Part shown: positions 1-64,000 of the stretch, one piece after another | How the letters are laid out: each line of letters opens with the position of its first letter | Position numbering within the stretch: the stretch's first letter is position 1 | NCBI GenBank assembly: GCA_029934475.1 | Contig: JAOZMC010000002.1 | Coordinates: forward strand, 27-64,026 | Origin: Arcobacteraceae bacterium | GTDB lineage: Bacteria; Campylobacterota; Campylobacteria; Campylobacterales; Arcobacteraceae | Direction: 5' to 3' | Length of the DNA stretch: 64,000 bases | Program-made: the position numbers and the translations under genes | The notes under the pieces: generated by a model | What the model was told of the DNA's origin: nothing | Databases searched by the model: none | The model's input: only the letters and a program-made list of their open reading frames with translations

Positions 1-867
1 CCGTCTTTGAGAGGATTTTCTAGGACAAATCTGTTTTATATCAAAAAATTTTATGAATTTTACTCTACGGATTTAGTCCAACGGCGAGGTGGACTAAACC
101 AAAACAATAATACAGATCAAATAGTCCAACTAACAGTTGGACAAATAGATAGTATAATATTCCAAATACCTTGGCGACATAACATAGAGATATTAAATAA
201 AACAAAAACTATAAATGAAGCTATCTATTATGTCAAACAAACTATATCAAATAGTTGGAGCAAAGATATATTGGCATTAAATATCAAAACTGATTTATTT
301 AACAGAGATGGTAAAAGTATCAATAATTTTAAAAGCACATTGCCCAAACCACAGTCAGATTTAGCAGTTCAAACTATCAAAGATCCATATGTATTTGACT
401 TTTTGACATTTGACAAGCCGTTTGTAGAGAGAGATATAGAAAACAAACTTATAGACAATATCGCTAAGTTTTTGTTGGAGCTTGGCAAGGGGTTTGCATA
501 TGTAGGAAAACAATATCATATAGAGATCGCAAGTCGAGATTATTATTTGGATTTGCTGTTTTATCATATAGAACTGAAATGCTATGTTGTCATAGAGCTG
601 AAAAATCGTAAGTTTATACCAGAATTTGCAGGAAAGCTTAACTTTTATATATCAGCAGTGGATTCATTTTTGAAAAAAAAACACGACAACCAAACTATAG
701 GGATATTGTTGCGTAGAGACAAAAACAATATAGAAGCAGAATTTGCACTGAGAGATATAAATAAACCAATAGGTGTGAGCGAGTTTGAACTGACAGAAGT
801 TTTGCCAGATAATCTGAAAAGCAGTTTGCCTACTATACAGGAGATAGAAGAAAAATTAAATGTCTAA
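1..867 (+). CDS. PDDEXK nuclease domain protein, YhcG/DUF1016 family (5' partial, frame open to window edge)
   Basis: Frame is open from nt 1. Translation carries family hallmarks KDPYVFDFL and LELGKGFAYVGKQYHI, plus the PD-(D/E)xK core DLLFYH...VVIELK and TIGILL. Confidence 0.85.
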   Translation, partial: PSLRGFSRTNLFYIKKFYEFYSTDLVQRRGGLNQNNNTDQIVQLTVGQIDSIIFQIPWRHNIEILNKTKTINEAIYYVKQTISNSWSKDILALNIKTDLFNRDGKSINNFKSTLPKPQSDLAVQTIKDPYVFDFLTFDKPFVERDIENKLIDNIAKFLLELGKGFAYVGKQYHIEIASRDYYLDLLFYHIELKCYVVIELKNRKFIPEFAGKLNFYISAVDSFLKKKHDNQTIGILLRRDKNNIEAEFALRDINKPIGVSEFELTEVLPDNLKSSLPTIQEIEEKLNV

Positions 868-968
868 AAACCTAACAACAAAAAACACCACAGCCAATTT
901 TTAATCTTGACTCATTCCCAAGCTTGAGAGATTGTGAAATAACTACTTTTTCTACCTCGTACCCACCA

Positions 969-1111
969 TCCACGATGGCTATGCACACTTGACTAGCAAA
1001 TCACAATAAATATAAGATTATCTAAAGTTTGTAGCAGTTTGATATCTTTGTTTTGAAAACACATGATAGATTTATTTTATTTGGATACAATACTCAAAAC
1101 AACACAAAGGA
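969..1111 (+). repeat. Direct repeat copy 1 (143 nt): leader/promoter region ending in the RBS of the antitoxin gene
   Basis: By-eye alignment with 1626-1769 shows 2 substitutions and one 1-nt indel. Both copies end in AAAGGA a few nt before an ATG. Confidence 0.9.
1063..1091 (+). promoter_or_regulatory. Candidate promoter of the relBE-like pair (ATGATA-17 nt-TACAAT)
   Basis: TACAAT at 1086-1091 lies 27 nt upstream of ATG 1118. The -35-like hexamer is weak in this copy. Confidence 0.35.
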
Positions 1112-1117
1112 GCAAAT

Positions 1118-1345
1118 ATGAAACAAGCTGTCAGTGTAGAACTAGAGAAAGATGTCGTCCAGTATTTAGATGGATGTGCCAAAGAACTAAACAAAACCAG
1201 GACAAACTTGATAGAAAAAGCTATCGAGTATTATTTTGACAGGCTTGACGAGATAGTCAGTGACAAAAGGATAGATGATATAAAAAGCGGCAAGATAGAG
1301 CTGTATACACTAGAACAAGTAGCAAAAAAACTTGAGTTAAATTGA
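1118..1345 (+). CDS. Ribbon-helix-helix (CopG/RelB-like) type II antitoxin
   Basis: 75 aa. The N-terminal beta-strand/helix pattern (KQAVSVELEKDVVQYLD...NKTRTNLIEKAIEYY) is typical of RHH antitoxins. Its stop overlaps the toxin start (ATGA at 1342-1345), and the RBS AAAGGAG lies upstream. Confidence 0.7.
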   Translation: MKQAVSVELEKDVVQYLDGCAKELNKTRTNLIEKAIEYYFDRLDEIVSDKRIDDIKSGKIELYTLEQVAKKLELN

Positions 1346-1596
1346 TGTATGAAGTCATCGTACCGAAGCATGTTTTCAAAGAACTTTCCAGCACAAACAA
1401 AAAAGACCAACAGTTAATCTTTGACAAAATCAAAGAGTTGGAAAAAGGCAATTTTACAAACGACAAGCCACTCAAGGGCAAGCACAAAGGCAAGTTTAGA
1501 AAAAGAGCAGGCGACTACAGGATAGTGTATCTAAGACAAAACAACACACTCACTATAGCGGTGTTGAAAATAGCACACAGAAAAGGAGTTTATTAG
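1342..1596 (+). CDS. RelE/ParE-family type II toxin
   Basis: 84 aa. The C-terminal signature KFRKRAGDYRIVYLRQNNTLTIAVLKIAHRKGVY matches RelE/ParE/StbE toxins. The gene is translationally coupled to the upstream antitoxin. Confidence 0.8.
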   Translation: MMYEVIVPKHVFKELSSTNKKDQQLIFDKIKELEKGNFTNDKPLKGKHKGKFRKRAGDYRIVYLRQNNTLTIAVLKIAHRKGVY

Positions 1597-1625
1597 ATAG
1601 TTTTGTAAACTGGCTTGTGCCATCG

Positions 1626-1769
1626 TCCACGATGGCTATGCACACTTGACTAGCAAATCACAATAAATATAAGATTGTCTAAAGTTTGTAGCAGTTTGAT
1701 ATCTTTGTTTTTGAAAACACTTGATAGATTTATTTTATTTGGATACAATACTCAAAACAACACAAAGGA
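1626..1769 (+). repeat. Direct repeat copy 2 (144 nt)
   Basis: Near-identical to 969-1111. It starts right after the relE-like stop region and ends at the RBS of a 41-codon ORF. Confidence 0.9.
1721..1749 (+). promoter_or_regulatory. Candidate promoter (TTGATA-17 nt-TACAAT) inside repeat copy 2
   Basis: TTGATA at 1721-1726, a 17-nt spacer, then TACAAT at 1744-1749. ATG 1775 follows 26 nt downstream. Confidence 0.4.
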
Positions 1770-1774
1770 CACAC

Positions 1775-1900
1775 ATGCACACAATACAGCTAAAGATAGA
1801 CAACAGTATCTACGACAAGATTATGTTTTTTTTGGATAGTCTCAAACACAAAGGCATAGAGATAACCGAGACACAAACACTAGACGATGAGCAAAAGTAG
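1775..1900 (+). CDS. 41-aa orphan ORF in antitoxin position (MHTIQLKIDNSIYDKIMFFLDSLKHKGIEITETQTLDDEQK)
   Basis: Not in the ORF track because it is under 60 aa. It has the same leader and RBS as the relB-like gene, and no intact toxin gene follows. Confidence 0.3.
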   Translation: MHTIQLKIDNSIYDKIMFFLDSLKHKGIEITETQTLDDEQK

Positions 1901-2101
1901 CCGTGGCGATTGGACGAAGTCCAAACTTTCTATAAAACTAGCCGTGGCGATTTTTGCTTTAGCAAAAAAGTTTCTGTGAAAACAAGAGAATCGCTTTTTT
2001 GCGACAGCAAAAAATGTTTCCTGCAAAAAAGTTTCTATAAAAAGCAATACAAACATTAAGTACACACTCCCAAGCTGGAGCTTGGGAGCGAGGCAATAAG
2101 T

Positions 2102-2245
2102 ATGAATAAAAAGATATTTATAGATGCAAATATATTGTCTAGAAAAAATCATTGTGAGACAATAATATCAAATGACAAAAATTTTGTAGCAAAAGATATT
2201 TGGCTCACAAGTTCACAAGTTTTTTGCAAAGACCACGGGCTGTAG
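2102..2245 (+). pseudogene. Internally deleted PIN-domain (VapC-like) toxin remnant
   Basis: The 47-codon ORF MNKKIFIDANILSRKNHCETIISNDKNFVAKD... joins a PIN N-terminal motif (FIDANIL) directly to a PIN C-terminal motif (ISNDKNF). The roughly 80 aa normally between them are missing. Confidence 0.35.
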
Positions 2246-2427
2246 TGAAAGCAGAATACGACTTCACAAATGCCGAGTAAGGTAAGTTTTATAGACCTAT
2301 AGAGTAGTTGGATATACCAATATATTTAGACGATGAACTCAAGGTTTTTTTCATGAAAAAGATGAGCGAAAAGCTAAACGATTTTTCGTTAAATAATATT
2401 GTCAATCAACTGATCAAACAAGATTAG
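2245..2427 (+). pseudogene. Decayed antitoxin fragment (BrnA/CopG-like 'EYDF..GKFY' family) with two in-frame stops
   Basis: A single frame reads VKAEYDFTNAE*GKFYRPIE*LDIPIYLDDELKVFFMKKMSEKLNDFSLNNIVNQLIKQD*. It resembles the C-terminal half of antitoxins with the EYDFSKAxRGKFY...IxLDDDV...LINxxL pattern. The N-terminus is absent. Confidence 0.45.
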
Positions 2428-2484
2428 AGATCTCAAAAGATCTAGTGACCAAACTGTCAACAAATACTCTTTGGTTTTAGAAAG

Positions 2485-2859
2485 CTAGTCTTGTTTGTCT
2501 TTATTTTCAAGCTCTTTGGTTTCTTTGTCATCAAATACCTTTGTAAGTTTCGTAGCATCATGTGACTTTATCTTGTCATGGTGGCGCCTGAGTATTTTTG
2601 TCACTCTTTGCGATGCTGTCTCTACTGCTTTGTGGAGGCTTTGGTCTTTTTGTTTGACCACTATAGTGTCTAAGTTTGCTATATTTAAAACAAACTCAAA
2701 TGATATTTCCGATCTCTTGTGTGCCTCTTCTTTGGATACAATAGCACTGATAGATATGATATCTAGGTGAAATTTACCGAAACTTTTTGCTGTCTCTTCT
2801 ATAAATTTTCTCGTGTTTTCGTCTATGGTAACATGTCGTCCTACTATGGTTGTGTTCAT
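2485..2859 (-). CDS. hpf: Ribosome hibernation promoting factor / sigma-54 modulation protein family
   Basis: 124 aa. The opening MNTTIVGRHVTIDENTRKFIEE...KSFGKF...EFVLNI...VVKQKDQSLHKAVETASQRV is the typical HPF/RaiA fold signature. An AGGAG RBS lies 5-9 nt upstream. Confidence 0.85.
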   Translation of the reverse strand: MNTTIVGRHVTIDENTRKFIEETAKSFGKFHLDIISISAIVSKEEAHKRSEISFEFVLNIANLDTIVVKQKDQSLHKAVETASQRVTKILRRHHDKIKSHDATKLTKVFDDKETKELENKDKQD

Positions 2860-2922
2860 ACAATACTCCTAAAATTTTGACTATTTTATCATAACTTTAT
2901 AAATTTTAAGTATAATGCTATC

Positions 2923-5900
2923 ATGAAAGAGAAAATTTTACAATATATTGCCATAAAACCGCTCATCATAGACGGAGCTATGGGGACTATGCTCCAGCAG
3001 ATAGAGATAGACCAAAACCACTGGTATATAGATGGCAAGGCTTGTGAAGGTTGCAATGAACTATTAAATATCACAACCCCCAAAACGATAGAAAACATAC
3101 ATAGACAATACATACGAAGTGGGGCAAATCTCATCAAGACAAATACATTTGGTGTGTTGCCGTGGGTGCTAGATGACTATGGTTTAGCAGACAAAACCTA
3201 TGATATGGCATATAGCGGAGCCCAAATAGCCAAAGAAATCTGCGAAAAATACTACAAGATAGATGACCCAAAATATGCTCTAGGCACTATAGGTCCTGGC
3301 ACTAAGTTACCCTCGCTAGGACACATAAGCTACGATGAGATGTATCGTGGATACAGACAGACAGCCAAAGGACTAGCACAAGGCGGGGTGGATCTGTTTT
3401 TGCTCGAAACTTGTCAAGACCCTCTACAGATAAAGGCCGGCTTGCATGCTTTGCAAGACACAGCACCACATATACCTGTGATGGTATCGGTGACTATGGA
3501 GCTATCTGGGTCCATGCTCATAGGTACGACAGCACAGACTATAGCCACTATTTTAGAGCCGTTTGACATTCTATCGCTGGGGCTTAACTGTGGCACTGGA
3601 CCAAAAGAAACCACAAAACATATACAAAGTCTAGTAGACAACTGCAACTTTCCTATATCGGTGCATGCAAATGCTGGATTGCCTCAAAATATAGGCGGTG
3701 TATCGGTGTATCCTATGGGGGCAAAAGAGTTTGCCGATATTCAAAAAGAGTTTTTGGACTTTGACGGTGTGGCGATATTGGGTGGGTGCTGTGGCACGAC
3801 TCCTGCTCATATAGAAGCACTAGTGAATACTACAAAAGATATCAAGCCAAAACCTATCAAACAAACACAGACAAATATGATAGCATCGTTGTTTGCGACA
3901 AAACAGCTGAAGCCAAAAGATAGCTACCTAAAGATAGGTGAGAGAAGCAATGCCACTGGAAGCAGGGCATTTAAAGAGATATTGAAAAATGAAGATTTTG
4001 ATGGGACTTTGAGTATAGCTCAACAACAGACAAAAGATGGAGCCTGTGTGCTAGATGTGAGTGTAGGTTTCGCAGGACGAGACGAGACAGCAGATATGCA
4101 AAAGATTATATCTTTGTACAACCAAAAGATACAGCTACCACTTATGGCGGATTCTACTCAAGTGCCAGCACTAGAAATAGCACTCAAAAACATAGGTGGC
4201 AAACCTATACTCAACTCTGTAAATTTTGAAGATGGCGAAGAGAGATTTGATACTATTTGTAGCTTGGCAAAAAGATTTGGCACCGCCTTGGTGTGCTTGT
4301 GTATAGACGAGGAGAGTATGGCGAAAACTACAGACAAAAAGATAGAAGTAGCTACTAGAATATATGAAAGAGCGACAACCAAGCACGGTATATCACCACA
4401 GAACTTGATATTTGATATGCTGGTGTTTACTATAGGTAGTGGAGATGAACAGTATAGACGAGCTGGGATACAGACTATAGAAGCTATAAGAGAGTTTAGC
4501 CGACTTTTTCCTGATGTCAGCACTACTTTGGGATTGTCAAATATATCGTTTGGACTAGACAAAGATGCTAGAATATATCTAAACTCTGTCTATCTGCACC
4601 ACTGTATAAAAGCAGGGCTTAGCAGTGCTATAGTCAATATCAAACATATAATACCATACGACAAGATAGATGATGAAAAGAAAAAAGTGTGCGAAAACTT
4701 GATATTTGATGTGCGAACTAGTGGCGACCCACTTTTTATATTTATAGATTTTTTTGACAAAGCAGAAAAGATAGCACCTGCGACCAAAGATGAGCTTATA
4801 AGTTTGAGCGACAAAGAACAGATAATCCGGCTGCTAAAAGATGGCGACAAACCGGGACTTATAGCAAAAGCGGTCAAACTCAAAGAGAAAGTCCCACCAC
4901 AAACTATAGTAAACGAGTGGCTCATAGATGGTATGAAAGATATAGGTGAGTTGTTTGGGAGCGGACAGATGCAGCTACCTTTTGTGTTACAAAGTGCCGA
5001 GAGTATGAAAGCATGTGTAGAAGTGTTAAATCCATATTTGCCCAAAAAAACCACCGATACGAAAACTACACTAACCATAGGCACAGTCAAAGGCGATGTC
5101 CATGATGTAGGCAAAAATCTAGTAGATATTATCCTAAGCAACAACGGCTTTGATATACAAAATATAGGCATAAAAGTAGGTATAGATGAGTTTATCAAAC
5201 AACAAAAAGCTATAAATTCGGATGCTATAGGTATGAGCGGACTACTAGTCAAATCAACCAACGAGATGAGAGCAAACCTGATAGAACTAGAGCGACGAGG
5301 CATAACAGTGCCAGTGCTACTAGGTGGAGCGGCTCTCACAAAAGATTTTGTAGATGACTTTTGTCGTCCTATATATAGCGGAGCGGTCTATTATTGTCGT
5401 GATGCTTTCGATGGTGTGGTAGCTATGCAGAGGATACAAGCAGGTGGAGAGCTTGATGTATGGTTAGATGCAGACAAAAAAGCCACAGCAGTAGAAAAAC
5501 AGCTCAAAAAACCCAAACAGGTATTTGATACAAATATACACAAACCTGTATTGCTACAAAACGACCACGACTATGTAGCACCATTTTATGGATATCGTGA
5601 TTTCCACAAAGATTTTGACAGTAGCCTAGCATTTGACTGGATAGATAAGCGAGTGCTATATCGGCAAAGATGGGGCTACAAACGAGGCAAAAAAGACCGA
5701 CAAGAGTTTCTAAACTACGAAAAAGATATATTGAACCCACTATTTGATGGCTTAAAACAAGAGCTGATAGACAAAAATATTTTCAAGCCTGTAGCTATAT
5801 ATGGATATTTTCGTTGTCGTGCAGATGATGACCAACTAAATATATACGATGAAAATGGTGAAAATATAGCCGTGTTGAAGTTTCCACGACAAGCAGTAGC

Positions 5901-6351
5901 TCCGCATAGATGTGTGGCGGATTATTTTAAAAGTGACGAGCTAGATGTAGTGGCATTGACTTTTGCTAGTAGCGGGCTAAATATCACAGAGTATGAAAAC
6001 GGTATATACAAAGATGGAGAATTTAATAGATACTATCAGGTGCACGGTTTGGGTGTCCAGCTAGCCGAAGCTACAGCAGAGCTACTACACAAACAAATAC
6101 GCATAGAGCTAAATATCATCACAAACGAAAAAGATAGTTTAGACGATATCAAGACCAAAGGCTATCAAGGCTGTAGATATAGTCCGGGATATATGGCATG
6201 CCCAGACCTATCGCTAAACCAAACTATATTTGACCTACTAAGACCAGATAGATACGGTATGAGTTTGAGCGAAACATATCAAATGCACCCAGAACAAAGC
6301 ACATGTGCTATAGTATCACCAAATACACTGGCAAAATATTTCGCTATTTGA
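2923..6351 (+). CDS. metH: Cobalamin-dependent methionine synthase
   Basis: 1142 aa with homocysteine-binding (IIDGAMGT, GGCCGT), pterin-binding, B12-binding (GDVHDVGKN) and AdoMet activation domains in canonical order. Confidence 0.95.
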   Translation: MKEKILQYIAIKPLIIDGAMGTMLQQIEIDQNHWYIDGKACEGCNELLNITTPKTIENIHRQYIRSGANLIKTNTFGVLPWVLDDYGLADKTYDMAYSGAQIAKEICEKYYKIDDPKYALGTIGPGTKLPSLGHISYDEMYRGYRQTAKGLAQGGVDLFLLETCQDPLQIKAGLHALQDTAPHIPVMVSVTMELSGSMLIGTTAQTIATILEPFDILSLGLNCGTGPKETTKHIQSLVDNCNFPISVHANAGLPQNIGGVSVYPMGAKEFADIQKEFLDFDGVAILGGCCGTTPAHIEALVNTTKDIKPKPIKQTQTNMIASLFATKQLKPKDSYLKIGERSNATGSRAFKEILKNEDFDGTLSIAQQQTKDGACVLDVSVGFAGRDETADMQKIISLYNQKIQLPLMADSTQVPALEIALKNIGGKPILNSVNFEDGEERFDTICSLAKRFGTALVCLCIDEESMAKTTDKKIEVATRIYERATTKHGISPQNLIFDMLVFTIGSGDEQYRRAGIQTIEAIREFSRLFPDVSTTLGLSNISFGLDKDARIYLNSVYLHHCIKAGLSSAIVNIKHIIPYDKIDDEKKKVCENLIFDVRTSGDPLFIFIDFFDKAEKIAPATKDELISLSDKEQIIRLLKDGDKPGLIAKAVKLKEKVPPQTIVNEWLIDGMKDIGELFGSGQMQLPFVLQSAESMKACVEVLNPYLPKKTTDTKTTLTIGTVKGDVHDVGKNLVDIILSNNGFDIQNIGIKVGIDEFIKQQKAINSDAIGMSGLLVKSTNEMRANLIELERRGITVPVLLGGAALTKDFVDDFCRPIYSGAVYYCRDAFDGVVAMQRIQAGGELDVWLDADKKATAVEKQLKKPKQVFDTNIHKPVLLQNDHDYVAPFYGYRDFHKDFDSSLAFDWIDKRVLYRQRWGYKRGKKDRQEFLNYEKDILNPLFDGLKQELIDKNIFKPVAIYGYFRCRADDDQLNIYDENGENIAVLKFPRQAVAPHRCVADYFKSDELDVVALTFASSGLNITEYENGIYKDGEFNRYYQVHGLGVQLAEATAELLHKQIRIELNIITNEKDSLDDIKTKGYQGCRYSPGYMACPDLSLNQTIFDLLRPDRYGMSLSETYQMHPEQSTCAIVSPNTLAKYFAI

Positions 6352-6446
6352 TACATTAGCCTTAAATTTTCAAATTAGTTTGCAAACTAAAATAAAGTTT
6401 AAGAAAATTATGTTATAATCTGCTACATTTTAAAAAAGGAGATATT

Positions 6447-7034
6447 ATGAAAAATTTCATAAATATAAGTATAGTTGCGACTTTGTCGTTGTTTTTGTTA
6501 AGCGGGTGTGCGGATAAACCAAAAGAACCTACAAAAGAGGATTTTCGATGTAAGTGGCACGGAGTGTTGGCTCCAAAGTGGTCATGTAATCCACAAGCAA
6601 ACGGCTACATAGCAGAAGTAGGTATATCAAAACCAAATGCAGGCAATGATGTGTCATTTCAGAGGAGTGAAGCTCTAGCAGATGGCAGAGACAAACTAGC
6701 ATCGCAAGTTCGTATCAAAGTGGCAAATCTATTCAAGCAGTATAAAGGCACTACAGGTAGTGGCAAGGCTAGCACATTTGACAAGGCGACATCATCTGTG
6801 TCAAAACAGCTGACAAACGAAACTCTAAGCGGTTCTAAGTCGATAGAGATGTGGATACACCCTACGACAAAAGAGATGTATTTGCTAGTAGTTGTCAAGA
6901 CAGCAAAAGTCGGCAATAGTATGAAACAGGCTATCAAAACATCGTTTAAAAGCGAACAAGCTATGTATCAGAGATTTTTGGCTTCTCAAGCAAATGGTGA
7001 GTTAAACCGTGAGCTTGAAAAAGCAACTGAATAG
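6447..7034 (+). CDS. LPP20-family lipoprotein (Lpp20/FlgP-like)
   Basis: Signal peptide with lipobox LLSGC. The mature part resembles the LPP20 domain (AEVGISKP...SFQRSEALADGRDKLASQV). A GGAG RBS is present. Confidence 0.75.
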   Translation: MKNFINISIVATLSLFLLSGCADKPKEPTKEDFRCKWHGVLAPKWSCNPQANGYIAEVGISKPNAGNDVSFQRSEALADGRDKLASQVRIKVANLFKQYKGTTGSGKASTFDKATSSVSKQLTNETLSGSKSIEMWIHPTTKEMYLLVVVKTAKVGNSMKQAIKTSFKSEQAMYQRFLASQANGELNRELEKATE

Positions 7035-7044
7035 AGGACAAAAG

Positions 7045-7212
7045 ATGAAAAATATCATATATAGTATAGTAGCAGTAGTGTTAGTCGCTGGGTCATTTAA
7101 CGGGTGTGCTTCAAAACCACAGCCAAAAGACAACTCAAGAGACAAGCAGATGTATCAAGAGTTCAAAGCAGACCAAGCTGACAAAGCACTAGACAACGAG
7201 CTAAACAAATAA
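7045..7212 (+). CDS. Small lipoprotein (55 aa)
   Basis: MKNIIYSIVAVVLVAGSFNGC has a lipobox. I prefer ATG 7045 to the track start 7009, which overlaps the upstream gene and has no signal peptide at its N-terminus. Confidence 0.55.
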   Translation: MKNIIYSIVAVVLVAGSFNGCASKPQPKDNSRDKQMYQEFKADQADKALDNELNK

Positions 7213-7222
7213 AATTAGTGTT

Positions 7223-7246
7223 AAGACAAGACTTTTGTCTTGTCTT
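7223..7246 (+). terminator. Hairpin, candidate intrinsic terminator after the small lipoprotein gene
   Basis: Perfect 10-bp stem AAGACAAGAC/GTCTTGTCTT with a TTTT loop, 11 nt after the stop. The downstream T-tract is only modest. Confidence 0.5.
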
Positions 7247-7307
7247 GATATGTTTGTGCCATATAGACAACATAATATATCGGCGATAAACAACAAGGAA
7301 CAAAAAG

Positions 7308-8726
7308 ATGAAAATATTTATTAACCTGTGTTTGGTTGTCTCTATAGGCTTTGCTACATCGTATGACAACTGGGCAAAAAAGAAAAACAACGAATATAAA
7401 ACCTACAAGATAAATCAAGACAGGGCATTTGCCAATGGTTTGAAAAAACAGTGGCAAGAGTATAGGCTCAAACATGACAAAACAAGATTTCAAAAAACCA
7501 AACCAGACACAGTGCCACAAAAATCAAAAGAAACAAAAAAAAGATTAGCAGACTACAAAAACTCAAAAAAAGTTCGTATAAAACCTATCAAACAAAAAAG
7601 AATAAAAGAGTTAGCTAAAAAGAGGGTCAAGCTACTAAGCAAAGATAAACTTGTGGGCATAAACTTTTTTGGCACTTCCTCGCAAGTAGCATACAACAAC
7701 AAATACAACTTTAAGCTACACAACATATCAAAAAATAGCATAGCTGACTTTTGGCATGAGTTTTCACGAAAAGATTATAGACCACTCATAAAACAGTTTG
7801 AATTTCACTTTGGCAATATGCAGCTAAACGACTGGGCTAAATATAAGTTTGTGCACAAGATGGGCATGAAGTTTTATGGGCAAAAAAACAAGGCAAATCT
7901 GTTTACATGGTTTGTCCTGACCAAACTAGGGCTGGATGTAAAAGTAGGATACAATAGTGACAACATATACCTGCTAAGTGCAATATCTCACAAGCTATAT
8001 CAGGTGTCATATTTTCATATAAACAACAAAAGGTATTATGTGCTAGTGCCAGGTGGTAGAGCAAAAGGACTAACAAACATACGGACATATAGGTCAAACT
8101 ATAGTAGAAGTTTGCGAGAGCTTAGCTTCAAGATAGACAGACCGCTCAAACTAGATGATAAAAAGATATTGAAAGATTATTCTTTTGGATATTATAACAA
8201 AACCTACAAAATAAACACAATAATCAACAAAAATCTTATAGATTTTTATAGTTCATATCCGCAAAGTGATTATAGGATCTATTTTGATTCTAAAGTATCA
8301 AATATGACTAGAAGCAGACTTCTTGCTGGTTTGCGAAGGATAATAGATGGCAAAAAAGAGATAGAAGCGGTCAATATACTACTGAGATTTGTGCAAACTG
8401 GTTTTGCCTACAAGACAGACCAGCTACACTTCAAATATGAGAAGGTATTGTTTCCAGAGGAGACTTTGTATTATAGATATAGCGACTGTGAAGATAGGAC
8501 CATATTGTTTACATATCTAGTGAAAAATTTGCTAAACTTAGAGACTATAGGACTGAAATACAAAGACCACATAGCATCTGCTGTGGCATTGAGCTCAAAA
8601 ATAAAAGGCGACGGATACAAGGTAAACGGCAAGCTGTATTATGTAGCAGACCCTACATTTGTAAATGCAAATATAGGTGAGACAATGACAAAATACAAAA
8701 ACAAGATACCAAAAGCTATATATTAA
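7308..8726 (+). CDS. Secreted protein with Lys-rich N-terminal region and C-terminal transglutaminase-like (Cys-His-Asp) domain
   Basis: Has an N-terminal signal-like segment. The C-terminal third has ordered YSDCEDRTILF ... KDHIASAV ... YYVADPT, resembling the Cys/His/Asp triad of transglutaminase-like cysteine peptidases (pattern match only). Confidence 0.5.
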   Translation: MKIFINLCLVVSIGFATSYDNWAKKKNNEYKTYKINQDRAFANGLKKQWQEYRLKHDKTRFQKTKPDTVPQKSKETKKRLADYKNSKKVRIKPIKQKRIKELAKKRVKLLSKDKLVGINFFGTSSQVAYNNKYNFKLHNISKNSIADFWHEFSRKDYRPLIKQFEFHFGNMQLNDWAKYKFVHKMGMKFYGQKNKANLFTWFVLTKLGLDVKVGYNSDNIYLLSAISHKLYQVSYFHINNKRYYVLVPGGRAKGLTNIRTYRSNYSRSLRELSFKIDRPLKLDDKKILKDYSFGYYNKTYKINTIINKNLIDFYSSYPQSDYRIYFDSKVSNMTRSRLLAGLRRIIDGKKEIEAVNILLRFVQTGFAYKTDQLHFKYEKVLFPEETLYYRYSDCEDRTILFTYLVKNLLNLETIGLKYKDHIASAVALSSKIKGDGYKVNGKLYYVADPTFVNANIGETMTKYKNKIPKAIY

Positions 8727-8783
8727 AGAACTAACATAAAAAAGAGCACAAAAGCACAGATACTAACGATAAAAGATATATTT

Positions 8784-9380
8784 GTGGCAAAATATGACAA
8801 AGCCAAAACTGAACTAAACTACAAAAATGGCTACGAACTTCTCGTAGCCATAGTCCTATCAGCACAATGCACCGACAAGAGAGTCAATATTATCACAGTC
8901 AAACTGTTTGAAAAATATCCAGATATAATATCACTATCAAAGGCAAAAGTAGATGATATAAAACAACTCATAGATAGCTGTAGCTTTTTCAACAACAAAG
9001 CAAACAATCTTTTAACTATGGCAACTCAGATAAAAGAGCAATACAACTACAGCATACCAAAGAGACAAAAAGAGCTAGAAACTCTAGCAGGAGTAGGCGA
9101 AAAGACAGCTTGTGTATATCTCATAGAACTTTACGATGCAAATATCATGGCAGTAGATACTCATGTGTTTCGTGTATCTCATAGGCTGGGCTTGAGCTAT
9201 GCAAAGACAGTCGCACAGACAAAGATAGAACTAGAGAAAAAGTTTGAAACAGACCTAAACAAACTTCACCAAGCTATGGTGTTGTTTGGGCGATATATAT
9301 GTAAGGCTGTTAAGCCAGATTGTGATAGATGTATATTGGTTGAGTTTTGCAAGAGTAAAAAAAGTTTCAAACCATCATGA
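8784..9380 (+). CDS. nth: Endonuclease III
   Basis: Contains LSAQCTDKRVN, the HhH-GPD motif LAGVGEKTA...VDTHVFRV, and the C-terminal 4Fe-4S cluster C-x6-C-x2-C-x5-C. The first canonical start is GTG 8784 (see finding on N-terminus). Confidence 0.9.
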   Translation: MAKYDKAKTELNYKNGYELLVAIVLSAQCTDKRVNIITVKLFEKYPDIISLSKAKVDDIKQLIDSCSFFNNKANNLLTMATQIKEQYNYSIPKRQKELETLAGVGEKTACVYLIELYDANIMAVDTHVFRVSHRLGLSYAKTVAQTKIELEKKFETDLNKLHQAMVLFGRYICKAVKPDCDRCILVEFCKSKKSFKPS

Positions 9381-10474
9381 ACTATTTTGATAGTGAGTTA
9401 AAAGCGATAAAAAGAGCAAACAGATTTCGCCACAGAAAACTATATGACGATACTTTAACGGATTTCGCTTCAAATGATTTTCTAGGACTAGCACAAAACA
9501 AAACTATAGCAAAAAAGTCTGCGAACTGTTTTCTAAAACAGCACAACTACGGCTCAAAATCATCTATGATAGTCAACGGCTACCACGATATACACCACAA
9601 ACTAGAAAAGCTACTATGTAGGACAAATGGTTTTGAAAGTGGTATCATAGTAGGAAGCGGGTTTTTGGCAAATATAAGTTTGTTTGAAAGTATGGCTAGA
9701 AGGGGCGATATGCTAGTAGTAGATGAAAGCTACCATGCTAGTGGTATGATGGCTAGCAGATTAAGCCGTGCAAAGGTGGAGATATTTGCTCACAATAACA
9801 CAGCACAGCTAGAGAGAATACTGCGACAAAACCACAACACACACAAAAGAAAAATAGTAGCTATAGAGGGGGTGTATTCTATGAGTGGTGATATGGCAAA
9901 TCCCGATATATATGATATTTGCAACAGATACGAGGCTATACTTATAGTAGATGAAGCTCATAGTAGCGGTGTAGTGGGCGAAAATCTAAACGGATGGTTT
10001 GACTACAACAATCTAAAAATAAAATCAAACCATATAAAGATGGCGACATTTGGCAAGGCATACGGTAGTTACGGAGCATATATACTAGGTTCGCGGCAGT
10101 TGATAAGCTATCTGGAAAACAGGGCGAAGCCTGTCATATATAGCACTGCTTTGTCGTTGTTTGATACTATATATGCATATTATAGTATCAAACATATACA
10201 AAAAAACAAACAAAAAATAAGAGATAAAATCAAACAGATACAAGCTACTACCAAAGAGATATTGGGCATAAATATGCCAGCACTTATATTGCCTATAAAT
10301 CAAAGCTCAAATAGAGCCACGATACAAGCACAAAACAAACTTCAGAAAGCAGGATTTGCCGTAGGAGCTATACGACAGCCGACAGTCAAGACACCAATAA
10401 TAAGAATAATACCAAAGATAAATATAAAACTAGCTAAACTTAAAGTAGTTTTGGATATAATCAAAAATATATAA
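9377..10474 (+). CDS. bioF: 8-amino-7-oxononanoate synthase
   Basis: Class II aminotransferase fold: SNDFLGL, VDEAHSSGVVG, and the PLP lysine context TFGKAYGSYGAY. Its start overlaps the nth stop (ATGA). Confidence 0.85.
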   Translation: MNYFDSELKAIKRANRFRHRKLYDDTLTDFASNDFLGLAQNKTIAKKSANCFLKQHNYGSKSSMIVNGYHDIHHKLEKLLCRTNGFESGIIVGSGFLANISLFESMARRGDMLVVDESYHASGMMASRLSRAKVEIFAHNNTAQLERILRQNHNTHKRKIVAIEGVYSMSGDMANPDIYDICNRYEAILIVDEAHSSGVVGENLNGWFDYNNLKIKSNHIKMATFGKAYGSYGAYILGSRQLISYLENRAKPVIYSTALSLFDTIYAYYSIKHIQKNKQKIRDKIKQIQATTKEILGINMPALILPINQSSNRATIQAQNKLQKAGFAVGAIRQPTVKTPIIRIIPKINIKLAKLKVVLDIIKNI

Positions 10475-10488
10475 AATATAAGGATATT

Positions 10489-11028
10489 ATGATGACACAA
10501 GAGATAAAACGGTTGTTGATAGATAGTATAGACACGGTGCCAGACTTTCCAAAGCAGGGCATAAAGTTTAAAGATATCACTACTTTGCTAAACAAACCAG
10601 AGGCATTTTCGCAACTTATGAATCATCTGCAAAACAGATATAAAGATATAAAGATAGATTATATAGTGGGACTTGATGCTAGGGGGTTTATATTTGGCAG
10701 TGTGTTAGCCGATAGACTAAACAAAGGTTTCGTAGCATTGCGAAAAAGGGGCAAACTACCAGGCGAGACTATCAAAGAGAGATACGAACTAGAGTATGGA
10801 TATGATGAAGTAGAGCTACGGACAAACTGCTTTGAAGGTAAAAAAGCAAAAGTGCTAGTAGTAGATGACTTGCTAGCAACTGGTGGCACGGCAAAAGCAT
10901 CTGCCAAACTGATACACAGACTAGATGCTACTGTGGTGGAGTTTTGTTTTGTGATAGGTTTACCAGAACTAAAAGGCAAAGACCAGCTAATAGACACAGC
11001 TCCTGTATATACTGTGTTGGAGTTTTGA
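10489..11028 (+). CDS. apt: Adenine phosphoribosyltransferase
   Basis: 179 aa with FPKQGIKFKDIT and the PRPP-binding motif VLVVDDLLATGGTA. Confidence 0.9.
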   Translation: MMTQEIKRLLIDSIDTVPDFPKQGIKFKDITTLLNKPEAFSQLMNHLQNRYKDIKIDYIVGLDARGFIFGSVLADRLNKGFVALRKRGKLPGETIKERYELEYGYDEVELRTNCFEGKKAKVLVVDDLLATGGTAKASAKLIHRLDATVVEFCFVIGLPELKGKDQLIDTAPVYTVLEF

Positions 11029-11039
11029 CCGTGCTTATC

Positions 11040-12371
11040 ATGGCAGTAGTGTTGGGTTTGTTGCTGGTGGGTTGTGTGATATTTTTGTATATATTATACA
11101 ATCAAACTATAGATCAAAAAGAGATAATACGCTCTATAAAACTACGATACAAAGAAAAGTCAGATATGTTAAATGACAAAGACATACAAGTCGCACAACT
11201 AAATGAAAAGCTAGCATACTTGACAGGTGTTCAAGCTAGATATGATGTAATAAATCTCAAGTTGATAGATAGCAACAGAGAGAACGAAGGACTGAAAACA
11301 AAACTAGAACAACAAAAGCTATATATGGAGGACAGACAAGAATATATCACAAAAGGTGAAGAGAGGTTGAAAAACCAATTTGCTCAAATATCACAAGAGA
11401 TTACACAAAAAAATACACAGATGCTCGACAAATCAAACCAAAAAAGTATGAAAGATATCATAACTCCTATGCAAACACAGCTAACAGAGTTTAAAAAACG
11501 AGTAGAACATATATATGACAACGACAGCAAAGATAGAGCAAAGATAGGTTTCGAGCTACAAAGCCTAAAGGAGTTAAACCAAAAAATGTCTCAAGATGCC
11601 ATAAACTTGACAAGAGCATTGACACATGACAACAAAACCCAAGGAAGCTGGGGCGAGGTGGTGCTAGAAAAAGTGCTAGAAAGCTCAGGGCTACGAAAAG
11701 AGAAAGAATACAAAAGGGAAGTTAGACTAAAGGATGACAAAGGCAATCTATATAGACCAGATGTAGTGGTGTATCTACCAGAAAACAGACATATCATCAT
11801 AGATGCGAAAAGTTCGCTCATAGCATACAACCAATATATAAACCAACACAATGAAGAGAATAAACAAAAATATTTAGCAGAGCATATATTGTCTATAAAA
11901 ACACATATAAAAGGATTGGCAAGCAGAAAATATGAAAAACTACAAGATATCAATAGTTTGGATTTTGTGTTTATGTTTGTGCCTATAGAGAGTGCTTTGC
12001 TTTTGGCTTTGGAGCATGATGTGTCGCTTTTTGATAACGCATTTAATCAAAAGATTATACTAGTCAGTCCATCGACACTGCTCGTAGCTTTAAGAGCAGT
12101 GGAAAATAGCTGGCGATATGAAAAGCAAGCAAAAAATATTCACAAGATATATGACAGAGCAGAAAAACTATATGATAAGTTTGTAAGTTTTACTGATGAT
12201 ATGCTAAATATCGGCAAAGGACTTCAAAGAGCACAAACAAGCTACGATAATACAGTTAATAAATTAAGTGGGACGGGCGGTCTTGTAAGGCAAGCACAGA
12301 TGTTAAAAAAAGTTTCAAATATAAAATCAAGAACAGATATTGACAAAAAACTTTTAGAGGAAAATAGTTGA
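11040..12371 (+). CDS. rmuC: DNA recombination protein RmuC
   Basis: N-terminal TM helix, long coiled coil, and a C-terminal RmuC nuclease-like domain (GSWGEVVLEKVLE...RPDVVVYLPENRHIIIDAK...FMFVPIE). ATG 11040 was chosen over the track start 10944, which overlaps apt. Confidence 0.85.
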   Translation: MAVVLGLLLVGCVIFLYILYNQTIDQKEIIRSIKLRYKEKSDMLNDKDIQVAQLNEKLAYLTGVQARYDVINLKLIDSNRENEGLKTKLEQQKLYMEDRQEYITKGEERLKNQFAQISQEITQKNTQMLDKSNQKSMKDIITPMQTQLTEFKKRVEHIYDNDSKDRAKIGFELQSLKELNQKMSQDAINLTRALTHDNKTQGSWGEVVLEKVLESSGLRKEKEYKREVRLKDDKGNLYRPDVVVYLPENRHIIIDAKSSLIAYNQYINQHNEENKQKYLAEHILSIKTHIKGLASRKYEKLQDINSLDFVFMFVPIESALLLALEHDVSLFDNAFNQKIILVSPSTLLVALRAVENSWRYEKQAKNIHKIYDRAEKLYDKFVSFTDDMLNIGKGLQRAQTSYDNTVNKLSGTGGLVRQAQMLKKVSNIKSRTDIDKKLLEENS

Positions 12372-14320
12372 CAAAAGACCAATATGACCAAGCCATAAGC
12401 ACACTGAAGGTTTGGCAAAAAGCATACTACCAACTAGACAATCCAGTTGCTACAGATGATGAGTGGGATAACCTGTATAGGCAAGTAGAACTATATGAGT
12501 CAAACAATCCAGACCACACAGACCCCAGCTCACCTACTAAAACTGTAGGCGATACGGTGCAAAAAAAGTTTGACAAACAGGCACATATCTCTCCTATGTG
12601 GTCGCTAGAAGATCTGTTTGATATAGATGAGTTGAGAAACTGGGTTGCTAGATGTGAAAAAACAGTCAAGCCAGACCTGCTTATATGTGAGCCCAAATAT
12701 GATGGTGTAAGTCTAAATATCATATACAAACAGGGCAAACTTTTCAAAGCCATAACTAGAGGCGACGGCAAGGTAGGTGAAGATGTGACACAAAATGCCA
12801 AAACTATAGACTCTATACCAAAGAGCATAAGCTATATGGACGATATAGAGATACGTGGTGAAGTAGTCATAACAAAAAGCCAGTTTGACAAGATCAATTC
12901 GCAAAGGGCAAAAGAGAACAAACCACTGTTTGCAAATCCTAGAAACATGGCAGCAGGTAGTTTAAAGCAACTAGACAGTAGTATAACCAAAAGCAGAAAG
13001 CTAGAGTTTATACTGTGGGGTGTGGGGCAAAATAGTTTAAAATTTGACAGGGTATCACAGATTATGGAGTTTGTCTATAGTTTGGGATTTGACAAGCCAA
13101 TAGTTAGCAAACATTGTCACAATATAGAGGATATTGAGAAGTTTTATCACTATATGATAGACCAAAGAGACAAGATAGATATAGCTTTGGATGGTATGGT
13201 TATTAAATATGACCTAGTATCATATCAGCAGATATTGGGCTGGACGGTTAAGTATCCCAAGTGGTCATGTGCCTATAAATTTCCAGCAGTAGAAAAGAGC
13301 ACTAAGCTTGTGGGAATATCTCTACAAGTAGGCAGAACAGGAGCGGTCACACCAGTAGCTATACTGGAGCCTGTGCCGATAGATGGCTCTACTGTAGGCA
13401 AGGCAAGTTTACACAATTTTGACGAGATAGATAGATTGGGTCTCATGATAGGCGATGAAGTGGTGGTTTTGAAAAGTGGCGATATAATACCAAAGATAGT
13501 CAAAGTTCTAAAAGATAGGCGGACAGGTACCGAGATACCTATAGACAAGCCTACAAACTGCCCTACATGTGGCCAGGCACTACACTACGAGGATATACTG
13601 ATAAAATGTGTCAATCTACAATGCCCCGACAAAGTCATAAATAGCATAGCTTTTTTTGCTAGCAAAGGGTGTGCCAATATAGACGGACTTGGAGAAAAGA
13701 TAGTCAAGCTACTATATGAAAAAAAGATAATATCAAACATACTTGATATATATAAGCTCAAAAGAGAAAGCTTGGTAGGGCTGGAGAGTTTCAAAGACAA
13801 AAAGATAGACAACCTGCTACAAGCTATAGAAAATAGCAAAAACATGAAGCTGTCAAAATTTATAAATAGTTTAGGTATTTTAAACATAGGCGAAGTTGCT
13901 AGTGTGGATATAGTCAAGCAGTTTGGTGATAAGTTTATAGATGTAAGTATAGAGCAACTTGTATACATAGATGGATTTGGTGATATTATGGCGAAAAGTT
14001 TTGTGGAATTTATGGATATAAATCGCCAGTTGGTCTGTGAGCTTATAGACACAATATCGCCTATAGTTGATGAGTTTGAACAAGTTGCTGACAATAGATT
14101 CAAAGACAAAACAGTAGTGCTAACTGGCACGATGGCAAAAAGTAGAAACGAGATAAAACAAAAGCTAGAAAATATGGGAGCAAAAGTAGGTTCAGCTGTT
14201 TCTAGTAGCACTGACTTTTTGATCATAGGCGAAAAAGCTGGAAGCAAACTTAAAAAGGCTAGAGAGCTAGGCATAGAGGTGCTGACATACGATAGTATTA
14301 TAGGAGAGATAGATGGATGA
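12368..14320 (+). CDS. ligA: NAD-dependent DNA ligase
   Basis: 650 aa with adenylation motif CEPKYDGVS, OB fold, Zn finger C-x2-C...C-x4-C, HhH repeats and a C-terminal BRCT domain. TTG start overlaps the rmuC stop. Confidence 0.95.
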   Translation: MTKDQYDQAISTLKVWQKAYYQLDNPVATDDEWDNLYRQVELYESNNPDHTDPSSPTKTVGDTVQKKFDKQAHISPMWSLEDLFDIDELRNWVARCEKTVKPDLLICEPKYDGVSLNIIYKQGKLFKAITRGDGKVGEDVTQNAKTIDSIPKSISYMDDIEIRGEVVITKSQFDKINSQRAKENKPLFANPRNMAAGSLKQLDSSITKSRKLEFILWGVGQNSLKFDRVSQIMEFVYSLGFDKPIVSKHCHNIEDIEKFYHYMIDQRDKIDIALDGMVIKYDLVSYQQILGWTVKYPKWSCAYKFPAVEKSTKLVGISLQVGRTGAVTPVAILEPVPIDGSTVGKASLHNFDEIDRLGLMIGDEVVVLKSGDIIPKIVKVLKDRRTGTEIPIDKPTNCPTCGQALHYEDILIKCVNLQCPDKVINSIAFFASKGCANIDGLGEKIVKLLYEKKIISNILDIYKLKRESLVGLESFKDKKIDNLLQAIENSKNMKLSKFINSLGILNIGEVASVDIVKQFGDKFIDVSIEQLVYIDGFGDIMAKSFVEFMDINRQLVCELIDTISPIVDEFEQVADNRFKDKTVVLTGTMAKSRNEIKQKLENMGAKVGSAVSSSTDFLIIGEKAGSKLKKARELGIEVLTYDSIIGEIDG

Positions 14321-14753
14321 AAAATTGGATATAAACAGTCTGGCACTGGCAACAAACAGATCAAGAGCGATGGCATTTGTGATAGATGACTTACTTATGA
14401 CATTTATAGCAATAGTGGTGCTATGGGATAGTCTAGCAGGTGTTCAAAACGAAGTTATGATAGCGCTATTGCAAGAAAATTTATATAAGATTATATTTAT
14501 AAAGTTTATATATCATACATTATTTGTATGGTATTATGGTGCGACTATCGGCAAGATGGCGATGAAAATACGAGTAATAGACTTCCATACTTATAAAAAT
14601 ATAACTCTGCTTAAAAGTGCTATACGGTCTGTAGGACGGGTGATAAGTGAGTTTTATTTTTATATCGGTTTCACTATAGCATTTTTCACCGCTTCTAGGC
14701 AAACATTTCACGATAAACTGTCGAAAACTTTGGTCATCAAAAATATAGGATAG
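14313..14753 (+). CDS. RDD-family membrane protein
   Basis: 146 aa. RSRAMAFVIDDLL at the N-terminus, hydrophobic segments, and the C-terminal FHDKLSKTLVI typical of RDD domains. Confidence 0.7.
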   Translation: MDEKLDINSLALATNRSRAMAFVIDDLLMTFIAIVVLWDSLAGVQNEVMIALLQENLYKIIFIKFIYHTLFVWYYGATIGKMAMKIRVIDFHTYKNITLLKSAIRSVGRVISEFYFYIGFTIAFFTASRQTFHDKLSKTLVIKNIG

Positions 14754-14756
14754 ATA

Positions 14757-16871
14757 TTGAAGTTTGTTTTTGTCTCGGTTGTGTTGTTTTGTATCGTTGT
14801 GCTTGCACAAGGGACAGAAGATGTCCAGCTACTATCAAAACAGTTCAGAACAAACGGCTCTAGCATACAAGGCTCTGGCGACGTGGTGATATTTTCGCCT
14901 ACATATTATCTAACAGCAAAAAGTATAGTATACGACAAAGAGAAAAAGACTTTGGACCTGCAAGAGGATGTGGCGGTGCTGAGAAACAACAATTTTTTTA
15001 GTCTGTCAAACAAAATCTTCGTGGATTTTCAAAATGACACGACAACTTTCGGCAATGTTACTATATTTGAAAACCAGACAGGAGTATGGATAAAATCAAA
15101 CGATGCAAACAAGACAGCACAGACCTATTTTCTACAACAATCCAAACTCTCTAGCTGTGATTGTGAATCGCCGTTTTGGAGTATAGAGTTTACTTCTGGC
15201 GACTATGACACAAAAGATAAGTGGGTAAATACATATAACACTAGACTATATATAGGCAAAGTGCCAGTGCTGTATGCTCCGTGGTTTGGGTTTTCTACCG
15301 ATGATACTAGACGAACTGGTATGTTGCATCCACGAGTGGGGTTGTCCAACAAAGAGGGATTGCTATATGCTCAGTCACTATTTGTAGCACCAGATAAAAA
15401 CTGGGATATAGAACTAACACCGCAGATCAGAACCAAAAGAGGCGAGGGTGTCTATGTCCAATACCGCTGGGCAGATAGTCCCTATTCGCTACTTCATATA
15501 AAGACAGGGGCATTTAAAGAAAAGTCAAAATACCAAGCAGACAACGAGATAGAAAACCAAACTCACAAAGGATACAACATAGACTACACTAGAAGTCATC
15601 TGTTTGCCTCTGGCGATAGTCAAGATGGTTTGACTATATCTATAAATGACCTAAATGATATAGGATATGAAAACTTACAAGACCTTGACAACAGTAGCGA
15701 AAAGCTAGAAGGTGCGAAACTTACATCGAAGCTAAACTATTTTTATAACCAAAACAAACAGTTCAGTATGATAGAGTTCAAATACTATAAAGACACGAGA
15801 AACAAAGACGAAGAGGGCAACTTGGTGGATCAAACAAAGATATTGCAACAACTTCCAAAGCTCAAATACCACAACTATCTGTCAAATTGGTTCGGCACTA
15901 GATGGACCACTGCTTTTGATATAGAGTCAAACAACTACACAAACGATGACGAGACAACACCTACGGCGAAAACAACCGATATCAAACTTTCGTTTGCCTA
16001 TTCGTTTGATATATTTCAAGAGTTTTTAAACATAGATCTAAACAAAAACTTTCACAGCAAACTCATAGACTATAGCCAAAAGCCACAAACTTATGAAAAT
16101 GCTAGATATATTCAAAGCGAAAATAGAATATCTGTATCTACAAGTCTGCTAAAACCGCTAGATAATACATATCATACTGTAGGTCTAAAGGTGGATCTCA
16201 CTACACCACAAGAGCTTGACATAGATGGCGATATATATTTAGATGAGACAGATGATGTAGCGTTAAAGCCGTTTGGTATGGAAAAAACGATAAAAAATAT
16301 CAACATATTGTTCAATCAATCATTTTATGACAAAACAAGTTTGACACATATATTAAACCACAAAATACGACAGCTCATAACGATAGACGAAGAGACAGAC
16401 AGACAAGACAAAAAGGCACTAGAAAACGAGATAATATATTATATGAAAGGCGGATATATCACAAACAAGATAAAATACAGCAACAAGTTAAACGAAGTCA
16501 TATCTACCATAAGTGAGATAAAAGATAGCAATGACTACTTTGCTATGAGTTTAAAACACAGCAAGACAAAAGAAAATGAAAACAACAACCTAGAAAAAGA
16601 TGAGACTATCATAATAGAAACATCGTTAAAATTTAACAGATATTATGAGCTAGGATACAAACAAAACTACAATCTGTTGGATGACTTATCTTCTATCAAG
16701 GAGTATTATCTGGATATACAAAAAAAATGCTGGGGAGCAACGATAGGTATAAAAGACCAGCTAGTATCGGCACCAACTATAGATAATGATGCCATAAGAG
16801 AAAAGATTTTATATATAAACTTTCTGCTCAAACCACTAGGTGGGATAGACAAGGAGTTTTTGTATGACTAA
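14757..16871 (+). CDS. lptD: LPS-assembly outer-membrane protein LptD (OstA family)
   Basis: 704 aa with a signal peptide and an N-terminal OstA-like segment (GSGDVVIFSPTYYLTAKSIVYDKEKKTLDLQEDV). The C-terminal region is large and rich in aromatic beta-strands, and the size fits epsilonproteobacterial LptD. Confidence 0.7.
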   Translation: MKFVFVSVVLFCIVVLAQGTEDVQLLSKQFRTNGSSIQGSGDVVIFSPTYYLTAKSIVYDKEKKTLDLQEDVAVLRNNNFFSLSNKIFVDFQNDTTTFGNVTIFENQTGVWIKSNDANKTAQTYFLQQSKLSSCDCESPFWSIEFTSGDYDTKDKWVNTYNTRLYIGKVPVLYAPWFGFSTDDTRRTGMLHPRVGLSNKEGLLYAQSLFVAPDKNWDIELTPQIRTKRGEGVYVQYRWADSPYSLLHIKTGAFKEKSKYQADNEIENQTHKGYNIDYTRSHLFASGDSQDGLTISINDLNDIGYENLQDLDNSSEKLEGAKLTSKLNYFYNQNKQFSMIEFKYYKDTRNKDEEGNLVDQTKILQQLPKLKYHNYLSNWFGTRWTTAFDIESNNYTNDDETTPTAKTTDIKLSFAYSFDIFQEFLNIDLNKNFHSKLIDYSQKPQTYENARYIQSENRISVSTSLLKPLDNTYHTVGLKVDLTTPQELDIDGDIYLDETDDVALKPFGMEKTIKNINILFNQSFYDKTSLTHILNHKIRQLITIDEETDRQDKKALENEIIYYMKGGYITNKIKYSNKLNEVISTISEIKDSNDYFAMSLKHSKTKENENNNLEKDETIIIETSLKFNRYYELGYKQNYNLLDDLSSIKEYYLDIQKKCWGATIGIKDQLVSAPTIDNDAIREKILYINFLLKPLGGIDKEFLYD

Positions 16872-17619
16872 AGTTGCAGGAGTGTTTGATAGTGGAGTAG
16901 GTGGGCTGACTGTCGTTCGGTCTATACTGGAGCAAAATATATTTGATAAGATAATATATTTTGGTGATACAGCCAGAGTGCCATATGGCAACAAAGACAA
17001 AGAGACTATCATAAGATATTCGCTAGAGGCGGTGGAGTTTTTCGAAGATTTTGATATAGATATCATCATAGTAGCTTGCAATACTGCTAGTGTATATGCT
17101 ATAGAAGATATGCAAAAAATGTCAAAAGTGCCAGTCCTTGGTGTCATAGATGCCGGTGTCGATATGGTATGTCAAAGAGTCAAAGACAAAAACGACAAGA
17201 TACTAACCATAGGAACACAAGGCACGATACAAAGTGCTGTATATGATACAAAACTTCGCAACAATGGCTACAACAATATAATAAATATCGCCACACCGCT
17301 TTTTGTGCCTATTGTAGAGCTAGAGCTTGAAAACACGGCTATATTGACACAGAGTATGAAGCACTATTTTGATAATGTTTGCGATATAAGATATATAATC
17401 CTTGGCTGCACTCACTTTCCGCTCATAGCTACAGATATATCAAACTATTTTCAAGGTGCAAAGACGATACATAGTGGCGAGGCGATAGTAGCAAAGCTTA
17501 TAAATGATTTTGGATATACAAGAGCAAAAAAATTATCAAAGATAGAGTTTTTTGCATCTGATGCTCTGCACCAACTCAAAGCAAGGGCAAAGTCGTGGCT
17601 TTTAGAAAAATATCTTTAG
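16864..17619 (+). CDS. murI: Glutamate racemase
   Basis: VFDSGVGGLTV, VACNTAS and LGCTHFPL are the catalytic-Cys motifs of MurI. Confidence 0.9.
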   Translation: MTKVAGVFDSGVGGLTVVRSILEQNIFDKIIYFGDTARVPYGNKDKETIIRYSLEAVEFFEDFDIDIIIVACNTASVYAIEDMQKMSKVPVLGVIDAGVDMVCQRVKDKNDKILTIGTQGTIQSAVYDTKLRNNGYNNIINIATPLFVPIVELELENTAILTQSMKHYFDNVCDIRYIILGCTHFPLIATDISNYFQGAKTIHSGEAIVAKLINDFGYTRAKKLSKIEFFASDALHQLKARAKSWLLEKYL

Positions 17620-18239
17620 ACAAAGTAGGCTCAACTCAAAAATATATAATATCATATATAAAAAAGCACGGTTACAATATGCCTCTGCTAGTCTATACTG
17701 ACAATCAAACAGATGGTATAGGTAGTGGTGAAAATAGCTGGATAGGAGTTCGTGGCAATATGTTTTTTTCGTTTGTCATAAGTGTAGATATGTTGCCTAC
17801 AGATATGCCGTGGCAGTCGGCTTCTATATATTTTAGCTGCCTGCTACAGCAAATTTTTTGCTCTCAAGGTTCAAAATGCTATATCAAATGGCCAAATGAC
17901 TTTTATATTAAAAACAAAAAATTAGGAGGCACAGTGACCAAAATATCGTCTGGACTGCTCTATTGTGGTATAGGTATCAATATATTTGAGACAAAAAAAT
18001 GCTATGGTGTGCTTGATATAGATATAGATAAAGAGGATATCATAGACAAATTTATAAATTTAATAGCAAAAAACCAAAGTTGGGCAGATAATTTTAAGTA
18101 TTTTATGATACAATATCAAAATAGTTGCGAGAACTACAAAATCAACATAAACGGACAAAAAATATCGCCGCGAGCAGATATGCTCCAAGATGATGGTTCG
18201 CTTTTGATAAACAACAAAAAGGAGTATAGCACCAGATGA
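17595..18239 (+). CDS. birA: Biotin--[acetyl-CoA-carboxylase] ligase (no HTH domain)
   Basis: [11 protein letters not shown], the biotin-binding loop [12 protein letters not shown] and KWPNDFY. It sits upstream of parAB, as in Helicobacter and Campylobacter. Confidence 0.8.
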
Positions 18240-19024
18240 CAGAGATATTAACCATAGCAAACCAAAAAGGCGGTGTAGGCAAGACCACGACAGCAGTAAA
18301 CCTAGCGGCCGCACTAGCTATAACAAATAAAAAGATTTTGTTGATAGATGCCGACCCACAGACAAATGCCACCACATCGCTAGGATTTGCTAGAGACAAA
18401 TACAGCAGAAACTTATATCAAGCGATGATAGGAAAACAAAAGTTCAAAGATGCCATACTTAAAACAGAAGTAGAAAATCTAGACTTAGTGCCATCAAGTA
18501 TAGGGCTGGTGGGTTTTGAAAAAAATTATTATACAAACAAAAACAAATACAAATACATACTTAAAACTCTCATAGATGAGATTAAAGAGAGTTATGACTA
18601 TATCATCATAGACTCACCACCAGCTCTAGGACCGCTGACTATAAATACTTTGACCGCATCTACATCTGTCGTGATACCTATACAGTGTGAGTTTTTTGCA
18701 CTGGAGGGTTTGGCTTTACTTTTAAACACTATCAAGCTTATCAAACAAACAACAAATCCACAGCTACAGATAAAAGGATTTTTGCCGACCATGTATGCAA
18801 AAAACAACAACTTGTCCAAACAGGTCCTAAGCGACCTAATACAGCACTTTGATAGCAAATTATTTAAGGTAGACAAAAAGTCATATATCGTAGTGCCTAG
18901 AAATATTACCCTAGCAGAGTCGCCTAGCTTTGGAAAAACTGTGATACAATACGACAAAAATTCTGTAGGCTCAAAAGCATATATAAACTTAGCAAAAGCT
19001 ATACTAAAAAAGGCTAAGAAATGA
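18236..19024 (+). CDS. parA: Chromosome partitioning ATPase ParA/Soj
   Basis: Deviant Walker [12 protein letters not shown], with overall ParA/MinD family similarity along the full length. Confidence 0.9.
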
Positions 19025-19875
19025 AAAGAGAAGCACTAGGACGAGGACTTGGGGAGTTGCTAGACGAAGTGGAGTCGGCTTATGAAAACGAAAACAGCGA
19101 GTTTGTAGATGTCGTAGATGAGATAGATGTCGATATAATAGACCCAAATCCTGACCAACCCAGACAGGTATTTGAGCTAGATGCCATAAAAGAGTTAAGT
19201 CAATCTATCAAGGTTCACGGACTTTTGCAACCAATTGTTGTCATACGAGATGATGATAGATATACTCTAGTATCTGGTGAGAGGCGGTTGAGAGCTACCA
19301 AACTTTTAAGGACCAGCACTATAAAGTCTATCGTATTAAATATAAGCCGAGACAAGCTAAATGAGCTAGCTCTCATAGAAAATGTCCAAAGAGAAAACCT
19401 AAATATAGTAGAGCTAGCACATTCATATGACAAACTTATCAAACAACACGATATAACACACGAGCAGTTGTCGGATAAGCTATCAAAAAGTCGCTCTTCT
19501 ATCACAAATACTTTGAGAGTTTTGTCGCTGGGTGACTATGTACAAGATAAACTTCTAGCAAATAGCATAAGCTTTGGACACGCAAAGATGATGACAGTCC
19601 TAGATGAGAAGCAACAACAAATAGCCACAGACAGCATAATAGCACAAAAGCTATCTGTGCAAGAAGCATCAAAGCTAATATCACAGTTAAAAAACAAAAA
19701 CGAACCAAAACAGCAAGCACCAAAATCCAAAATCCTATTTGACAAAGCAAAGCTACAAAATATTGTTCAAATACTCAAAAACAATAATTTCAAAACTACT
19801 ATAAATCCAAAAGGTATAAATATAACTATAACAAACGACAAGGATATAGAGAAGCTAAACACTCTTTTGTCATGA
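19021..19875 (+). CDS. parB: Chromosome partitioning protein ParB/Spo0J
   Basis: ParB box NPDQPRQ...LLQPIVV...GERRLRA and an HTH region. Coupled to parA (ATGA overlap). Confidence 0.9.
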
Positions 19876-22800
19876 TAGATAGCTCTGCTTTTTCACATCT
19901 ACACCTGCACACAGAATACTCACTGCTAGATGGTGCCAACAAGATAGATAACCTAATCATCAAAGCCAAAGAGCTAGGCATGAAAAGTGTAGCTATAACA
20001 GACCACGGCAATATGTTTGGGGCTATAGAGTTCTATACCAAACTAAAAAAAGCAGGTATAAAACCTATCATAGGTATAGAGACATATATCCACAACCACG
20101 ACAACCTAGATGACAAAACTGGCAAAAAACGATTTCACTTGTGTCTGCTAGCCAAAAATGATATAGGATACAAAAACTTGATGTATCTAAGCAGTATGGC
20201 ATATACCGAAGGATTTTATTATAATGCCAGAATAAACAAAAAACTTTTAAAATCACACAGCGAGGGTATCGTAGCTATGAGTGCTTGCTTGCAAGGTGAA
20301 GTTAGCTGGCATCTAAATACCCAAAATCCTAAAAACAAAAAAAATGGTGCCAAAGGTTATGATGAAGCAGTCCGGGTCGCTTTGGAATACAAAGAGATAT
20401 TTGGTGAGGACTTTTATCTTGAGATCATGCGACACGGCATAGATGACCAGTATTTTATAGATGATATGATACTCAAGATAGCCAAACAAACCGGCATAGA
20501 GATAGTAGCCACAAACGACACACACTACACTGAGCAAAAAGATGCTATATCACATGAGGCATTTATGTGTATTGCTATGAACAAACTTTTTGACGACCCC
20601 AAGAGGATGAAGCACAGTGTACATGAGTTTTATCTCAAGTCTCCAGCACAAATAGAAAAGCTATATGCAGATATACCACAAGCTATAGCAAATACACAAA
20701 AAATAGTAGACAAGTGCAACCTAAATATAAAACTAGGCAACCCCACACCGCCCAACTTTAAGTTCGCTAGACAGATGGCGACTAAATATGGTATAGAAAT
20801 ACCTCAAAAAAACAAAGAATACTCGCTAGACAATGACAAAGTGTTGTTTGAATACTTGTGTAAAAAAGGGCTAGAAAAGATACTAAAAAAAGTTGATGAA
20901 AAAGAGCACGATACATACAGACAAAGAGTAGATGAAGAGATACAGATCATCAATAATATGAAGTTTCCGGGATATATGCTCATAGTATGGGAGTTTGTGC
21001 AGTTTGCCAAACTATGCGACCCACCTATACCAGTAGGACCCGGACGAGGTTCGGCGGCTGGAAGTTTGGTAGCCTATGCTCTATCTATAACCAACATAGA
21101 CCCTGTAAAATATGGACTGATATTTGAAAGATTTCTAAACCCAGACAGAGTCTCTATGCCAGATATCGATATGGATTTTTGTCAAAATAGGCGACAAGAG
21201 GTGATAGACTATGTGATCGAAAAATATGGCAGACAAAATGTAGCACAGATCATCACATTTGGCAAACTACTAGCAAAAGGAGTGATACGAGATGTGGCTA
21301 GAGTGTTGGATTTGCCTCTAAGCGAAGCGGACAAGATGGCAAAAATGATACCAGACAAGATAGGTATAACTCTAGCACAAGCACAAAAAGATGAGCCAAA
21401 GATAGATGAGTATATACAGAGCAATCCACTAGCCCAAAAAGTATGGCAACACTCTCTAGCTTTGGAGGGTTTAAACAGAAATGCCAGCACTCATGCGGCT
21501 GGTGTAGTGATATCAAACGAACCGCTATATCAAAAGACACCGCTGTTTCGTCCTTCTGGCGATGATATAGCGGTAGCTACTCAATACAACGGCAAATACA
21601 TAGAAGATGTAGATCTGATAAAGTTTGACTTTTTGGGCTTGAAAACTTTAACTGTCATCGATGATACTTTGAGCTTGATCAAACACAGACACGGCAAGAC
21701 CATAGACTTTGACGATGAAAACATAGAAGACCCAGAAGTGTATGACCTAATATCACGAGGCGAGACTATAGGACTGTTTCAAGTAGAAGCCAACGGAGTC
21801 AAAGAGCTATGCAAAAAGTTAAAGCCAGATAATTTTGGTGAACTACTGGCTATACTAGCTTTGTATCGTCCCGGTCCCATAGAAGCTGGTATGGTCAGCG
21901 ACTTTGTCCAGAGGAAACATGGACGACAAAAGGTTAGCTACTTTTATGATGAATTTACAGTAGCTTTGGAACCTATACTTAAAGAGACTTATGGTCTCAT
22001 AGTGTATCAAGAGCAGGTCATGAAGATAGTCCAAGTCATAGGTGGGTTTAGTCTAGGTGGAGCAGATCTGGTGAGGCGAGCGATGGGTAAAAAAAACGAA
22101 GAGGAACTAAACAAACTCAAAACACAGTTTGCCAATGGCGGTGTGAAAAACGGCTACTCTGCTGAGCATTGTGAAAAATTGTTCAGCAAAATACTCAAGT
22201 TTGCCGGCTATGGGTTCAACAAATCACACTCAGCAGCATATGCTATGATCACTTTTCAGACTGCATTTTTGAAGCGATATTATCCTACAGAGTTTATGGC
22301 ATCGTTGCTAACATCGGAAAGTCAAAAGCCAGACAAAGTAGTCAAATATGTGGATGAGTTAAAGCATATGGGATACGAGCTAGTGCCACCACACATCAAC
22401 AAATCACAGCATATATTTAGTGCAGATATCATAGACAAAAAAGAGGTCGTGGTGTTTGGATTAGGAGCGCTCAAGGGTGCTGGTGGAAAAGTAGTGCAAA
22501 GTATCTTAGCTACTAGAAAAGATGGGGAGTTTATAGATATGGCGGACTTTGTATCTAGGATAGATGGCTCCAAAGTCAACAAAAGAGTAGTAGAGGCACT
22601 CATATGCTCTGGTGCTTTTGATAGCTTTGGACACACCAGAGCGGCACTGGCTGACCAGATAGAATACATAGTGGCACAAGTATCAAATGCCAACAGAGCC
22701 AGAGAGTTGAGTGTCGGCTCACTGTTTGGTGATGATAAACAACTACAAACAGTGGAACTAAATCTAAATGAACTAGATGAATACGACAACACAACTATGC

Positions 22801-23405
22801 TGCAAAAAGAGCTAGAAACTCTGGGCTTCTATGTATCTGGGCATCCGCTAGATAAATATAGAGCGGTGTTTGATAGTATTGATTATGTCAAAAGCAGCGA
22901 ATACAGCGAGTTAAAAGATGGACAACAAGTAAAAATAGCAGGCAAGATAGTGCAAATACAGCAAAAGATAAGCAAAAAAGGCAATCCCTATTTCGTAGCT
23001 ACTATCATGGATTTGCACGGAAGTTATGACTTTATGATGTTTGAAAAAGATAAGCTGAAGCTGGAAAATGATTTTGATATAGATAAGCCTATGGTGTTTG
23101 ATATGGTTGTGAAAGTAGATCACTTTGGTGTCAAGTTCAACATAAAAAGTTTCAAACAACTCAAAACACAAAACACAAAAATGTGTAAACCCAAAAGAGA
23201 TAGCATAACGATACAAATAGCAGAAAATGCCGATATAGTTATAATCCAAAAGATACACAAGATTATCAGCAACCATCAAGGCAACATACCATTTACTCTA
23301 GTCATCACAGGAGCAAAAGAGAGTATGAGCCTGACTTCTGGATATTTTGTGCATGAAAAAACTTATAAAATGTTTGAAAATACACCAAGCATAGAGATGT
23401 TGTGA
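19872..23405 (+). CDS. dnaE: DNA polymerase III alpha subunit
   Basis: 1177 aa with PHP domain (HLHLHTEYSLLDG), polymerase core (PDIDMDF, GLLKFDFLGL-like FDFLGLKTL) and a C-terminal OB fold. Confidence 0.95.
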   Translation: MIDSSAFSHLHLHTEYSLLDGANKIDNLIIKAKELGMKSVAITDHGNMFGAIEFYTKLKKAGIKPIIGIETYIHNHDNLDDKTGKKRFHLCLLAKNDIGYKNLMYLSSMAYTEGFYYNARINKKLLKSHSEGIVAMSACLQGEVSWHLNTQNPKNKKNGAKGYDEAVRVALEYKEIFGEDFYLEIMRHGIDDQYFIDDMILKIAKQTGIEIVATNDTHYTEQKDAISHEAFMCIAMNKLFDDPKRMKHSVHEFYLKSPAQIEKLYADIPQAIANTQKIVDKCNLNIKLGNPTPPNFKFARQMATKYGIEIPQKNKEYSLDNDKVLFEYLCKKGLEKILKKVDEKEHDTYRQRVDEEIQIINNMKFPGYMLIVWEFVQFAKLCDPPIPVGPGRGSAAGSLVAYALSITNIDPVKYGLIFERFLNPDRVSMPDIDMDFCQNRRQEVIDYVIEKYGRQNVAQIITFGKLLAKGVIRDVARVLDLPLSEADKMAKMIPDKIGITLAQAQKDEPKIDEYIQSNPLAQKVWQHSLALEGLNRNASTHAAGVVISNEPLYQKTPLFRPSGDDIAVATQYNGKYIEDVDLIKFDFLGLKTLTVIDDTLSLIKHRHGKTIDFDDENIEDPEVYDLISRGETIGLFQVEANGVKELCKKLKPDNFGELLAILALYRPGPIEAGMVSDFVQRKHGRQKVSYFYDEFTVALEPILKETYGLIVYQEQVMKIVQVIGGFSLGGADLVRRAMGKKNEEELNKLKTQFANGGVKNGYSAEHCEKLFSKILKFAGYGFNKSHSAAYAMITFQTAFLKRYYPTEFMASLLTSESQKPDKVVKYVDELKHMGYELVPPHINKSQHIFSADIIDKKEVVVFGLGALKGAGGKVVQSILATRKDGEFIDMADFVSRIDGSKVNKRVVEALICSGAFDSFGHTRAALADQIEYIVAQVSNANRARELSVGSLFGDDKQLQTVELNLNELDEYDNTTMLQKELETLGFYVSGHPLDKYRAVFDSIDYVKSSEYSELKDGQQVKIAGKIVQIQQKISKKGNPYFVATIMDLHGSYDFMMFEKDKLKLENDFDIDKPMVFDMVVKVDHFGVKFNIKSFKQLKTQNTKMCKPKRDSITIQIAENADIVIIQKIHKIISNHQGNIPFTLVITGAKESMSLTSGYFVHEKTYKMFENTPSIEML

Positions 23406-23872
23406 ACCATTTTATTTTTGTTATTCTGTTGGCTGTGTATGGTATGGGTGCTGATAAATTTCGTGAAACTATATATCTTGATGCATTTGGCGAACAGAAA
23501 GTATCGCTAGGGCAAATGTCTCAAGCCAAAGGTGATATAAAGCTGGTATATAGCACACCAGTGGCAAAAACTTTCTATTATCAAAGAGATAAGTTAGTGA
23601 TACAAACAGACACAAACAAGACCTATATATATGCCAATCACCCACAGCTACTAGTGGTGCCGTCTATCATAAAAGCGATAAGTAAAAACAGTTTCGATGA
23701 CTTAGAGGCGATATTTGATATAATAAAAACTTCTACACAGATAAAGCTTGTCGCAAAACAAAACACAAAAAAGCATATAGACAAGATAATCATAGATTAT
23801 GAAAATAAAAAGTTCAAAAAGTTTGAGATATATATGCGAAATCATGATAGGATTATGATTGAGATACTTTAA
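23402..23872 (+). CDS. Small periplasmic protein, possibly LolA-like carrier fold
   Basis: 156 aa with a signal-like N-terminus. The assignment rests on position upstream of a predicted-exporter membrane protein and on a beta-rich sequence. No strong motif, and the start is GTG. Confidence 0.35.
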   Translation: MNHFIFVILLAVYGMGADKFRETIYLDAFGEQKVSLGQMSQAKGDIKLVYSTPVAKTFYYQRDKLVIQTDTNKTYIYANHPQLLVVPSIIKAISKNSFDDLEAIFDIIKTSTQIKLVAKQNTKKHIDKIIIDYENKKFKKFEIYMRNHDRIMIEIL

Positions 23873-25913
23873 TCTAGGGCTGTTTTTTGTCATATTGTCT
23901 CTGTTTGTCGTGTTTGATATATCTAGCTACATCAAAAGCGATCTAGCAGAGTTTTTGACAAAAGAACAAAAAGCCACGGTGGATATATACAAAAAATCAC
24001 GCACAAATGAGAGCTTGATAGTAGCTATAAAAGGTTATGAACCAGACAAGCTAGATAGTATAATAAAGTTAAAACAAAAGCTAAACAATATAAACCACCT
24101 ATCTATAAGTAGTTATGAAAATGAGGCGAAAATCGACTATGAAAATATCTATAAACCATATATAAACAGTATAAAATACAAAAATTCCAAAGATATAGAT
24201 ATAGACAAAAAACTTCAAGATATAAAACAAAAGATAAAAAACAGCGACATATATCTCCCACTAGATAGGTTTGACCCGCTTGAGATATTTGAAAAACCCA
24301 AGCCATATAAAACAAATATAAACATAATAAACGGCAACACAGGACTAGGAGAGTTTGGCTATCTTGCTGTGTTTGATATATCTACAAATCTATCGTTTGA
24401 ACAACAATGTGTGCTATATGACAAGATACATGATACTATAAAAAACAGAAATATCAAACATTTTGCTCCGTTTTACTATTTTGTAGAAAATGAAAGATAT
24501 ATAAAAGAGGATGTAAAGTTTATTGTGCTTTTGTCTACGTTTTTGCTCCTGTTTTTGTATATGATGATGTTGCGAAATTTTATCTTGCTAGCAAATGTAC
24601 TTGTTACTGTTGTATCATCTGTGATAATAGGAGCGATAGCTAGTCATATGGTCTTTGGCAATATATCTATCATAAGTTTCGCTCTAGCGGTGTCTTGGAC
24701 TGCTGTGGCGGTGGATTATATGTTTCACCACTATTTTTTTGGATATTATGAGACAAAAAAGGGTTTCAACTCTTTTGTCTTTTTTGGATTTTTGACCACT
24801 TTTATCGCCTTAGCTGTGTTGTCATTCTCTTCATTTGTGATGATAAAACAGATAACCCTGTTTTGTATGACTAGTCTGGGGTTTGCTTATGTGTCGTTTG
24901 CTTTTATATATCCACATCTTAAGATAAAGCAAACAAAACATATAGCTATAGGTGATATGAAACATAGATATAAGCTGCCATCTATATATATGGTGATATC
25001 TAGCTTGGTGTTGTTGGTAGGAGCATATAGCTTCATATCGGTTGACAAAACTTTACAAAACCTAAACTACCACAATACAAAACTTATAAAGACACAAAAG
25101 TTTTTTGAGAACAAACTAAACAGAAACAATTTTGTGCCAGCAATTATAAAAGCAGATACGACAGATGTAGCTATATCTACGATAAATAGTCTCAAAAAGC
25201 AGGATATAAAATTTCTGTCGCCTTTGTCCTATCTGTTAGATAAGCAGACAATCCAACACAGACAAGAGGTTTTGGATAGTTTTGGCTTTGATGATCTCAA
25301 ACAAAGATTAGACACTTTGTCAAAAAAGCACGGCTTTACAGATGGATATTTTAAAAATAGTTATGTGTATAAGAGGGCTAAATATGATGAAAATATATTT
25401 AAAGATAGTTTATATACACAAAACGGCATATGGTATCTGCCCATATTGATACAACAAAAGAGAAAAAAGATAAAAAATATAATATCTTTAGATAGTCAAG
25501 TGGTGTTTAGGCAGACTATAGACAAAGCTATAGATGGATTTGTCATATATGCTGTGGGGCTGGTGCTGGGGATATTGCTGTTTTTAGTAGCCGTGACTAA
25601 ACGGAGATTTGTAGATGTGATCTCTTATGTGCTGTTACCTATGGCGGTCATAGCTATATATGGTGCGCTGTATTCGCTAAATATCTTGCAACTTTTTATG
25701 GGGATTGTTGTGCTATCTGTGGCAGTGGATTTTGCTATATACAAAGCAAAAGAACAAAACGAGACAAATATAGCGATATTATATTCGCTTCTTAGCACAT
25801 TTGCTGGGTTTGGGGTGCTTATGTTTAGCGATATTGCTTCACTGGTATCCATAGGGATAGTGGCGGTGTTGGGAGTTTTGGCGGTGTTATTTTTGATATT
25901 TTTTCAAAAATAG
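23859..25913 (+). CDS. Large polytopic membrane protein, MMPL/RND-like 'predicted exporter' family
   Basis: 684 aa. Two blocks of about 5-6 TM helices are each preceded by a soluble loop, the topology of MMPL/COG4258-type exporters. TTG start overlaps the upstream gene. Confidence 0.5.
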   Translation: MRYFNLGLFFVILSLFVVFDISSYIKSDLAEFLTKEQKATVDIYKKSRTNESLIVAIKGYEPDKLDSIIKLKQKLNNINHLSISSYENEAKIDYENIYKPYINSIKYKNSKDIDIDKKLQDIKQKIKNSDIYLPLDRFDPLEIFEKPKPYKTNINIINGNTGLGEFGYLAVFDISTNLSFEQQCVLYDKIHDTIKNRNIKHFAPFYYFVENERYIKEDVKFIVLLSTFLLLFLYMMMLRNFILLANVLVTVVSSVIIGAIASHMVFGNISIISFALAVSWTAVAVDYMFHHYFFGYYETKKGFNSFVFFGFLTTFIALAVLSFSSFVMIKQITLFCMTSLGFAYVSFAFIYPHLKIKQTKHIAIGDMKHRYKLPSIYMVISSLVLLVGAYSFISVDKTLQNLNYHNTKLIKTQKFFENKLNRNNFVPAIIKADTTDVAISTINSLKKQDIKFLSPLSYLLDKQTIQHRQEVLDSFGFDDLKQRLDTLSKKHGFTDGYFKNSYVYKRAKYDENIFKDSLYTQNGIWYLPILIQQKRKKIKNIISLDSQVVFRQTIDKAIDGFVIYAVGLVLGILLFLVAVTKRRFVDVISYVLLPMAVIAIYGALYSLNILQLFMGIVVLSVAVDFAIYKAKEQNETNIAILYSLLSTFAGFGVLMFSDIASLVSIGIVAVLGVLAVLFLIFFQK

Positions 25914-25963
25914 GTAAAGTTTAAATATAATTTGTTATAATAACAAAATTTTAAAGGAAAATT

Positions 25964-26704
25964 ATGAAAAAGTTATTTAGATTGTTGTTGGCGGTATCGG
26001 TGCTATTTTTGTTTGTAGGGACGACTGCTATGGCGAAAAAGAAGTCATATACAAAGGCACAAGTGCTTAAGAAGTGTAAAAAATATAAAACAAAAAAGAG
26101 TATCAAAAAATATAAAAAATGTCTAAAAAAATACAAAATAAAAACAAAAAAAAGAGTCAAGAGAAGTAAAAAAAGTAAAATAAGTAGCGATACAGAAGAT
26201 AAAGAGACTACAACTTCCTATTATGTCAAAAAAGGATTTTATGCAGGAGGCAATCTAGCATATGTGATGCCTGGAGATCTCAAGTTTGCAGATGCTTCGG
26301 CAGGTTTGGATAGTTCTATAGGTATGGCAGCACTTGGTGGATATAAGTTTGGCAAGATACGAGCAGAGCTGGAGTATTTCACTCACAAAAATGCCTTTTC
26401 TGATGGTGATAACTCGCTTGCTTTTAGCACCATACTTTTAAGTGGGTATTATAGGTTAAATACGAAAAGTTTCTCTCCAATATTTGGAGCTGGGCTTGGT
26501 AGCTCAACTATCAAGAACAACGATAGCTTCACTGCGACATCCTATCATATCACTGGTGGAGTTGAGAGTATGATAAGCCAACAGCTATCATGGACAGCGT
26601 TGCTGCGATATATGCAATACGGCGATATAGAGTTTGATGATGGTGACACTGGTAGCTTTGATCCTACTTTTGCCTTGATGGGTGGAGTGAAATATAGCTT
26701 TTAA
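25964..26704 (+). CDS. Outer-membrane beta-barrel protein (OmpA-like/8-stranded porin family) with Lys-rich N-terminal extension
   Basis: Signal peptide and alternating aromatic/Gly beta-strand pattern. The terminus GGVKYSF has the C-terminal Phe typical of OMPs. Residues about 24-75 are roughly half Lys. Confidence 0.7.
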   Translation: MKKLFRLLLAVSVLFLFVGTTAMAKKKSYTKAQVLKKCKKYKTKKSIKKYKKCLKKYKIKTKKRVKRSKKSKISSDTEDKETTTSYYVKKGFYAGGNLAYVMPGDLKFADASAGLDSSIGMAALGGYKFGKIRAELEYFTHKNAFSDGDNSLAFSTILLSGYYRLNTKSFSPIFGAGLGSSTIKNNDSFTATSYHITGGVESMISQQLSWTALLRYMQYGDIEFDDGDTGSFDPTFALMGGVKYSF

Positions 26705-26707
26705 TAT

Positions 26708-26917
26708 ATGATAAAGATAATCATAATCGGTGTAGTCCTATTTTTGGTCTATATGCTGTTTTTCAAAAAGATAAGACAAGATGGTAAACCACCACAGGAG
26801 AAAGACAAAACCATAGAAACTATGTGCGAGTGCCACAAATGCAAAGTTTTAATATCTAAAAACGAAGCGATATTAAGCAACGGAAAGCTGTATTGTAGCA
26901 AAGAGTGTCTAGCTTGA
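26708..26917 (+). CDS. PP0621-family small membrane-anchored Cys4 (TRASH-like) protein
   Basis: 69 aa with an N-terminal TM helix, then CECHKC-x17-CSKEC, which looks like a zinc ribbon. Confidence 0.55.
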   Translation: MIKIIIIGVVLFLVYMLFFKKIRQDGKPPQEKDKTIETMCECHKCKVLISKNEAILSNGKLYCSKECLA

Positions 26918-27273
26918 TAATTTTAGGTGATGATAGCATACAGTGCAAACAAATCGTGGCTATAGACAACTTTTCACAAGTTGATAATAGTTCACCAGAT
27001 GATATCATCAAGCTAAATTTTGATATAAAGTTGCTAAAAAAATTATCTACAAATGATATAGAGTGTATAGTTGTAGCAAACAGTATATATGAAGTAGTTT
27101 TTGCAAACAAGCTCAAAGCCGACTATATTTTAGTGCCAAAAAATATCACAACACAAGCACAAAAAATAGCCGATAATTATATGTTTGATAGCAAAATAAT
27201 CGTCAGTATATCAACCAAAAAACAACTTGAGGTATATGCTACAGAAGGTATAGATGGAGTTGTTTTTACATAA
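26905..27273 (+). CDS. Hypothetical protein (122 aa)
   Basis: ORF only. The C-terminal EGIDGVVFT weakly recalls TIM-barrel phosphate-binding proteins. No confident family. Confidence 0.4.
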   Translation: MSSLIILGDDSIQCKQIVAIDNFSQVDNSSPDDIIKLNFDIKLLKKLSTNDIECIVVANSIYEVVFANKLKADYILVPKNITTQAQKIADNYMFDSKIIVSISTKKQLEVYATEGIDGVVFT

Positions 27274-27420
27274 ATAGTGACAATTTCTCAAATACTCACC
27301 TATATATAAATTTTTTAACGCTACAAATCACTATTTTTGATAATATTTTTCATATATTGGATAAAATATAGATAAATTTTGCTCAAATTGCCAGTTTTTG
27401 TGGTAATTTTATAAAAATTA

Positions 27421-27429
27421 TGATATAAT
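27421..27429 (+). promoter_or_regulatory. Extended -10 element (TGaTATAAT) upstream of the first giant lipoprotein gene
   Basis: TG at 27421-27422 and TATAAT at 27424-27429 sit in a 174-bp AT-rich spacer. RBS AAGGAG at 27436-27441 and ATG at 27448. Confidence 0.4.
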
Positions 27430-27447
27430 ATACAAAAGGAGTAAATA

Positions 27448-30400
27448 ATGAATAATATTTACAAGTTAAAATCAATATCAATAGCGACAATATTTTCGTT
27501 GTTTTTGGTAGGCTGTGAGCTAGGCAATATCAAAACTGCTATATCTATAGAGGGTAGAGTAGCCAAAGGTGCTATAGGTGGAGCTACTGTCACAGCATAT
27601 AAGGCTGGCACGACAGAAGTGATAGGAACTGCAACCACAGATACAAATGGCTACTACAAGCTAGACGGCGATATATTTTATGACGGTGTGATTTATATAG
27701 AATCTGCTGGTGGAACATATACAGATGAGCTCACAAATGCTGCCGGCAAAGATGCCAGTGTGTTTGACCTACAAGCTGTATCAAAAGTGGGTGCTGATGA
27801 TGGATATGTATTAAATATTACACCATTTTCAACTGTGGCATACAGAACCATGCAAAATGATGGAGCAGATATAACTTCTCCAACTACTGTAGGCAAATAC
27901 AACAAGGCAATATCGGATATATTTATAGGCAATGGCTTTGATATCACTAAGACCACACCAAACCTGCACGGCGATACGACTGACAATGACTTAGATAGCG
28001 AAGATGAAGAAAAGTATGGTTTCATGCTAAAAGTATTTACAAAGATGATAAACTCAAACGAAGCAAATGTAAATGGCAAGATAAACGATATAGTCGGTGC
28101 TATCGTGAGTCTTGACGATATGACTATCACAGAGGCTTTGGCAGATGAGATAATAACAACATTTATAGACCCTGTGGTAGCTACAGATATGACAGCTGAA
28201 GAGATATCTGATATGAATGACACTATCAATGATGCTAGAGATACAAAGCTACCAGATATCAGTGGCTCTTTGGCGAAAATATCTGCCGAGTTCAATACCA
28301 CCATAGCTACTTGGTCGCCAGTAGTAGCTCCTACAGGTGGGGTTATAACTAGCTGTGAAATATCACCAGACATCAACACGAGCTATGGCTTGACATTTGA
28401 CAAAACCAATTGTCAAATAAGCGGCAAACCAAACAAAGTAAATACAGAATCGTTTACTATAGTGCCAGCAAACCTCAAAGGCAAGGGAAACTTTTTTGTC
28501 ATATCTTTGGAAGTAAACAAGACAGCACAAGCACCATTTTCGCTAGATGGTAGCACAGTGTTTGAAAAAAACTCTACAGACTACACACAGACGACTGTAG
28601 GCGGTAGCTGTGTAGATGGAAGTTTGAGTTTTGAATCAAACGATACAAATGTAGCAGATATCACACCTGTAAGCGGTATCATAGACTTCAAAAATGTAGG
28701 CACAGTCCGTATCACGGCGACACTTAGCTGTGATGAATATAACGACATATCAGCAACAAAAGATATAACAGTAAATGATGTAGCTCCTGTCATCACTAGT
28801 CCAAACGATATCGTAGGCGAATACAACCAAACCATGACAAACTGGATACCAGACAGTAGCACAGGTGGCACGATATCTAGCTGTGAGATAGCTCCTGCTA
28901 ACTTTGAGGCAACTTATGGACTTGAGTTCAACGAAACAACATGTGAGATAAGTGGCAAACCAACAACTACAGTGCTAAATGCAGGAGGGATAAATATACA
29001 GATAAAAGCTATAAATCCTACAGGAGACAGCACTGTGTCTGTAAATCTAAAGATAGACAGAACAGACCAAAGCCCGGTGGTATCTATAGCACCAGATCAA
29101 GTATGTGTCGTAGACGATACATTTCCACAGACTGCCACAGGTGGAAGCAGTAGTGCTGTGGGATACATATATGGCACAGAGGACCCAAATATAGCCACAG
29201 TAGATGCTAGTGGTATGGTCACATGTGTAGCAAACGGCGATGTAAACATCACTGCTACGAAAGCTATGGATAGCTTTTACAACGCAAGCACAGGTAAATA
29301 CAAGGTATCTGTAGGATTGGTGCCACCAAATATCAACAACCCACAAACCACTACAGGCGTATATGGTGAAGCTGTCAGCTGGGAAGTCAACAACACAGGA
29401 GGTGTGTATGATAGCTGTATAATCACGCCAAACTTAGCACCAGATGACATAACTACAAAATACGGACTGGTATTTGATGTGGGTGACTGTAGTATAGATG
29501 GTTCGCCGACTGCTACAACTACTGGCGATGTGTCATATACTATCAAAGCGGTAACTGCAGACAGAGGAAACAGCACCAAAAATATAAACATAATCATTGA
29601 CAAAGCTTTGCAAAGTCCGTTTGGTTTTGATGATGGCATAACTTTAAATATAGGAGAAGTATCACCAAAAGCACTGGACCACATAGGCAACGGCACAGGG
29701 ACTATATCTTATGTAAGTACAGATGAAAATATGGCAGTAGTAGATGTAAATTCTGGAGCTATTACTTCTGTGTTGGCAGCAGGAACTGTAGAGATAAATG
29801 CTACTAAACAAGCTGACAACAACTATCAAATAGCTCATGCTTCATATATTTTAACTATACAAGCAGCCGATCCAAATATCACGAGTCCTGGCAATATCAT
29901 AACTGAATACAACACAACTATCACTACAAATTGGCTACCAAACAACACAAACGGCGGCCCTATCGAGGAGTGTGAGATATTGCCACTATTTACAGCAAAC
30001 AGCGGTATGGAGTTCAACACAACCACATGTGAGATAAGCGGAACTCCTCTATATACAAAAGAGAGTGGCACACTATATACTATAACTGCCAAAAACAAAA
30101 GCGGTGCAGGAGTTAGCACTACATCGGTTAAACTCACTGTAAACAAAGCAGACCAAGACCCACTTATCGTGCCTTTGGCTACTGTTGATGATACTATGGC
30201 AGATGTAAGCCATCAGCAAATTATTACAGGCGGTAGTGGCACAGGTAATATCACATTTAGTGGAGCAGTGGCAGGTAAATTTACTGTAGATACAAACAGC
30301 GGGTTGGTCACATATATAGATGAGATAGCAGGTGCTGTCATAACTGTATCAAAAGCAGAAGACGACAACTACAACGATATATCAACTACATATCTGTTGA

Positions 30401-31878
30401 ATATAGGCGACTTTAAGCCCGAGATAGGCACTTCTGCTACAGTGGCTATAGGCACATACAATGAGACAAACAACACTTTGTGGGAAGCAAACAACACAGC
30501 AGGCACAGCTACATTGGGTTACGAGACAGATCCTGCCTTGCCAAATGGTTTGTCTATAAACAACATAGGCGTGATAGGCGGAACTCCTACGAGTGCTATG
30601 AGTGCTACTGCCTACACAATCATGGCGAAAAATGCCTCTGGCAATGATACTATAGTAGTAAATATCACTATAAACAAAGCAACACAATCAAACTTTGTGT
30701 TTAACACAGGCAACAGGACAGGAGCAGTAGGCACACAATATACATATTCTGTGATAAACACAGATGTGCCTGCTGGAAATCTTATCTATACATCTTCTGC
30801 TTTGGGAGTAGATGTATCTGCCAATACAGGGTTGGTAGTCATAAGCCCAACGGCAACCTTTGGTAATGTAACCATATCTGCCACAAATAATGGCGACGGA
30901 AACTATAGTTCTACTACTGCTAGCTATATATTAGAAGTTACAGACCAAGCACCAAATATAGCAAATCCTACTACACCAAACTCAATCGTAGGTTCTTATG
31001 GCGACAACATAGGCTTTGACTTCAACAATACAGGTGGAACTATAAGCGGATGCGTGATATCAAGCGGAACTTTGCCAAATGGCTTGGCGGTAGCGGTCGT
31101 AGGCAACACCTGTCGCATACAAGGTATAGTGACCGAAGTCAAAGGCATTGGTGCATATACAATACAAGCTACAAACACAGCTGGTGATACTAGCACTAGA
31201 GGAGTGCAGATCACTATAAACAAAGCAGACCAAGCAGCATTTACAATATATGGCGACCAAACTATACCAGTGACAAATACGGCACATACTCAAACAGCAG
31301 ATGGTGGAAGCACAAACGAGGCGATACTGTATAGCTCTAGCAACACAACTGTAGCCCATGTAGATCAAAACGGCTTGATAGCACCGCATGTAGCTGGAAA
31401 CACTACTATAACTGCTATAAGACCAGGAAATGTCAGCTACAATGATATCAACGATAGCTATCTACTGACAGTCACTGATGCGGTGCTACCTACTGTTGAT
31501 TATGTAGCATCTACACCTACAAATGGTGCCATAGATGCAAACGGAACAGCAGATATCATAATAGTATGGAGCGAAGCAGTCAAGAAAATTGATGGATTTA
31601 ACATAGAGATAAAAAGCAAAGGCAACACAGCCCATGTGAAAGGTTATACTACAAACAACATAGTAGCAAACGGCGATACAAATGTTACTTTGTCGCTAGG
31701 AACGGGACATCTGAGCTATGGCGAGGAGTATTATATAGTCATAGATGCTGGAGCATTTGAAGATATGAGTGGCAACGATGCTGTTGCTCAAGGTGGAGAC
31801 GGCACATGGAATTTCACTGTGCCAACACAGACAGGCGATTGTGCCTATGATTGTGTAGACAATTGTGATAATTATTAA
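27448..31878 (+). CDS. Giant surface/secreted lipoprotein, paralog 1 (1476 aa): N-terminal domain, 6 x (He_PIG/cadherin-like Ig + Big_2-like Ig), SbsA-like Ig domain, Cys tail
   Basis: Lipobox FLVGC. Repeated modules are GG.I.SCEI.P....YGL.F...TC.ISG.P (paired Cys) alternating with .GGS...I.Y.S.D..VA.VD..G.V......G.V.ITATK. The C-terminal 130 aa are colinear with paralog 2. Confidence 0.85.
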   Translation: MNNIYKLKSISIATIFSLFLVGCELGNIKTAISIEGRVAKGAIGGATVTAYKAGTTEVIGTATTDTNGYYKLDGDIFYDGVIYIESAGGTYTDELTNAAGKDASVFDLQAVSKVGADDGYVLNITPFSTVAYRTMQNDGADITSPTTVGKYNKAISDIFIGNGFDITKTTPNLHGDTTDNDLDSEDEEKYGFMLKVFTKMINSNEANVNGKINDIVGAIVSLDDMTITEALADEIITTFIDPVVATDMTAEEISDMNDTINDARDTKLPDISGSLAKISAEFNTTIATWSPVVAPTGGVITSCEISPDINTSYGLTFDKTNCQISGKPNKVNTESFTIVPANLKGKGNFFVISLEVNKTAQAPFSLDGSTVFEKNSTDYTQTTVGGSCVDGSLSFESNDTNVADITPVSGIIDFKNVGTVRITATLSCDEYNDISATKDITVNDVAPVITSPNDIVGEYNQTMTNWIPDSSTGGTISSCEIAPANFEATYGLEFNETTCEISGKPTTTVLNAGGINIQIKAINPTGDSTVSVNLKIDRTDQSPVVSIAPDQVCVVDDTFPQTATGGSSSAVGYIYGTEDPNIATVDASGMVTCVANGDVNITATKAMDSFYNASTGKYKVSVGLVPPNINNPQTTTGVYGEAVSWEVNNTGGVYDSCIITPNLAPDDITTKYGLVFDVGDCSIDGSPTATTTGDVSYTIKAVTADRGNSTKNINIIIDKALQSPFGFDDGITLNIGEVSPKALDHIGNGTGTISYVSTDENMAVVDVNSGAITSVLAAGTVEINATKQADNNYQIAHASYILTIQAADPNITSPGNIITEYNTTITTNWLPNNTNGGPIEECEILPLFTANSGMEFNTTTCEISGTPLYTKESGTLYTITAKNKSGAGVSTTSVKLTVNKADQDPLIVPLATVDDTMADVSHQQIITGGSGTGNITFSGAVAGKFTVDTNSGLVTYIDEIAGAVITVSKAEDDNYNDISTTYLLNIGDFKPEIGTSATVAIGTYNETNNTLWEANNTAGTATLGYETDPALPNGLSINNIGVIGGTPTSAMSATAYTIMAKNASGNDTIVVNITINKATQSNFVFNTGNRTGAVGTQYTYSVINTDVPAGNLIYTSSALGVDVSANTGLVVISPTATFGNVTISATNNGDGNYSSTTASYILEVTDQAPNIANPTTPNSIVGSYGDNIGFDFNNTGGTISGCVISSGTLPNGLAVAVVGNTCRIQGIVTEVKGIGAYTIQATNTAGDTSTRGVQITINKADQAAFTIYGDQTIPVTNTAHTQTADGGSTNEAILYSSSNTTVAHVDQNGLIAPHVAGNTTITAIRPGNVSYNDINDSYLLTVTDAVLPTVDYVASTPTNGAIDANGTADIIIVWSEAVKKIDGFNIEIKSKGNTAHVKGYTTNNIVANGDTNVTLSLGTGHLSYGEEYYIVIDAGAFEDMSGNDAVAQGGDGTWNFTVPTQTGDCAYDCVDNCDNY
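28255..31485 (+). repeat. Array of about 12 alternating Ig-like coding modules (protein-level repeats) in paralog 1
   Basis: Six He_PIG-like and six Big_2-like modules of about 85-95 aa each, identified by recurring motifs in the translation. Confidence 0.7.
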
Positions 31879-31888
31879 GGAGAAAAAG

Positions 31889-34800
31889 ATGAAAAAATAT
31901 ATAAAAATATTATTGGTAATGATACCAATACTGTTGATATCATTTAGTGGATGTGGAGACAAAGGAACCGAAGGTGCCGTAACTACTGGATTGATCATAG
32001 AAGGCAGAGTGGCAAAAGGCTCTATAAGTGGAGCTACCATAGAAGTGTTTGATACAACTACTGGCGACTCTCTAGGGGTAGATGTGACCGATAGCCAAGG
32101 ATATTATAGCATAAAAACTTCGGCAAATACAAAAGGTGTAGTTAGACTTACGGCAAATGGTGGTTCGTTTATAGATGAACAAACAGGCAATCAACTAGAC
32201 GCTTCTGCTTTTGAGCTTGTAGCAGTCCAAGACACTACATATGAAGAAAGTATAGTAAATATAAATATTACTCCATTTACGACTGTATCGTATAAAAAAC
32301 TTATAGCAGACGGTAAAGATATAGGTTCAAAAGATGATGTGACCAAATACAACAAAGCTATAGCGAGCATATTTGTAGGAAACAAAAATATAGAGATCAC
32401 AAAGCTAGAGCCAAATATTGTAAACGATGCAAACGACAATCACCTAGACACAGATGACCAAAAAAATTATGGCACTATACTAGCAGCATTTTCAGGAATG
32501 ATACAAAACACTCCCGTGCTTACAACATCAGAGATAAACAATATTGTTGGGAAAATCAAAAATATAGAATATGCTACTATAGAGCAAGACTTAGCAAGCC
32601 ATATACAAAGCTATATTGCTGACATAAACACTACCAACGAACAGACAGATGAAAGTGTAAATGATATCAACAACTCAATAGAAAAAGCAGTATATTCAGT
32701 AGTGCCAAATATAATCGACTCAGCACCAAACCTAGACGATAATATAGATGAGAACAGCACAAAAATATCTTGGATACCTGTAACAAAAGAGGAAAGTGTC
32801 ACAAGCTGTAAATTGGGAGACGGTGTAAATCTAGCTGAATACAATCTTACATTTGATAGCGAAACATGTGCTATAACAGGAGAACCAAATGCTACGCACA
32901 CAGGAAAAGATATATATATAATTCCTTCAAATCCAGAAGGTGAAGGACTACCTTTTAGCTTAAATTTCAAGATAGATAGGATAGCACAAGCACCGATATC
33001 GTTTGTTCCTAGTGATAAAGAGGAGTTTAATGTGACAGATGGCAACTTTGATTTTGATATAACTGGTGGGACTTGTGATGATCTATCTGCTACAAGATTT
33101 GTATCTAGTGATACAGATGTAGCAAAAGTAAATATCAGCACAGGAATAATAGATATTAACACCACTGGAATATTTACACTCACAGCTACAAAAACTTGCA
33201 GCGAAGGCTATCTAGCAAAAGAGGTATCAAAAACAATAACCGTGCTACAAGTTCTCCCAAATATTGCTACAAGCACAGACATAAATGCTTCTATGAGTCA
33301 AGTGCTTGATTGGAATGTTACAAACACAGGCGGCTCTATAGATAGCTGTGCTATAGATACAGATATAAAAACACTCTACAATCTTGACTTTGACCAAACA
33401 ACTTGTGCTATTACTGGTGTGCCAAATACGACAAATATACCAGTTGGTATAGATGTGTCTATCACGGCTACAAACAGTATAGGCGACAACATTCAAGCTG
33501 TGCATATCCTTATAAATAGCAATCCAAACATAGATAATCCACAAAATACTATAGGTATATACAATACTCCAGTTGTATGGGATGTAAATAATACTGGCTC
33601 AAATGTAGGCATGATAACTAGTTGTGAAATAACACCAAATACGCTAAAAAACAACTACAATCTTGACTTCAATCAAACAAACTGCCAAATCACAGGTGAA
33701 GCAAACAAGACAACTACAGGCGACAACAGCTACACTATCACAGCAAAAAATATATCTGGCAATAGTGCTAAAAATATCAATATAGTTATAGACAGATCGC
33801 CACAAGATCCGATACTATTTGACCCAAATACCAAAAATGAATTTAACTTGACTGATATTGATTTTGACTTTGGTATCACAGGTGGAAACTGTAGCGGCAT
33901 AGAAACTATAACATATAACTCAAACGACACAGCTATAGCAGATGTCAATACGACTACCGGTGTAGTAAATATGCAAGGTGTAGGTGAGTTTAACCTCACT
34001 GCGACAAAAACTTGTAGCGAAAACTATTTGCCTGCAGTTGTGTCTAAGCTTATGACGGTTCACAATGTCGTGCCAGATATAACCAACGACAACAATATCA
34101 CAACTGAATATAATACTACTATAGCTACATGGAGACCATCAAATACAGGTGGAACTATCACCGGTTGTGCTTTGGACCAAGATATCAATAGCATGTATGG
34201 GTTGGATTTTAATGATACTACATGTGCTATATCAGGAGAGCCAAATGCCACCATACAAGCTGGCATCAACATAGGAGTTACAGCTTCAAATGAGATAGGA
34301 GATAGCAACACAATAGTATTACAACTAATTATAAACAAAGCTGTCCAAAATCCAATAGTAGATATGACAAACAACAATGCCAACTGCTACAAAGGAACAT
34401 CACCAATCATACACAAAGATGCTACAGGCGGGAGTAGTTCGTTTGATTATAACTATACTTCAAGCGACACAAATATAGCTACTGTAGATCCTGTCACAGG
34501 AGTAGTGAGTTGCATAGAGTTTGGTGAAGCAAATATCACGGCTACTAGAGCTGAAGATGACAATTGGCTTGAAAGTTCTCACTATTATACTATAGTGGTT
34601 TCAAACAATGCTCCAAATATAGACAATCCGCAAAATACTACAGGAATATATAATGAAGCAGTAGTATGGGATGTAAACAATAGTGGAGCAAATGTAGGAC
34701 CGATAGAAAGCTGTGAAATAACTCCAAACAATCTAAAAGCTACATACAATCTAGACTTCAATCAAACAACATGCCAAATCACTGGCATACCAAGTGCCTC

Positions 34801-37174
34801 TACCATAGGGGATAGTAGCTGGACCATTAAAGCTATAAACACTACAGGAAATAGCACAAAAAATATAAATATTGTTATAGATAAGGCTGAGCAAAATCCA
34901 TTTGGTTTTGACAACAATCTAACAATACACAAGTATGCAACTGGCTCAAATGCTCTTGATCATATAGGCAATGGCACTGGAGTTATTGAGTTTAAAAGCT
35001 TGGATGAGGATTTTGCGGTTGTAGATAGTGGTTCTGGCGATATAACACAAGCAAAGCAGATAGGAGACGTTCAAATACTTGCCACAAAAGGTAGTAGCGA
35101 CAACTTCAAAGAGACCAATGCCACATATACTTTGACTATCATAGATGCTGACCCAAATATCACAACACCAAACGATATATCTATAGAATACAATGAAACA
35201 TTTAGTTGGATGCCAGATAAAACAAATAGTGGCGAGATTGATAATTGTTCTATATTGCCTGTATTTGCAGCAAACAGCGGATTAGAGATAAACAACACGA
35301 CATGTGAGATAACAGGAGCTCCGCTTTTTGTAAAAGAAAGTGGGACAGAACATACTATAACCGCTACAAACAAAGCAGGAGTTGGTGTAGATACTACGAT
35401 AGTAGATATAGTAGTAGTAAAAGCGGAACAACAAGCACTTATAATACCACAGTCATTTATCAGTGATATTATGAGTGATATAGGACACCAGCAAGTCATC
35501 ACTGGAGGAAGTGGCGATGGAAATATCACATTTAGCAGTGCTGCATCGCCTACATTTATAGACCTAAACACAACTACAGGTGCTGTAGTATATAAAAAAC
35601 CATTTGACAACAACAAAACTATTATAGTATTGAAAAAAGGCAATGACTTTTATAAAAACAAGCAAGATAGCTACAAGTTTGTAGTAGGTGATTTTATACC
35701 GAACCTATCTGACTCTATAGCAGCAACAAGTGCAAATTTTGATGAGCTAAACAATACTTTATGGGAGCCTATAAATACAGGTGGCAATACTACATATGAC
35801 TATACCACAAACCCAGCTTTGCCTGCTGGATTGACTATACATCCCACTACAGGTATCATAGGTGGCACACCACAAAGCGCTCAAGATTCTGCACCATACG
35901 AGGTCAATGCCACAAATGCATCTGGCACATCATTGTTTGTAGTCAATATTACTATAAACAAAGTCCCTCAACCAAACTTTAGATTTAATGACGGCAACAG
36001 AACTAGTGAGCTAGGAACTAGCTTTGAATACAATGTTACAAATATAGACGCCCCTACAGGCACACTCACATATACCACAAGTGACCCAGCCAAAGCACTA
36101 GTAACAAACAGTGGAGTCGTGACTATAAACGATGCAGATACAAAAGGTAATGTAACTATAACAGCTAGAAATCAAGGCGATGGAAACTACAGTAGCACAG
36201 TAGCAACATATATCATAACCATAATAGACAAAAAGCCAAATATAGCAAACCCTATGACAAGTGAAGAACTAAATACCACTTATATGCAGACAATCCCAAC
36301 TTTCGAGTTTAATAACACAGGCGGTCCAGCCGTGAGCTGTATAACTGTGGGTGATGATTTGCCTACTGGATTGGAAGTAAATGTGACAGCTGGTGGCAAT
36401 TGTGTCATCACAGGCACACCAACCGAGGTAAAAACAGATCAAATATATACTATACGGGCTATAGGAGAGTTTGGCGATGAAAGCACCAAAGAGATACATC
36501 TATTTGTAGACAAAGCACATCAAACTGGATTTGATATAGTAGATGTGGATAAATATCTTGAGTCTGTAGTGTTGGATTTCAACAGAACTGGCTATGGTGG
36601 CAACACAACTTTGGATATACAATACACCTCTAGCAACGAAACTATAGCACTAGTAGGAGCGATCACTGGTGTGATAACACCAAAAACTACTGGCAATGTG
36701 ACAATAACAGCAACAAAACCAGGAAATGTAAGCTTCTATGATGCCAATGCAAGTTATAAGTTGATAGTGCAAGATACTTTAAGACCAGTAGTGGATTATG
36801 CCATATCTACACCTACAGACGACGAAGCAGATGCAAATGCAACTGCAAACTTGATCATAGTATGGAACGACAATATATCTATAAATGATGGCAAAACTAT
36901 ACGAATAAAAAGTGATGGCGATACCAACCTCACAATAACATACAGCACCACAGATTTGGTGATAGTTGGCGATAGAAATATTACTTTGGATTTGGGCAAC
37001 TTACACTTAAGTTATGGCGAGGAACACTATATTTATATAGAAGCTAACTCAGTAGCAGACAGTGGTGGAAATGTGAACGATGCAATAGACGATCAAACTA
37101 GCTGGAATTTTAGTGTATTGAGCGACAGTGGGCCTTGTAAACTAGATTGTGTGGACAATTGTGACAATTATTAA
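31889..37174 (+). CDS. Giant surface/secreted lipoprotein, paralog 2 (about 1761 aa): same architecture with 8 He_PIG-like + 7 Big_2-like modules
   Basis: RBS AAGGAG at 31877-31882 and ATG at 31889 (the track start 31865 lies inside the paralog 1 coding end). Lipobox SFSGC. The N-terminal domain (IEGRVAKGSISGAT...) and C-terminal 130 aa are homologous to paralog 1. Confidence 0.85.
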   Translation: MKKYIKILLVMIPILLISFSGCGDKGTEGAVTTGLIIEGRVAKGSISGATIEVFDTTTGDSLGVDVTDSQGYYSIKTSANTKGVVRLTANGGSFIDEQTGNQLDASAFELVAVQDTTYEESIVNINITPFTTVSYKKLIADGKDIGSKDDVTKYNKAIASIFVGNKNIEITKLEPNIVNDANDNHLDTDDQKNYGTILAAFSGMIQNTPVLTTSEINNIVGKIKNIEYATIEQDLASHIQSYIADINTTNEQTDESVNDINNSIEKAVYSVVPNIIDSAPNLDDNIDENSTKISWIPVTKEESVTSCKLGDGVNLAEYNLTFDSETCAITGEPNATHTGKDIYIIPSNPEGEGLPFSLNFKIDRIAQAPISFVPSDKEEFNVTDGNFDFDITGGTCDDLSATRFVSSDTDVAKVNISTGIIDINTTGIFTLTATKTCSEGYLAKEVSKTITVLQVLPNIATSTDINASMSQVLDWNVTNTGGSIDSCAIDTDIKTLYNLDFDQTTCAITGVPNTTNIPVGIDVSITATNSIGDNIQAVHILINSNPNIDNPQNTIGIYNTPVVWDVNNTGSNVGMITSCEITPNTLKNNYNLDFNQTNCQITGEANKTTTGDNSYTITAKNISGNSAKNINIVIDRSPQDPILFDPNTKNEFNLTDIDFDFGITGGNCSGIETITYNSNDTAIADVNTTTGVVNMQGVGEFNLTATKTCSENYLPAVVSKLMTVHNVVPDITNDNNITTEYNTTIATWRPSNTGGTITGCALDQDINSMYGLDFNDTTCAISGEPNATIQAGINIGVTASNEIGDSNTIVLQLIINKAVQNPIVDMTNNNANCYKGTSPIIHKDATGGSSSFDYNYTSSDTNIATVDPVTGVVSCIEFGEANITATRAEDDNWLESSHYYTIVVSNNAPNIDNPQNTTGIYNEAVVWDVNNSGANVGPIESCEITPNNLKATYNLDFNQTTCQITGIPSASTIGDSSWTIKAINTTGNSTKNINIVIDKAEQNPFGFDNNLTIHKYATGSNALDHIGNGTGVIEFKSLDEDFAVVDSGSGDITQAKQIGDVQILATKGSSDNFKETNATYTLTIIDADPNITTPNDISIEYNETFSWMPDKTNSGEIDNCSILPVFAANSGLEINNTTCEITGAPLFVKESGTEHTITATNKAGVGVDTTIVDIVVVKAEQQALIIPQSFISDIMSDIGHQQVITGGSGDGNITFSSAASPTFIDLNTTTGAVVYKKPFDNNKTIIVLKKGNDFYKNKQDSYKFVVGDFIPNLSDSIAATSANFDELNNTLWEPINTGGNTTYDYTTNPALPAGLTIHPTTGIIGGTPQSAQDSAPYEVNATNASGTSLFVVNITINKVPQPNFRFNDGNRTSELGTSFEYNVTNIDAPTGTLTYTTSDPAKALVTNSGVVTINDADTKGNVTITARNQGDGNYSSTVATYIITIIDKKPNIANPMTSEELNTTYMQTIPTFEFNNTGGPAVSCITVGDDLPTGLEVNVTAGGNCVITGTPTEVKTDQIYTIRAIGEFGDESTKEIHLFVDKAHQTGFDIVDVDKYLESVVLDFNRTGYGGNTTLDIQYTSSNETIALVGAITGVITPKTTGNVTITATKPGNVSFYDANASYKLIVQDTLRPVVDYAISTPTDDEADANATANLIIVWNDNISINDGKTIRIKSDGDTNLTITYSTTDLVIVGDRNITLDLGNLHLSYGEEHYIYIEANSVADSGGNVNDAIDDQTSWNFSVLSDSGPCKLDCVDNCDNY
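32702..36781 (+). repeat. Array of about 15 Ig-like coding modules in paralog 2, including an internal module duplication
   Basis: Modules at about 33526-33810 and about 34612-34900 (NIDNPQNT.GIYN..VVWDVNN.G.NVG.I.SCEITPN.LK..YNLDFNQT.CQITG...) resemble each other more than any other module pair. Confidence 0.7.
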
Positions 37175-37213
37175 CTAGTCATATAGATATTGGATAGCAT
37201 AAAATCGAACGAC

Positions 37214-37242
37214 ACAAACCCCAAAATATATTTGGGGTTTGT
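37214..37242 (+). terminator. Strong hairpin between giant gene 2 and the T2SS-like operon (terminator/attenuator or RNA-stability element)
   Basis: Perfect 12-bp stem ACAAACCCCAAA/TTTGGGGTTTGT with a 5-nt loop, 40 nt after the stop. No U-tract follows on the + strand. Confidence 0.5.
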
Positions 37243-37274
37243 AGATAATATAGAGTTCAACTCAAAAGGAAAAT

Positions 37275-38150
37275 ATGAAAAACTCTGTAGTGTTGCCATT
37301 TGTGCTTATGTTTGTGATGTCGTTTTCTATGCTTGTAGTAAATTTCGTTCAGAGCACTAGCCATATCATAGAGCAAAATCCATATCAAGATATAATCATA
37401 TCAAATACAGCGATAAACTCTATCAAGACAACCATAGTGAAGGCTCTAGCACCATACAGTAAAGTTCCAGACGAAGAGGTGTTGGCAATGTTGGCAAACA
37501 TAACCATAACTGATAAAAAAAATATCATAACTATGTCTGTCAGCATAGAAAAAGCCCCAACACTGATAGATATAAATCGTATGTTTGTATTTAACAAGAG
37601 ATTTAACCAATGGAAACTTAAAGACAAAATAAGAGTATGGCTAGTTGATGCTTTGAGTTTAAGGTTTGAATTAAATGAGCCATACTACTTGATAATGCTA
37701 CTAGAAAACACTTTAAATCATAATAGTGAGATAGTTTCAGAAAACTTTAGATATAATGAGGGGAAAATATATAGTTTGAAACATTTTTACAAAACTGTGG
37801 ATTATTATAAATTCTTTACAAGTGATGATATGATAGACAAAATACAATTTGAAGATATGTTTAGTTTCGACGATACAAACGATACTAGATATTGTGATGA
37901 TATGACCGATGTTGTATCAAAGCTTGTATCGGACGAGTATGATACAGAGGATTCTGGGATTGATTGTGAAAGCCCTACGGCAATTGTCAAGGAAAAATTA
38001 GATAGCTTGGGTATAATAAGTGGAAATGATAGCAGCTCACAAAAAGTCACAGGAACAGTGAGCTTCACATCTAACAACAAAGAAAAAATAGCAAACTTTG
38101 CTTATGATTTCAAAAAAAAGGAGATAACAAGTTTTGATATTCGGTTCTAG
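37275..38150 (+). CDS. Bitopic protein, first gene of the T2SS-like operon (GspK-like minor pseudopilin by position/topology only)
   Basis: 291 aa with RBS AAGGA. It has an N-terminal hydrophobic helix (VVLPFVLMFVMSFSMLVV) without the Glu5 motif and an acidic C-terminal region. No family motif recognised. Confidence 0.45.
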   Translation: MKNSVVLPFVLMFVMSFSMLVVNFVQSTSHIIEQNPYQDIIISNTAINSIKTTIVKALAPYSKVPDEEVLAMLANITITDKKNIITMSVSIEKAPTLIDINRMFVFNKRFNQWKLKDKIRVWLVDALSLRFELNEPYYLIMLLENTLNHNSEIVSENFRYNEGKIYSLKHFYKTVDYYKFFTSDDMIDKIQFEDMFSFDDTNDTRYCDDMTDVVSKLVSDEYDTEDSGIDCESPTAIVKEKLDSLGIISGNDSSSQKVTGTVSFTSNNKEKIANFAYDFKKKEITSFDIRF

Positions 38151-38970
38151 CAAAAGCAATCACTTTTTTTTGGATAAAAATACAAAAGAGTTTGCTACTC
38201 ACTCTGTCAATATTATACTGTCTCCTAGTTTTTATTGGACTAAGATACAAGAGATACCAGTGCTTACAGTATATGGTGCAAAAGAGTATTCTAATTCTAT
38301 ATTTGAAGGACTATTGCCAGAGGGCAACTGGACATATTTTGTTCAAAAAGAAGCAAAAAATCTATATAGATTTTTTGCTTTTGATCAAGATGAGCTTTTG
38401 GATTTTATCATATCAATAGGTGGCGACGAGCAGTATGTTCGCTCTTTGTATTTTGCACAAAATGAGTTTGATGATATATTGGACGATGAACAGTCAAAGT
38501 TTATATCTATAAGCGATAACAAATGTATGACAAAAATTCAAAACTCTGTCGTACTAGTGCCAAAAACTATAGTAACAGATAGTATAGATATGGATGATAT
38601 CTTAGATGATATAAAACTTTCACAACATGATATAAAAATAGATACCAACATCAGTATAAACACAGATATATTTATGGTGTTTATAGTTGTGGGATTGATA
38701 TTTTCATCTGGATTTGTTATAAATATAATCAACTATAACATGGAGATAGCAAAACTAGAAAACAATATTACAGAAAAAATCAAAATTCTAAAGCTACCAG
38801 AGACATCATTTGAACTAGAAGCTATAGCTACACAAAGTTCTGCAAAGATAAAAGAGCAAATAAACATAAGAAAAAATATCAAACAAATAAGCTCTATAAA
38901 AACAACACAATACGGCAAAATAAAGAAGCTAAAAATAACAAAAGAAAAGTTATCGGTATATGACAAATAA
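38134..38970 (+). CDS. Bitopic protein with about 180-aa cytoplasmic part, one central TM helix and C-terminal coiled segment (GspL/PilM-N-like by topology)
   Basis: 278 aa with a TTG start that overlaps the upstream gene by 17 nt. TM helix FMVFIVVGLIFSSGFVINIINY. Assignment is by architecture, not by motif. Confidence 0.45.
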   Translation: MIFGSSKSNHFFLDKNTKEFATHSVNIILSPSFYWTKIQEIPVLTVYGAKEYSNSIFEGLLPEGNWTYFVQKEAKNLYRFFAFDQDELLDFIISIGGDEQYVRSLYFAQNEFDDILDDEQSKFISISDNKCMTKIQNSVVLVPKTIVTDSIDMDDILDDIKLSQHDIKIDTNISINTDIFMVFIVVGLIFSSGFVINIINYNMEIAKLENNITEKIKILKLPETSFELEAIATQSSAKIKEQINIRKNIKQISSIKTTQYGKIKKLKITKEKLSVYDK

Positions 38971-39346
38971 AAATAAAAATTATCTACTAATAGCTTTTGT
39001 GGTTGGGTTTATTCTGCTTTTTATAACTACAAATAAATTTGAATCAAAAAAAGATGATGCTGTAACAAAATACACCACGATGCAAAAACTGCTACTAGAT
39101 GTAGAAAAAAACAAAGACAAATTTACTTATGAAAAAACCAAAGCCATAATAGATTCTGCTACATTTAAACAATATATAAAAACAGAAGAAAAAGAAAACT
39201 TGACAACGATAGTGTTTAATGCTCCATTAAAAATAGCAAATGCTTTCATTCGAAAGCTGGCAAATTCAGATTCATTGTTGGGCGAAATAGAGATACAACA
39301 AATAGAAAAAAGAGTCAAGATAATAATCAGGATAAAAAATGGATAA
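38960..39346 (+). CDS. Small bitopic protein (GspM-like by size/topology)
   Basis: 128 aa with N-terminal TM helix YLLIAFVVGFILLFITT followed by about 100 aa of periplasmic alpha/beta region. Overlaps both neighbours. Confidence 0.45.
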   Translation: MTNKNKNYLLIAFVVGFILLFITTNKFESKKDDAVTKYTTMQKLLLDVEKNKDKFTYEKTKAIIDSATFKQYIKTEEKENLTTIVFNAPLKIANAFIRKLANSDSLLGEIEIQQIEKRVKIIIRIKNG

Positions 39347-39923
39347 TATAAAAGCTATTTTATCTGTAATTATAGACAGACTAAGAGGACTAGAGAGCAT
39401 GCATATAGGTGGTGGTGTGAAGTTTCTCTTGTATGGCTTTTTGATACTGTTTTTTATAGTTTTTTTGTCACCCAAACAACAGCTCTATTTTTATCTCGAA
39501 GAAAAACTACAGCCATATAAAATCATAATATATCAAGAAAAGATTGAGCCGTTAAACACAGGTATATGGCTAAAAGATGGTATGGTCTCTTATGACAAGA
39601 TATTTATAGGATTGTTTAGCAATATAGTCATAAATACATATTTTTTCAAGACAAATATAGTCGTAGATGGTTTTCTGATAGACAAGGATTTTGAGATGTT
39701 TATACCATCAAAGATAGACAAGATAGCACTATCTCATAGTATTGTAAATCCGCTAAATGTTATCATAGAAGCGAAAGGAGAGTTTGGTGAGCTTGATGGG
39801 ACTTATGATTTTATCAGCGGTAAGCTAAAGCTGAAACTAAAGCCTAGCGATATCATGAAAACAAAAAAAGCATCACTAAAACTCATGACAAAAACCAAAG
39901 ATGGATACAAATATGAGAAATAG
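39339..39923 (+). CDS. Bitopic protein (GspN-like by size/topology)
   Basis: 194 aa with TM helix FLLYGFLILFFIVFL and a beta-rich periplasmic part ending in a GEFGELDGTYDFISGKLKLKLK-type motif. Confidence 0.4.
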   Translation: MDNIKAILSVIIDRLRGLESMHIGGGVKFLLYGFLILFFIVFLSPKQQLYFYLEEKLQPYKIIIYQEKIEPLNTGIWLKDGMVSYDKIFIGLFSNIVINTYFFKTNIVVDGFLIDKDFEMFIPSKIDKIALSHSIVNPLNVIIEAKGEFGELDGTYDFISGKLKLKLKPSDIMKTKKASLKLMTKTKDGYKYEK

Positions 39924-40818
39924 AGGTATGATAGCAAACGGACTGCTAATAATAGCTTTGATATATCTTTTCATGTCTGTAGTCAAGATATTTTTGCCTA
40001 TAACATCTGTAGAGCTACAAAAAGAAATTGACTATAATTTTGCATTTAACTACTCTTTACAAAATATTTACAAAGATAAAACAAAGAAAAAAGGCAGTCA
40101 AAATAGATCTAGCTTGGATTTTAAGCTTATAGGTATATATAGCGATGGTAAAAACAGTGTGGTGATAGTCAGCAAAGATAAAAGAACTGAAGTGGTAGCA
40201 GTAGGCGAAGAATATAAAGGCTATAAGCTAGTGGATACTACAAACATATTGGCTATATGGACTAGAGACAATACCCACTATGAACTTTCTATAGAAGATA
40301 CAAAAGATAGAAAGATAGAAGCAGCATACAAAATAGAAAATGATGATCCTTTTGGAACAAAAGAGATAAAATACACCGATATACAATACTACAAAAAAAA
40401 TCCACAAAAACTTTGGGATGAGATAAATATAAACAAAACAAAGGCGGGCTACACAGTAACCAAGATAGAGCCAGGCTCAAAGCTATCTACAATAGGTCTA
40501 AAAAAGGGCGATATTATAAAAGTTATAAATGGAACTGAACTGAAAGAAGACAGAGATGCTATAAAATTCTATAAAGATATAAAAAATTTAGAATTTATAA
40601 TCATTTCTGTCTTGCGTGGCGATAAATATATAGATATAGAGTATAATATAAAATCAGAACGACAACTACCAGAAGAAGAAGAGCCAAATGAGCAAATAAT
40701 GCCTGAAAAAGAAGATATTAATATAGAACAGATAGAAATTAAAGAAAAAAACGATACAATAGAAAAAAAGCAAGACAAAAGGTCTAAAAGCAACAATACA
40801 CTAGAGGATAACAGATGA
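39901..40818 (+). CDS. gspC: T2SS protein C-like (TM anchor + HR-like region + PDZ domain)
   Basis: 305 aa with N-terminal TM helix LLIIALIYLFMSVV and PDZ signature LSTIGLKKGDIIKVINGTEL. It lies immediately upstream of the secretin and is coupled to it (ATGA). The true start may be 39913 or 39928. Confidence 0.65.
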   Translation: MDTNMRNRGMIANGLLIIALIYLFMSVVKIFLPITSVELQKEIDYNFAFNYSLQNIYKDKTKKKGSQNRSSLDFKLIGIYSDGKNSVVIVSKDKRTEVVAVGEEYKGYKLVDTTNILAIWTRDNTHYELSIEDTKDRKIEAAYKIENDDPFGTKEIKYTDIQYYKKNPQKLWDEININKTKAGYTVTKIEPGSKLSTIGLKKGDIIKVINGTELKEDRDAIKFYKDIKNLEFIIISVLRGDKYIDIEYNIKSERQLPEEEEPNEQIMPEKEDINIEQIEIKEKNDTIEKKQDKRSKSNNTLEDNR

Positions 40819-43016
40819 GAATGATAGTAAAAGTTTTGATGGTAGTTATACTATTTGGCAACTTTGCTTTTGGCAAAGATACTGTAAACATAAACTTCAA
40901 AGGACTAAACATACGGGACTTTGTCAAAATGGTAGCAAAGATACGAAACGAAAATATACTTATAGGCAGTAAGCTAAGCGGAAGTATAAACTTCATATCG
41001 GTCAAGCCAATACCAAAGAAATCACTCATGACACTACTAAATCATGTGCTAGAAACCAAGGGCTTCACTCTAGTTCGCACAGGACATAGGTATCTCAAAG
41101 TAGTCAAAATAGCAGATGCAGGTAGATCGGGATTGCCAGTAAATACAACTAAAGATACTTTCCAGATTGTCACAGAGATCATAGAAGTAGATGGAATGAA
41201 TGTTGACTTGTTGGTAACCAAGCTAAGACATCTAGTGACCAAAAACTCAAAAATAACCACTTCAAAAGAGACAAATGCTTTGATAGTTACCGATTATCCA
41301 GACAAAATCAAAAGTATAAAAAAGATTATAAATCTACTATCAAGTAAAAGTCAGCTAAGAACACAAGTGATAAGACTAGAGCATATAAAGGCAGATGTAA
41401 TAGGACCAGACATACTCAAAATTACCAAAAACCTATTTGACCCAAAAATAGCAAAAAACAATCTTGATATCATCGTCAATACAAAGACAAATACTATAAC
41501 TTTGGTCGGCAGACAATCCCAGATAGATAGAGTAGCCGAGCTAATAAACGACGCAGACAACCAAGACGACAAATCATCTATAGTCATGGAAGTAATACCC
41601 ATAAACAATAGTAGTGCCGAAGAGATGATAAAAATACTAGAGAAATTTTATGCCACAAAAGGCAAAAATGTTCTATATCAACCAAGCTTTATGAACGACA
41701 AAGAACTCAACTCTGTCATAGTGAGAGCTAGAAAAAGAGATATAGATGATATCTTTGATGTCATCAAAAAACTAGATGTACCAAAACCACAAGTATATGT
41801 AAAAGCAAGGATTATAGAGATATCTGATGAAAAGGCCAGTGATATAGGAATCAAATATGGTCTAACTGGTGGCAAAGTGACCAGCAATGGTCTCATGACA
41901 ATGAGTGCAAATATGGGCGGACAGTCAATAGCAGTAGATAGCACACTGATGAGCTATATAGATATAGACACAAATCTAAAAGAGTTTTTTGCACTTGGTG
42001 CTACATTGTCGCTGCTACAAAGAGATGGAGCGGCTGAAGTGTTGAGCGAACCGTCACTGCTTTGTCTAAATAACAAAGAGTCAGAGATATATGTAGGAAA
42101 TACCCAATCAGTCGTGACAACAACAGCAAAAGGCACCACTAGCACATCCGATACTACAAACAGCTACAAAAGAGAAGATATAGGTCTAACACTCAAGATA
42201 AAACCACGACTCTCAAGTGACAACAAAGTTACTCTAGAAGTTTCTACTATCATTGAAGATGTGCTAGGATCAGATAGCAACGGACAGCCCATAACCACCA
42301 AAAGAACAGTCAAAACTACAGCCATAGTAAACGATGCAGAGTTAGTCATGTTAGGCGGTCTAAACAAAACAAAAGAGACTACAGATATATCAAAAGTGCC
42401 GTTGCTGGGTGATATACCTGTGCTTGGAGCATTGTTTAGAAACACAAATAAAACCATGTCAAAAACATCTCTGGCTATCATGTTAACTCCATATATCATA
42501 GATGAAAACAGAAACATAAGCAAACTCAGAAATGACTTAAATATGTTAGCATTAGCTCAAGATGACTATACCACTAAAGCTATGGCAATACTTGACAACG
42601 GTGATGTGCGAGAAGTTCGGCTAGAAAAGAGAAAGACCAAAAACCCAGACAATATCTCAAGTCCCACAGCCAAAAAAAGCTTTATAAAACGATCAAGCCC
42701 ACAAGCACAACAAAGATATTATAACAAGCCCAAAACTTATAAAAAGCCCAAAAAAACCAAAAAGTATTACAAGCAACAACCAAAAGGCAAATACAATATA
42801 TATGTTGGTAAGTATTATAGTTTTAGCGAGATCAAAGAGATAAGAAACGACAAAAAAGTAAATACAAACACAGATATGAAGCTAAACTATGATGGCAAAA
42901 ATATATTTGAAGTGAGTGTCGGTCCATACAGGACTATGACAAAGACTAAAAAAATCTTAAAATATATAAAAGAGAAATACAACGAAGATGCCTATATCAA
43001 AGACAAAATAAAATAG
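40815..43016 (+). CDS. gspD: T2SS secretin GspD with C-terminal Lys-rich linker and SPOR-like domain
   Basis: 733 aa with signal peptide and N0 domain (VNINFKGLNIRDFVKMVAKI...NILIG). The secretin core includes VPLLGDIPVLGALFR. A 120-aa C-terminal extension follows. Confidence 0.9.
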   Translation: MRMIVKVLMVVILFGNFAFGKDTVNINFKGLNIRDFVKMVAKIRNENILIGSKLSGSINFISVKPIPKKSLMTLLNHVLETKGFTLVRTGHRYLKVVKIADAGRSGLPVNTTKDTFQIVTEIIEVDGMNVDLLVTKLRHLVTKNSKITTSKETNALIVTDYPDKIKSIKKIINLLSSKSQLRTQVIRLEHIKADVIGPDILKITKNLFDPKIAKNNLDIIVNTKTNTITLVGRQSQIDRVAELINDADNQDDKSSIVMEVIPINNSSAEEMIKILEKFYATKGKNVLYQPSFMNDKELNSVIVRARKRDIDDIFDVIKKLDVPKPQVYVKARIIEISDEKASDIGIKYGLTGGKVTSNGLMTMSANMGGQSIAVDSTLMSYIDIDTNLKEFFALGATLSLLQRDGAAEVLSEPSLLCLNNKESEIYVGNTQSVVTTTAKGTTSTSDTTNSYKREDIGLTLKIKPRLSSDNKVTLEVSTIIEDVLGSDSNGQPITTKRTVKTTAIVNDAELVMLGGLNKTKETTDISKVPLLGDIPVLGALFRNTNKTMSKTSLAIMLTPYIIDENRNISKLRNDLNMLALAQDDYTTKAMAILDNGDVREVRLEKRKTKNPDNISSPTAKKSFIKRSSPQAQQRYYNKPKTYKKPKKTKKYYKQQPKGKYNIYVGKYYSFSEIKEIRNDKKVNTNTDMKLNYDGKNIFEVSVGPYRTMTKTKKILKYIKEKYNEDAYIKDKIK

Positions 43017-44240
43017 ATGTTATACAAATATACAGGAGTTGATAAGCAGTTCAAAAAAGTCTCAGCCACGATAGAAGCAAACAACTTGGATGAAGCCAAA
43101 AAAACTCTTAGACAAAGTGGTATAATGTTCAACTCCATAAAGGCTCAGCAACAAAACAGCTTAGAGTTCATGTCCGTTCTTTTTACAAAAGAATTGACAA
43201 AAAAAGAGCTATCTACTCTCAGCAGAGATCTGAGCTTCTATATCAAATCTGGTATAAATATATCAAGTGCTTTGAAGCTAGCAATATCACAATACAGTGA
43301 CTCAAAAAAGATCAAAAATTTTTTAGGTGAGGTTAGCAGATCTATAGATGAGGGCAAGGATTTTGCTACATCGCTTAGTATCCAAAAACAGATAAAACTT
43401 CCTCAATTTTATGTGCAAAGTATCAAAGCATCACAAAATGGAGGCATGCTTGATAATGTATTGATGGAACTATCTACATTTATATCAAATCAAGACAAGA
43501 TACAAAAAAAAATATCAAATGCCCTAGCATACCCTATGTTTATCGTCATAAGTGCATTGCTTATGGTAGTATTTATGCTAAGCTACGTAGTACCAAAAGT
43601 CATAGGTATATTTGAACAAAACAAACAAGAGCTACCGCTCATCACCAAATATGTGCTAGCTTCGAGCGATTTTGTGGGTGATTATTATGTGACAATACTG
43701 GTGCTAATAGTTTCTACTATATTTGCCGTGAAATATCTAAATAAAATTTCACCCTTGTTTCGCTACTCTTATGATGGTATCATCTTGAAGCTTCCACTTT
43801 TTGGTCCTATCATACTTATAAGTGAGTTGTCACGATTTAGCTATATGTGTTCGTTGTTGTTGCGGTCTGGCATGACATTGGTTGAGACAGTCAAGCTATC
43901 ATCTCAACTTTTGGACAATGTAGTCTTGGCCAAGATATTTGACGACAGTTCTACTTTTGTAGTCCAAGGCGGCAAACTCTCCTCCTCTTTGATGAGTAGA
44001 AATATTGATATACTGCCCAAAAGTTTCATCCAGTCTATCGCTCTAGGTGAAGAGACTAGTATGTTGCAAACTGTACTTTCTACACAGGCGGTGCGGTTTG
44101 ACGAAGACAACAGCGACAAGATAACTTTCATGCTATCACTTCTTGAACCTATCATGATGCTAGTTGTTGGCACTATCATCGCCATAATCGTCCTAGCCAT
44201 GATGTTGCCGATATTTTCTATAAATATAGGTGGTATGTAG
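43017..44240 (+). CDS. gspF: T2SS inner-membrane platform protein GspF
   Basis: 407 aa with a duplicated GspF domain, three TM segments and a typical C-terminus (LLEPIMMLVVG...MLPIF). Confidence 0.9.
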   Translation: MLYKYTGVDKQFKKVSATIEANNLDEAKKTLRQSGIMFNSIKAQQQNSLEFMSVLFTKELTKKELSTLSRDLSFYIKSGINISSALKLAISQYSDSKKIKNFLGEVSRSIDEGKDFATSLSIQKQIKLPQFYVQSIKASQNGGMLDNVLMELSTFISNQDKIQKKISNALAYPMFIVISALLMVVFMLSYVVPKVIGIFEQNKQELPLITKYVLASSDFVGDYYVTILVLIVSTIFAVKYLNKISPLFRYSYDGIILKLPLFGPIILISELSRFSYMCSLLLRSGMTLVETVKLSSQLLDNVVLAKIFDDSSTFVVQGGKLSSSLMSRNIDILPKSFIQSIALGEETSMLQTVLSTQAVRFDEDNSDKITFMLSLLEPIMMLVVGTIIAIIVLAMMLPIFSINIGGM

Positions 44241-44629
44241 TGAAAACATCGTTTTTGCTTATAGAGGCTATCATGGCTATAGTTATATTGTCGTTTTCTC
44301 TTGTGGGATTGTTGCAGTTAAATGGCACAACTATGGATATGTTGGCATTTGTATCTAGCAGAAGTTCGCTATATCAAGATGCCTCGCTAGTCAGTCAAAC
44401 TATCACCAAAGACTACAACAAAAAAACAAAATCTGCCTACGATATAGTATCAAAAAAATACAATATAGATAATCTCGATGTCAAACAAGCATTGTCAAAA
44501 GAGAAATACAAGATAAAAGTAGACAGTTATTCACAGCTAGTATTTGCTGATATATTTACGATAGATATCCATAGGATATCACTCTCAAACGAAAAAAATA
44601 AAATCCAAATATATAAATTAACCCCATGA
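44240..44629 (+). CDS. Pseudopilin (minor-type), prepilin-like N-terminus MKTS/FLLIEAIMAIVIL
   Basis: 129 aa with a GTG start overlapping the gspF stop. It has the F-x-L-I-E motif followed by a hydrophobic helix, with Ser rather than Gly at -1. Confidence 0.6.
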   Translation: MKTSFLLIEAIMAIVILSFSLVGLLQLNGTTMDMLAFVSSRSSLYQDASLVSQTITKDYNKKTKSAYDIVSKKYNIDNLDVKQALSKEKYKIKVDSYSQLVFADIFTIDIHRISLSNEKNKIQIYKLTP

Positions 44630-45150
44630 ATACATACAAGACACCAGCATTTACTATCATGGAGCTACTCATCTCTGTCATAATCATAGGTATGATATTT
44701 ACGTTTTCATTTCAAGTGTTTAACTATACCAAAACAAACCAAAACAATATAAACAGATCTATCCAAAAAAACTCGACAGATAGTATGAAAATCAAGCTGA
44801 TGTATATGGATATAGTCAATATGAAGAAAAAGTTTGAGATAAACAACAAGTTTAACCAAGATTTGGATATAATATACCTACAGACAACCAACTCTATGTA
44901 TAAGCGGGATTATAGCTTTGTGGTCTATAAAGTAGTAGACGAAAAGCTATATAGAGTAGAATCAAGCAACAAACTAAGAGACGACAAGTTTGGTATGAAA
45001 AAGGATATAGATATGTTATTTGACGAAGTGGAGATTTTTAAAGTGTACGAAGATACAACAAAACACAACACAACACAAACAAACAAGAACAAACTAGTGT
45101 TTTTGAAAACAAAGACAAACTTAATAAGATTTGAGGTAGCAGGTATATGA
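44626..45150 (+). CDS. Pseudopilin (minor-type), prepilin-like N-terminus ...TPA/FTIMELLISVIIIG
   Basis: 174 aa with the FT(I/L)xEL methylation motif and Ala at -1, as in Campylobacter Cts pseudopilins. Confidence 0.65.
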   Translation: MNTYKTPAFTIMELLISVIIIGMIFTFSFQVFNYTKTNQNNINRSIQKNSTDSMKIKLMYMDIVNMKKKFEINNKFNQDLDIIYLQTTNSMYKRDYSFVVYKVVDEKLYRVESSNKLRDDKFGMKKDIDMLFDEVEIFKVYEDTTKHNTTQTNKNKLVFLKTKTNLIRFEVAGI

Positions 45151-46661
45151 TAAATCTATCACAACTGAACAATATGGACTTCGAACCTGTATGGATAGAT
45201 GACATTGATATGGCGATAGCTATAAAATATTTTGCTCTTTTTAGTAAAAAAGACGGCGAGACTATCATCGTGCTGACACCTTTGCATATAAAAGCAGCTT
45301 TGGAATATTTGTCAAAAGTTGATGTAGCTTATGAGATATATCTCACAGATGAGATTAGCTTTGAAAGACTTCTAAACAAATTTTTGGAAATCCGCACAGA
45401 AAAATCTATGGCAAAAGAGGAAAATACCGAGATGTCTATAGACACTGACGAAGAGGAGCTGGAGCTAAAAGAGTTTTTGCAGACAAACCAAGACCTGCTA
45501 AACAGCGAAGATGCTGCGCCTGTCATAAAGCTGGTGAACTCTATATTTTATCAAGCTATCAAAAAAGATGCTAGTGATATACATATAGAAGTGCACGAAA
45601 AAAAGGGCGAGATACGGTTTCGTATCGATGGGGCATTGAACAAATATATGGATCTAGACAAAAAGATAACTCAACTAGCCATAAGTCGTATCAAGGTTAT
45701 ATCTAGCCTAGACATATCAGAAAAAAGAGTGCCACAAGATGGTAGAACACAAGTGACTATTGCTAGCAAAAAACTAGATATAAGGGTCTCTATATTGCCT
45801 ACATATTATGGTGAGAGAGTGGTGATGCGGATACTTATGGAAAGTAGTGATATACCATCTATGGCGGAACTTGGATTTAAAAAAGACTTGATGGACAAGG
45901 TCTATCCGCTTTTGGAACACTCGCACGGTATGATACTAGTAACAGGTCCTACAGGTAGTGGAAAGTCCACGACATTGCACTCGTTTTTACAGCAAGTAAC
46001 TTCGCCAAACTTAAATATCATCACAGTAGAAGACCCGGTGGAATACAATGCAGAAAATATCAACCAAGTCCAGACAAATGCAAAAGTTGATCTCACATTT
46101 GCCTCGGCTCTGCGGTCGATACTTCGTCAAGATCCCGATGTAGTGATGATAGGTGAGATGAGAGACAAAGAGACAGCACACATAGGAGTCCAAGCCGCTC
46201 TTACTGGGCATCTTGTATTTTCTACTTTGCACACAAACACATCTACAGGAGCTATCACTAGGCTTGTAGATATGGGGGTAGAAGAGTTTTTGATATCCAG
46301 TTCGCTACTAGGAGTGTTGAGCCAAAGACTAGTTAGAAAGCTATGTGCACATTGTAAATCTATAGATCTTGATGGTGGCTTTTATAAAACAAAGTTAAAT
46401 ATAGACAAAAAAATAGAAACACACAAGGCTGTAGGATGTAACCAATGCCACTTTACAGGCTATAGTGGCAGAGTGGCTATAGGGGAGCTTTTTGTAGTAG
46501 ATGAAGATGTCAAAAAATTTATAAAAAAAGACCAAGAGGAGAGCGAACTGAGAAACTTTATGAGAAAAAGAGGTATGGTGACTATCCAAGATAGATTGGT
46601 AGACCTCATAATCGAAGGCACTACATCGTTTACAGAAGCACTGAGGATAGGGATACACTAG
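45147..46661 (+). CDS. gspE: T2SS/T4P assembly ATPase GspE family
   Basis: 504 aa with an N-terminal T2SSE_N-like domain, Walker A GPTGSGKSTT, Asp and His boxes, and the tetracysteine C-x2-C...C-x2-C typical of GspE. Confidence 0.9.
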   Translation: MINLSQLNNMDFEPVWIDDIDMAIAIKYFALFSKKDGETIIVLTPLHIKAALEYLSKVDVAYEIYLTDEISFERLLNKFLEIRTEKSMAKEENTEMSIDTDEEELELKEFLQTNQDLLNSEDAAPVIKLVNSIFYQAIKKDASDIHIEVHEKKGEIRFRIDGALNKYMDLDKKITQLAISRIKVISSLDISEKRVPQDGRTQVTIASKKLDIRVSILPTYYGERVVMRILMESSDIPSMAELGFKKDLMDKVYPLLEHSHGMILVTGPTGSGKSTTLHSFLQQVTSPNLNIITVEDPVEYNAENINQVQTNAKVDLTFASALRSILRQDPDVVMIGEMRDKETAHIGVQAALTGHLVFSTLHTNTSTGAITRLVDMGVEEFLISSSLLGVLSQRLVRKLCAHCKSIDLDGGFYKTKLNIDKKIETHKAVGCNQCHFTGYSGRVAIGELFVVDEDVKKFIKKDQEESELRNFMRKRGMVTIQDRLVDLIIEGTTSFTEALRIGIH

Positions 46662-48049
46662 TGAAAACAACACAGATAATAGAAACGATATTTAGAGAGT
46701 ATGACATACGAGGGATATATGAGACAGAGCTAGACGAAAAGACAGTCAAGCTCATAGGCTATTTTCTAGGAGTTTATATTTGCAAGCAAGCAAAAGATGG
46801 TGCAGTAGCAGTAGGATATGATGCCAGAGAGCATGGAGTAGTGCTGGGTGGATACTTGACAAGTGGTCTAAATATGGCTGGCTGTCGTGTGTTAGATATG
46901 GGTATGGTAGCTACTGGGGTCAATTATTTTGCTGGGTATTATAGTTTTGATGATATCAAGCCAGATGCCACCGTGATGATCACAGGTAGCCACAATCCAC
47001 CACAATACAATGGCTTTAAGATCACAGTAGCCAACAAACCGTTTTTTGGAGATGACATATATACTCTAGGCGACACGATAGTCAAAAATCAGCACAAAAT
47101 CATAGCAGACAACACCACAACAACTACTATAGATGTCAAGACAAGATATATAAAATATATGACAAAAGAGTTTCAAAGTCTGAGAGATATGCCACAGAAA
47201 TTTGTGTTTGATTGTGGGCATGGTGTAGCAAACACAGTGCTAGAGCAGATATTGCAAAATCTAAATATAAACTACAAGATACTCTATGGCAAACCAGACG
47301 GAACATTTCCAGCTCACCACCCAGACCCTAGTGAAGAAAAAAACCTCGCAGATATAAAGCAGGAGCTAAAAGGCGACAGTCTGTATGGGTTTGCTTATGA
47401 TGGCGATGCTGACAGAGTGGCATTTTTGTCAAAAAAGCAAAACATCAAGCCAGATATGCTAGCTATCGTGCTAGCAAAACAGATCAAAAATCCCACAGTC
47501 ATAGGCGAAGTCAAATGCTCCTTAGTCATGTATGACACCATAGCAAAAAACGGCGGCAAGACTATCATGGCAAAGACAGGACATAGCAACTTAAAAGTAG
47601 CTATCAAAAAGCACAAGGCCGACTTTGCTGTAGAAGTGTCGGGACATCTGTTTTTCGCTGATAGGTTTTATGGCTTTGACGATGCCATATATGCTACATT
47701 TCGTATTATGGAGCTTATAAACTGCGGTATAGATATAGATGAGCAGATAGATAGTTTCGATGATATATACAACACAGACGAGATAAAGATACACACCACA
47801 GAGGATAAAAAGTTTAAAATCATGAACAACATAGGCGATATACTAGCAAATGACAAAGATCTGAAGCCAGAGATAAAAAGTATCATAGATATAGACGGCT
47901 ACCGTATCAACTTCGCAGATGGCTGGGCTCTTGTGCGAGCTAGCAACACCACGCCAGTTATAGTCACTAGATATGAAAGCACAAAAAAAGAAAATCTGCC
48001 CATATATCAAGAGTTTGTAGAAAATCTAATAAAAAGAGCAACTTTTTGA
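46661..48049 (+). CDS. Phosphomannomutase/phosphoglucomutase
   Basis: 462 aa with active-site loop TGSHNPPQYNGFK, metal-binding FAYDGDADR and sugar-binding GEVKCS. GTG start overlaps the gspE stop by 1 nt. Confidence 0.85.
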   Translation: MKTTQIIETIFREYDIRGIYETELDEKTVKLIGYFLGVYICKQAKDGAVAVGYDAREHGVVLGGYLTSGLNMAGCRVLDMGMVATGVNYFAGYYSFDDIKPDATVMITGSHNPPQYNGFKITVANKPFFGDDIYTLGDTIVKNQHKIIADNTTTTTIDVKTRYIKYMTKEFQSLRDMPQKFVFDCGHGVANTVLEQILQNLNINYKILYGKPDGTFPAHHPDPSEEKNLADIKQELKGDSLYGFAYDGDADRVAFLSKKQNIKPDMLAIVLAKQIKNPTVIGEVKCSLVMYDTIAKNGGKTIMAKTGHSNLKVAIKKHKADFAVEVSGHLFFADRFYGFDDAIYATFRIMELINCGIDIDEQIDSFDDIYNTDEIKIHTTEDKKFKIMNNIGDILANDKDLKPEIKSIIDIDGYRINFADGWALVRASNTTPVIVTRYESTKKENLPIYQEFVENLIKRATF

Positions 48050-48081
48050 GTTGGTTTTATAATGTTTGGTTATAATACGAT

Positions 48082-48813
48082 ATGATAATCAATATGAATA
48101 AAATAGACAAATTTTTTGATGAGTTTCAAGCATTGAAAGATATAAATTTTTCTGTCAAAAAGGGCGAGATAGTAGTAGTGTGTGGACCTAGTGGTAGTGG
48201 CAAAAGCACTTTGATACGATGTATCAACAACCTAGAGACTATAGATAGTGGCAACATAATAGTAGATGGCATAGATATATACAAAAGTAGAAAAAATATG
48301 AAATCTATCAAGACAAAAGTAGGTATGGTGTTTCAGCATTTTAACCTGTTTCCGCACTTGACTATACTAGAAAACATAACTCTAGCACAAGCTTTGGTCA
48401 AAAAAAGCTCAAAACAAGAAGCGACAAAAGTAGCAGAACAGTTGCTAAACAAAGTTAAGTTGATAGAAAAAAAGGACTCATACCCACAAGACCTAAGCGG
48501 AGGACAAAAACAGCGAGTAGCTATAGCTAGGAGCTTGGCTATGAAGCCACTTATATTGCTTTTCGATGAACCGACATCGGCACTTGACCCAGAGACGATA
48601 GGCGATGTGCTATCGGTGATGAAAGATCTAGCAAAAGAAAATTATACTATAGTATGTGTGACTCATGAGATGGGTTTCGCTAAGGAGGTAGCAGACAGAA
48701 TTATATTTATGGACGAGGGACAAATAGTTGAAGAGAACACTCCGCAGGAGTTTTTCAACAACCCAAAAAGCGACAGAGCGAAACTATTTTTAAGTGAAAT
48801 ACTTTCGCACTAA
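48082..48813 (+). CDS. Polar amino-acid ABC transporter ATP-binding protein
   Basis: Walker [10 protein letters not shown], signature [13 protein letters not shown] and Walker [12 protein letters not shown]. GlnQ/PEB1C-type. Confidence 0.9.
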
Positions 48814-48846
48814 ATTAACATTTAAATAAAAAAAGGAAAATAAAAT

Positions 48847-49731
48847 ATGAAAAATATAAAATATGTATTGATAGTGGCTATAATATTGGCATTTGCAGGA
48901 TGCAACGATAGCGGACAAAATAGCACAAAAGAGGTGACTAGTTCAACGACTAGTAATGATAGCGCAACTGCTAGTTTGCAGTTGTGGAAAGATTCAACTT
49001 TGAACAAAATTGTTCAACGAGGTGAGCTAAGAGTTGGTATGGAGCCTGGTTATATGCCATTTGAGATGAAAGACAAAAAAGGCAATATCATAGGCTACGA
49101 TGTAGATATGGCAAAAAAGATGGCAAAAGATATGGGTGTCAAGTTAAAGATCATCCCTACAGCATGGGACGGTATCATAGCTGGACTTATCACAGAAAAA
49201 TATGACATAATCATGTCTGGTATGACTATTACACAACAGCGAAATTTAAAAATAAACTTCGCAAACCCATACATAGTAGTAGGTCAAACTATATTGATGA
49301 ACAATGCTCACAAAGGCAAATATAGCTCGGCAAAAGAGCTAGACAATGCAGAGCTGACTATAGCTACCAAACTAGGAGTTACTGGCGAGATAGCTACTAG
49401 AAAGTTTTTCAAAAAAGCAAAGATTGTTACATTTGAAACTGAATCAGACGCAGTATCAGAAGTGCTAAGTGGCAAAGCAGATGCTATGGTCTATGACCAA
49501 CCATACAATGTCACATTTATGGCAGGAAAAGGTGGCGACAAATTGATACATCTAGATACACCGCTGACTTATGAACCACTAGGCTGGGCTATAAGAAAAG
49601 GTGACCCTGACTTCTTGAACTGGCTAAATAACTTTTTAAGACAAGCTAAAGATGACAAAGTAGAAGATTTTGCTGCAAAAACATATAACAAATGGCTAGT
49701 AGACAAAAGTTGGCTACAAAGAGTTCAATAG
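48847..49731 (+). CDS. Amino-acid ABC transporter substrate-binding lipoprotein
   Basis: Lipobox AFAGC and a Ser/Thr-rich linker. The family 3 SBP core includes GYMPFE...GYDVDMAK...WDGIIAGL..KYDIIMSGMTIT. Confidence 0.85.
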   Translation: MKNIKYVLIVAIILAFAGCNDSGQNSTKEVTSSTTSNDSATASLQLWKDSTLNKIVQRGELRVGMEPGYMPFEMKDKKGNIIGYDVDMAKKMAKDMGVKLKIIPTAWDGIIAGLITEKYDIIMSGMTITQQRNLKINFANPYIVVGQTILMNNAHKGKYSSAKELDNAELTIATKLGVTGEIATRKFFKKAKIVTFETESDAVSEVLSGKADAMVYDQPYNVTFMAGKGGDKLIHLDTPLTYEPLGWAIRKGDPDFLNWLNNFLRQAKDDKVEDFAAKTYNKWLVDKSWLQRVQ

Positions 49732-49734
49732 CAT

Positions 49735-50700
49735 ATGAAAGGCAAACCATTTTTAGAAAATAGGATATTTGGACACTTTATCGCTGGTTTGTTTTTCGTA
49801 GCTGCTGGATGGTTTTTTTATTCAGCGGCTGCAAATATGAACTATGTATGGAAGTGGACTTCGGTTCCAAAGTATTTTGTATATGATGAGACCATCACGA
49901 TACAATCTCCGGCAAACGGTATCCTAGCTTTTGAAAATGGTGCTTATTTTATAAAACAAAAAGAGGACCTAATCAAACTTAAAGAGCTAGACGAGAGCTT
50001 TAAGTTTGATTATAAAGTGGGCAAAAAAGTATTTGAGGGCGACTTCATAGCTACCAAAGAGACAACACATGCTGGTCCTGTGTTAAACGGACTATATATC
50101 ACTATCAAAGTATCTGTATTTGCGGCACTACTAGCTGTGCTTATAGGCATACTTATATCCTCTATGAAGCTGTCGGCATATGTATTTTTGCGAGATATTG
50201 CCACTGTCTATATTACATTGATACGAGGCACTCCTTTGTTAGTGCAGATATTTTTGTTTTATTTTATCGTAGCAAATATATTTGGGCTAGAGCGATTTAC
50301 CGCTGGAGTGCTCTCTTTGGGTGTGTTTTTTGGTGCATATATGGCAGAAGTGCTACGAGGTGCTATACAGTCTATAGACAAAGGACAAGCAGAAGCAGCG
50401 AAGTCGCTAGGACTAGGGCAGTTTGATACCATGCGATATATAGTCATGCCACAAGCTATCAAAAGAGCTTTGCCTACACTTGTAGGTGAGTTTATAGCAC
50501 TTGTCAAAGACTCATCGCTAATATCGGTCATAAGTATAACCGATCTCACCAAAGTCGGCAAAGAGATAGTGGCAAATACATTTTCGCCGTTTGAGACTTG
50601 GATAGTGATAGCTTTGCTGTATCTATGTATTACATCGCTTTTGAGTTTCGTAGGACACAAGATAGAAAAACGACTAGAAGCAAAAGGCGGACTTAGCTAG
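49735..50700 (+). CDS. Amino-acid ABC transporter permease (His/Glu/Gln/Arg family) with about 100-aa N-terminal extension
   Basis: EAA-loop region SIDKGQAEAAKSLGL....RYIVMPQA, with multiple TM helices. Confidence 0.85.
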   Translation: MKGKPFLENRIFGHFIAGLFFVAAGWFFYSAAANMNYVWKWTSVPKYFVYDETITIQSPANGILAFENGAYFIKQKEDLIKLKELDESFKFDYKVGKKVFEGDFIATKETTHAGPVLNGLYITIKVSVFAALLAVLIGILISSMKLSAYVFLRDIATVYITLIRGTPLLVQIFLFYFIVANIFGLERFTAGVLSLGVFFGAYMAEVLRGAIQSIDKGQAEAAKSLGLGQFDTMRYIVMPQAIKRALPTLVGEFIALVKDSSLISVISITDLTKVGKEIVANTFSPFETWIVIALLYLCITSLLSFVGHKIEKRLEAKGGLS

Positions 50701-50709
50701 TCTGCATAT

Positions 50710-51603
50710 ATGAACTATATAGAAACGACAAAGATATCTATCCATAGTTCGTGGATAGTTTTGAAGCTAGTTATCCCTATATATATATTGTCCGAACTGT
50801 TCTATTTTTATAATATTTTGGACTATGTGTCGTTTGTGGTGGAGCCATGGACCTCTGTGATAGGTTTGCCAAAAGAGGCATCGCTAGCTATTATCAGCGG
50901 AATGTTCCTAAACCTATATGCCGCCGTGGCATTTGCAGCTCCGCTAGATATGACCGCACACCAGTGGAGTATATTGGCTGTGTTTTTGGGTATCTGCCAC
51001 TCACTTGTGGTGGAGGGAGCGATACTCAAGCAGATAGGTATATCAAACATATTTTCATATAGCTTTCGTCTAATCACAGGGTTTTTTGGTGGTTTTGTAG
51101 TATCGGTTATGCCGTCATATTGGTTTGATAGCTATATCACTAGTGATGATTTTGTTGTAAGCACTCACGATGATATATGGTCGCTACTTCAAAGCTCCGC
51201 TGTGTCGTCTGTGGTGCTATCTGCTAAAATAATAGTGCTGATAACCGCTCTCATATTTTTGATGGATTTTATAAAATCTAGAGAATTTTTCGAAAAACTG
51301 GGTAAAAATATCACAGTAGGATTTAGCCTGATAGTCGGTATAATACTGGGTATCACATATGGAGCTGGAGTGCTGATAAAAGAGGCAAAGAGAGGCAATA
51401 TGTCTAAAAAAGATATTTATTTCATAGCTATATTTTTGATGATATGCCATGCTATAGTAGAGGATACTTTGTTGTTTGTCATATTTGGAGCGGATTTTTT
51501 CTTGGTGATAATCATCCGCACAGTGTTTGCTGTGTTGATGGCATACGGCATGATACTGCTACTTACTAGCTACAACAAACAAAATAAAAAGGATAAATTA
51601 TAA
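50710..51603 (+). CDS. Polytopic membrane protein, nucleoside-recognition (Gate) domain-like
   Basis: 297 aa with about 8 TM segments. The pattern resembles proteins containing the nucleoside recognition domain. Weak, by pattern only. Confidence 0.5.
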   Translation: MNYIETTKISIHSSWIVLKLVIPIYILSELFYFYNILDYVSFVVEPWTSVIGLPKEASLAIISGMFLNLYAAVAFAAPLDMTAHQWSILAVFLGICHSLVVEGAILKQIGISNIFSYSFRLITGFFGGFVVSVMPSYWFDSYITSDDFVVSTHDDIWSLLQSSAVSSVVLSAKIIVLITALIFLMDFIKSREFFEKLGKNITVGFSLIVGIILGITYGAGVLIKEAKRGNMSKKDIYFIAIFLMICHAIVEDTLLFVIFGADFFLVIIIRTVFAVLMAYGMILLLTSYNKQNKKDKL

Positions 51604-51644
51604 ACACGATAAATTTTGAAAACCAAACCATATCGCCATCAAAG

Positions 51645-52217
51645 GTGGTATGTGTAGGCAGAAACTATGTAGAGCATATAAAAGAGCTAAACAACGAAAC
51701 ACCTCATAGTATGGTGGTATTCAACAAGCCAAATAGTGCCATAACAGATAGATTGTATCATATCAGCAGTGATACCAGATATGAGTGTGAGATATGTTTC
51801 TTGATAATAGACGACAATATAGCAGGTATAGCAGTAGGGCTTGACTTGACCAAAGCAGATATCCAAAACAGTATGAAAAAACAGGGGCTTCCATGGGAGA
51901 GAGCCAAGGCATTTGACAAAAGTGCAGTGCTAGGTGATTTTGTGAAGTTCAACAGCGACACAACAGGACTAAAGATGGAGCTATATCTCAACGACAAACT
52001 ACGGCAATATGCCACATATGATATGATGATATATAAACCACAGCAGATACTAGACGAGTGCAAAAGTTTTATGACCCTAGAAGATGGCGATATCATCATG
52101 AGTGGTACACCCAAAGGAGTAGGGGGTTATAGTATAGACGATGTTTTTGTAGCGAAACTATACCACTACGACAACTTGATAGTCCAAACCAGATGGGAAG
52201 TCCAAGCAGATATATGA
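51645..52217 (+). CDS. Fumarylacetoacetate hydrolase family protein (YcgM-like)
   Basis: VVCVGRNYVEHIKE...YECEI...GLDLT..D.Q...KKQGLPWERAKAFD...GDIIMSGTPKGVG aligns with E. coli YcgM. GTG 51645 is the first canonical start (see finding). Confidence 0.8.
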   Translation: MVCVGRNYVEHIKELNNETPHSMVVFNKPNSAITDRLYHISSDTRYECEICFLIIDDNIAGIAVGLDLTKADIQNSMKKQGLPWERAKAFDKSAVLGDFVKFNSDTTGLKMELYLNDKLRQYATYDMMIYKPQQILDECKSFMTLEDGDIIMSGTPKGVGGYSIDDVFVAKLYHYDNLIVQTRWEVQADI

Positions 52218-52819
52218 TAGAGTTATACACGGCTAGTATGCTAGTAGCCATAGCTACATTTACATTGTCATCGGTTATGACTCCAGGACCAAACAATATC
52301 ATGCTACTATCGTCTGGACTGACTTTTGGATACAAAAAAACTATACCACATATGATAGGTATAATCATAGGATTTCCACTCATGGTAGTGCTAGTAGGGT
52401 TGGGTATAGGAGTGGTGTTTGAAAGATACCCACAGCTGTTTGAAGTGGTCAAATATGCAGGAGCGTTTTATATGTTTTATCTAGCATACAAGATAGCCAC
52501 AAATACCACAAAACAGGTCAAATCCACAAAGAGTAGGGCGTTGACCTTTTGGCAAAGTGCTGTGTTTCAGTGGGTAAATCCCAAGGCATGGGTCATGGCG
52601 ATAAGCAGCACAACTATATTTGTAAACGATATAGAACACAGCTTTTCGCAAGTGTTGATGATAGCTTTTATATATCTACTCAGTGGCATAGTCTCTACAA
52701 ACAGCTGGGCTTTGGGTGGTGTGGCTATGCAAAAACTGCTGACCAACGACAACTATATAAAGATATTTAACACAACTATGGCAGTGCTTTTGTGCTTGAG
52801 TGTGTTGACATTTTTGTAA
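52214..52819 (+). CDS. LysE/RhtB-family amino-acid exporter
   Basis: MIELYTASMLVAIATFTLSSVMTPGPNN is the typical LysE N-terminus, with 6 TM segments. ATG 52214 overlaps the upstream stop (ATGA) and is preferred over the track start 52193. Confidence 0.8.
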   Translation: MIELYTASMLVAIATFTLSSVMTPGPNNIMLLSSGLTFGYKKTIPHMIGIIIGFPLMVVLVGLGIGVVFERYPQLFEVVKYAGAFYMFYLAYKIATNTTKQVKSTKSRALTFWQSAVFQWVNPKAWVMAISSTTIFVNDIEHSFSQVLMIAFIYLLSGIVSTNSWALGGVAMQKLLTNDNYIKIFNTTMAVLLCLSVLTFL

Positions 52820-52869
52820 TTTTCAGTAAATAACTTTTGGATTAAGAAAGTTTGGATAAAATACCCAAA

Positions 52870-53227
52870 GGTATGACAGATGATAGCTTGAGAATGTTTC
52901 TTGAGAGGAAAGTCCGTGCTACTGTGAAGTATGGTTCCATCTAACAGATGGCTGGGGAAACCCAAGGGATAAGTGCAACAGAAAACAAACCGCCATTTGG
53001 TTCGCCAAAAGGTCAGGGTGAAAAGGCGAGGTAAGAGCTCACCAGTATTTGGAGCAATCCATATAGCTATGTAAACCCAACCTGTAGCAAGACAAGCATG
53101 GTAAACTTCACATAGGATCTATCTCTATTTTAGAGACAAATCCATCAGCTTGTCGCTAGAACTCTAAAGCGATTTAGAGAGTAGATAAATTATCGTCAGA
53201 TACAAAACACGGCTTATAGTCATAACC
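52870..53227 (+). ncRNA. rnpB: RNase P RNA, bacterial type A
   Basis: Universal elements are present: GAGAGGAAAGTCCG, AAGTGCAACAGAAAACAAACCGCC, GGTGAAAAGG, GGTAAGAGCTCACC, GTAAACCCAACC and ACAAAACACGGCTTAT. The P1 pairing is GGTATGAC (52870) with GTCATAACC (53219-53227). Ends are approximate, within about 10 nt. Confidence 0.85.
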
Positions 53228-53250
53228 TAAACATAAGCCTTTTATTTTCA

Positions 53251-55188
53251 CTACTTACACAAATTTTCTATGATACCTACTATGTTTGCATCTTCCAAAG
53301 TAGATGTGTCTTGAGTGATAGCCTCACCTTTGACAATACTTCGCAATATTCGTCTCATAATCTTGCCTGACCTAGTTTTTGGTAGATCTGGCACGATGAT
53401 AATATCATCTAGCAAAGCTATAGCTCCTATGTCGGCTTTAAGTATCTTGTTTAGCTCCAACTTCAAATCATCTTTTGATATACTGCCTTCATCTTTTAGC
53501 ACGATGAAAGCAAATATACCTTCGCCTTTTATCTCGTGTGGTTTGCCTACTACAGCAGATGCGGCTACATGGCCGCTATATTTTATCGATGCTTCTATCT
53601 CGGCAGTGCCTATCCTATGACCGCTCACATTTATGACATCGTCTGTGCGACCAGTTATCGTGATATATCCGCTCTCATCTATCATAGCACCATCGCCAGA
53701 GAAATACACAGGCTTACCGTGTATCTTGCAGTCTCCAAAATATGCTTTGACAAATCTTTTATCATCGCCCCATATAGTGCGTATCTGCGATGGCCACGGC
53801 TTTGTGATACATAAGTATCCTTTCTCGCCTATAGGAGTAGGCTCGCCATCTGTTTCTATGATTTGTGCACTTATGCCCGGCAAAGCTAGAGTAGCACATC
53901 CGGGTTTGATAGGAGTGCAAGAAGCGATGGGTGAAACCATATGTCCGCCTGTCTCTGTCTGCCACCAAGTATCTACTATACTACATCTACTTTGACCTAC
54001 AACTTCATAATACCACTTCCAAGCAGGTGGGTCTATAGGCTCACCTACAGTTCCTAGCACTCTTAGACTGCTTGTATCGTATTTTTTAGGTTCGTCTTGT
54101 CCTGTCTTGTGTAGCATTCTTATAGCCGTGGGTGCTGTGTAAAATTGGTTTATACCATGTTGCTCCACCATCTTCCAGCATCGTCCTGCATCTGGGTATG
54201 TAGGAACTCCCTCAAATACCACAGTAGTAGTGCCGTTTGCTAGTGGTCCATATACTATGTAGGTATGCCCAGTGATCCACCCTATATCGGCTGTACACCA
54301 GAAAGTATCCTCTGGGCGGTTGTCAAATACCCAGCCCATAGTTAGCTTCGCCCACAATATATATCCAGCCATATTGTGTTGGACTCCTTTTGGTTGTCCT
54401 GTGCTACCAGAAGTGTATAGCAAAAACAGCGGATCTTCACTATCATGCCACACTGTCTCTAGCTTTTCGCTCTGTTTTTGGATATGTTCATCGTAGAAGC
54501 TGTCTTTTGGCTCTGTTTGTATGGTTTCAAAATTTCGTCTGACTACACAGACATTTTGCACTGTCTCACATCCACTTTTCATAGCTTCATCTACAGCTGG
54601 TTTTAGCATATATGGCTTGCCTTTTCTATATGCTCCATCTGCTGTGACCACTAGCCGGGCTTTGGCATCTATGATCCTATCTCTCAAGGCTTGTGATGAA
54701 AATCCACCAAACACTATAGAGTGAATAGCACCTATCTTTGCACATGCGAGCATAGAATATATCGCTTCTAGTATCATAGGCATATATAGCACTACTCTAT
54801 CGCCCTTTTTTATATCATATTCACCCATAAATAAATTTGCAGTTTTGTTTACATTGATTGCTAGTTGTTTATAAGAAATTTTTATATTTGTGCCATCATC
54901 CGCTTCAAACAATATTGCTATACTATCGCCTCGCTCTTTGGCATGTTTGTCCACACACTCATAGGCGACATTCATCTTGCCATCTTTGAACCACTTGTTA
55001 AATGGTGCTTTTGATTCGTCCAGCACATCGGTAAATGGCTTTTGCCATGTTATATTGTCGCGAGCTAACTCTCCCCAAGTGTCAGCATAGTCGTCGTCAA
55101 ATTTTTTGACTAGACTTTTATAGTCATCCATATCCTTAAATACAGGGTTTTGAAATATACCCTTGTTTGGTTCATACATCTTGCTCAT
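53251..55188 (-). CDS. acs: Acetyl-CoA synthetase (acetate--CoA ligase)
   Basis: 645 aa with AMP-binding motif YTSGSTGQPKG, WWQTETGG and C-terminal PKTRSGKIMRR. Confidence 0.95.
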   Translation of the reverse strand: MSKMYEPNKGIFQNPVFKDMDDYKSLVKKFDDDYADTWGELARDNITWQKPFTDVLDESKAPFNKWFKDGKMNVAYECVDKHAKERGDSIAILFEADDGTNIKISYKQLAINVNKTANLFMGEYDIKKGDRVVLYMPMILEAIYSMLACAKIGAIHSIVFGGFSSQALRDRIIDAKARLVVTADGAYRKGKPYMLKPAVDEAMKSGCETVQNVCVVRRNFETIQTEPKDSFYDEHIQKQSEKLETVWHDSEDPLFLLYTSGSTGQPKGVQHNMAGYILWAKLTMGWVFDNRPEDTFWCTADIGWITGHTYIVYGPLANGTTTVVFEGVPTYPDAGRCWKMVEQHGINQFYTAPTAIRMLHKTGQDEPKKYDTSSLRVLGTVGEPIDPPAWKWYYEVVGQSRCSIVDTWWQTETGGHMVSPIASCTPIKPGCATLALPGISAQIIETDGEPTPIGEKGYLCITKPWPSQIRTIWGDDKRFVKAYFGDCKIHGKPVYFSGDGAMIDESGYITITGRTDDVINVSGHRIGTAEIEASIKYSGHVAASAVVGKPHEIKGEGIFAFIVLKDEGSISKDDLKLELNKILKADIGAIALLDDIIIVPDLPKTRSGKIMRRILRSIVKGEAITQDTSTLEDANIVGIIENLCK

Positions 55189-55612
55189 ATTTTCTCCTTA
55201 TCGACAATCTTATTTGCTCAAATTTTTTATAAACCTTGCTGTCTTTGGCAAGATTATCAAATATACCATAAGATTGTCTTATGTATTGTGGATATAATAT
55301 CGGTTTTGGCTTAAAGTTATCTTTTTTTGGCTTATTTGTGACAAAATATTTTATATTTTTGATATTAGGAAAACCGATTTGAGACAATATCGTCAATATC
55401 ATATCGGTATTATGTTTAAACTCTTGTTTGTACATAGGGTGATTTAGCACAAAAAATAGGATATCGTTTTTTGTATAAAAAAACTCAACTCCATCTTTGA
55501 GTGTAGGTGGCAATATCGATAATAGTCGGTCAAGTTTGCTTTGAGTTCGAAGCTTACTATAAGCCTTTTCGTCTTGAAACTTTGCTATGAGATACGATAT
55601 TGGTCTAGTCAT
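55172..55612 (-). CDS. DUF721/DciA-like small protein
   Basis: 146 aa. The pattern LLSILPPTLKDGVEFFYTKNDILFFVLNHPMYKQEF resembles DUF721 proteins. Its ends overlap ilvE and acs. Weak. Confidence 0.4.
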   Translation of the reverse strand: MTRPISYLIAKFQDEKAYSKLRTQSKLDRLLSILPPTLKDGVEFFYTKNDILFFVLNHPMYKQEFKHNTDMILTILSQIGFPNIKNIKYFVTNKPKKDNFKPKPILYPQYIRQSYGIFDNLAKDSKVYKKFEQIRLSIRRKYEQDV

Positions 55613-56532
55613 CAGTTGATATAGGTCAAACTGTCTATATACTTTTCGTTTTTGCCGGCGACTAAGTCGAAGTATGCATTTTGGATTTTTTTAGTTATCT
55701 CTCCTGCTTTGCCGTTTCCTATAACTCTGCTATCTACATCTCGCACTGGTGTTATCTCCGCAGCAGTGCCTGTGAGAAAACACTCGTCGCATGTATATAC
55801 CTCTTCACGAGTTATTTTACATCTTTTGACCTCTAGCCCCATATCGGTAGCTAGGTCTATGACTGTCTTTTGTGTGATGGAGTTGAGCGAGTTGTCATTT
55901 GGTGGCGATATGAGACAACCATCGCAAACCATGAAAAAGCAAGCCCCACTAGCTTCAGCTATGTAGCCTTGGTCGTCTCTCATGAGTGCTTCATCGTATC
56001 CACAATCTATCGCTTCATGTTTTGCCATCTGTGAGTTGAGATAGTTTGCCGATGCCTTTGCTTTGCCTAGTCCAGATGTATTTGAGTTTCTAGTCATAGA
56101 TGATATCTTTAGTCGTATGCCGTTTTTCATACCCTCTTCGCCCAAGTATGCTCCCCACTTCCATGCACTTATACTCACTTTTACAGGAGCTTCTTTGTGG
56201 TATATACCCATGACACCATATCCTAGATAGACCAAAGGTCGTATATATGCTCCGTCATATAGCTTGTTGTCTTGCAGTAGCTTGATCTGTGCTTGGTTTA
56301 GCTCATCTATAGTATATGGCACATCTATCAGTGTCATCTTAGCAGAATCAAACAGCCGGTGGGTATGTTCGTGTAGTTTAAATATAGCACATCTACCATC
56401 GTGAGTTTTGTATGCTTTGGTGCCTTCAAACACTCCGTTGCCATAGTGCAAAGTATGCGAAAGCACATGTATGTTTGCCTCATCCCATGGCACCATATCG
56501 CCGTCCATCCATATATATTTTGATTTGTCCAT
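55612..56532 (-). CDS. ilvE: Branched-chain amino-acid aminotransferase
   Basis: 306 aa of the class IV aminotransferase family, with YGNGVFEGTKAY, a PLP lysine context and the GTAAEITPV motif. Confidence 0.9.
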   Translation of the reverse strand: MDKSKYIWMDGDMVPWDEANIHVLSHTLHYGNGVFEGTKAYKTHDGRCAIFKLHEHTHRLFDSAKMTLIDVPYTIDELNQAQIKLLQDNKLYDGAYIRPLVYLGYGVMGIYHKEAPVKVSISAWKWGAYLGEEGMKNGIRLKISSMTRNSNTSGLGKAKASANYLNSQMAKHEAIDCGYDEALMRDDQGYIAEASGACFFMVCDGCLISPPNDNSLNSITQKTVIDLATDMGLEVKRCKITREEVYTCDECFLTGTAAEITPVRDVDSRVIGNGKAGEITKKIQNAYFDLVAGKNEKYIDSLTYIN

Positions 56533-56664
56533 AATTATCCTATTTTTTTGTATTATATCAAATTTATATAAAATTTAGAATTATTTTGTATTTTCGAAGT
56601 GTTTCAAAGATATTTGATACCCCACAAGACAGCTTAAAACCTCTATAACTCATAGAGATACCCT

Positions 56665-57420
56665 TTAAATATTTTTCATCCAATACTCAAAAAGCGGGTC
56701 CTGTAGATAATATCTGCCACCTATCTTGTCTATAATCTCTTTTTGCATAAGTTCTTGTTCTATCTTTTGGATTTTGAAATGTTTCACAGACTTATAAAAT
56801 GGTCTGTTTTTATCCAAAAACATATTGTGTAAAATACTTTTTTTGCTACCCATAAATATATACGATATTTTGTTTGAGTGTAGCTGTATAATACTTCGTA
56901 GGTTTGCTTCTATGTCTAGCTTTTCTATTGCTTGAAACTCATCAAATACTACGACTATATTTTTCTCTTTTATATGATGTAGTGGTGCATTTAGCACATC
57001 TTCAAGAGTTTGTGTTTTGTTTTCGCTACTCAAAGCCAGAGAAAAGCTAGGATTTCCACTATGGTCAAAAGCTACATCTATATTTGGTCGTAAATTTGCC
57101 ACAGATTTGAAAAATTTGATAACTTTATCTGTAGGCTGCTCTAAACTTTGGGCTATAGCATTGAAATATTTGTTTATAAACTCTTCTAGTGTAGATATGT
57201 GCATAATATCCAAAAATATATATTTTGTATCTTTTTCTTCGTTTTGTAGCTCGTCTAGAGTTTTCAACACAAATGATCTCTTGCCAAATCTCCTAGGAGC
57301 GTATATCAATATGTTTAATCCACTTTTGATATCTTCTTTGAGCTCTTTTATCTCTGATAGATGATTGCAAAAGTGTTTGTCTATAATAGCACCGCCATAA
57401 TAAAATGGATTTTGTCTCAT
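56665..57420 (-). CDS. Arch_ATPase-type AAA ATPase, short form with atypical Walker A (PRRFGKRS)
   Basis: NPFYYGGAI...F.NHLSEIKEL...ILIYAPRRFGKRS, Walker B VVVFDEFQ and C-terminal YYLQDPLFEYWMKN. At 251 aa it is shorter than the usual members. Confidence 0.6.
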   Translation of the reverse strand: MRQNPFYYGGAIIDKHFCNHLSEIKELKEDIKSGLNILIYAPRRFGKRSFVLKTLDELQNEEKDTKYIFLDIMHISTLEEFINKYFNAIAQSLEQPTDKVIKFFKSVANLRPNIDVAFDHSGNPSFSLALSSENKTQTLEDVLNAPLHHIKEKNIVVVFDEFQAIEKLDIEANLRSIIQLHSNKISYIFMGSKKSILHNMFLDKNRPFYKSVKHFKIQKIEQELMQKEIIDKIGGRYYLQDPLFEYWMKNI

Positions 57421-57659
57421 GATACTCCTTTATGTTTTTTACATAATGTAATAAACATAATCAAACTTCATATCAGCAATTTGATTTTGTTTATATTGTA
57501 TTTTTCATATTAAAATAAATTTTTCTTTGTAATCAGAGATATAAAGCTATATATCAAAAAATTTATATAAATCGAACATAATCCTTGTGCTCGCATTCAC
57601 TGACGAAAAAAAACTTATTTGCATATTTAAAACTTTTGTTATATTTATGATATTATACC

Positions 57660-57699
57660 CAAAACAGATAAAACAAACCCCACAAACAAAGGGTTTTGT
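57660..57699 (-). terminator. Candidate intrinsic terminator for a minus-strand transcript
   Basis: On the minus strand: ACAAAACCC, a 10-nt loop, GGGTTTGT (one bulge), then TTTTATCTGTTTT. Confidence 0.35.
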
Positions 57700-57828
57700 A
57701 GTAATTTAGAGAAATAAAAAAGAGTTATTTTATCAAAGAATATAAAGTTGCTTGTGTATGACAATGTAGTATTTGAGATAAATCAAGAATACACGATATT
57801 TAAGAGTATTTGATCGGAGGGGTCAAAT

Positions 57829-57948
57829 ATGTGTTTCAAAAGAGATATCAAGATATACAGACAACAAAAACATATGAAACAAAGCATAAAATATATATTT
57901 TTAACAAAAAAACAAAATATCAAAGTAAATTTAATAATATTACGATAA
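57829..57948 (+). CDS. Candidate 39-aa Lys-rich small ORF (MCFKRDIKIYRQQKHMKQSIKYIFLTKKQNIKVNLIILR)
   Basis: GGAGG lies 8 nt upstream of the ATG, but it sits in the loop of a 9-bp hairpin (57807-57829) whose 3' arm includes the A of the ATG. Confidence 0.25.
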   Translation: MCFKRDIKIYRQQKHMKQSIKYIFLTKKQNIKVNLIILR

Positions 57949-57976
57949 AATAGCAAACATTTTAAAGGAGAAAATT

Positions 57977-58234
57977 ATGGCAGTGAAAATTACTGATATA
58001 TGTATCAATTGTGATGCATGTTTAGATGAGTGTCCTACTGAGTCAATAGTAGACAACGATGAAAACCCCACAGGTGACGATACATACTATGTAGATGCTT
58101 CTACTTGTAGCGAGTGTATAGGCGACCATGACGAGCCGGCATGTGCTGAAGCTTGTCCTACGGAGGGCTGTATAGTGTGGGATAGTCCCAAAACTGAAGG
58201 TGCCAAAGATGGCGAAGCGGTAGTCGAAGATTGA
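57977..58234 (+). CDS. 2x[4Fe-4S] ferredoxin
   Basis: 85 aa with C-x2-C-x2-C-x3-CP and C-x2-C-x8-C-x3-CP cluster motifs. The RBS is AAAGGAG. Confidence 0.85.
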   Translation: MAVKITDICINCDACLDECPTESIVDNDENPTGDDTYYVDASTCSECIGDHDEPACAEACPTEGCIVWDSPKTEGAKDGEAVVED

Positions 58235-58236
58235 TC

Positions 58237-58275
58237 AAATTTGGAGATTTTACCGTCTCCAAATTTTATTTTTAT
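58237..58275 (+). terminator. Rho-independent terminator of the ferredoxin gene
   Basis: Perfect 11-bp stem AAATTTGGAGA/TCTCCAAATTT with an 8-nt loop, followed by TTATTTTTATCTTTT. It begins 3 nt after the stop. Confidence 0.75.
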
Positions 58276-58417
58276 CTTTTTTAGATAAAATAGAAAAATA
58301 TCACCTCTAAAGACTCCTATGCTTATATTTTTGGCAGAGCATATCGCTTCGGCAATATTTACTCTAGTATAAGTTATAGGGGTTTTTAGAGGTAATACAA
58401 ACAACAAAAGGACAAAA

Positions 58418-58831
58418 ATGGAAAGAACATTATCTATCATCAAACCAGATGCGGTGGCGAAAAATGTAGTAGGGCAGATACTTGGGCGATTTGAAAAAGC
58501 GGGGCTAACTATAGCGGCGACAAAGAAACTAAGACTCAGTAAACTAGATGCGAAGAAGTTTTATGAAGTGCATGAGGAGAGACCTTTTTTCAAAGATTTG
58601 GTTGACTTCATGGTCAGTGGTCCTGTGGTCGTGTCTGTCTTGGAGGGTGAAAATGCAGTAGCTCTAAACAGAGAACTCATGGGAGAAACCAACCCAAAAG
58701 AAGCAAAACCAGGCACCATACGAGCGGATTTTGCCGAAAGTATAGATGCAAATGCGGTGCACGGAAGCGATAGTGCGGACAATGCAAAAGTAGAGATAGC
58801 ATTTTTCTTTGCTTCAAAAGATATATTTTAA
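58418..58831 (+). CDS. ndk: Nucleoside diphosphate kinase
   Basis: [13 protein letters not shown]...[10 protein letters not shown]...TIRADFA...NAVHGSDS, with the active-site His. Confidence 0.95.
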
Positions 58832-58834
58832 TAT

Positions 58835-59197
58835 ATGACGATAGAGTTTCACAAAGTTTTGTTTGCTCCAAAAGAGATAACACACGAGACAAAGGGAGTG
58901 AAACTAGAGGCAAGTTTGGTCAAAAACTCCAAACATATCATCAAGCTAGATGGCAAGCTAACTGGCACCGCCCGAAGAGTTTGCGACAGATGTGGCGATG
59001 ATATGGATATAGTTTTTGATGAAACTCTCAAGCTGTTTTTGCACAATGGTATCTATACTCAAAAAAACAACGATATAGATACTATAGAGGTGCTAGATGG
59101 CAAGATTGATTTTGACAAACTTATAGAAGATGAGATAATCACCGCACAAAGCGACTTCGCTGTGTGCGGTGATTGTCTAAACAAAACAAAAGGATAA
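58835..59197 (+). CDS. yceD: YceD/DUF177 family protein
   Basis: 120 aa with CDRCGD and CGDC Cys pairs, in the conserved position immediately upstream of rpmF. Confidence 0.75.
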   Translation: MTIEFHKVLFAPKEITHETKGVKLEASLVKNSKHIIKLDGKLTGTARRVCDRCGDDMDIVFDETLKLFLHNGIYTQKNNDIDTIEVLDGKIDFDKLIEDEIITAQSDFAVCGDCLNKTKG

Positions 59198-59200
59198 ACA

Positions 59201-59359
59201 ATGGCAGTACCAAAGAGACGAACCTCAAAGACGAGAGCAGCAAAACGAAGAACACATTATACGATAACTTTAAAAAGACCTATCAAAGATAAAGACGGCA
59301 CATGGAAGATGCCTCACCACATAAACCCAAACACAGGTGAATACAAAAGCGAAGAGTAG
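59201..59359 (+). CDS. rpmF: 50S ribosomal protein L32
   Basis: The 52-aa ORF is absent from the track (under 60 aa). [20 protein letters not shown]... is the canonical L32 N-terminus. RBS AAAGGA. Confidence 0.9.
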
Positions 59360-59362
59360 TCC

Positions 59363-60355
59363 ATGACAACTATAGCTATAGATATATTAGGTGGCGATGA
59401 GGGTAGCAAACCTATAGTCGCTGGACTTGTGCTAGCTATGAAAAAAAAGAAAGATTTCAAAGCTATCTTGGTAGGTGTGCGACAAGATGTAGAACACTTG
59501 ATACACAAAAAGTTCACCGACCGTGTATCGTATGTGGAGTGTGACGATGTCATAAGTATGACAGACCATGCCACTGATGCACTCAAGAGAAAAAACTCAT
59601 CGGCCTATATCGCTATAGACCTAGTCAAGCAAGGACAGGCAGATGCCTATGTGAGTGCTGGGCATAGTGGAGCTTCTATGAGTCTAGCAACATTGCGGAT
59701 AGGTCGCATCAAAGGCGTGACTAGACCAGCCATAGCTACTATCATGCCAACCATCTCTGGCACTTCACTTGTGCTAGATGTGGGGGCAAATGTAGACTGC
59801 GATGCCAACAATCTGTTTGAATTTGCTATCATGGGCAAGATATATGCTAAAGATGTGCTAGGTATAGAAGAGCCTCTAGTAGGACTGTTAAGCAACGGAG
59901 AAGAGGAAAGCAAAGGCAACGAAACTACCAAAGAAGCCTTTGGATTGTGTGAAAAGATACCCTCTTTTGTAGGCAATGTAGAAGGCACAGATGTATTTAA
60001 TGGCACTTGCGATGTCATAGTATGCGATGGTTTCGTAGGCAATATCATGCTCAAAACAGCAGAAGGTGTAGCCGATACTATCACAGGACTTATCAAACAA
60101 AACTTACGAAGATCGCTCGTGTCTATCACAGGGGCAGTGCTGATGCGAAAAGTGTTTAAAAATCTCAAGCTCAAGGTGGATTATGCAGAATACGGCGGAG
60201 CTCCGCTACTAGGAGTAAAAGCTCCGGTCATCATAGCACACGGCAAATCAAATGCAAAAGCTATCAAAAATGCTGTGTTTCAAGCGATAAGCGTATCTCA
60301 ATCAAACATAAACGAAGATATAGAAAACAAACTTCAAAAATACAAAGGCAAATAG
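59363..60355 (+). CDS. plsX: Phosphate acyltransferase PlsX
   Basis: TIAIDILGGDEG..., DAYVSAGHSGA and GNVEG...DVIVCDGFVGN motifs. Confidence 0.9.
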   Translation: MTTIAIDILGGDEGSKPIVAGLVLAMKKKKDFKAILVGVRQDVEHLIHKKFTDRVSYVECDDVISMTDHATDALKRKNSSAYIAIDLVKQGQADAYVSAGHSGASMSLATLRIGRIKGVTRPAIATIMPTISGTSLVLDVGANVDCDANNLFEFAIMGKIYAKDVLGIEEPLVGLLSNGEEESKGNETTKEAFGLCEKIPSFVGNVEGTDVFNGTCDVIVCDGFVGNIMLKTAEGVADTITGLIKQNLRRSLVSITGAVLMRKVFKNLKLKVDYAEYGGAPLLGVKAPVIIAHGKSNAKAIKNAVFQAISVSQSNINEDIENKLQKYKGK

Positions 60356-61330
60356 ATGTATGCATCACTAATATCTATAGGTGCTTATGTGCCTAATGAG
60401 ATCAGGACAAACCAATGGTTCGCAGACAGGATGGACACGACAGACGAGTGGATAACCAAACGAACTGGCATATCTACTAGACGAATATCAAAAAAAGATG
60501 AACTAGCTAGCGATATGGGTGCAGAGGCTTCACGGTTGGCGATAAGCAGAGCAAATATGACTATAGATGATATAGACATGATAATCTGTGCTACGATCAG
60601 TCCAGACTACTATTGTATGCCATCTACTGCTTGTGTTATAGCCGACAAACTAGGCAGAAAAAATATCATGGCTATGGATATAAGTGCGGCTTGCACTGGA
60701 TTTGTCTATGCTTTATCTGTAGCTAGAGCATTTATAGAGTCTGGGACAAAACAAAATGTCCTCATAGTAGGCTCTGAAAAAGCGACACAACTTATGGATT
60801 ATGACGACAGGACTATATGTCCGCTGTTTGGCGATGGAGCAGGGGCGGCAGTGATATCTGCTACAGACGACAAGACAGATGCTATAGTAGATATAAACTG
60901 TAGCAGTGATGGTGGGCTACAAGAGCTACTACTCACACCAGGTATCGGCTCAGGAGAAAAGCAGTATATGCAGATGAAAGGCAACGAGACATTTAAAGTA
61001 GCGGTCAGGACACTGACCAACGATGTCAAGATGATATTAGCCAAAAATAACTTAACTACAAAAGATATAGACCACTTCGTGCCACACCAAGCTAACTACA
61101 GGATACTAAAAGCAGTAGGTGAAAATCTAGGATTTGATGACTCACAAAAGGTCATAACAGTGCATAAATACGGCAACACAAGCTCCGCTTCTATACCTAT
61201 GGCTATAAACGATATATATGAAAGTGGCAGGTTAAAGCAGGGCGATACTCTACTGCTAGATGCCTTTGGTGGTGGGCTGACATGGGGTAGTGCTGTGCTA
61301 AACTTCGCAGGTAAAACTATAGACAAATAA
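60356..61330 (+). CDS. fabH: 3-oxoacyl-ACP synthase III
   Basis: Catalytic Cys context DISAACTGFVYAL, with HQAN and GNTSSASIP motifs. Confidence 0.9.
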   Translation: MYASLISIGAYVPNEIRTNQWFADRMDTTDEWITKRTGISTRRISKKDELASDMGAEASRLAISRANMTIDDIDMIICATISPDYYCMPSTACVIADKLGRKNIMAMDISAACTGFVYALSVARAFIESGTKQNVLIVGSEKATQLMDYDDRTICPLFGDGAGAAVISATDDKTDAIVDINCSSDGGLQELLLTPGIGSGEKQYMQMKGNETFKVAVRTLTNDVKMILAKNNLTTKDIDHFVPHQANYRILKAVGENLGFDDSQKVITVHKYGNTSSASIPMAINDIYESGRLKQGDTLLLDAFGGGLTWGSAVLNFAGKTIDK

Positions 61331-61333
61331 GAT

Positions 61334-62209
61334 ATGACGATAAATAAAAAAGCAACCATAGTATCATCTATAGTTGCATTTACTTTAACTATACTCAAGC
61401 TGTTTGTAGGTATCGCCAGTGGTAGTGTAGCGGTGCTAGCTAGTGCTATAGATAGTGTGCTAGATATGCTCGTATCTGTGTTTAACTACTTTGCTATATC
61501 AAATAGTGAAAAGCCAGCAGACGACAAGTTCAACTACGGCAAAGGCAAGATAGAAGCACTTGCCAGTGTCATAGAAGGCACTATCATCGCTACTTCTGGT
61601 CTATTTTTGATGTATAGTGCTGTCAAAAAGTATTTTTTGAGCGAAACAACCAAATACCTAGATGTGTCACTTATAGTCATGAGTGTGTCGTTTGTCATCA
61701 CTATATTGCTCGTAATATATCTAAACAAAATCGCTAAAAAAACAAATAGTATGGTCATAAAAGCCGATGCCCTACACTACAAGACAGATGTATATGTAAA
61801 CGGCTCCGTGATGGTGTCTTTGCTTCTTGTGTGGATTACTAATATAGAGCTCATAGATATAGTCGTAGGTATCGGTATAGCTATATTTATCATATATAGC
61901 GCTTATGAACTTATAGCAGATGGTGTGTTGATGTTGCTTGATAGGGCAGTAGATGATGATATAGTCAAACAAATTATAAAAATAATAGACGATGACAAGA
62001 CTATCACTAGCTACCACTTTTTGAAGACAAGGCTGTCTGCTCTTGATATATTTGTCGATGTTCATCTAGTATTTAACCGTGAAATATCACTGCTAGAAGC
62101 ACACAAATGTAACGACAATATAGAGCTACGTATAGAGCAAATAGACGACAAATACAACTGGACGATAACAGCACACTTGGACCCATACGATGACTCTATA
62201 GAACACTAA
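61334..62209 (+). CDS. Cation diffusion facilitator family transporter
   Basis: SGSVAVLASAIDSVLD and ALHYKTDV metal-site motifs, 6 TM segments, and a C-terminal cytoplasmic domain. Confidence 0.85.
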   Translation: MTINKKATIVSSIVAFTLTILKLFVGIASGSVAVLASAIDSVLDMLVSVFNYFAISNSEKPADDKFNYGKGKIEALASVIEGTIIATSGLFLMYSAVKKYFLSETTKYLDVSLIVMSVSFVITILLVIYLNKIAKKTNSMVIKADALHYKTDVYVNGSVMVSLLLVWITNIELIDIVVGIGIAIFIIYSAYELIADGVLMLLDRAVDDDIVKQIIKIIDDDKTITSYHFLKTRLSALDIFVDVHLVFNREISLLEAHKCNDNIELRIEQIDDKYNWTITAHLDPYDDSIEH

Positions 62210-62712
62210 ATATTGTAATATTATAAAAACTTAACTAACTTTAAAATCAATACCAAGTGCCGATCAATTTTGCTTGTCAAATATTTAATTTTATATATTA
62301 AGAACCCATCTTCGAACATAAATTTATTTGGGATATATCGTCCAACTACCGATAATATTTGGTTCTAGACCATAAACACAAGACAGTTCACAACAGCAAA
62401 TATCTGCGATAAGTAGTCTAGGGTTCCCAAACTCAATCAATCCTTGCTGAAATTTAAAATATATCAATATTTACCTCATTTATTCGTGGCGATATGGATA
62501 AATAGTATTTGTGGCAACATGGTTCATACTATCAAAAGCATGAAATAACAACAAATAAAATAAAGCTCACATCTAAAACTTCTACGGACTATAGAGATTT
62601 TGAGAACTCATCTGTATTGATAAAATACATAGTATAAGCAAAAATAATACTAAAACAGAATATAATTTAAGATTGTTTGGATATTATTGAGAAATTTATA
62701 AAAAGGAGTTAA

Positions 62713-64000
62713 TGTGGCAAGAGTTATAGTGATGGGCGGCGGTATTTCAGGACATACAGCAGCGACATTTGCAGCTAAGTGGCTGGGTAAAAAGCACGAA
62801 GTGGTGGTAGTGACACCAAACAAACTATGGAATTGGATACCATCCAATGTATGGGTAGGTGTAGGAGGGATGACCAAAAAAGATGTTACTTTTGATCTAG
62901 CACCAGTTTACAAAAAAGCTGGTATTATATATCATCAAGCCAAAGCTTTGTCAATCCATCCAGAGGGAAAAGATGATTCCCATAAGTCTTATATAACTAT
63001 CGAATCAACAAAAGGCGATGGTGCTGTCAGCGAGATTGAGTATGATTATCTCATCAACGCAACTGGACCAAAATTGAACTTTGGAGCTACTGAAGGCTTG
63101 GGTAAAGGCACTACAATAGGAGAGCATACTGTTTCTGTATGTTCTGCTGACCATGCTGTCCATGCCAACCAAGAGTTGCAAAAACTTATAAAGCAGATGA
63201 AAAAACAACCTCTTGACGCTCCCAAAAAACAGTTTTTGGTAGGCACAGGACATGGCATGTGTACTTGTCAAGGTGCTGCTTTTGAGTATATTTTCAATGT
63301 AGAACACACACTAAAAGCAGCCGGTGTGAGAAACAAGGCTGAACTGATATGGATATCAAATGAACAATTTATCGGTGATTTTGGTATGGGTGCTATGCAC
63401 ATAGATAGAGGAGGATATAGAACTCATTCTAAAATATTTACAGAATCAATTTTTGCAGAAAGAGATTTGAATTGGATAGTAGGAGCACATGTAAACAAGG
63501 TAGAATCTGGTAAAGTGCATTATGAACTATTGGATGGCACCATGCATGAACAAACATTTGACTTTGCTATGCTTATCCCGCCATTTGCAGGAGTTGGTTT
63601 AAAAGCATTTGGCAAAGATGGCAGTGATATAACTGATACAATTTTTGCACCAAATGGTATGATGAAAGTAGATGCAAACTACACACCGAAACCTTTTGAT
63701 GAGTGGAAAGCAGATGATTGGCCAAGCAGTTTGCAAAACCCAACCTACAAAAATCTGTTTGCTGTAGGAATTGCTTTTGCACCACCACACCCTATATCTA
63801 AACCTATGAAATCACCAAATGGCACGATGATTACCCCAACACCACCAAGAACTGGTATGCCTAGTGCAATCATGGGCAAAGCAGTAGCGCATTCTGTTTG
63901 TGATATGATTAAAGGCAAATCAGACAAACCTACACATACAGCAAAAATGTCACAGATGGGTGCTGCTTGCGTAGCAAGCACTGGCAAAGGTTTTTTTAGT
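62713..64000 (+). CDS. sqr: Sulfide:quinone oxidoreductase (3' partial, runs off window)
   Basis: Not in the track because no stop falls in the window. GTG start lies after RBS AAAGGAG. It has the FAD fold VIVMGGGISGH and EYDYLINATGPKLNFG. All three SQR cysteines are in conserved contexts (VCSADHA, MCTCQGAAFEY, GAACVASTG), and LQNPTYKNLFAVG is as in Aquifex SQR. Confidence 0.85.

What the first reader, a model, noticed from the sequence alone, without database searches (positions are those of the whole stretch)
31486..31878. Conserved C-terminal domain ending in an identical cysteine tail, C-x3-C-V-D-N-C-D-N-Y-stop, in both giant proteins
Seen in sequence: the last 130 aa of both paralogs (31486-31878 and 36782-37174) align without gaps. 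They have a Big_5/SbsA-like Ig pattern (...IIVW.....I......I.IKS.G.T.........V..GD.N.TL.LG..HLSYGEE.YI.I.A....D..GN......D.T.WNF.V). Both terminate in GDCAYDCVDNCDNY (31837-31875) and GPCKLDCVDNCDNY (37136-37171). In these otherwise diverged proteins the last nine residues, DCVDNCDNY, are identical. The tail does not resemble the C-terminal sorting tags I know (LPXTG, PEP-CTERM, GlyGly-CTERM, T9SS CTD, autotransporter barrel). Established knowledge: GlyGly-CTERM/rhombosortase tags are linked to T2SS cargo in Vibrio and Shewanella, so C-terminal tags on T2SS substrates have precedent. Inference: the tail may be a new recognition, anchoring, metal-binding or disulfide-locking tag specific to this secretion locus.
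Basis: partly seen in the sequence, partly recalled or inferred. Interest (0 to 1): 0.8.

Follow-up and report, generated by a model that had tools for sequence, protein, structure and literature searches.

The report
Cysteine-triad cap on Ig-like domain
Two giant surface lipoproteins encoded next to a type II secretion system both end in the same very rare three-cysteine peptide, but a related protein carries that peptide mid-chain as well, so it looks like a small structural or cross-linking cap on an Ig-like domain and not a new C-terminal sorting tag.

Summary
ORF A (27448-31878) and ORF B (31889-37174) are paralogous giant lipoproteins, 46% identical. Their last 130 aa align without gaps. 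Both end in G-[DP]-C-x-[YL]-D-C-V-D-N-C-D-N-Y-stop.

The same tail closes the orthologues in a syntenic Arcobacteraceae MAG and in one metagenome fragment. Synonymous codon differences argue for selection on the peptide. No Pfam or NCBIfam model matches the tail. It has no hydrophobic segment, and the window encodes no sortase-type enzyme.

Apart from the window's own two proteins, billion-scale protein searches found only two proteins with the motif: that metagenome fragment and P0101. DNA-pattern scans of metagenome and viral contigs found no true copy.

P0101 is a cadherin-repeat protein with the core G-x-C-x3-C-V-D-N-C-D twice. One copy is internal and is followed by more domains. The other is C-terminal but ends in NPH. 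The conserved unit is therefore a 12-residue cap on a rare Big_5 Ig-domain subtype. It is not an obligate C-terminal tag.

My preferred reading, which is inferred, is a disulfide-stapled and possibly cation-binding knob at the membrane-distal tip. The odd number of cysteines could cross-link two caps. Recognition by the GspC PDZ domain remains an unrefuted minority reading. Function is untested. Interest is modest.

The parts
27448..31878 (+). ORF A, a giant lipoprotein of 1476 aa: lipobox signal, N-terminal domain, He_PIG/Big_2-type repeats, a terminal Big_5 domain and the Cys-triad tail
   Evidence: He_PIG 2.6e-15, Big_2 1.2e-9. The identical protein P0025 is held in the public collection.
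27448..27516 (+). Lipoprotein signal peptide of ORF A (MNNIYKLKSISIATIFSLFLVG|C)
   Evidence: Read directly from the sequence. The L-V-G-C lipobox was judged by eye; no signal-peptide predictor was run.
31504..31818 (+). Big_5 (PF13205) Ig-like domain of ORF A
   Evidence: E 5.4e-9, residues 7-111 of the 130-aa segment. The AF2 model is an all-beta sandwich in this part.
31834..31875 (+). Cys-triad cap of ORF A, GDCAYDCVDNCDNY, followed by the stop codon at 31876-31878
31889..37174 (+). ORF B, the paralogous giant lipoprotein of 1761 aa, 46% identical to A. Its start lies 11 nt after A's stop codon and is preceded by an AGGAG.
   Evidence: Identical to P0028.
31889..31954 (+). Lipoprotein signal peptide of ORF B (MKKYIKILLVMIPILLISFSG|C)
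   Evidence: Read directly from the sequence, by eye.
36800..37114 (+). Big_5-like Ig domain of ORF B, assigned through its gap-free 50% alignment to ORF A's domain
   Evidence: There was no direct Pfam Big_5 hit.
37130..37171 (+). Cys-triad cap of ORF B, GPCKLDCVDNCDNY, followed by the stop codon at 37172-37174
37214..37242 (+). Perfect 12-bp hairpin after ORF B, terminator-like. It suggests that A and B form their own transcription unit.
   Evidence: sequence; -18.1 kcal/mol, z -5.15.
37275..39923 (+). Four ORFs (291, 278, 128 and 194 aa) with N-terminal or internal hydrophobic segments and no family match. They may be divergent T2SS assembly-platform or GspN-type components.
   Evidence: Searches gave no hits. 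They are conserved at 78-87% in L002. The proposed role is inferred from position only.
39901..40818 (+). GspC-like protein with a C-terminal PDZ domain
   Evidence: PDZ_2, 3e-4. GspC_delta 7.4e-17 and TIGR01713 8.7e-12, both below the curated cut-offs.
40815..43016 (+). GspD secretin
   Evidence: Secretin 1.9e-43, Secretin_N, GspD N0
43017..44240 (+). GspF
   Evidence: T2SSF 7.6e-43
44240..45150 (+). Two small pseudopilin-like proteins (129 and 174 aa)
   Evidence: hydrophobic N-termini. Searches gave weak N_methyl and GspJ hits only.
45147..46661 (+). GspE ATPase
   Evidence: T2SSE 2.3e-134

Best explanation
The conserved element is a 12-14-residue cysteine-triad cap, G-x-C-x-(hydrophobic)-[DT]-C-[VI]-D-N-C-D. 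It is appended about five residues after the last beta-strand (WNF-x-V) of a rare subtype of the Big_5 Ig-like domain.

Shown:
- It is a portable addition to that domain. It is terminal in ORFs A and B, and both internal and terminal in P0101.
- It is strongly constrained at the protein level.
- It is unlike any catalogued sorting signal.
- ORFs A and B have lipobox signal peptides and lie beside a T2SS.

Inferred:
- The two proteins are exported, acylated and displayed on the cell surface through the T2SS, as PulA and InvL are. That puts the cap at the membrane-distal tip of a long rod of Ig-like domains.
- In the oxidising periplasm the three cysteines form a small disulfide-stapled knob, and the D-N-x-D side chains may hold a cation.
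- All other cysteines in A and B make an even count, while the cap contributes three. One thiol is therefore left over, or two caps pair (3 + 3 cysteines giving three disulfides). Such pairing could link A to B tip to tip, or link the two caps of P0101 within one chain.

On this reading the tail is a structural or cross-linking module. It is not an address label that a sorting enzyme reads at the free C-terminus.
For: - Motif and alignment. G, the three C, and D-N-(C)-D are invariant in seven modules from four sources.
- Orthologous syntenic loci keep it: L002 in an Arcobacteraceae MAG and L001.
- Synonymous variation: the Val/Ile position is encoded gta, ata, gtt and gtg, Asp is gac or gat, and the stop is taa or tag.
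- ORF A is the fastest-evolving gene of the locus, at 59% identity against 71-91% for every other gene compared. Even so, 13 of its last 14 residues are kept.
- P0101 carries an internal and a terminal copy in a cadherin/He_PIG context.
- Only 5 of 1301 Big_5-type 'WxF' domain ends in the 150 best-scoring Big_5 proteins are followed by the triad. Those proteins are almost free of cysteine, with a median of 0.09%.
- Cysteine bookkeeping: A has 18 (1 lipobox + 14 + 3) and B has 24 (1 + 20 + 3).
- No sorting-tag model matches. No sortase, exosortase or rhombosortase turned up among the ORFs I scanned; the scans did not cover every ORF of the window.
- Precedent for short terminal CX3C-spaced peptides that cross-link structural proteins by disulfide exchange: the minicollagen cysteine-rich domains (PMC4863159).
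Against: - There is no structural evidence. AF2 gives the tail pLDDT below 50, and the two-cap P0101 construct could not be modelled (pLDDT 41).
- The 'always in pairs' argument rests on only two independent cases: one locus lineage and P0101. Simple duplication would explain it just as well.
- Within the Arcobacteraceae clade the extreme C-terminal D-N-Y is invariant in 5 of 5 sequences. A purely structural cap does not obviously require that.
- Disulfide connectivity, metal content and surface exposure are all untested.
- P0101's genomic context could not be retrieved, so a link to a T2SS there is neither shown nor excluded.
Confidence: 0.45

Rival explanations
1. T2SS cargo determinant. The C-terminal Ig-like domain together with its tail is what this T2SS recognises. 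The free C-terminus ...C-D-N-Y-COOH would dock in the PDZ domain of the locus's GspC, and PDZ domains classically bind C-terminal peptides.
For: - Both tail-bearing genes lie directly upstream of T2SS genes in the window and in L002.
- GspC here has a PDZ domain.
- In V. cholerae the EpsC PDZ domain is required for VesB secretion. VesB's C-terminal Ig-fold carries a PDZ-dependent signal that can be grafted onto another protein (PMC12369372).
- D-N-Y-COOH is invariant in 5 of 5 clade sequences.
- It formally fits the class III PDZ ligand pattern [DE]-x-hydrophobic-COOH. This last point is from my own knowledge and was not tested.
Against: - P0101 has one internal copy with no free carboxylate, and its terminal copy ends in D-N-P-H.
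- Known T2SS determinants are structural, not linear (discussion of PMC12369372).
- The known sorting determinant for T2SS lipoproteins is N-terminal, next to the lipobox (PMC12802150).
- No interaction modelling was possible with the tools available.
- The co-occurrence with a T2SS rests on a single evolutionary lineage.
Confidence: 0.2
2. Reactive thiol or metal-binding tip. The three thiols stay reduced and bind a soft metal, or carry sulfane sulfur, at the cell surface. They would act as a functional binding site and not as a structural staple.
For: - An odd cysteine triad sits in an otherwise paired-cysteine protein.
- It lies at the predicted distal tip of the rod.
- Acidic and amide residues flank each cysteine.
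- SoxY carries sulfur intermediates on a C-terminal GGCGG arm. This is from my own knowledge; it is a lead and was not tested.
Against: - Nothing in the window points to sulfur or metal metabolism.
- Free thiols on an exported protein are unusual in an oxidising periplasm.
- C-x3-C-x3-C is not an established metal-site spacing. The only PDB sequence match was a non-significant ferredoxin segment with E 1.5.
Confidence: 0.12
3. New sorting or processing tag. The tail is cleaved or covalently attached by a dedicated enzyme, by analogy with GlyGly-CTERM/rhombosortase and PEP-CTERM/exosortase.
For: - The position is terminal in 5 of 5 clade sequences.
- It is associated with a secretion locus.
- Four uncharacterised ORFs (37275-39923) lie between the cargo genes and gspC.
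Against: - There is no hydrophobic helix or basic cluster; the tail is DCVDNCDNY.
- No NCBIfam tag model matches.
- No recognisable sorting enzyme was found.
- P0101 has an internal copy followed by folded domains.
- The four unknown ORFs have the membrane topology and order expected of T2SS platform proteins, not of enzymes. This is inferred from the sequences.
Confidence: 0.08

Closest known systems
Big_5 (PF13205) bacterial Ig-like domains of giant surface proteins
   Same: ORF A's last domain scores above the Pfam threshold. A profile of the module retrieves 2762 Big_5-repeat proteins. The model is a beta-sandwich.
   Different: Ordinary Big_5 repeats are cysteine-free and run straight into the next repeat. 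Only this small family adds the G-x-C-x3-C-[VI]-D-N-C-D cap (5 of 1301 domain ends).
T2SS-dependent surface lipoproteins (PulA of Klebsiella, InvL of Acinetobacter)
   Same: ORFs A and B have a lipobox signal peptide, multi-Ig architecture and a position next to T2SS genes (PMC12802150).
   Different: Secretion was not tested. The residues after the lipobox Cys (C-ELGN in A, C-GDKG in B) lack the GGG or ND(N/D) motif described for Acinetobacter. No GspN is recognisable. Neither PulA nor InvL is known to carry a cysteine tail.
VesB C-terminal Ig-fold, a PDZ-dependent T2SS signal in V. cholerae, with its GlyGly-CTERM
   Same: A C-terminal Ig-like domain on a T2SS substrate, and a GspC with a PDZ domain in the same system (PMC12369372).
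   Different: VesB's tail is a GlyGly-CTERM with a transmembrane helix that rhombosortase processes. Here the tail is short, acidic and cysteine-rich, with no transmembrane segment and no rhombosortase.
Minicollagen cysteine-rich domains (CX3CX3CX3CX3CC)
   Same: Short terminal peptides with CX3C spacing on extracellular structural proteins. They are proposed to cross-link the monomers through intermolecular disulfide bridges (PMC4863159).
   Different: They are eukaryotic and have six cysteines with a defined fold. The element here has three cysteines and no detectable homology. This is an analogy only.
Catalogued C-terminal sorting signals (LPXTG, PEP-CTERM, GlyGly-CTERM, MYXO-CTERM, T9SS CTD)
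   Same: C-terminal position on secreted or surface proteins.
   Different: No model matches. The tail has no hydrophobic or basic tail region and no cognate enzyme. It also occurs internally in P0101.

Membership tests
Big_5 (PF13205) Ig-like domain | Pfam HMM score above the gathering threshold | tested here: met
   ORF A: 37.2 bits against 23.6, E 5.4e-9. ORF B gets no direct hit but aligns to A without gaps at 50% identity.
Big_5 (PF13205) Ig-like domain | Beta-sandwich fold | tested here: inconclusive
   The AF2 model has mean pLDDT 68 and is almost entirely beta-strand, with one short helix. Foldseek gives only generic Ig-like matches with E of 0.02 or higher.
Sortase/exosortase/rhombosortase-type C-terminal sorting signals | Signature motif followed by a hydrophobic helix and a basic cluster at the C-terminus | tested here: not met
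   The tail is GDCAYDCVDNCDNY, with no hydrophobic or basic segment. There is no NCBIfam hit at E up to 1.
Sortase/exosortase/rhombosortase-type C-terminal sorting signals | Cognate processing enzyme encoded in the genome or locus | tested here: not met
   None was found among the window ORFs that I scanned. The rest of the genome was not available.
Sortase/exosortase/rhombosortase-type C-terminal sorting signals | Strictly C-terminal position | tested here: not met
   P0101 has an internal copy at residues 955-966, followed by about 210 residues.
T2SS-dependent surface lipoprotein (PulA/InvL type) | Lipobox signal peptide | tested here: met
   ...FLVG|C in A and ...SFSG|C in B, read from the sequence. 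Orthologues have LSGC, FTGC and FSGC. No predictor was run.
T2SS-dependent surface lipoprotein (PulA/InvL type) | Sorting motif GGG or ND(N/D) at P2'-P4' after the acylated Cys (Acinetobacter rule) | tested here: not met
   The residues are C-ELG and C-GDK, compared with the motif in PMC12802150. The rule may well be species-specific.
T2SS-dependent surface lipoprotein (PulA/InvL type) | Secretion and surface exposure that depend on GspD and GspN | not testable with these tools
   This needs genetics. Only adjacency to gspC, D, F and E is shown.
PDZ C-terminal peptide ligand (for GspC PDZ) | Free C-terminus ending in a hydrophobic or aromatic residue that binds the PDZ groove | tested here: inconclusive
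   The terminal residue is Y in 5 of 5 clade sequences. P0101 ends in NPH and also has an internal copy. Binding could not be tested.
Minicollagen-type cysteine-rich domain | Six cysteines in the pattern CX3CX3CX3CX3CC | tested here: not met
   Only three cysteines are present, as C-x3-C-x3-C. The pattern is taken from PMC4863159.

The most novel reading that the evidence does not exclude
The tail, presented on the C-terminal Ig-like domain, is a short linear determinant that the PDZ domain of this system's GspC reads in order to select the two giant lipoproteins for type II secretion. This would be a rare case of a T2SS signal that can be written as a peptide motif. It could be tested directly by peptide binding and tail swaps.
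Probability: 0.12. Interest if true: 0.8.

Novelty: new variant of a known kind. Interest (0 to 1): 0.35.

Why it matters
If the cap is a disulfide cross-linker or a cation-stapled knob, it adds a small portable module to the known parts of bacterial Ig-rod adhesins. It would also explain how two co-expressed giant lipoproteins could be joined at their distal tips.

If instead it is read by GspC, it would give a handle on how T2SS substrates are selected. That question is still open, and no linear signal is known.

Either way the motif is extremely rare. It was found in one small Arcobacteraceae lineage and one other protein, so its general importance is limited unless a function is demonstrated.

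Tried and rejected
- **Known tags.** NCBIfam and Pfam scans of the whole proteins, the last 130 aa and the last 39 aa found no tag model, and no TSP_3, EGF, LDL-A or other cysteine-motif hit. My recalled resemblance to Ca-binding 'DCxDxxDE'-type motifs therefore remains an untested lead.
- **Word-indexed search of 5.8 billion proteins.** The 2-sequence and 7-sequence module profiles returned only the fragment P0001. The N-terminal domain profile returned nothing.
- **HMMER over 1.84 billion representatives.** This gave 2762 Big_5 hits, but only the best 150 are shown and multi-repeat giants dominate them. Single-module proteins with the cap may have been missed.
- **Genome-contig scan.** The tool chose the narrow patterns HLSYGEE[YH] and [LY]DCVDNCD, which cannot find P0101-like variants. 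It found one true locus.
- **Metagenome DNA-pattern scan.** All 9 hits were chance matches, either interrupted by stop codons or lying in unrelated cysteine-rich repeats.
- **Other collections.** Viral contigs gave 0 hits. Plasmid tblastn gave none.
- **Genomic context.** Exact-sequence contig look-ups failed for P0101 and P0025, so P0101's surroundings are unknown.
- **Structure prediction.** AF2 on the module leaves the tail disordered, with pLDDT below 50 on a 3-sequence alignment. AF2 on the P0101 two-cap region from a single sequence gave pLDDT 41 and was useless.
- **Structure and sequence comparison with the PDB.** Foldseek and PDB sequence searches gave only generic Ig hits, and nothing covered the tail.
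- **DNA-level explanations.** I rejected conservation caused by overlap with ORF B's ribosome-binding site or by recent gene conversion. ORF B's own tail is followed by unrelated sequence, and synonymous differences exist among all five copies.
- **Literature.** Searches for the MAG accession and for Big_5 with a cysteine tail found nothing relevant.
Full report
**1. What is there**

The + strand carries two long adjacent ORFs. ORF A runs 27448-31878 and encodes 1476 aa. ORF B runs 31889-37174 and encodes 1761 aa. ORF B's ATG lies 11 nt after A's stop codon and follows an AGGAG. The same two proteins exist as P0025 and P0028 in the public protein collection, from NCBI, on a 64,994-bp contig.

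Both begin with a lipobox signal peptide...FLVG|C in A and ...SFSG|C in B. Pfam sees only He_PIG and Big_2 repeats over their length. They are paralogues, 46% identical over 1461 aligned positions.

The last 130 residues of each align without gaps at 50% identity. In ORF A, residues 7-111 of that segment are a Big_5 domain (PF13205, E 5.4e-9). After the final strand (WNFTV or WNFSV) comes a five-residue linker. Then come GDCAYDCVDNCDNY-stop in A and GPCKLDCVDNCDNY-stop in B.

There are only small coordinate offsets: the 14-mers start at 31834 and 37130.

**2. Is it more than chance?**

Yes, with one caveat. The nine-residue identical run is one of three runs of 9 or more between A and B. The others are ALDHIGNGTG and GNSTKNINI. 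So the tail is among the best-conserved spots but is not the only one.

Stronger evidence comes from other genomes:
- A scan of GTDB genomes found one syntenic locus, L002, in an Arcobacteraceae MAG (JAOZTH010000001.1). Its orthologues end in GDCAYDCIDNCDNY and GPCELDCVDNCDNY.
- The only hit in the 5.8-billion-protein search, P0001, is a JGI fragment ending in GPCGLDCVDNCDNY. The start of an ORF B orthologue follows it.

Across the five tails the Val/Ile position is encoded by gta, ata, gtt and gtg. Asp is gac or gat, and the stop is taa or tag. Constraint therefore acts on the peptide and not on the DNA.

ORF A is the fastest-evolving gene in the locus. It is 59% identical between the window and L002, whereas every other gene compared is 71-91% identical (ORF B 78%, GspC 71%). 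Even so, 13 of its last 14 residues are kept.

**3. Context**

The following genes lie downstream of ORF B:
- a strong hairpin at 37214-37242;
- four ORFs with no family match (37275-39923);
- a GspC-like protein with a PDZ domain (39901-40818);
- the GspD secretin, GspF, two pseudopilin-like proteins and GspE.

The following genes lie upstream of ORF A:
- dnaE;
- a weakly LolA-like protein paired with a weakly RND-like one;
- a beta-barrel outer-membrane protein;
- a PP0621-family protein.

The rest of the window is housekeeping: metH, ligA, parAB, pgm, acs and RNase P RNA. No sortase, exosortase, rhombosortase, radical-SAM or other processing enzyme turned up among the ORFs I scanned.

Giant lipoproteins next to a T2SS fit the PulA/InvL paradigm of T2SS-dependent surface lipoproteins (PMC12802150). 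The N-terminal GGG or ND(N/D) sorting motif reported for Acinetobacter is absent here.

**4. The decisive comparison**

A HMMER search of 1.84 billion representative proteins with the module profile gave 2762 Big_5 hits. Four of the best 150 carry C-x3-C-x3-C: the window's two proteins, P0001 and P0101.

P0101 is 1181 aa, from NCBI, on a 45-kb contig. Its architecture is different: five cadherin repeats, InlK_D3 and He_PIG. It has two Big_5-plus-cap modules:
- ...WNFDLPVSAGPCQMTCVDNCDITDSEEV..., which is internal and is followed by a linker, a He_PIG domain and the second Big_5 domain;
- ...WSFVIPSGVGDCNIDCVDNCDNPH-stop.

Across all seven modules the invariant residues are G, the three C, and D-N-(C)-D. 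The terminal N-Y is not invariant, and neither is terminality itself.

Among 1301 Big_5-type domain ends in those 150 proteins, only the five from this family carry the triad. The proteins are otherwise nearly free of cysteine.

A degenerate DNA pattern for the core found 9 places in 241 million metagenome records, all of them chance matches. It found none in viral contigs. Plasmids gave nothing. The motif is real, specific and extremely rare.

**5. What it most likely is**

The unit of conservation is a cap on a Big_5 subtype. It is not a label that depends on the C-terminus. Known C-terminal sorting signals are excluded for three reasons:
- no model matches;
- there is no hydrophobic or basic segment and no cognate enzyme;
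- an internal copy exists.

Cysteine counts are informative. Outside the lipobox Cys and the tail, A has 14 cysteines and B has 20, both even numbers, in recurring C...C pairs within the repeat domains. The tail adds three.

In an exported protein an odd triad points to one of three things:
- one staple plus a spare thiol;
- a metal site;
- pairing of two triads.

The motif occurs twice per unit in both independent cases: A plus B in the locus, and two copies in P0101. This is weak evidence, since duplication alone would produce it. It does fit cap-to-cap disulfide pairing. Minicollagen terminal CX3C-rich domains are a precedent for cross-linking of that kind (PMC4863159).

I therefore favour a disulfide-stapled and possibly cation-binding knob at the distal tip, able to cross-link. 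My confidence is about 0.45. Every step beyond 'conserved domain cap on lipoproteins next to a T2SS' is inference.

**6. Rivals**

(a) Recognition by the T2SS through the GspC PDZ domain. In V. cholerae the EpsC PDZ is required for VesB secretion, and VesB's C-terminal Ig-fold carries that information (PMC12369372). D-N-Y-COOH is invariant within the clade. P0101's internal copy and its NPH ending argue against a free-carboxylate signal. Confidence about 0.2.

(b) A reduced thiol or metal or sulfur-binding tip. Nothing in the window supports it. Confidence about 0.12.

(c) A new enzyme-processed tag. Confidence about 0.08.

**7. Limits**

- AF2 could not model the tail (pLDDT below 50) or the P0101 two-cap region.
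- Foldseek and PDB sequence searches give only generic Ig matches.
- P0101's genomic context could not be retrieved.
- The genome scan used narrow patterns, and only 150 of the 2762 representative hits were visible. More cap-bearing proteins may exist.

**8. Verdict**

Novelty is a new variant of a known kind, namely a Big_5 Ig domain with an undescribed cysteine-triad extension. Interest is modest at 0.35. It would rise sharply only if the PDZ-ligand or secretion-signal reading were shown.

Noticed in passing
window 27448-31878 compared with L002 5966-10393: ORF A is by far the fastest-evolving gene of the locus. It is 59% identical to its MAG orthologue, against 78% for ORF B, 71% for GspC and 78-91% for all other neighbours. 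That is the pattern expected of a surface-exposed protein under diversifying pressure.
   Followed up: partly
window 37214-37242: A perfect 12-bp stem with a 5-nt loop lies right after ORF B's stop codon (RNA fold -18.1 kcal/mol, z -5.15), but no long T tract follows. It is probably the terminator of an A-B operon, separating it from the T2SS genes.
   Followed up: partly
window 37275-39923: Four conserved ORFs (291, 278, 128 and 194 aa) between the cargo genes and gspC have no Pfam or NCBIfam match, even at E up to 5. Their hydrophobic segments and their order suggest highly divergent GspK/L/M/N analogues. A GspN-like role would be relevant to lipoprotein export.
   Followed up: partly
window 40815-43016 (C-terminal ~130 aa): The GspD secretin has a long lysine-rich C-terminal extension. 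It ends in a segment that looks SPOR-like (peptidoglycan-binding) by eye. No Pfam hit was reported for it.
   Followed up: no
window 23402-25913: An overlapping gene pair sits between dnaE and the outer-membrane protein gene. One is a 156-aa protein with a weak LolA hit and the other a 684-aa multi-pass membrane protein with a weak HpnN/RND hit. It may be a lipid or lipoprotein export pair, and it is conserved at 88-89% in L002.
   Followed up: no
window 26708-26917: A 69-aa PP0621-family protein (E 3e-19) with one transmembrane segment and a C-x-C-x2-C ... C-x3-C cysteine cluster lies just upstream of ORF A. No link to the tail has been established.
   Followed up: no
L001 55-276: The ORF A-type gene in the metagenome fragment has the B-type start of the tail (GPCGL) and not the A-type (GDCAY). 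This hints either at exchange between the paralogues' tails or at GDCAY being a derived state.
   Followed up: no
L003 and L006 (metagenome contigs): Two chance pattern hits fall in cysteine-rich repeat ORFs of the form ...C-x2-C-T-D-x3-C-D-x-C.... These ORFs contain in-frame stop codons under table 11, so they probably come from a eukaryote with a variant genetic code. They are unrelated to the finding.
   Followed up: no
window 52868-53232: Bacterial RNase P class A RNA (240 bits). No tRNA genes are present anywhere in the 64-kb window.
   Followed up: no
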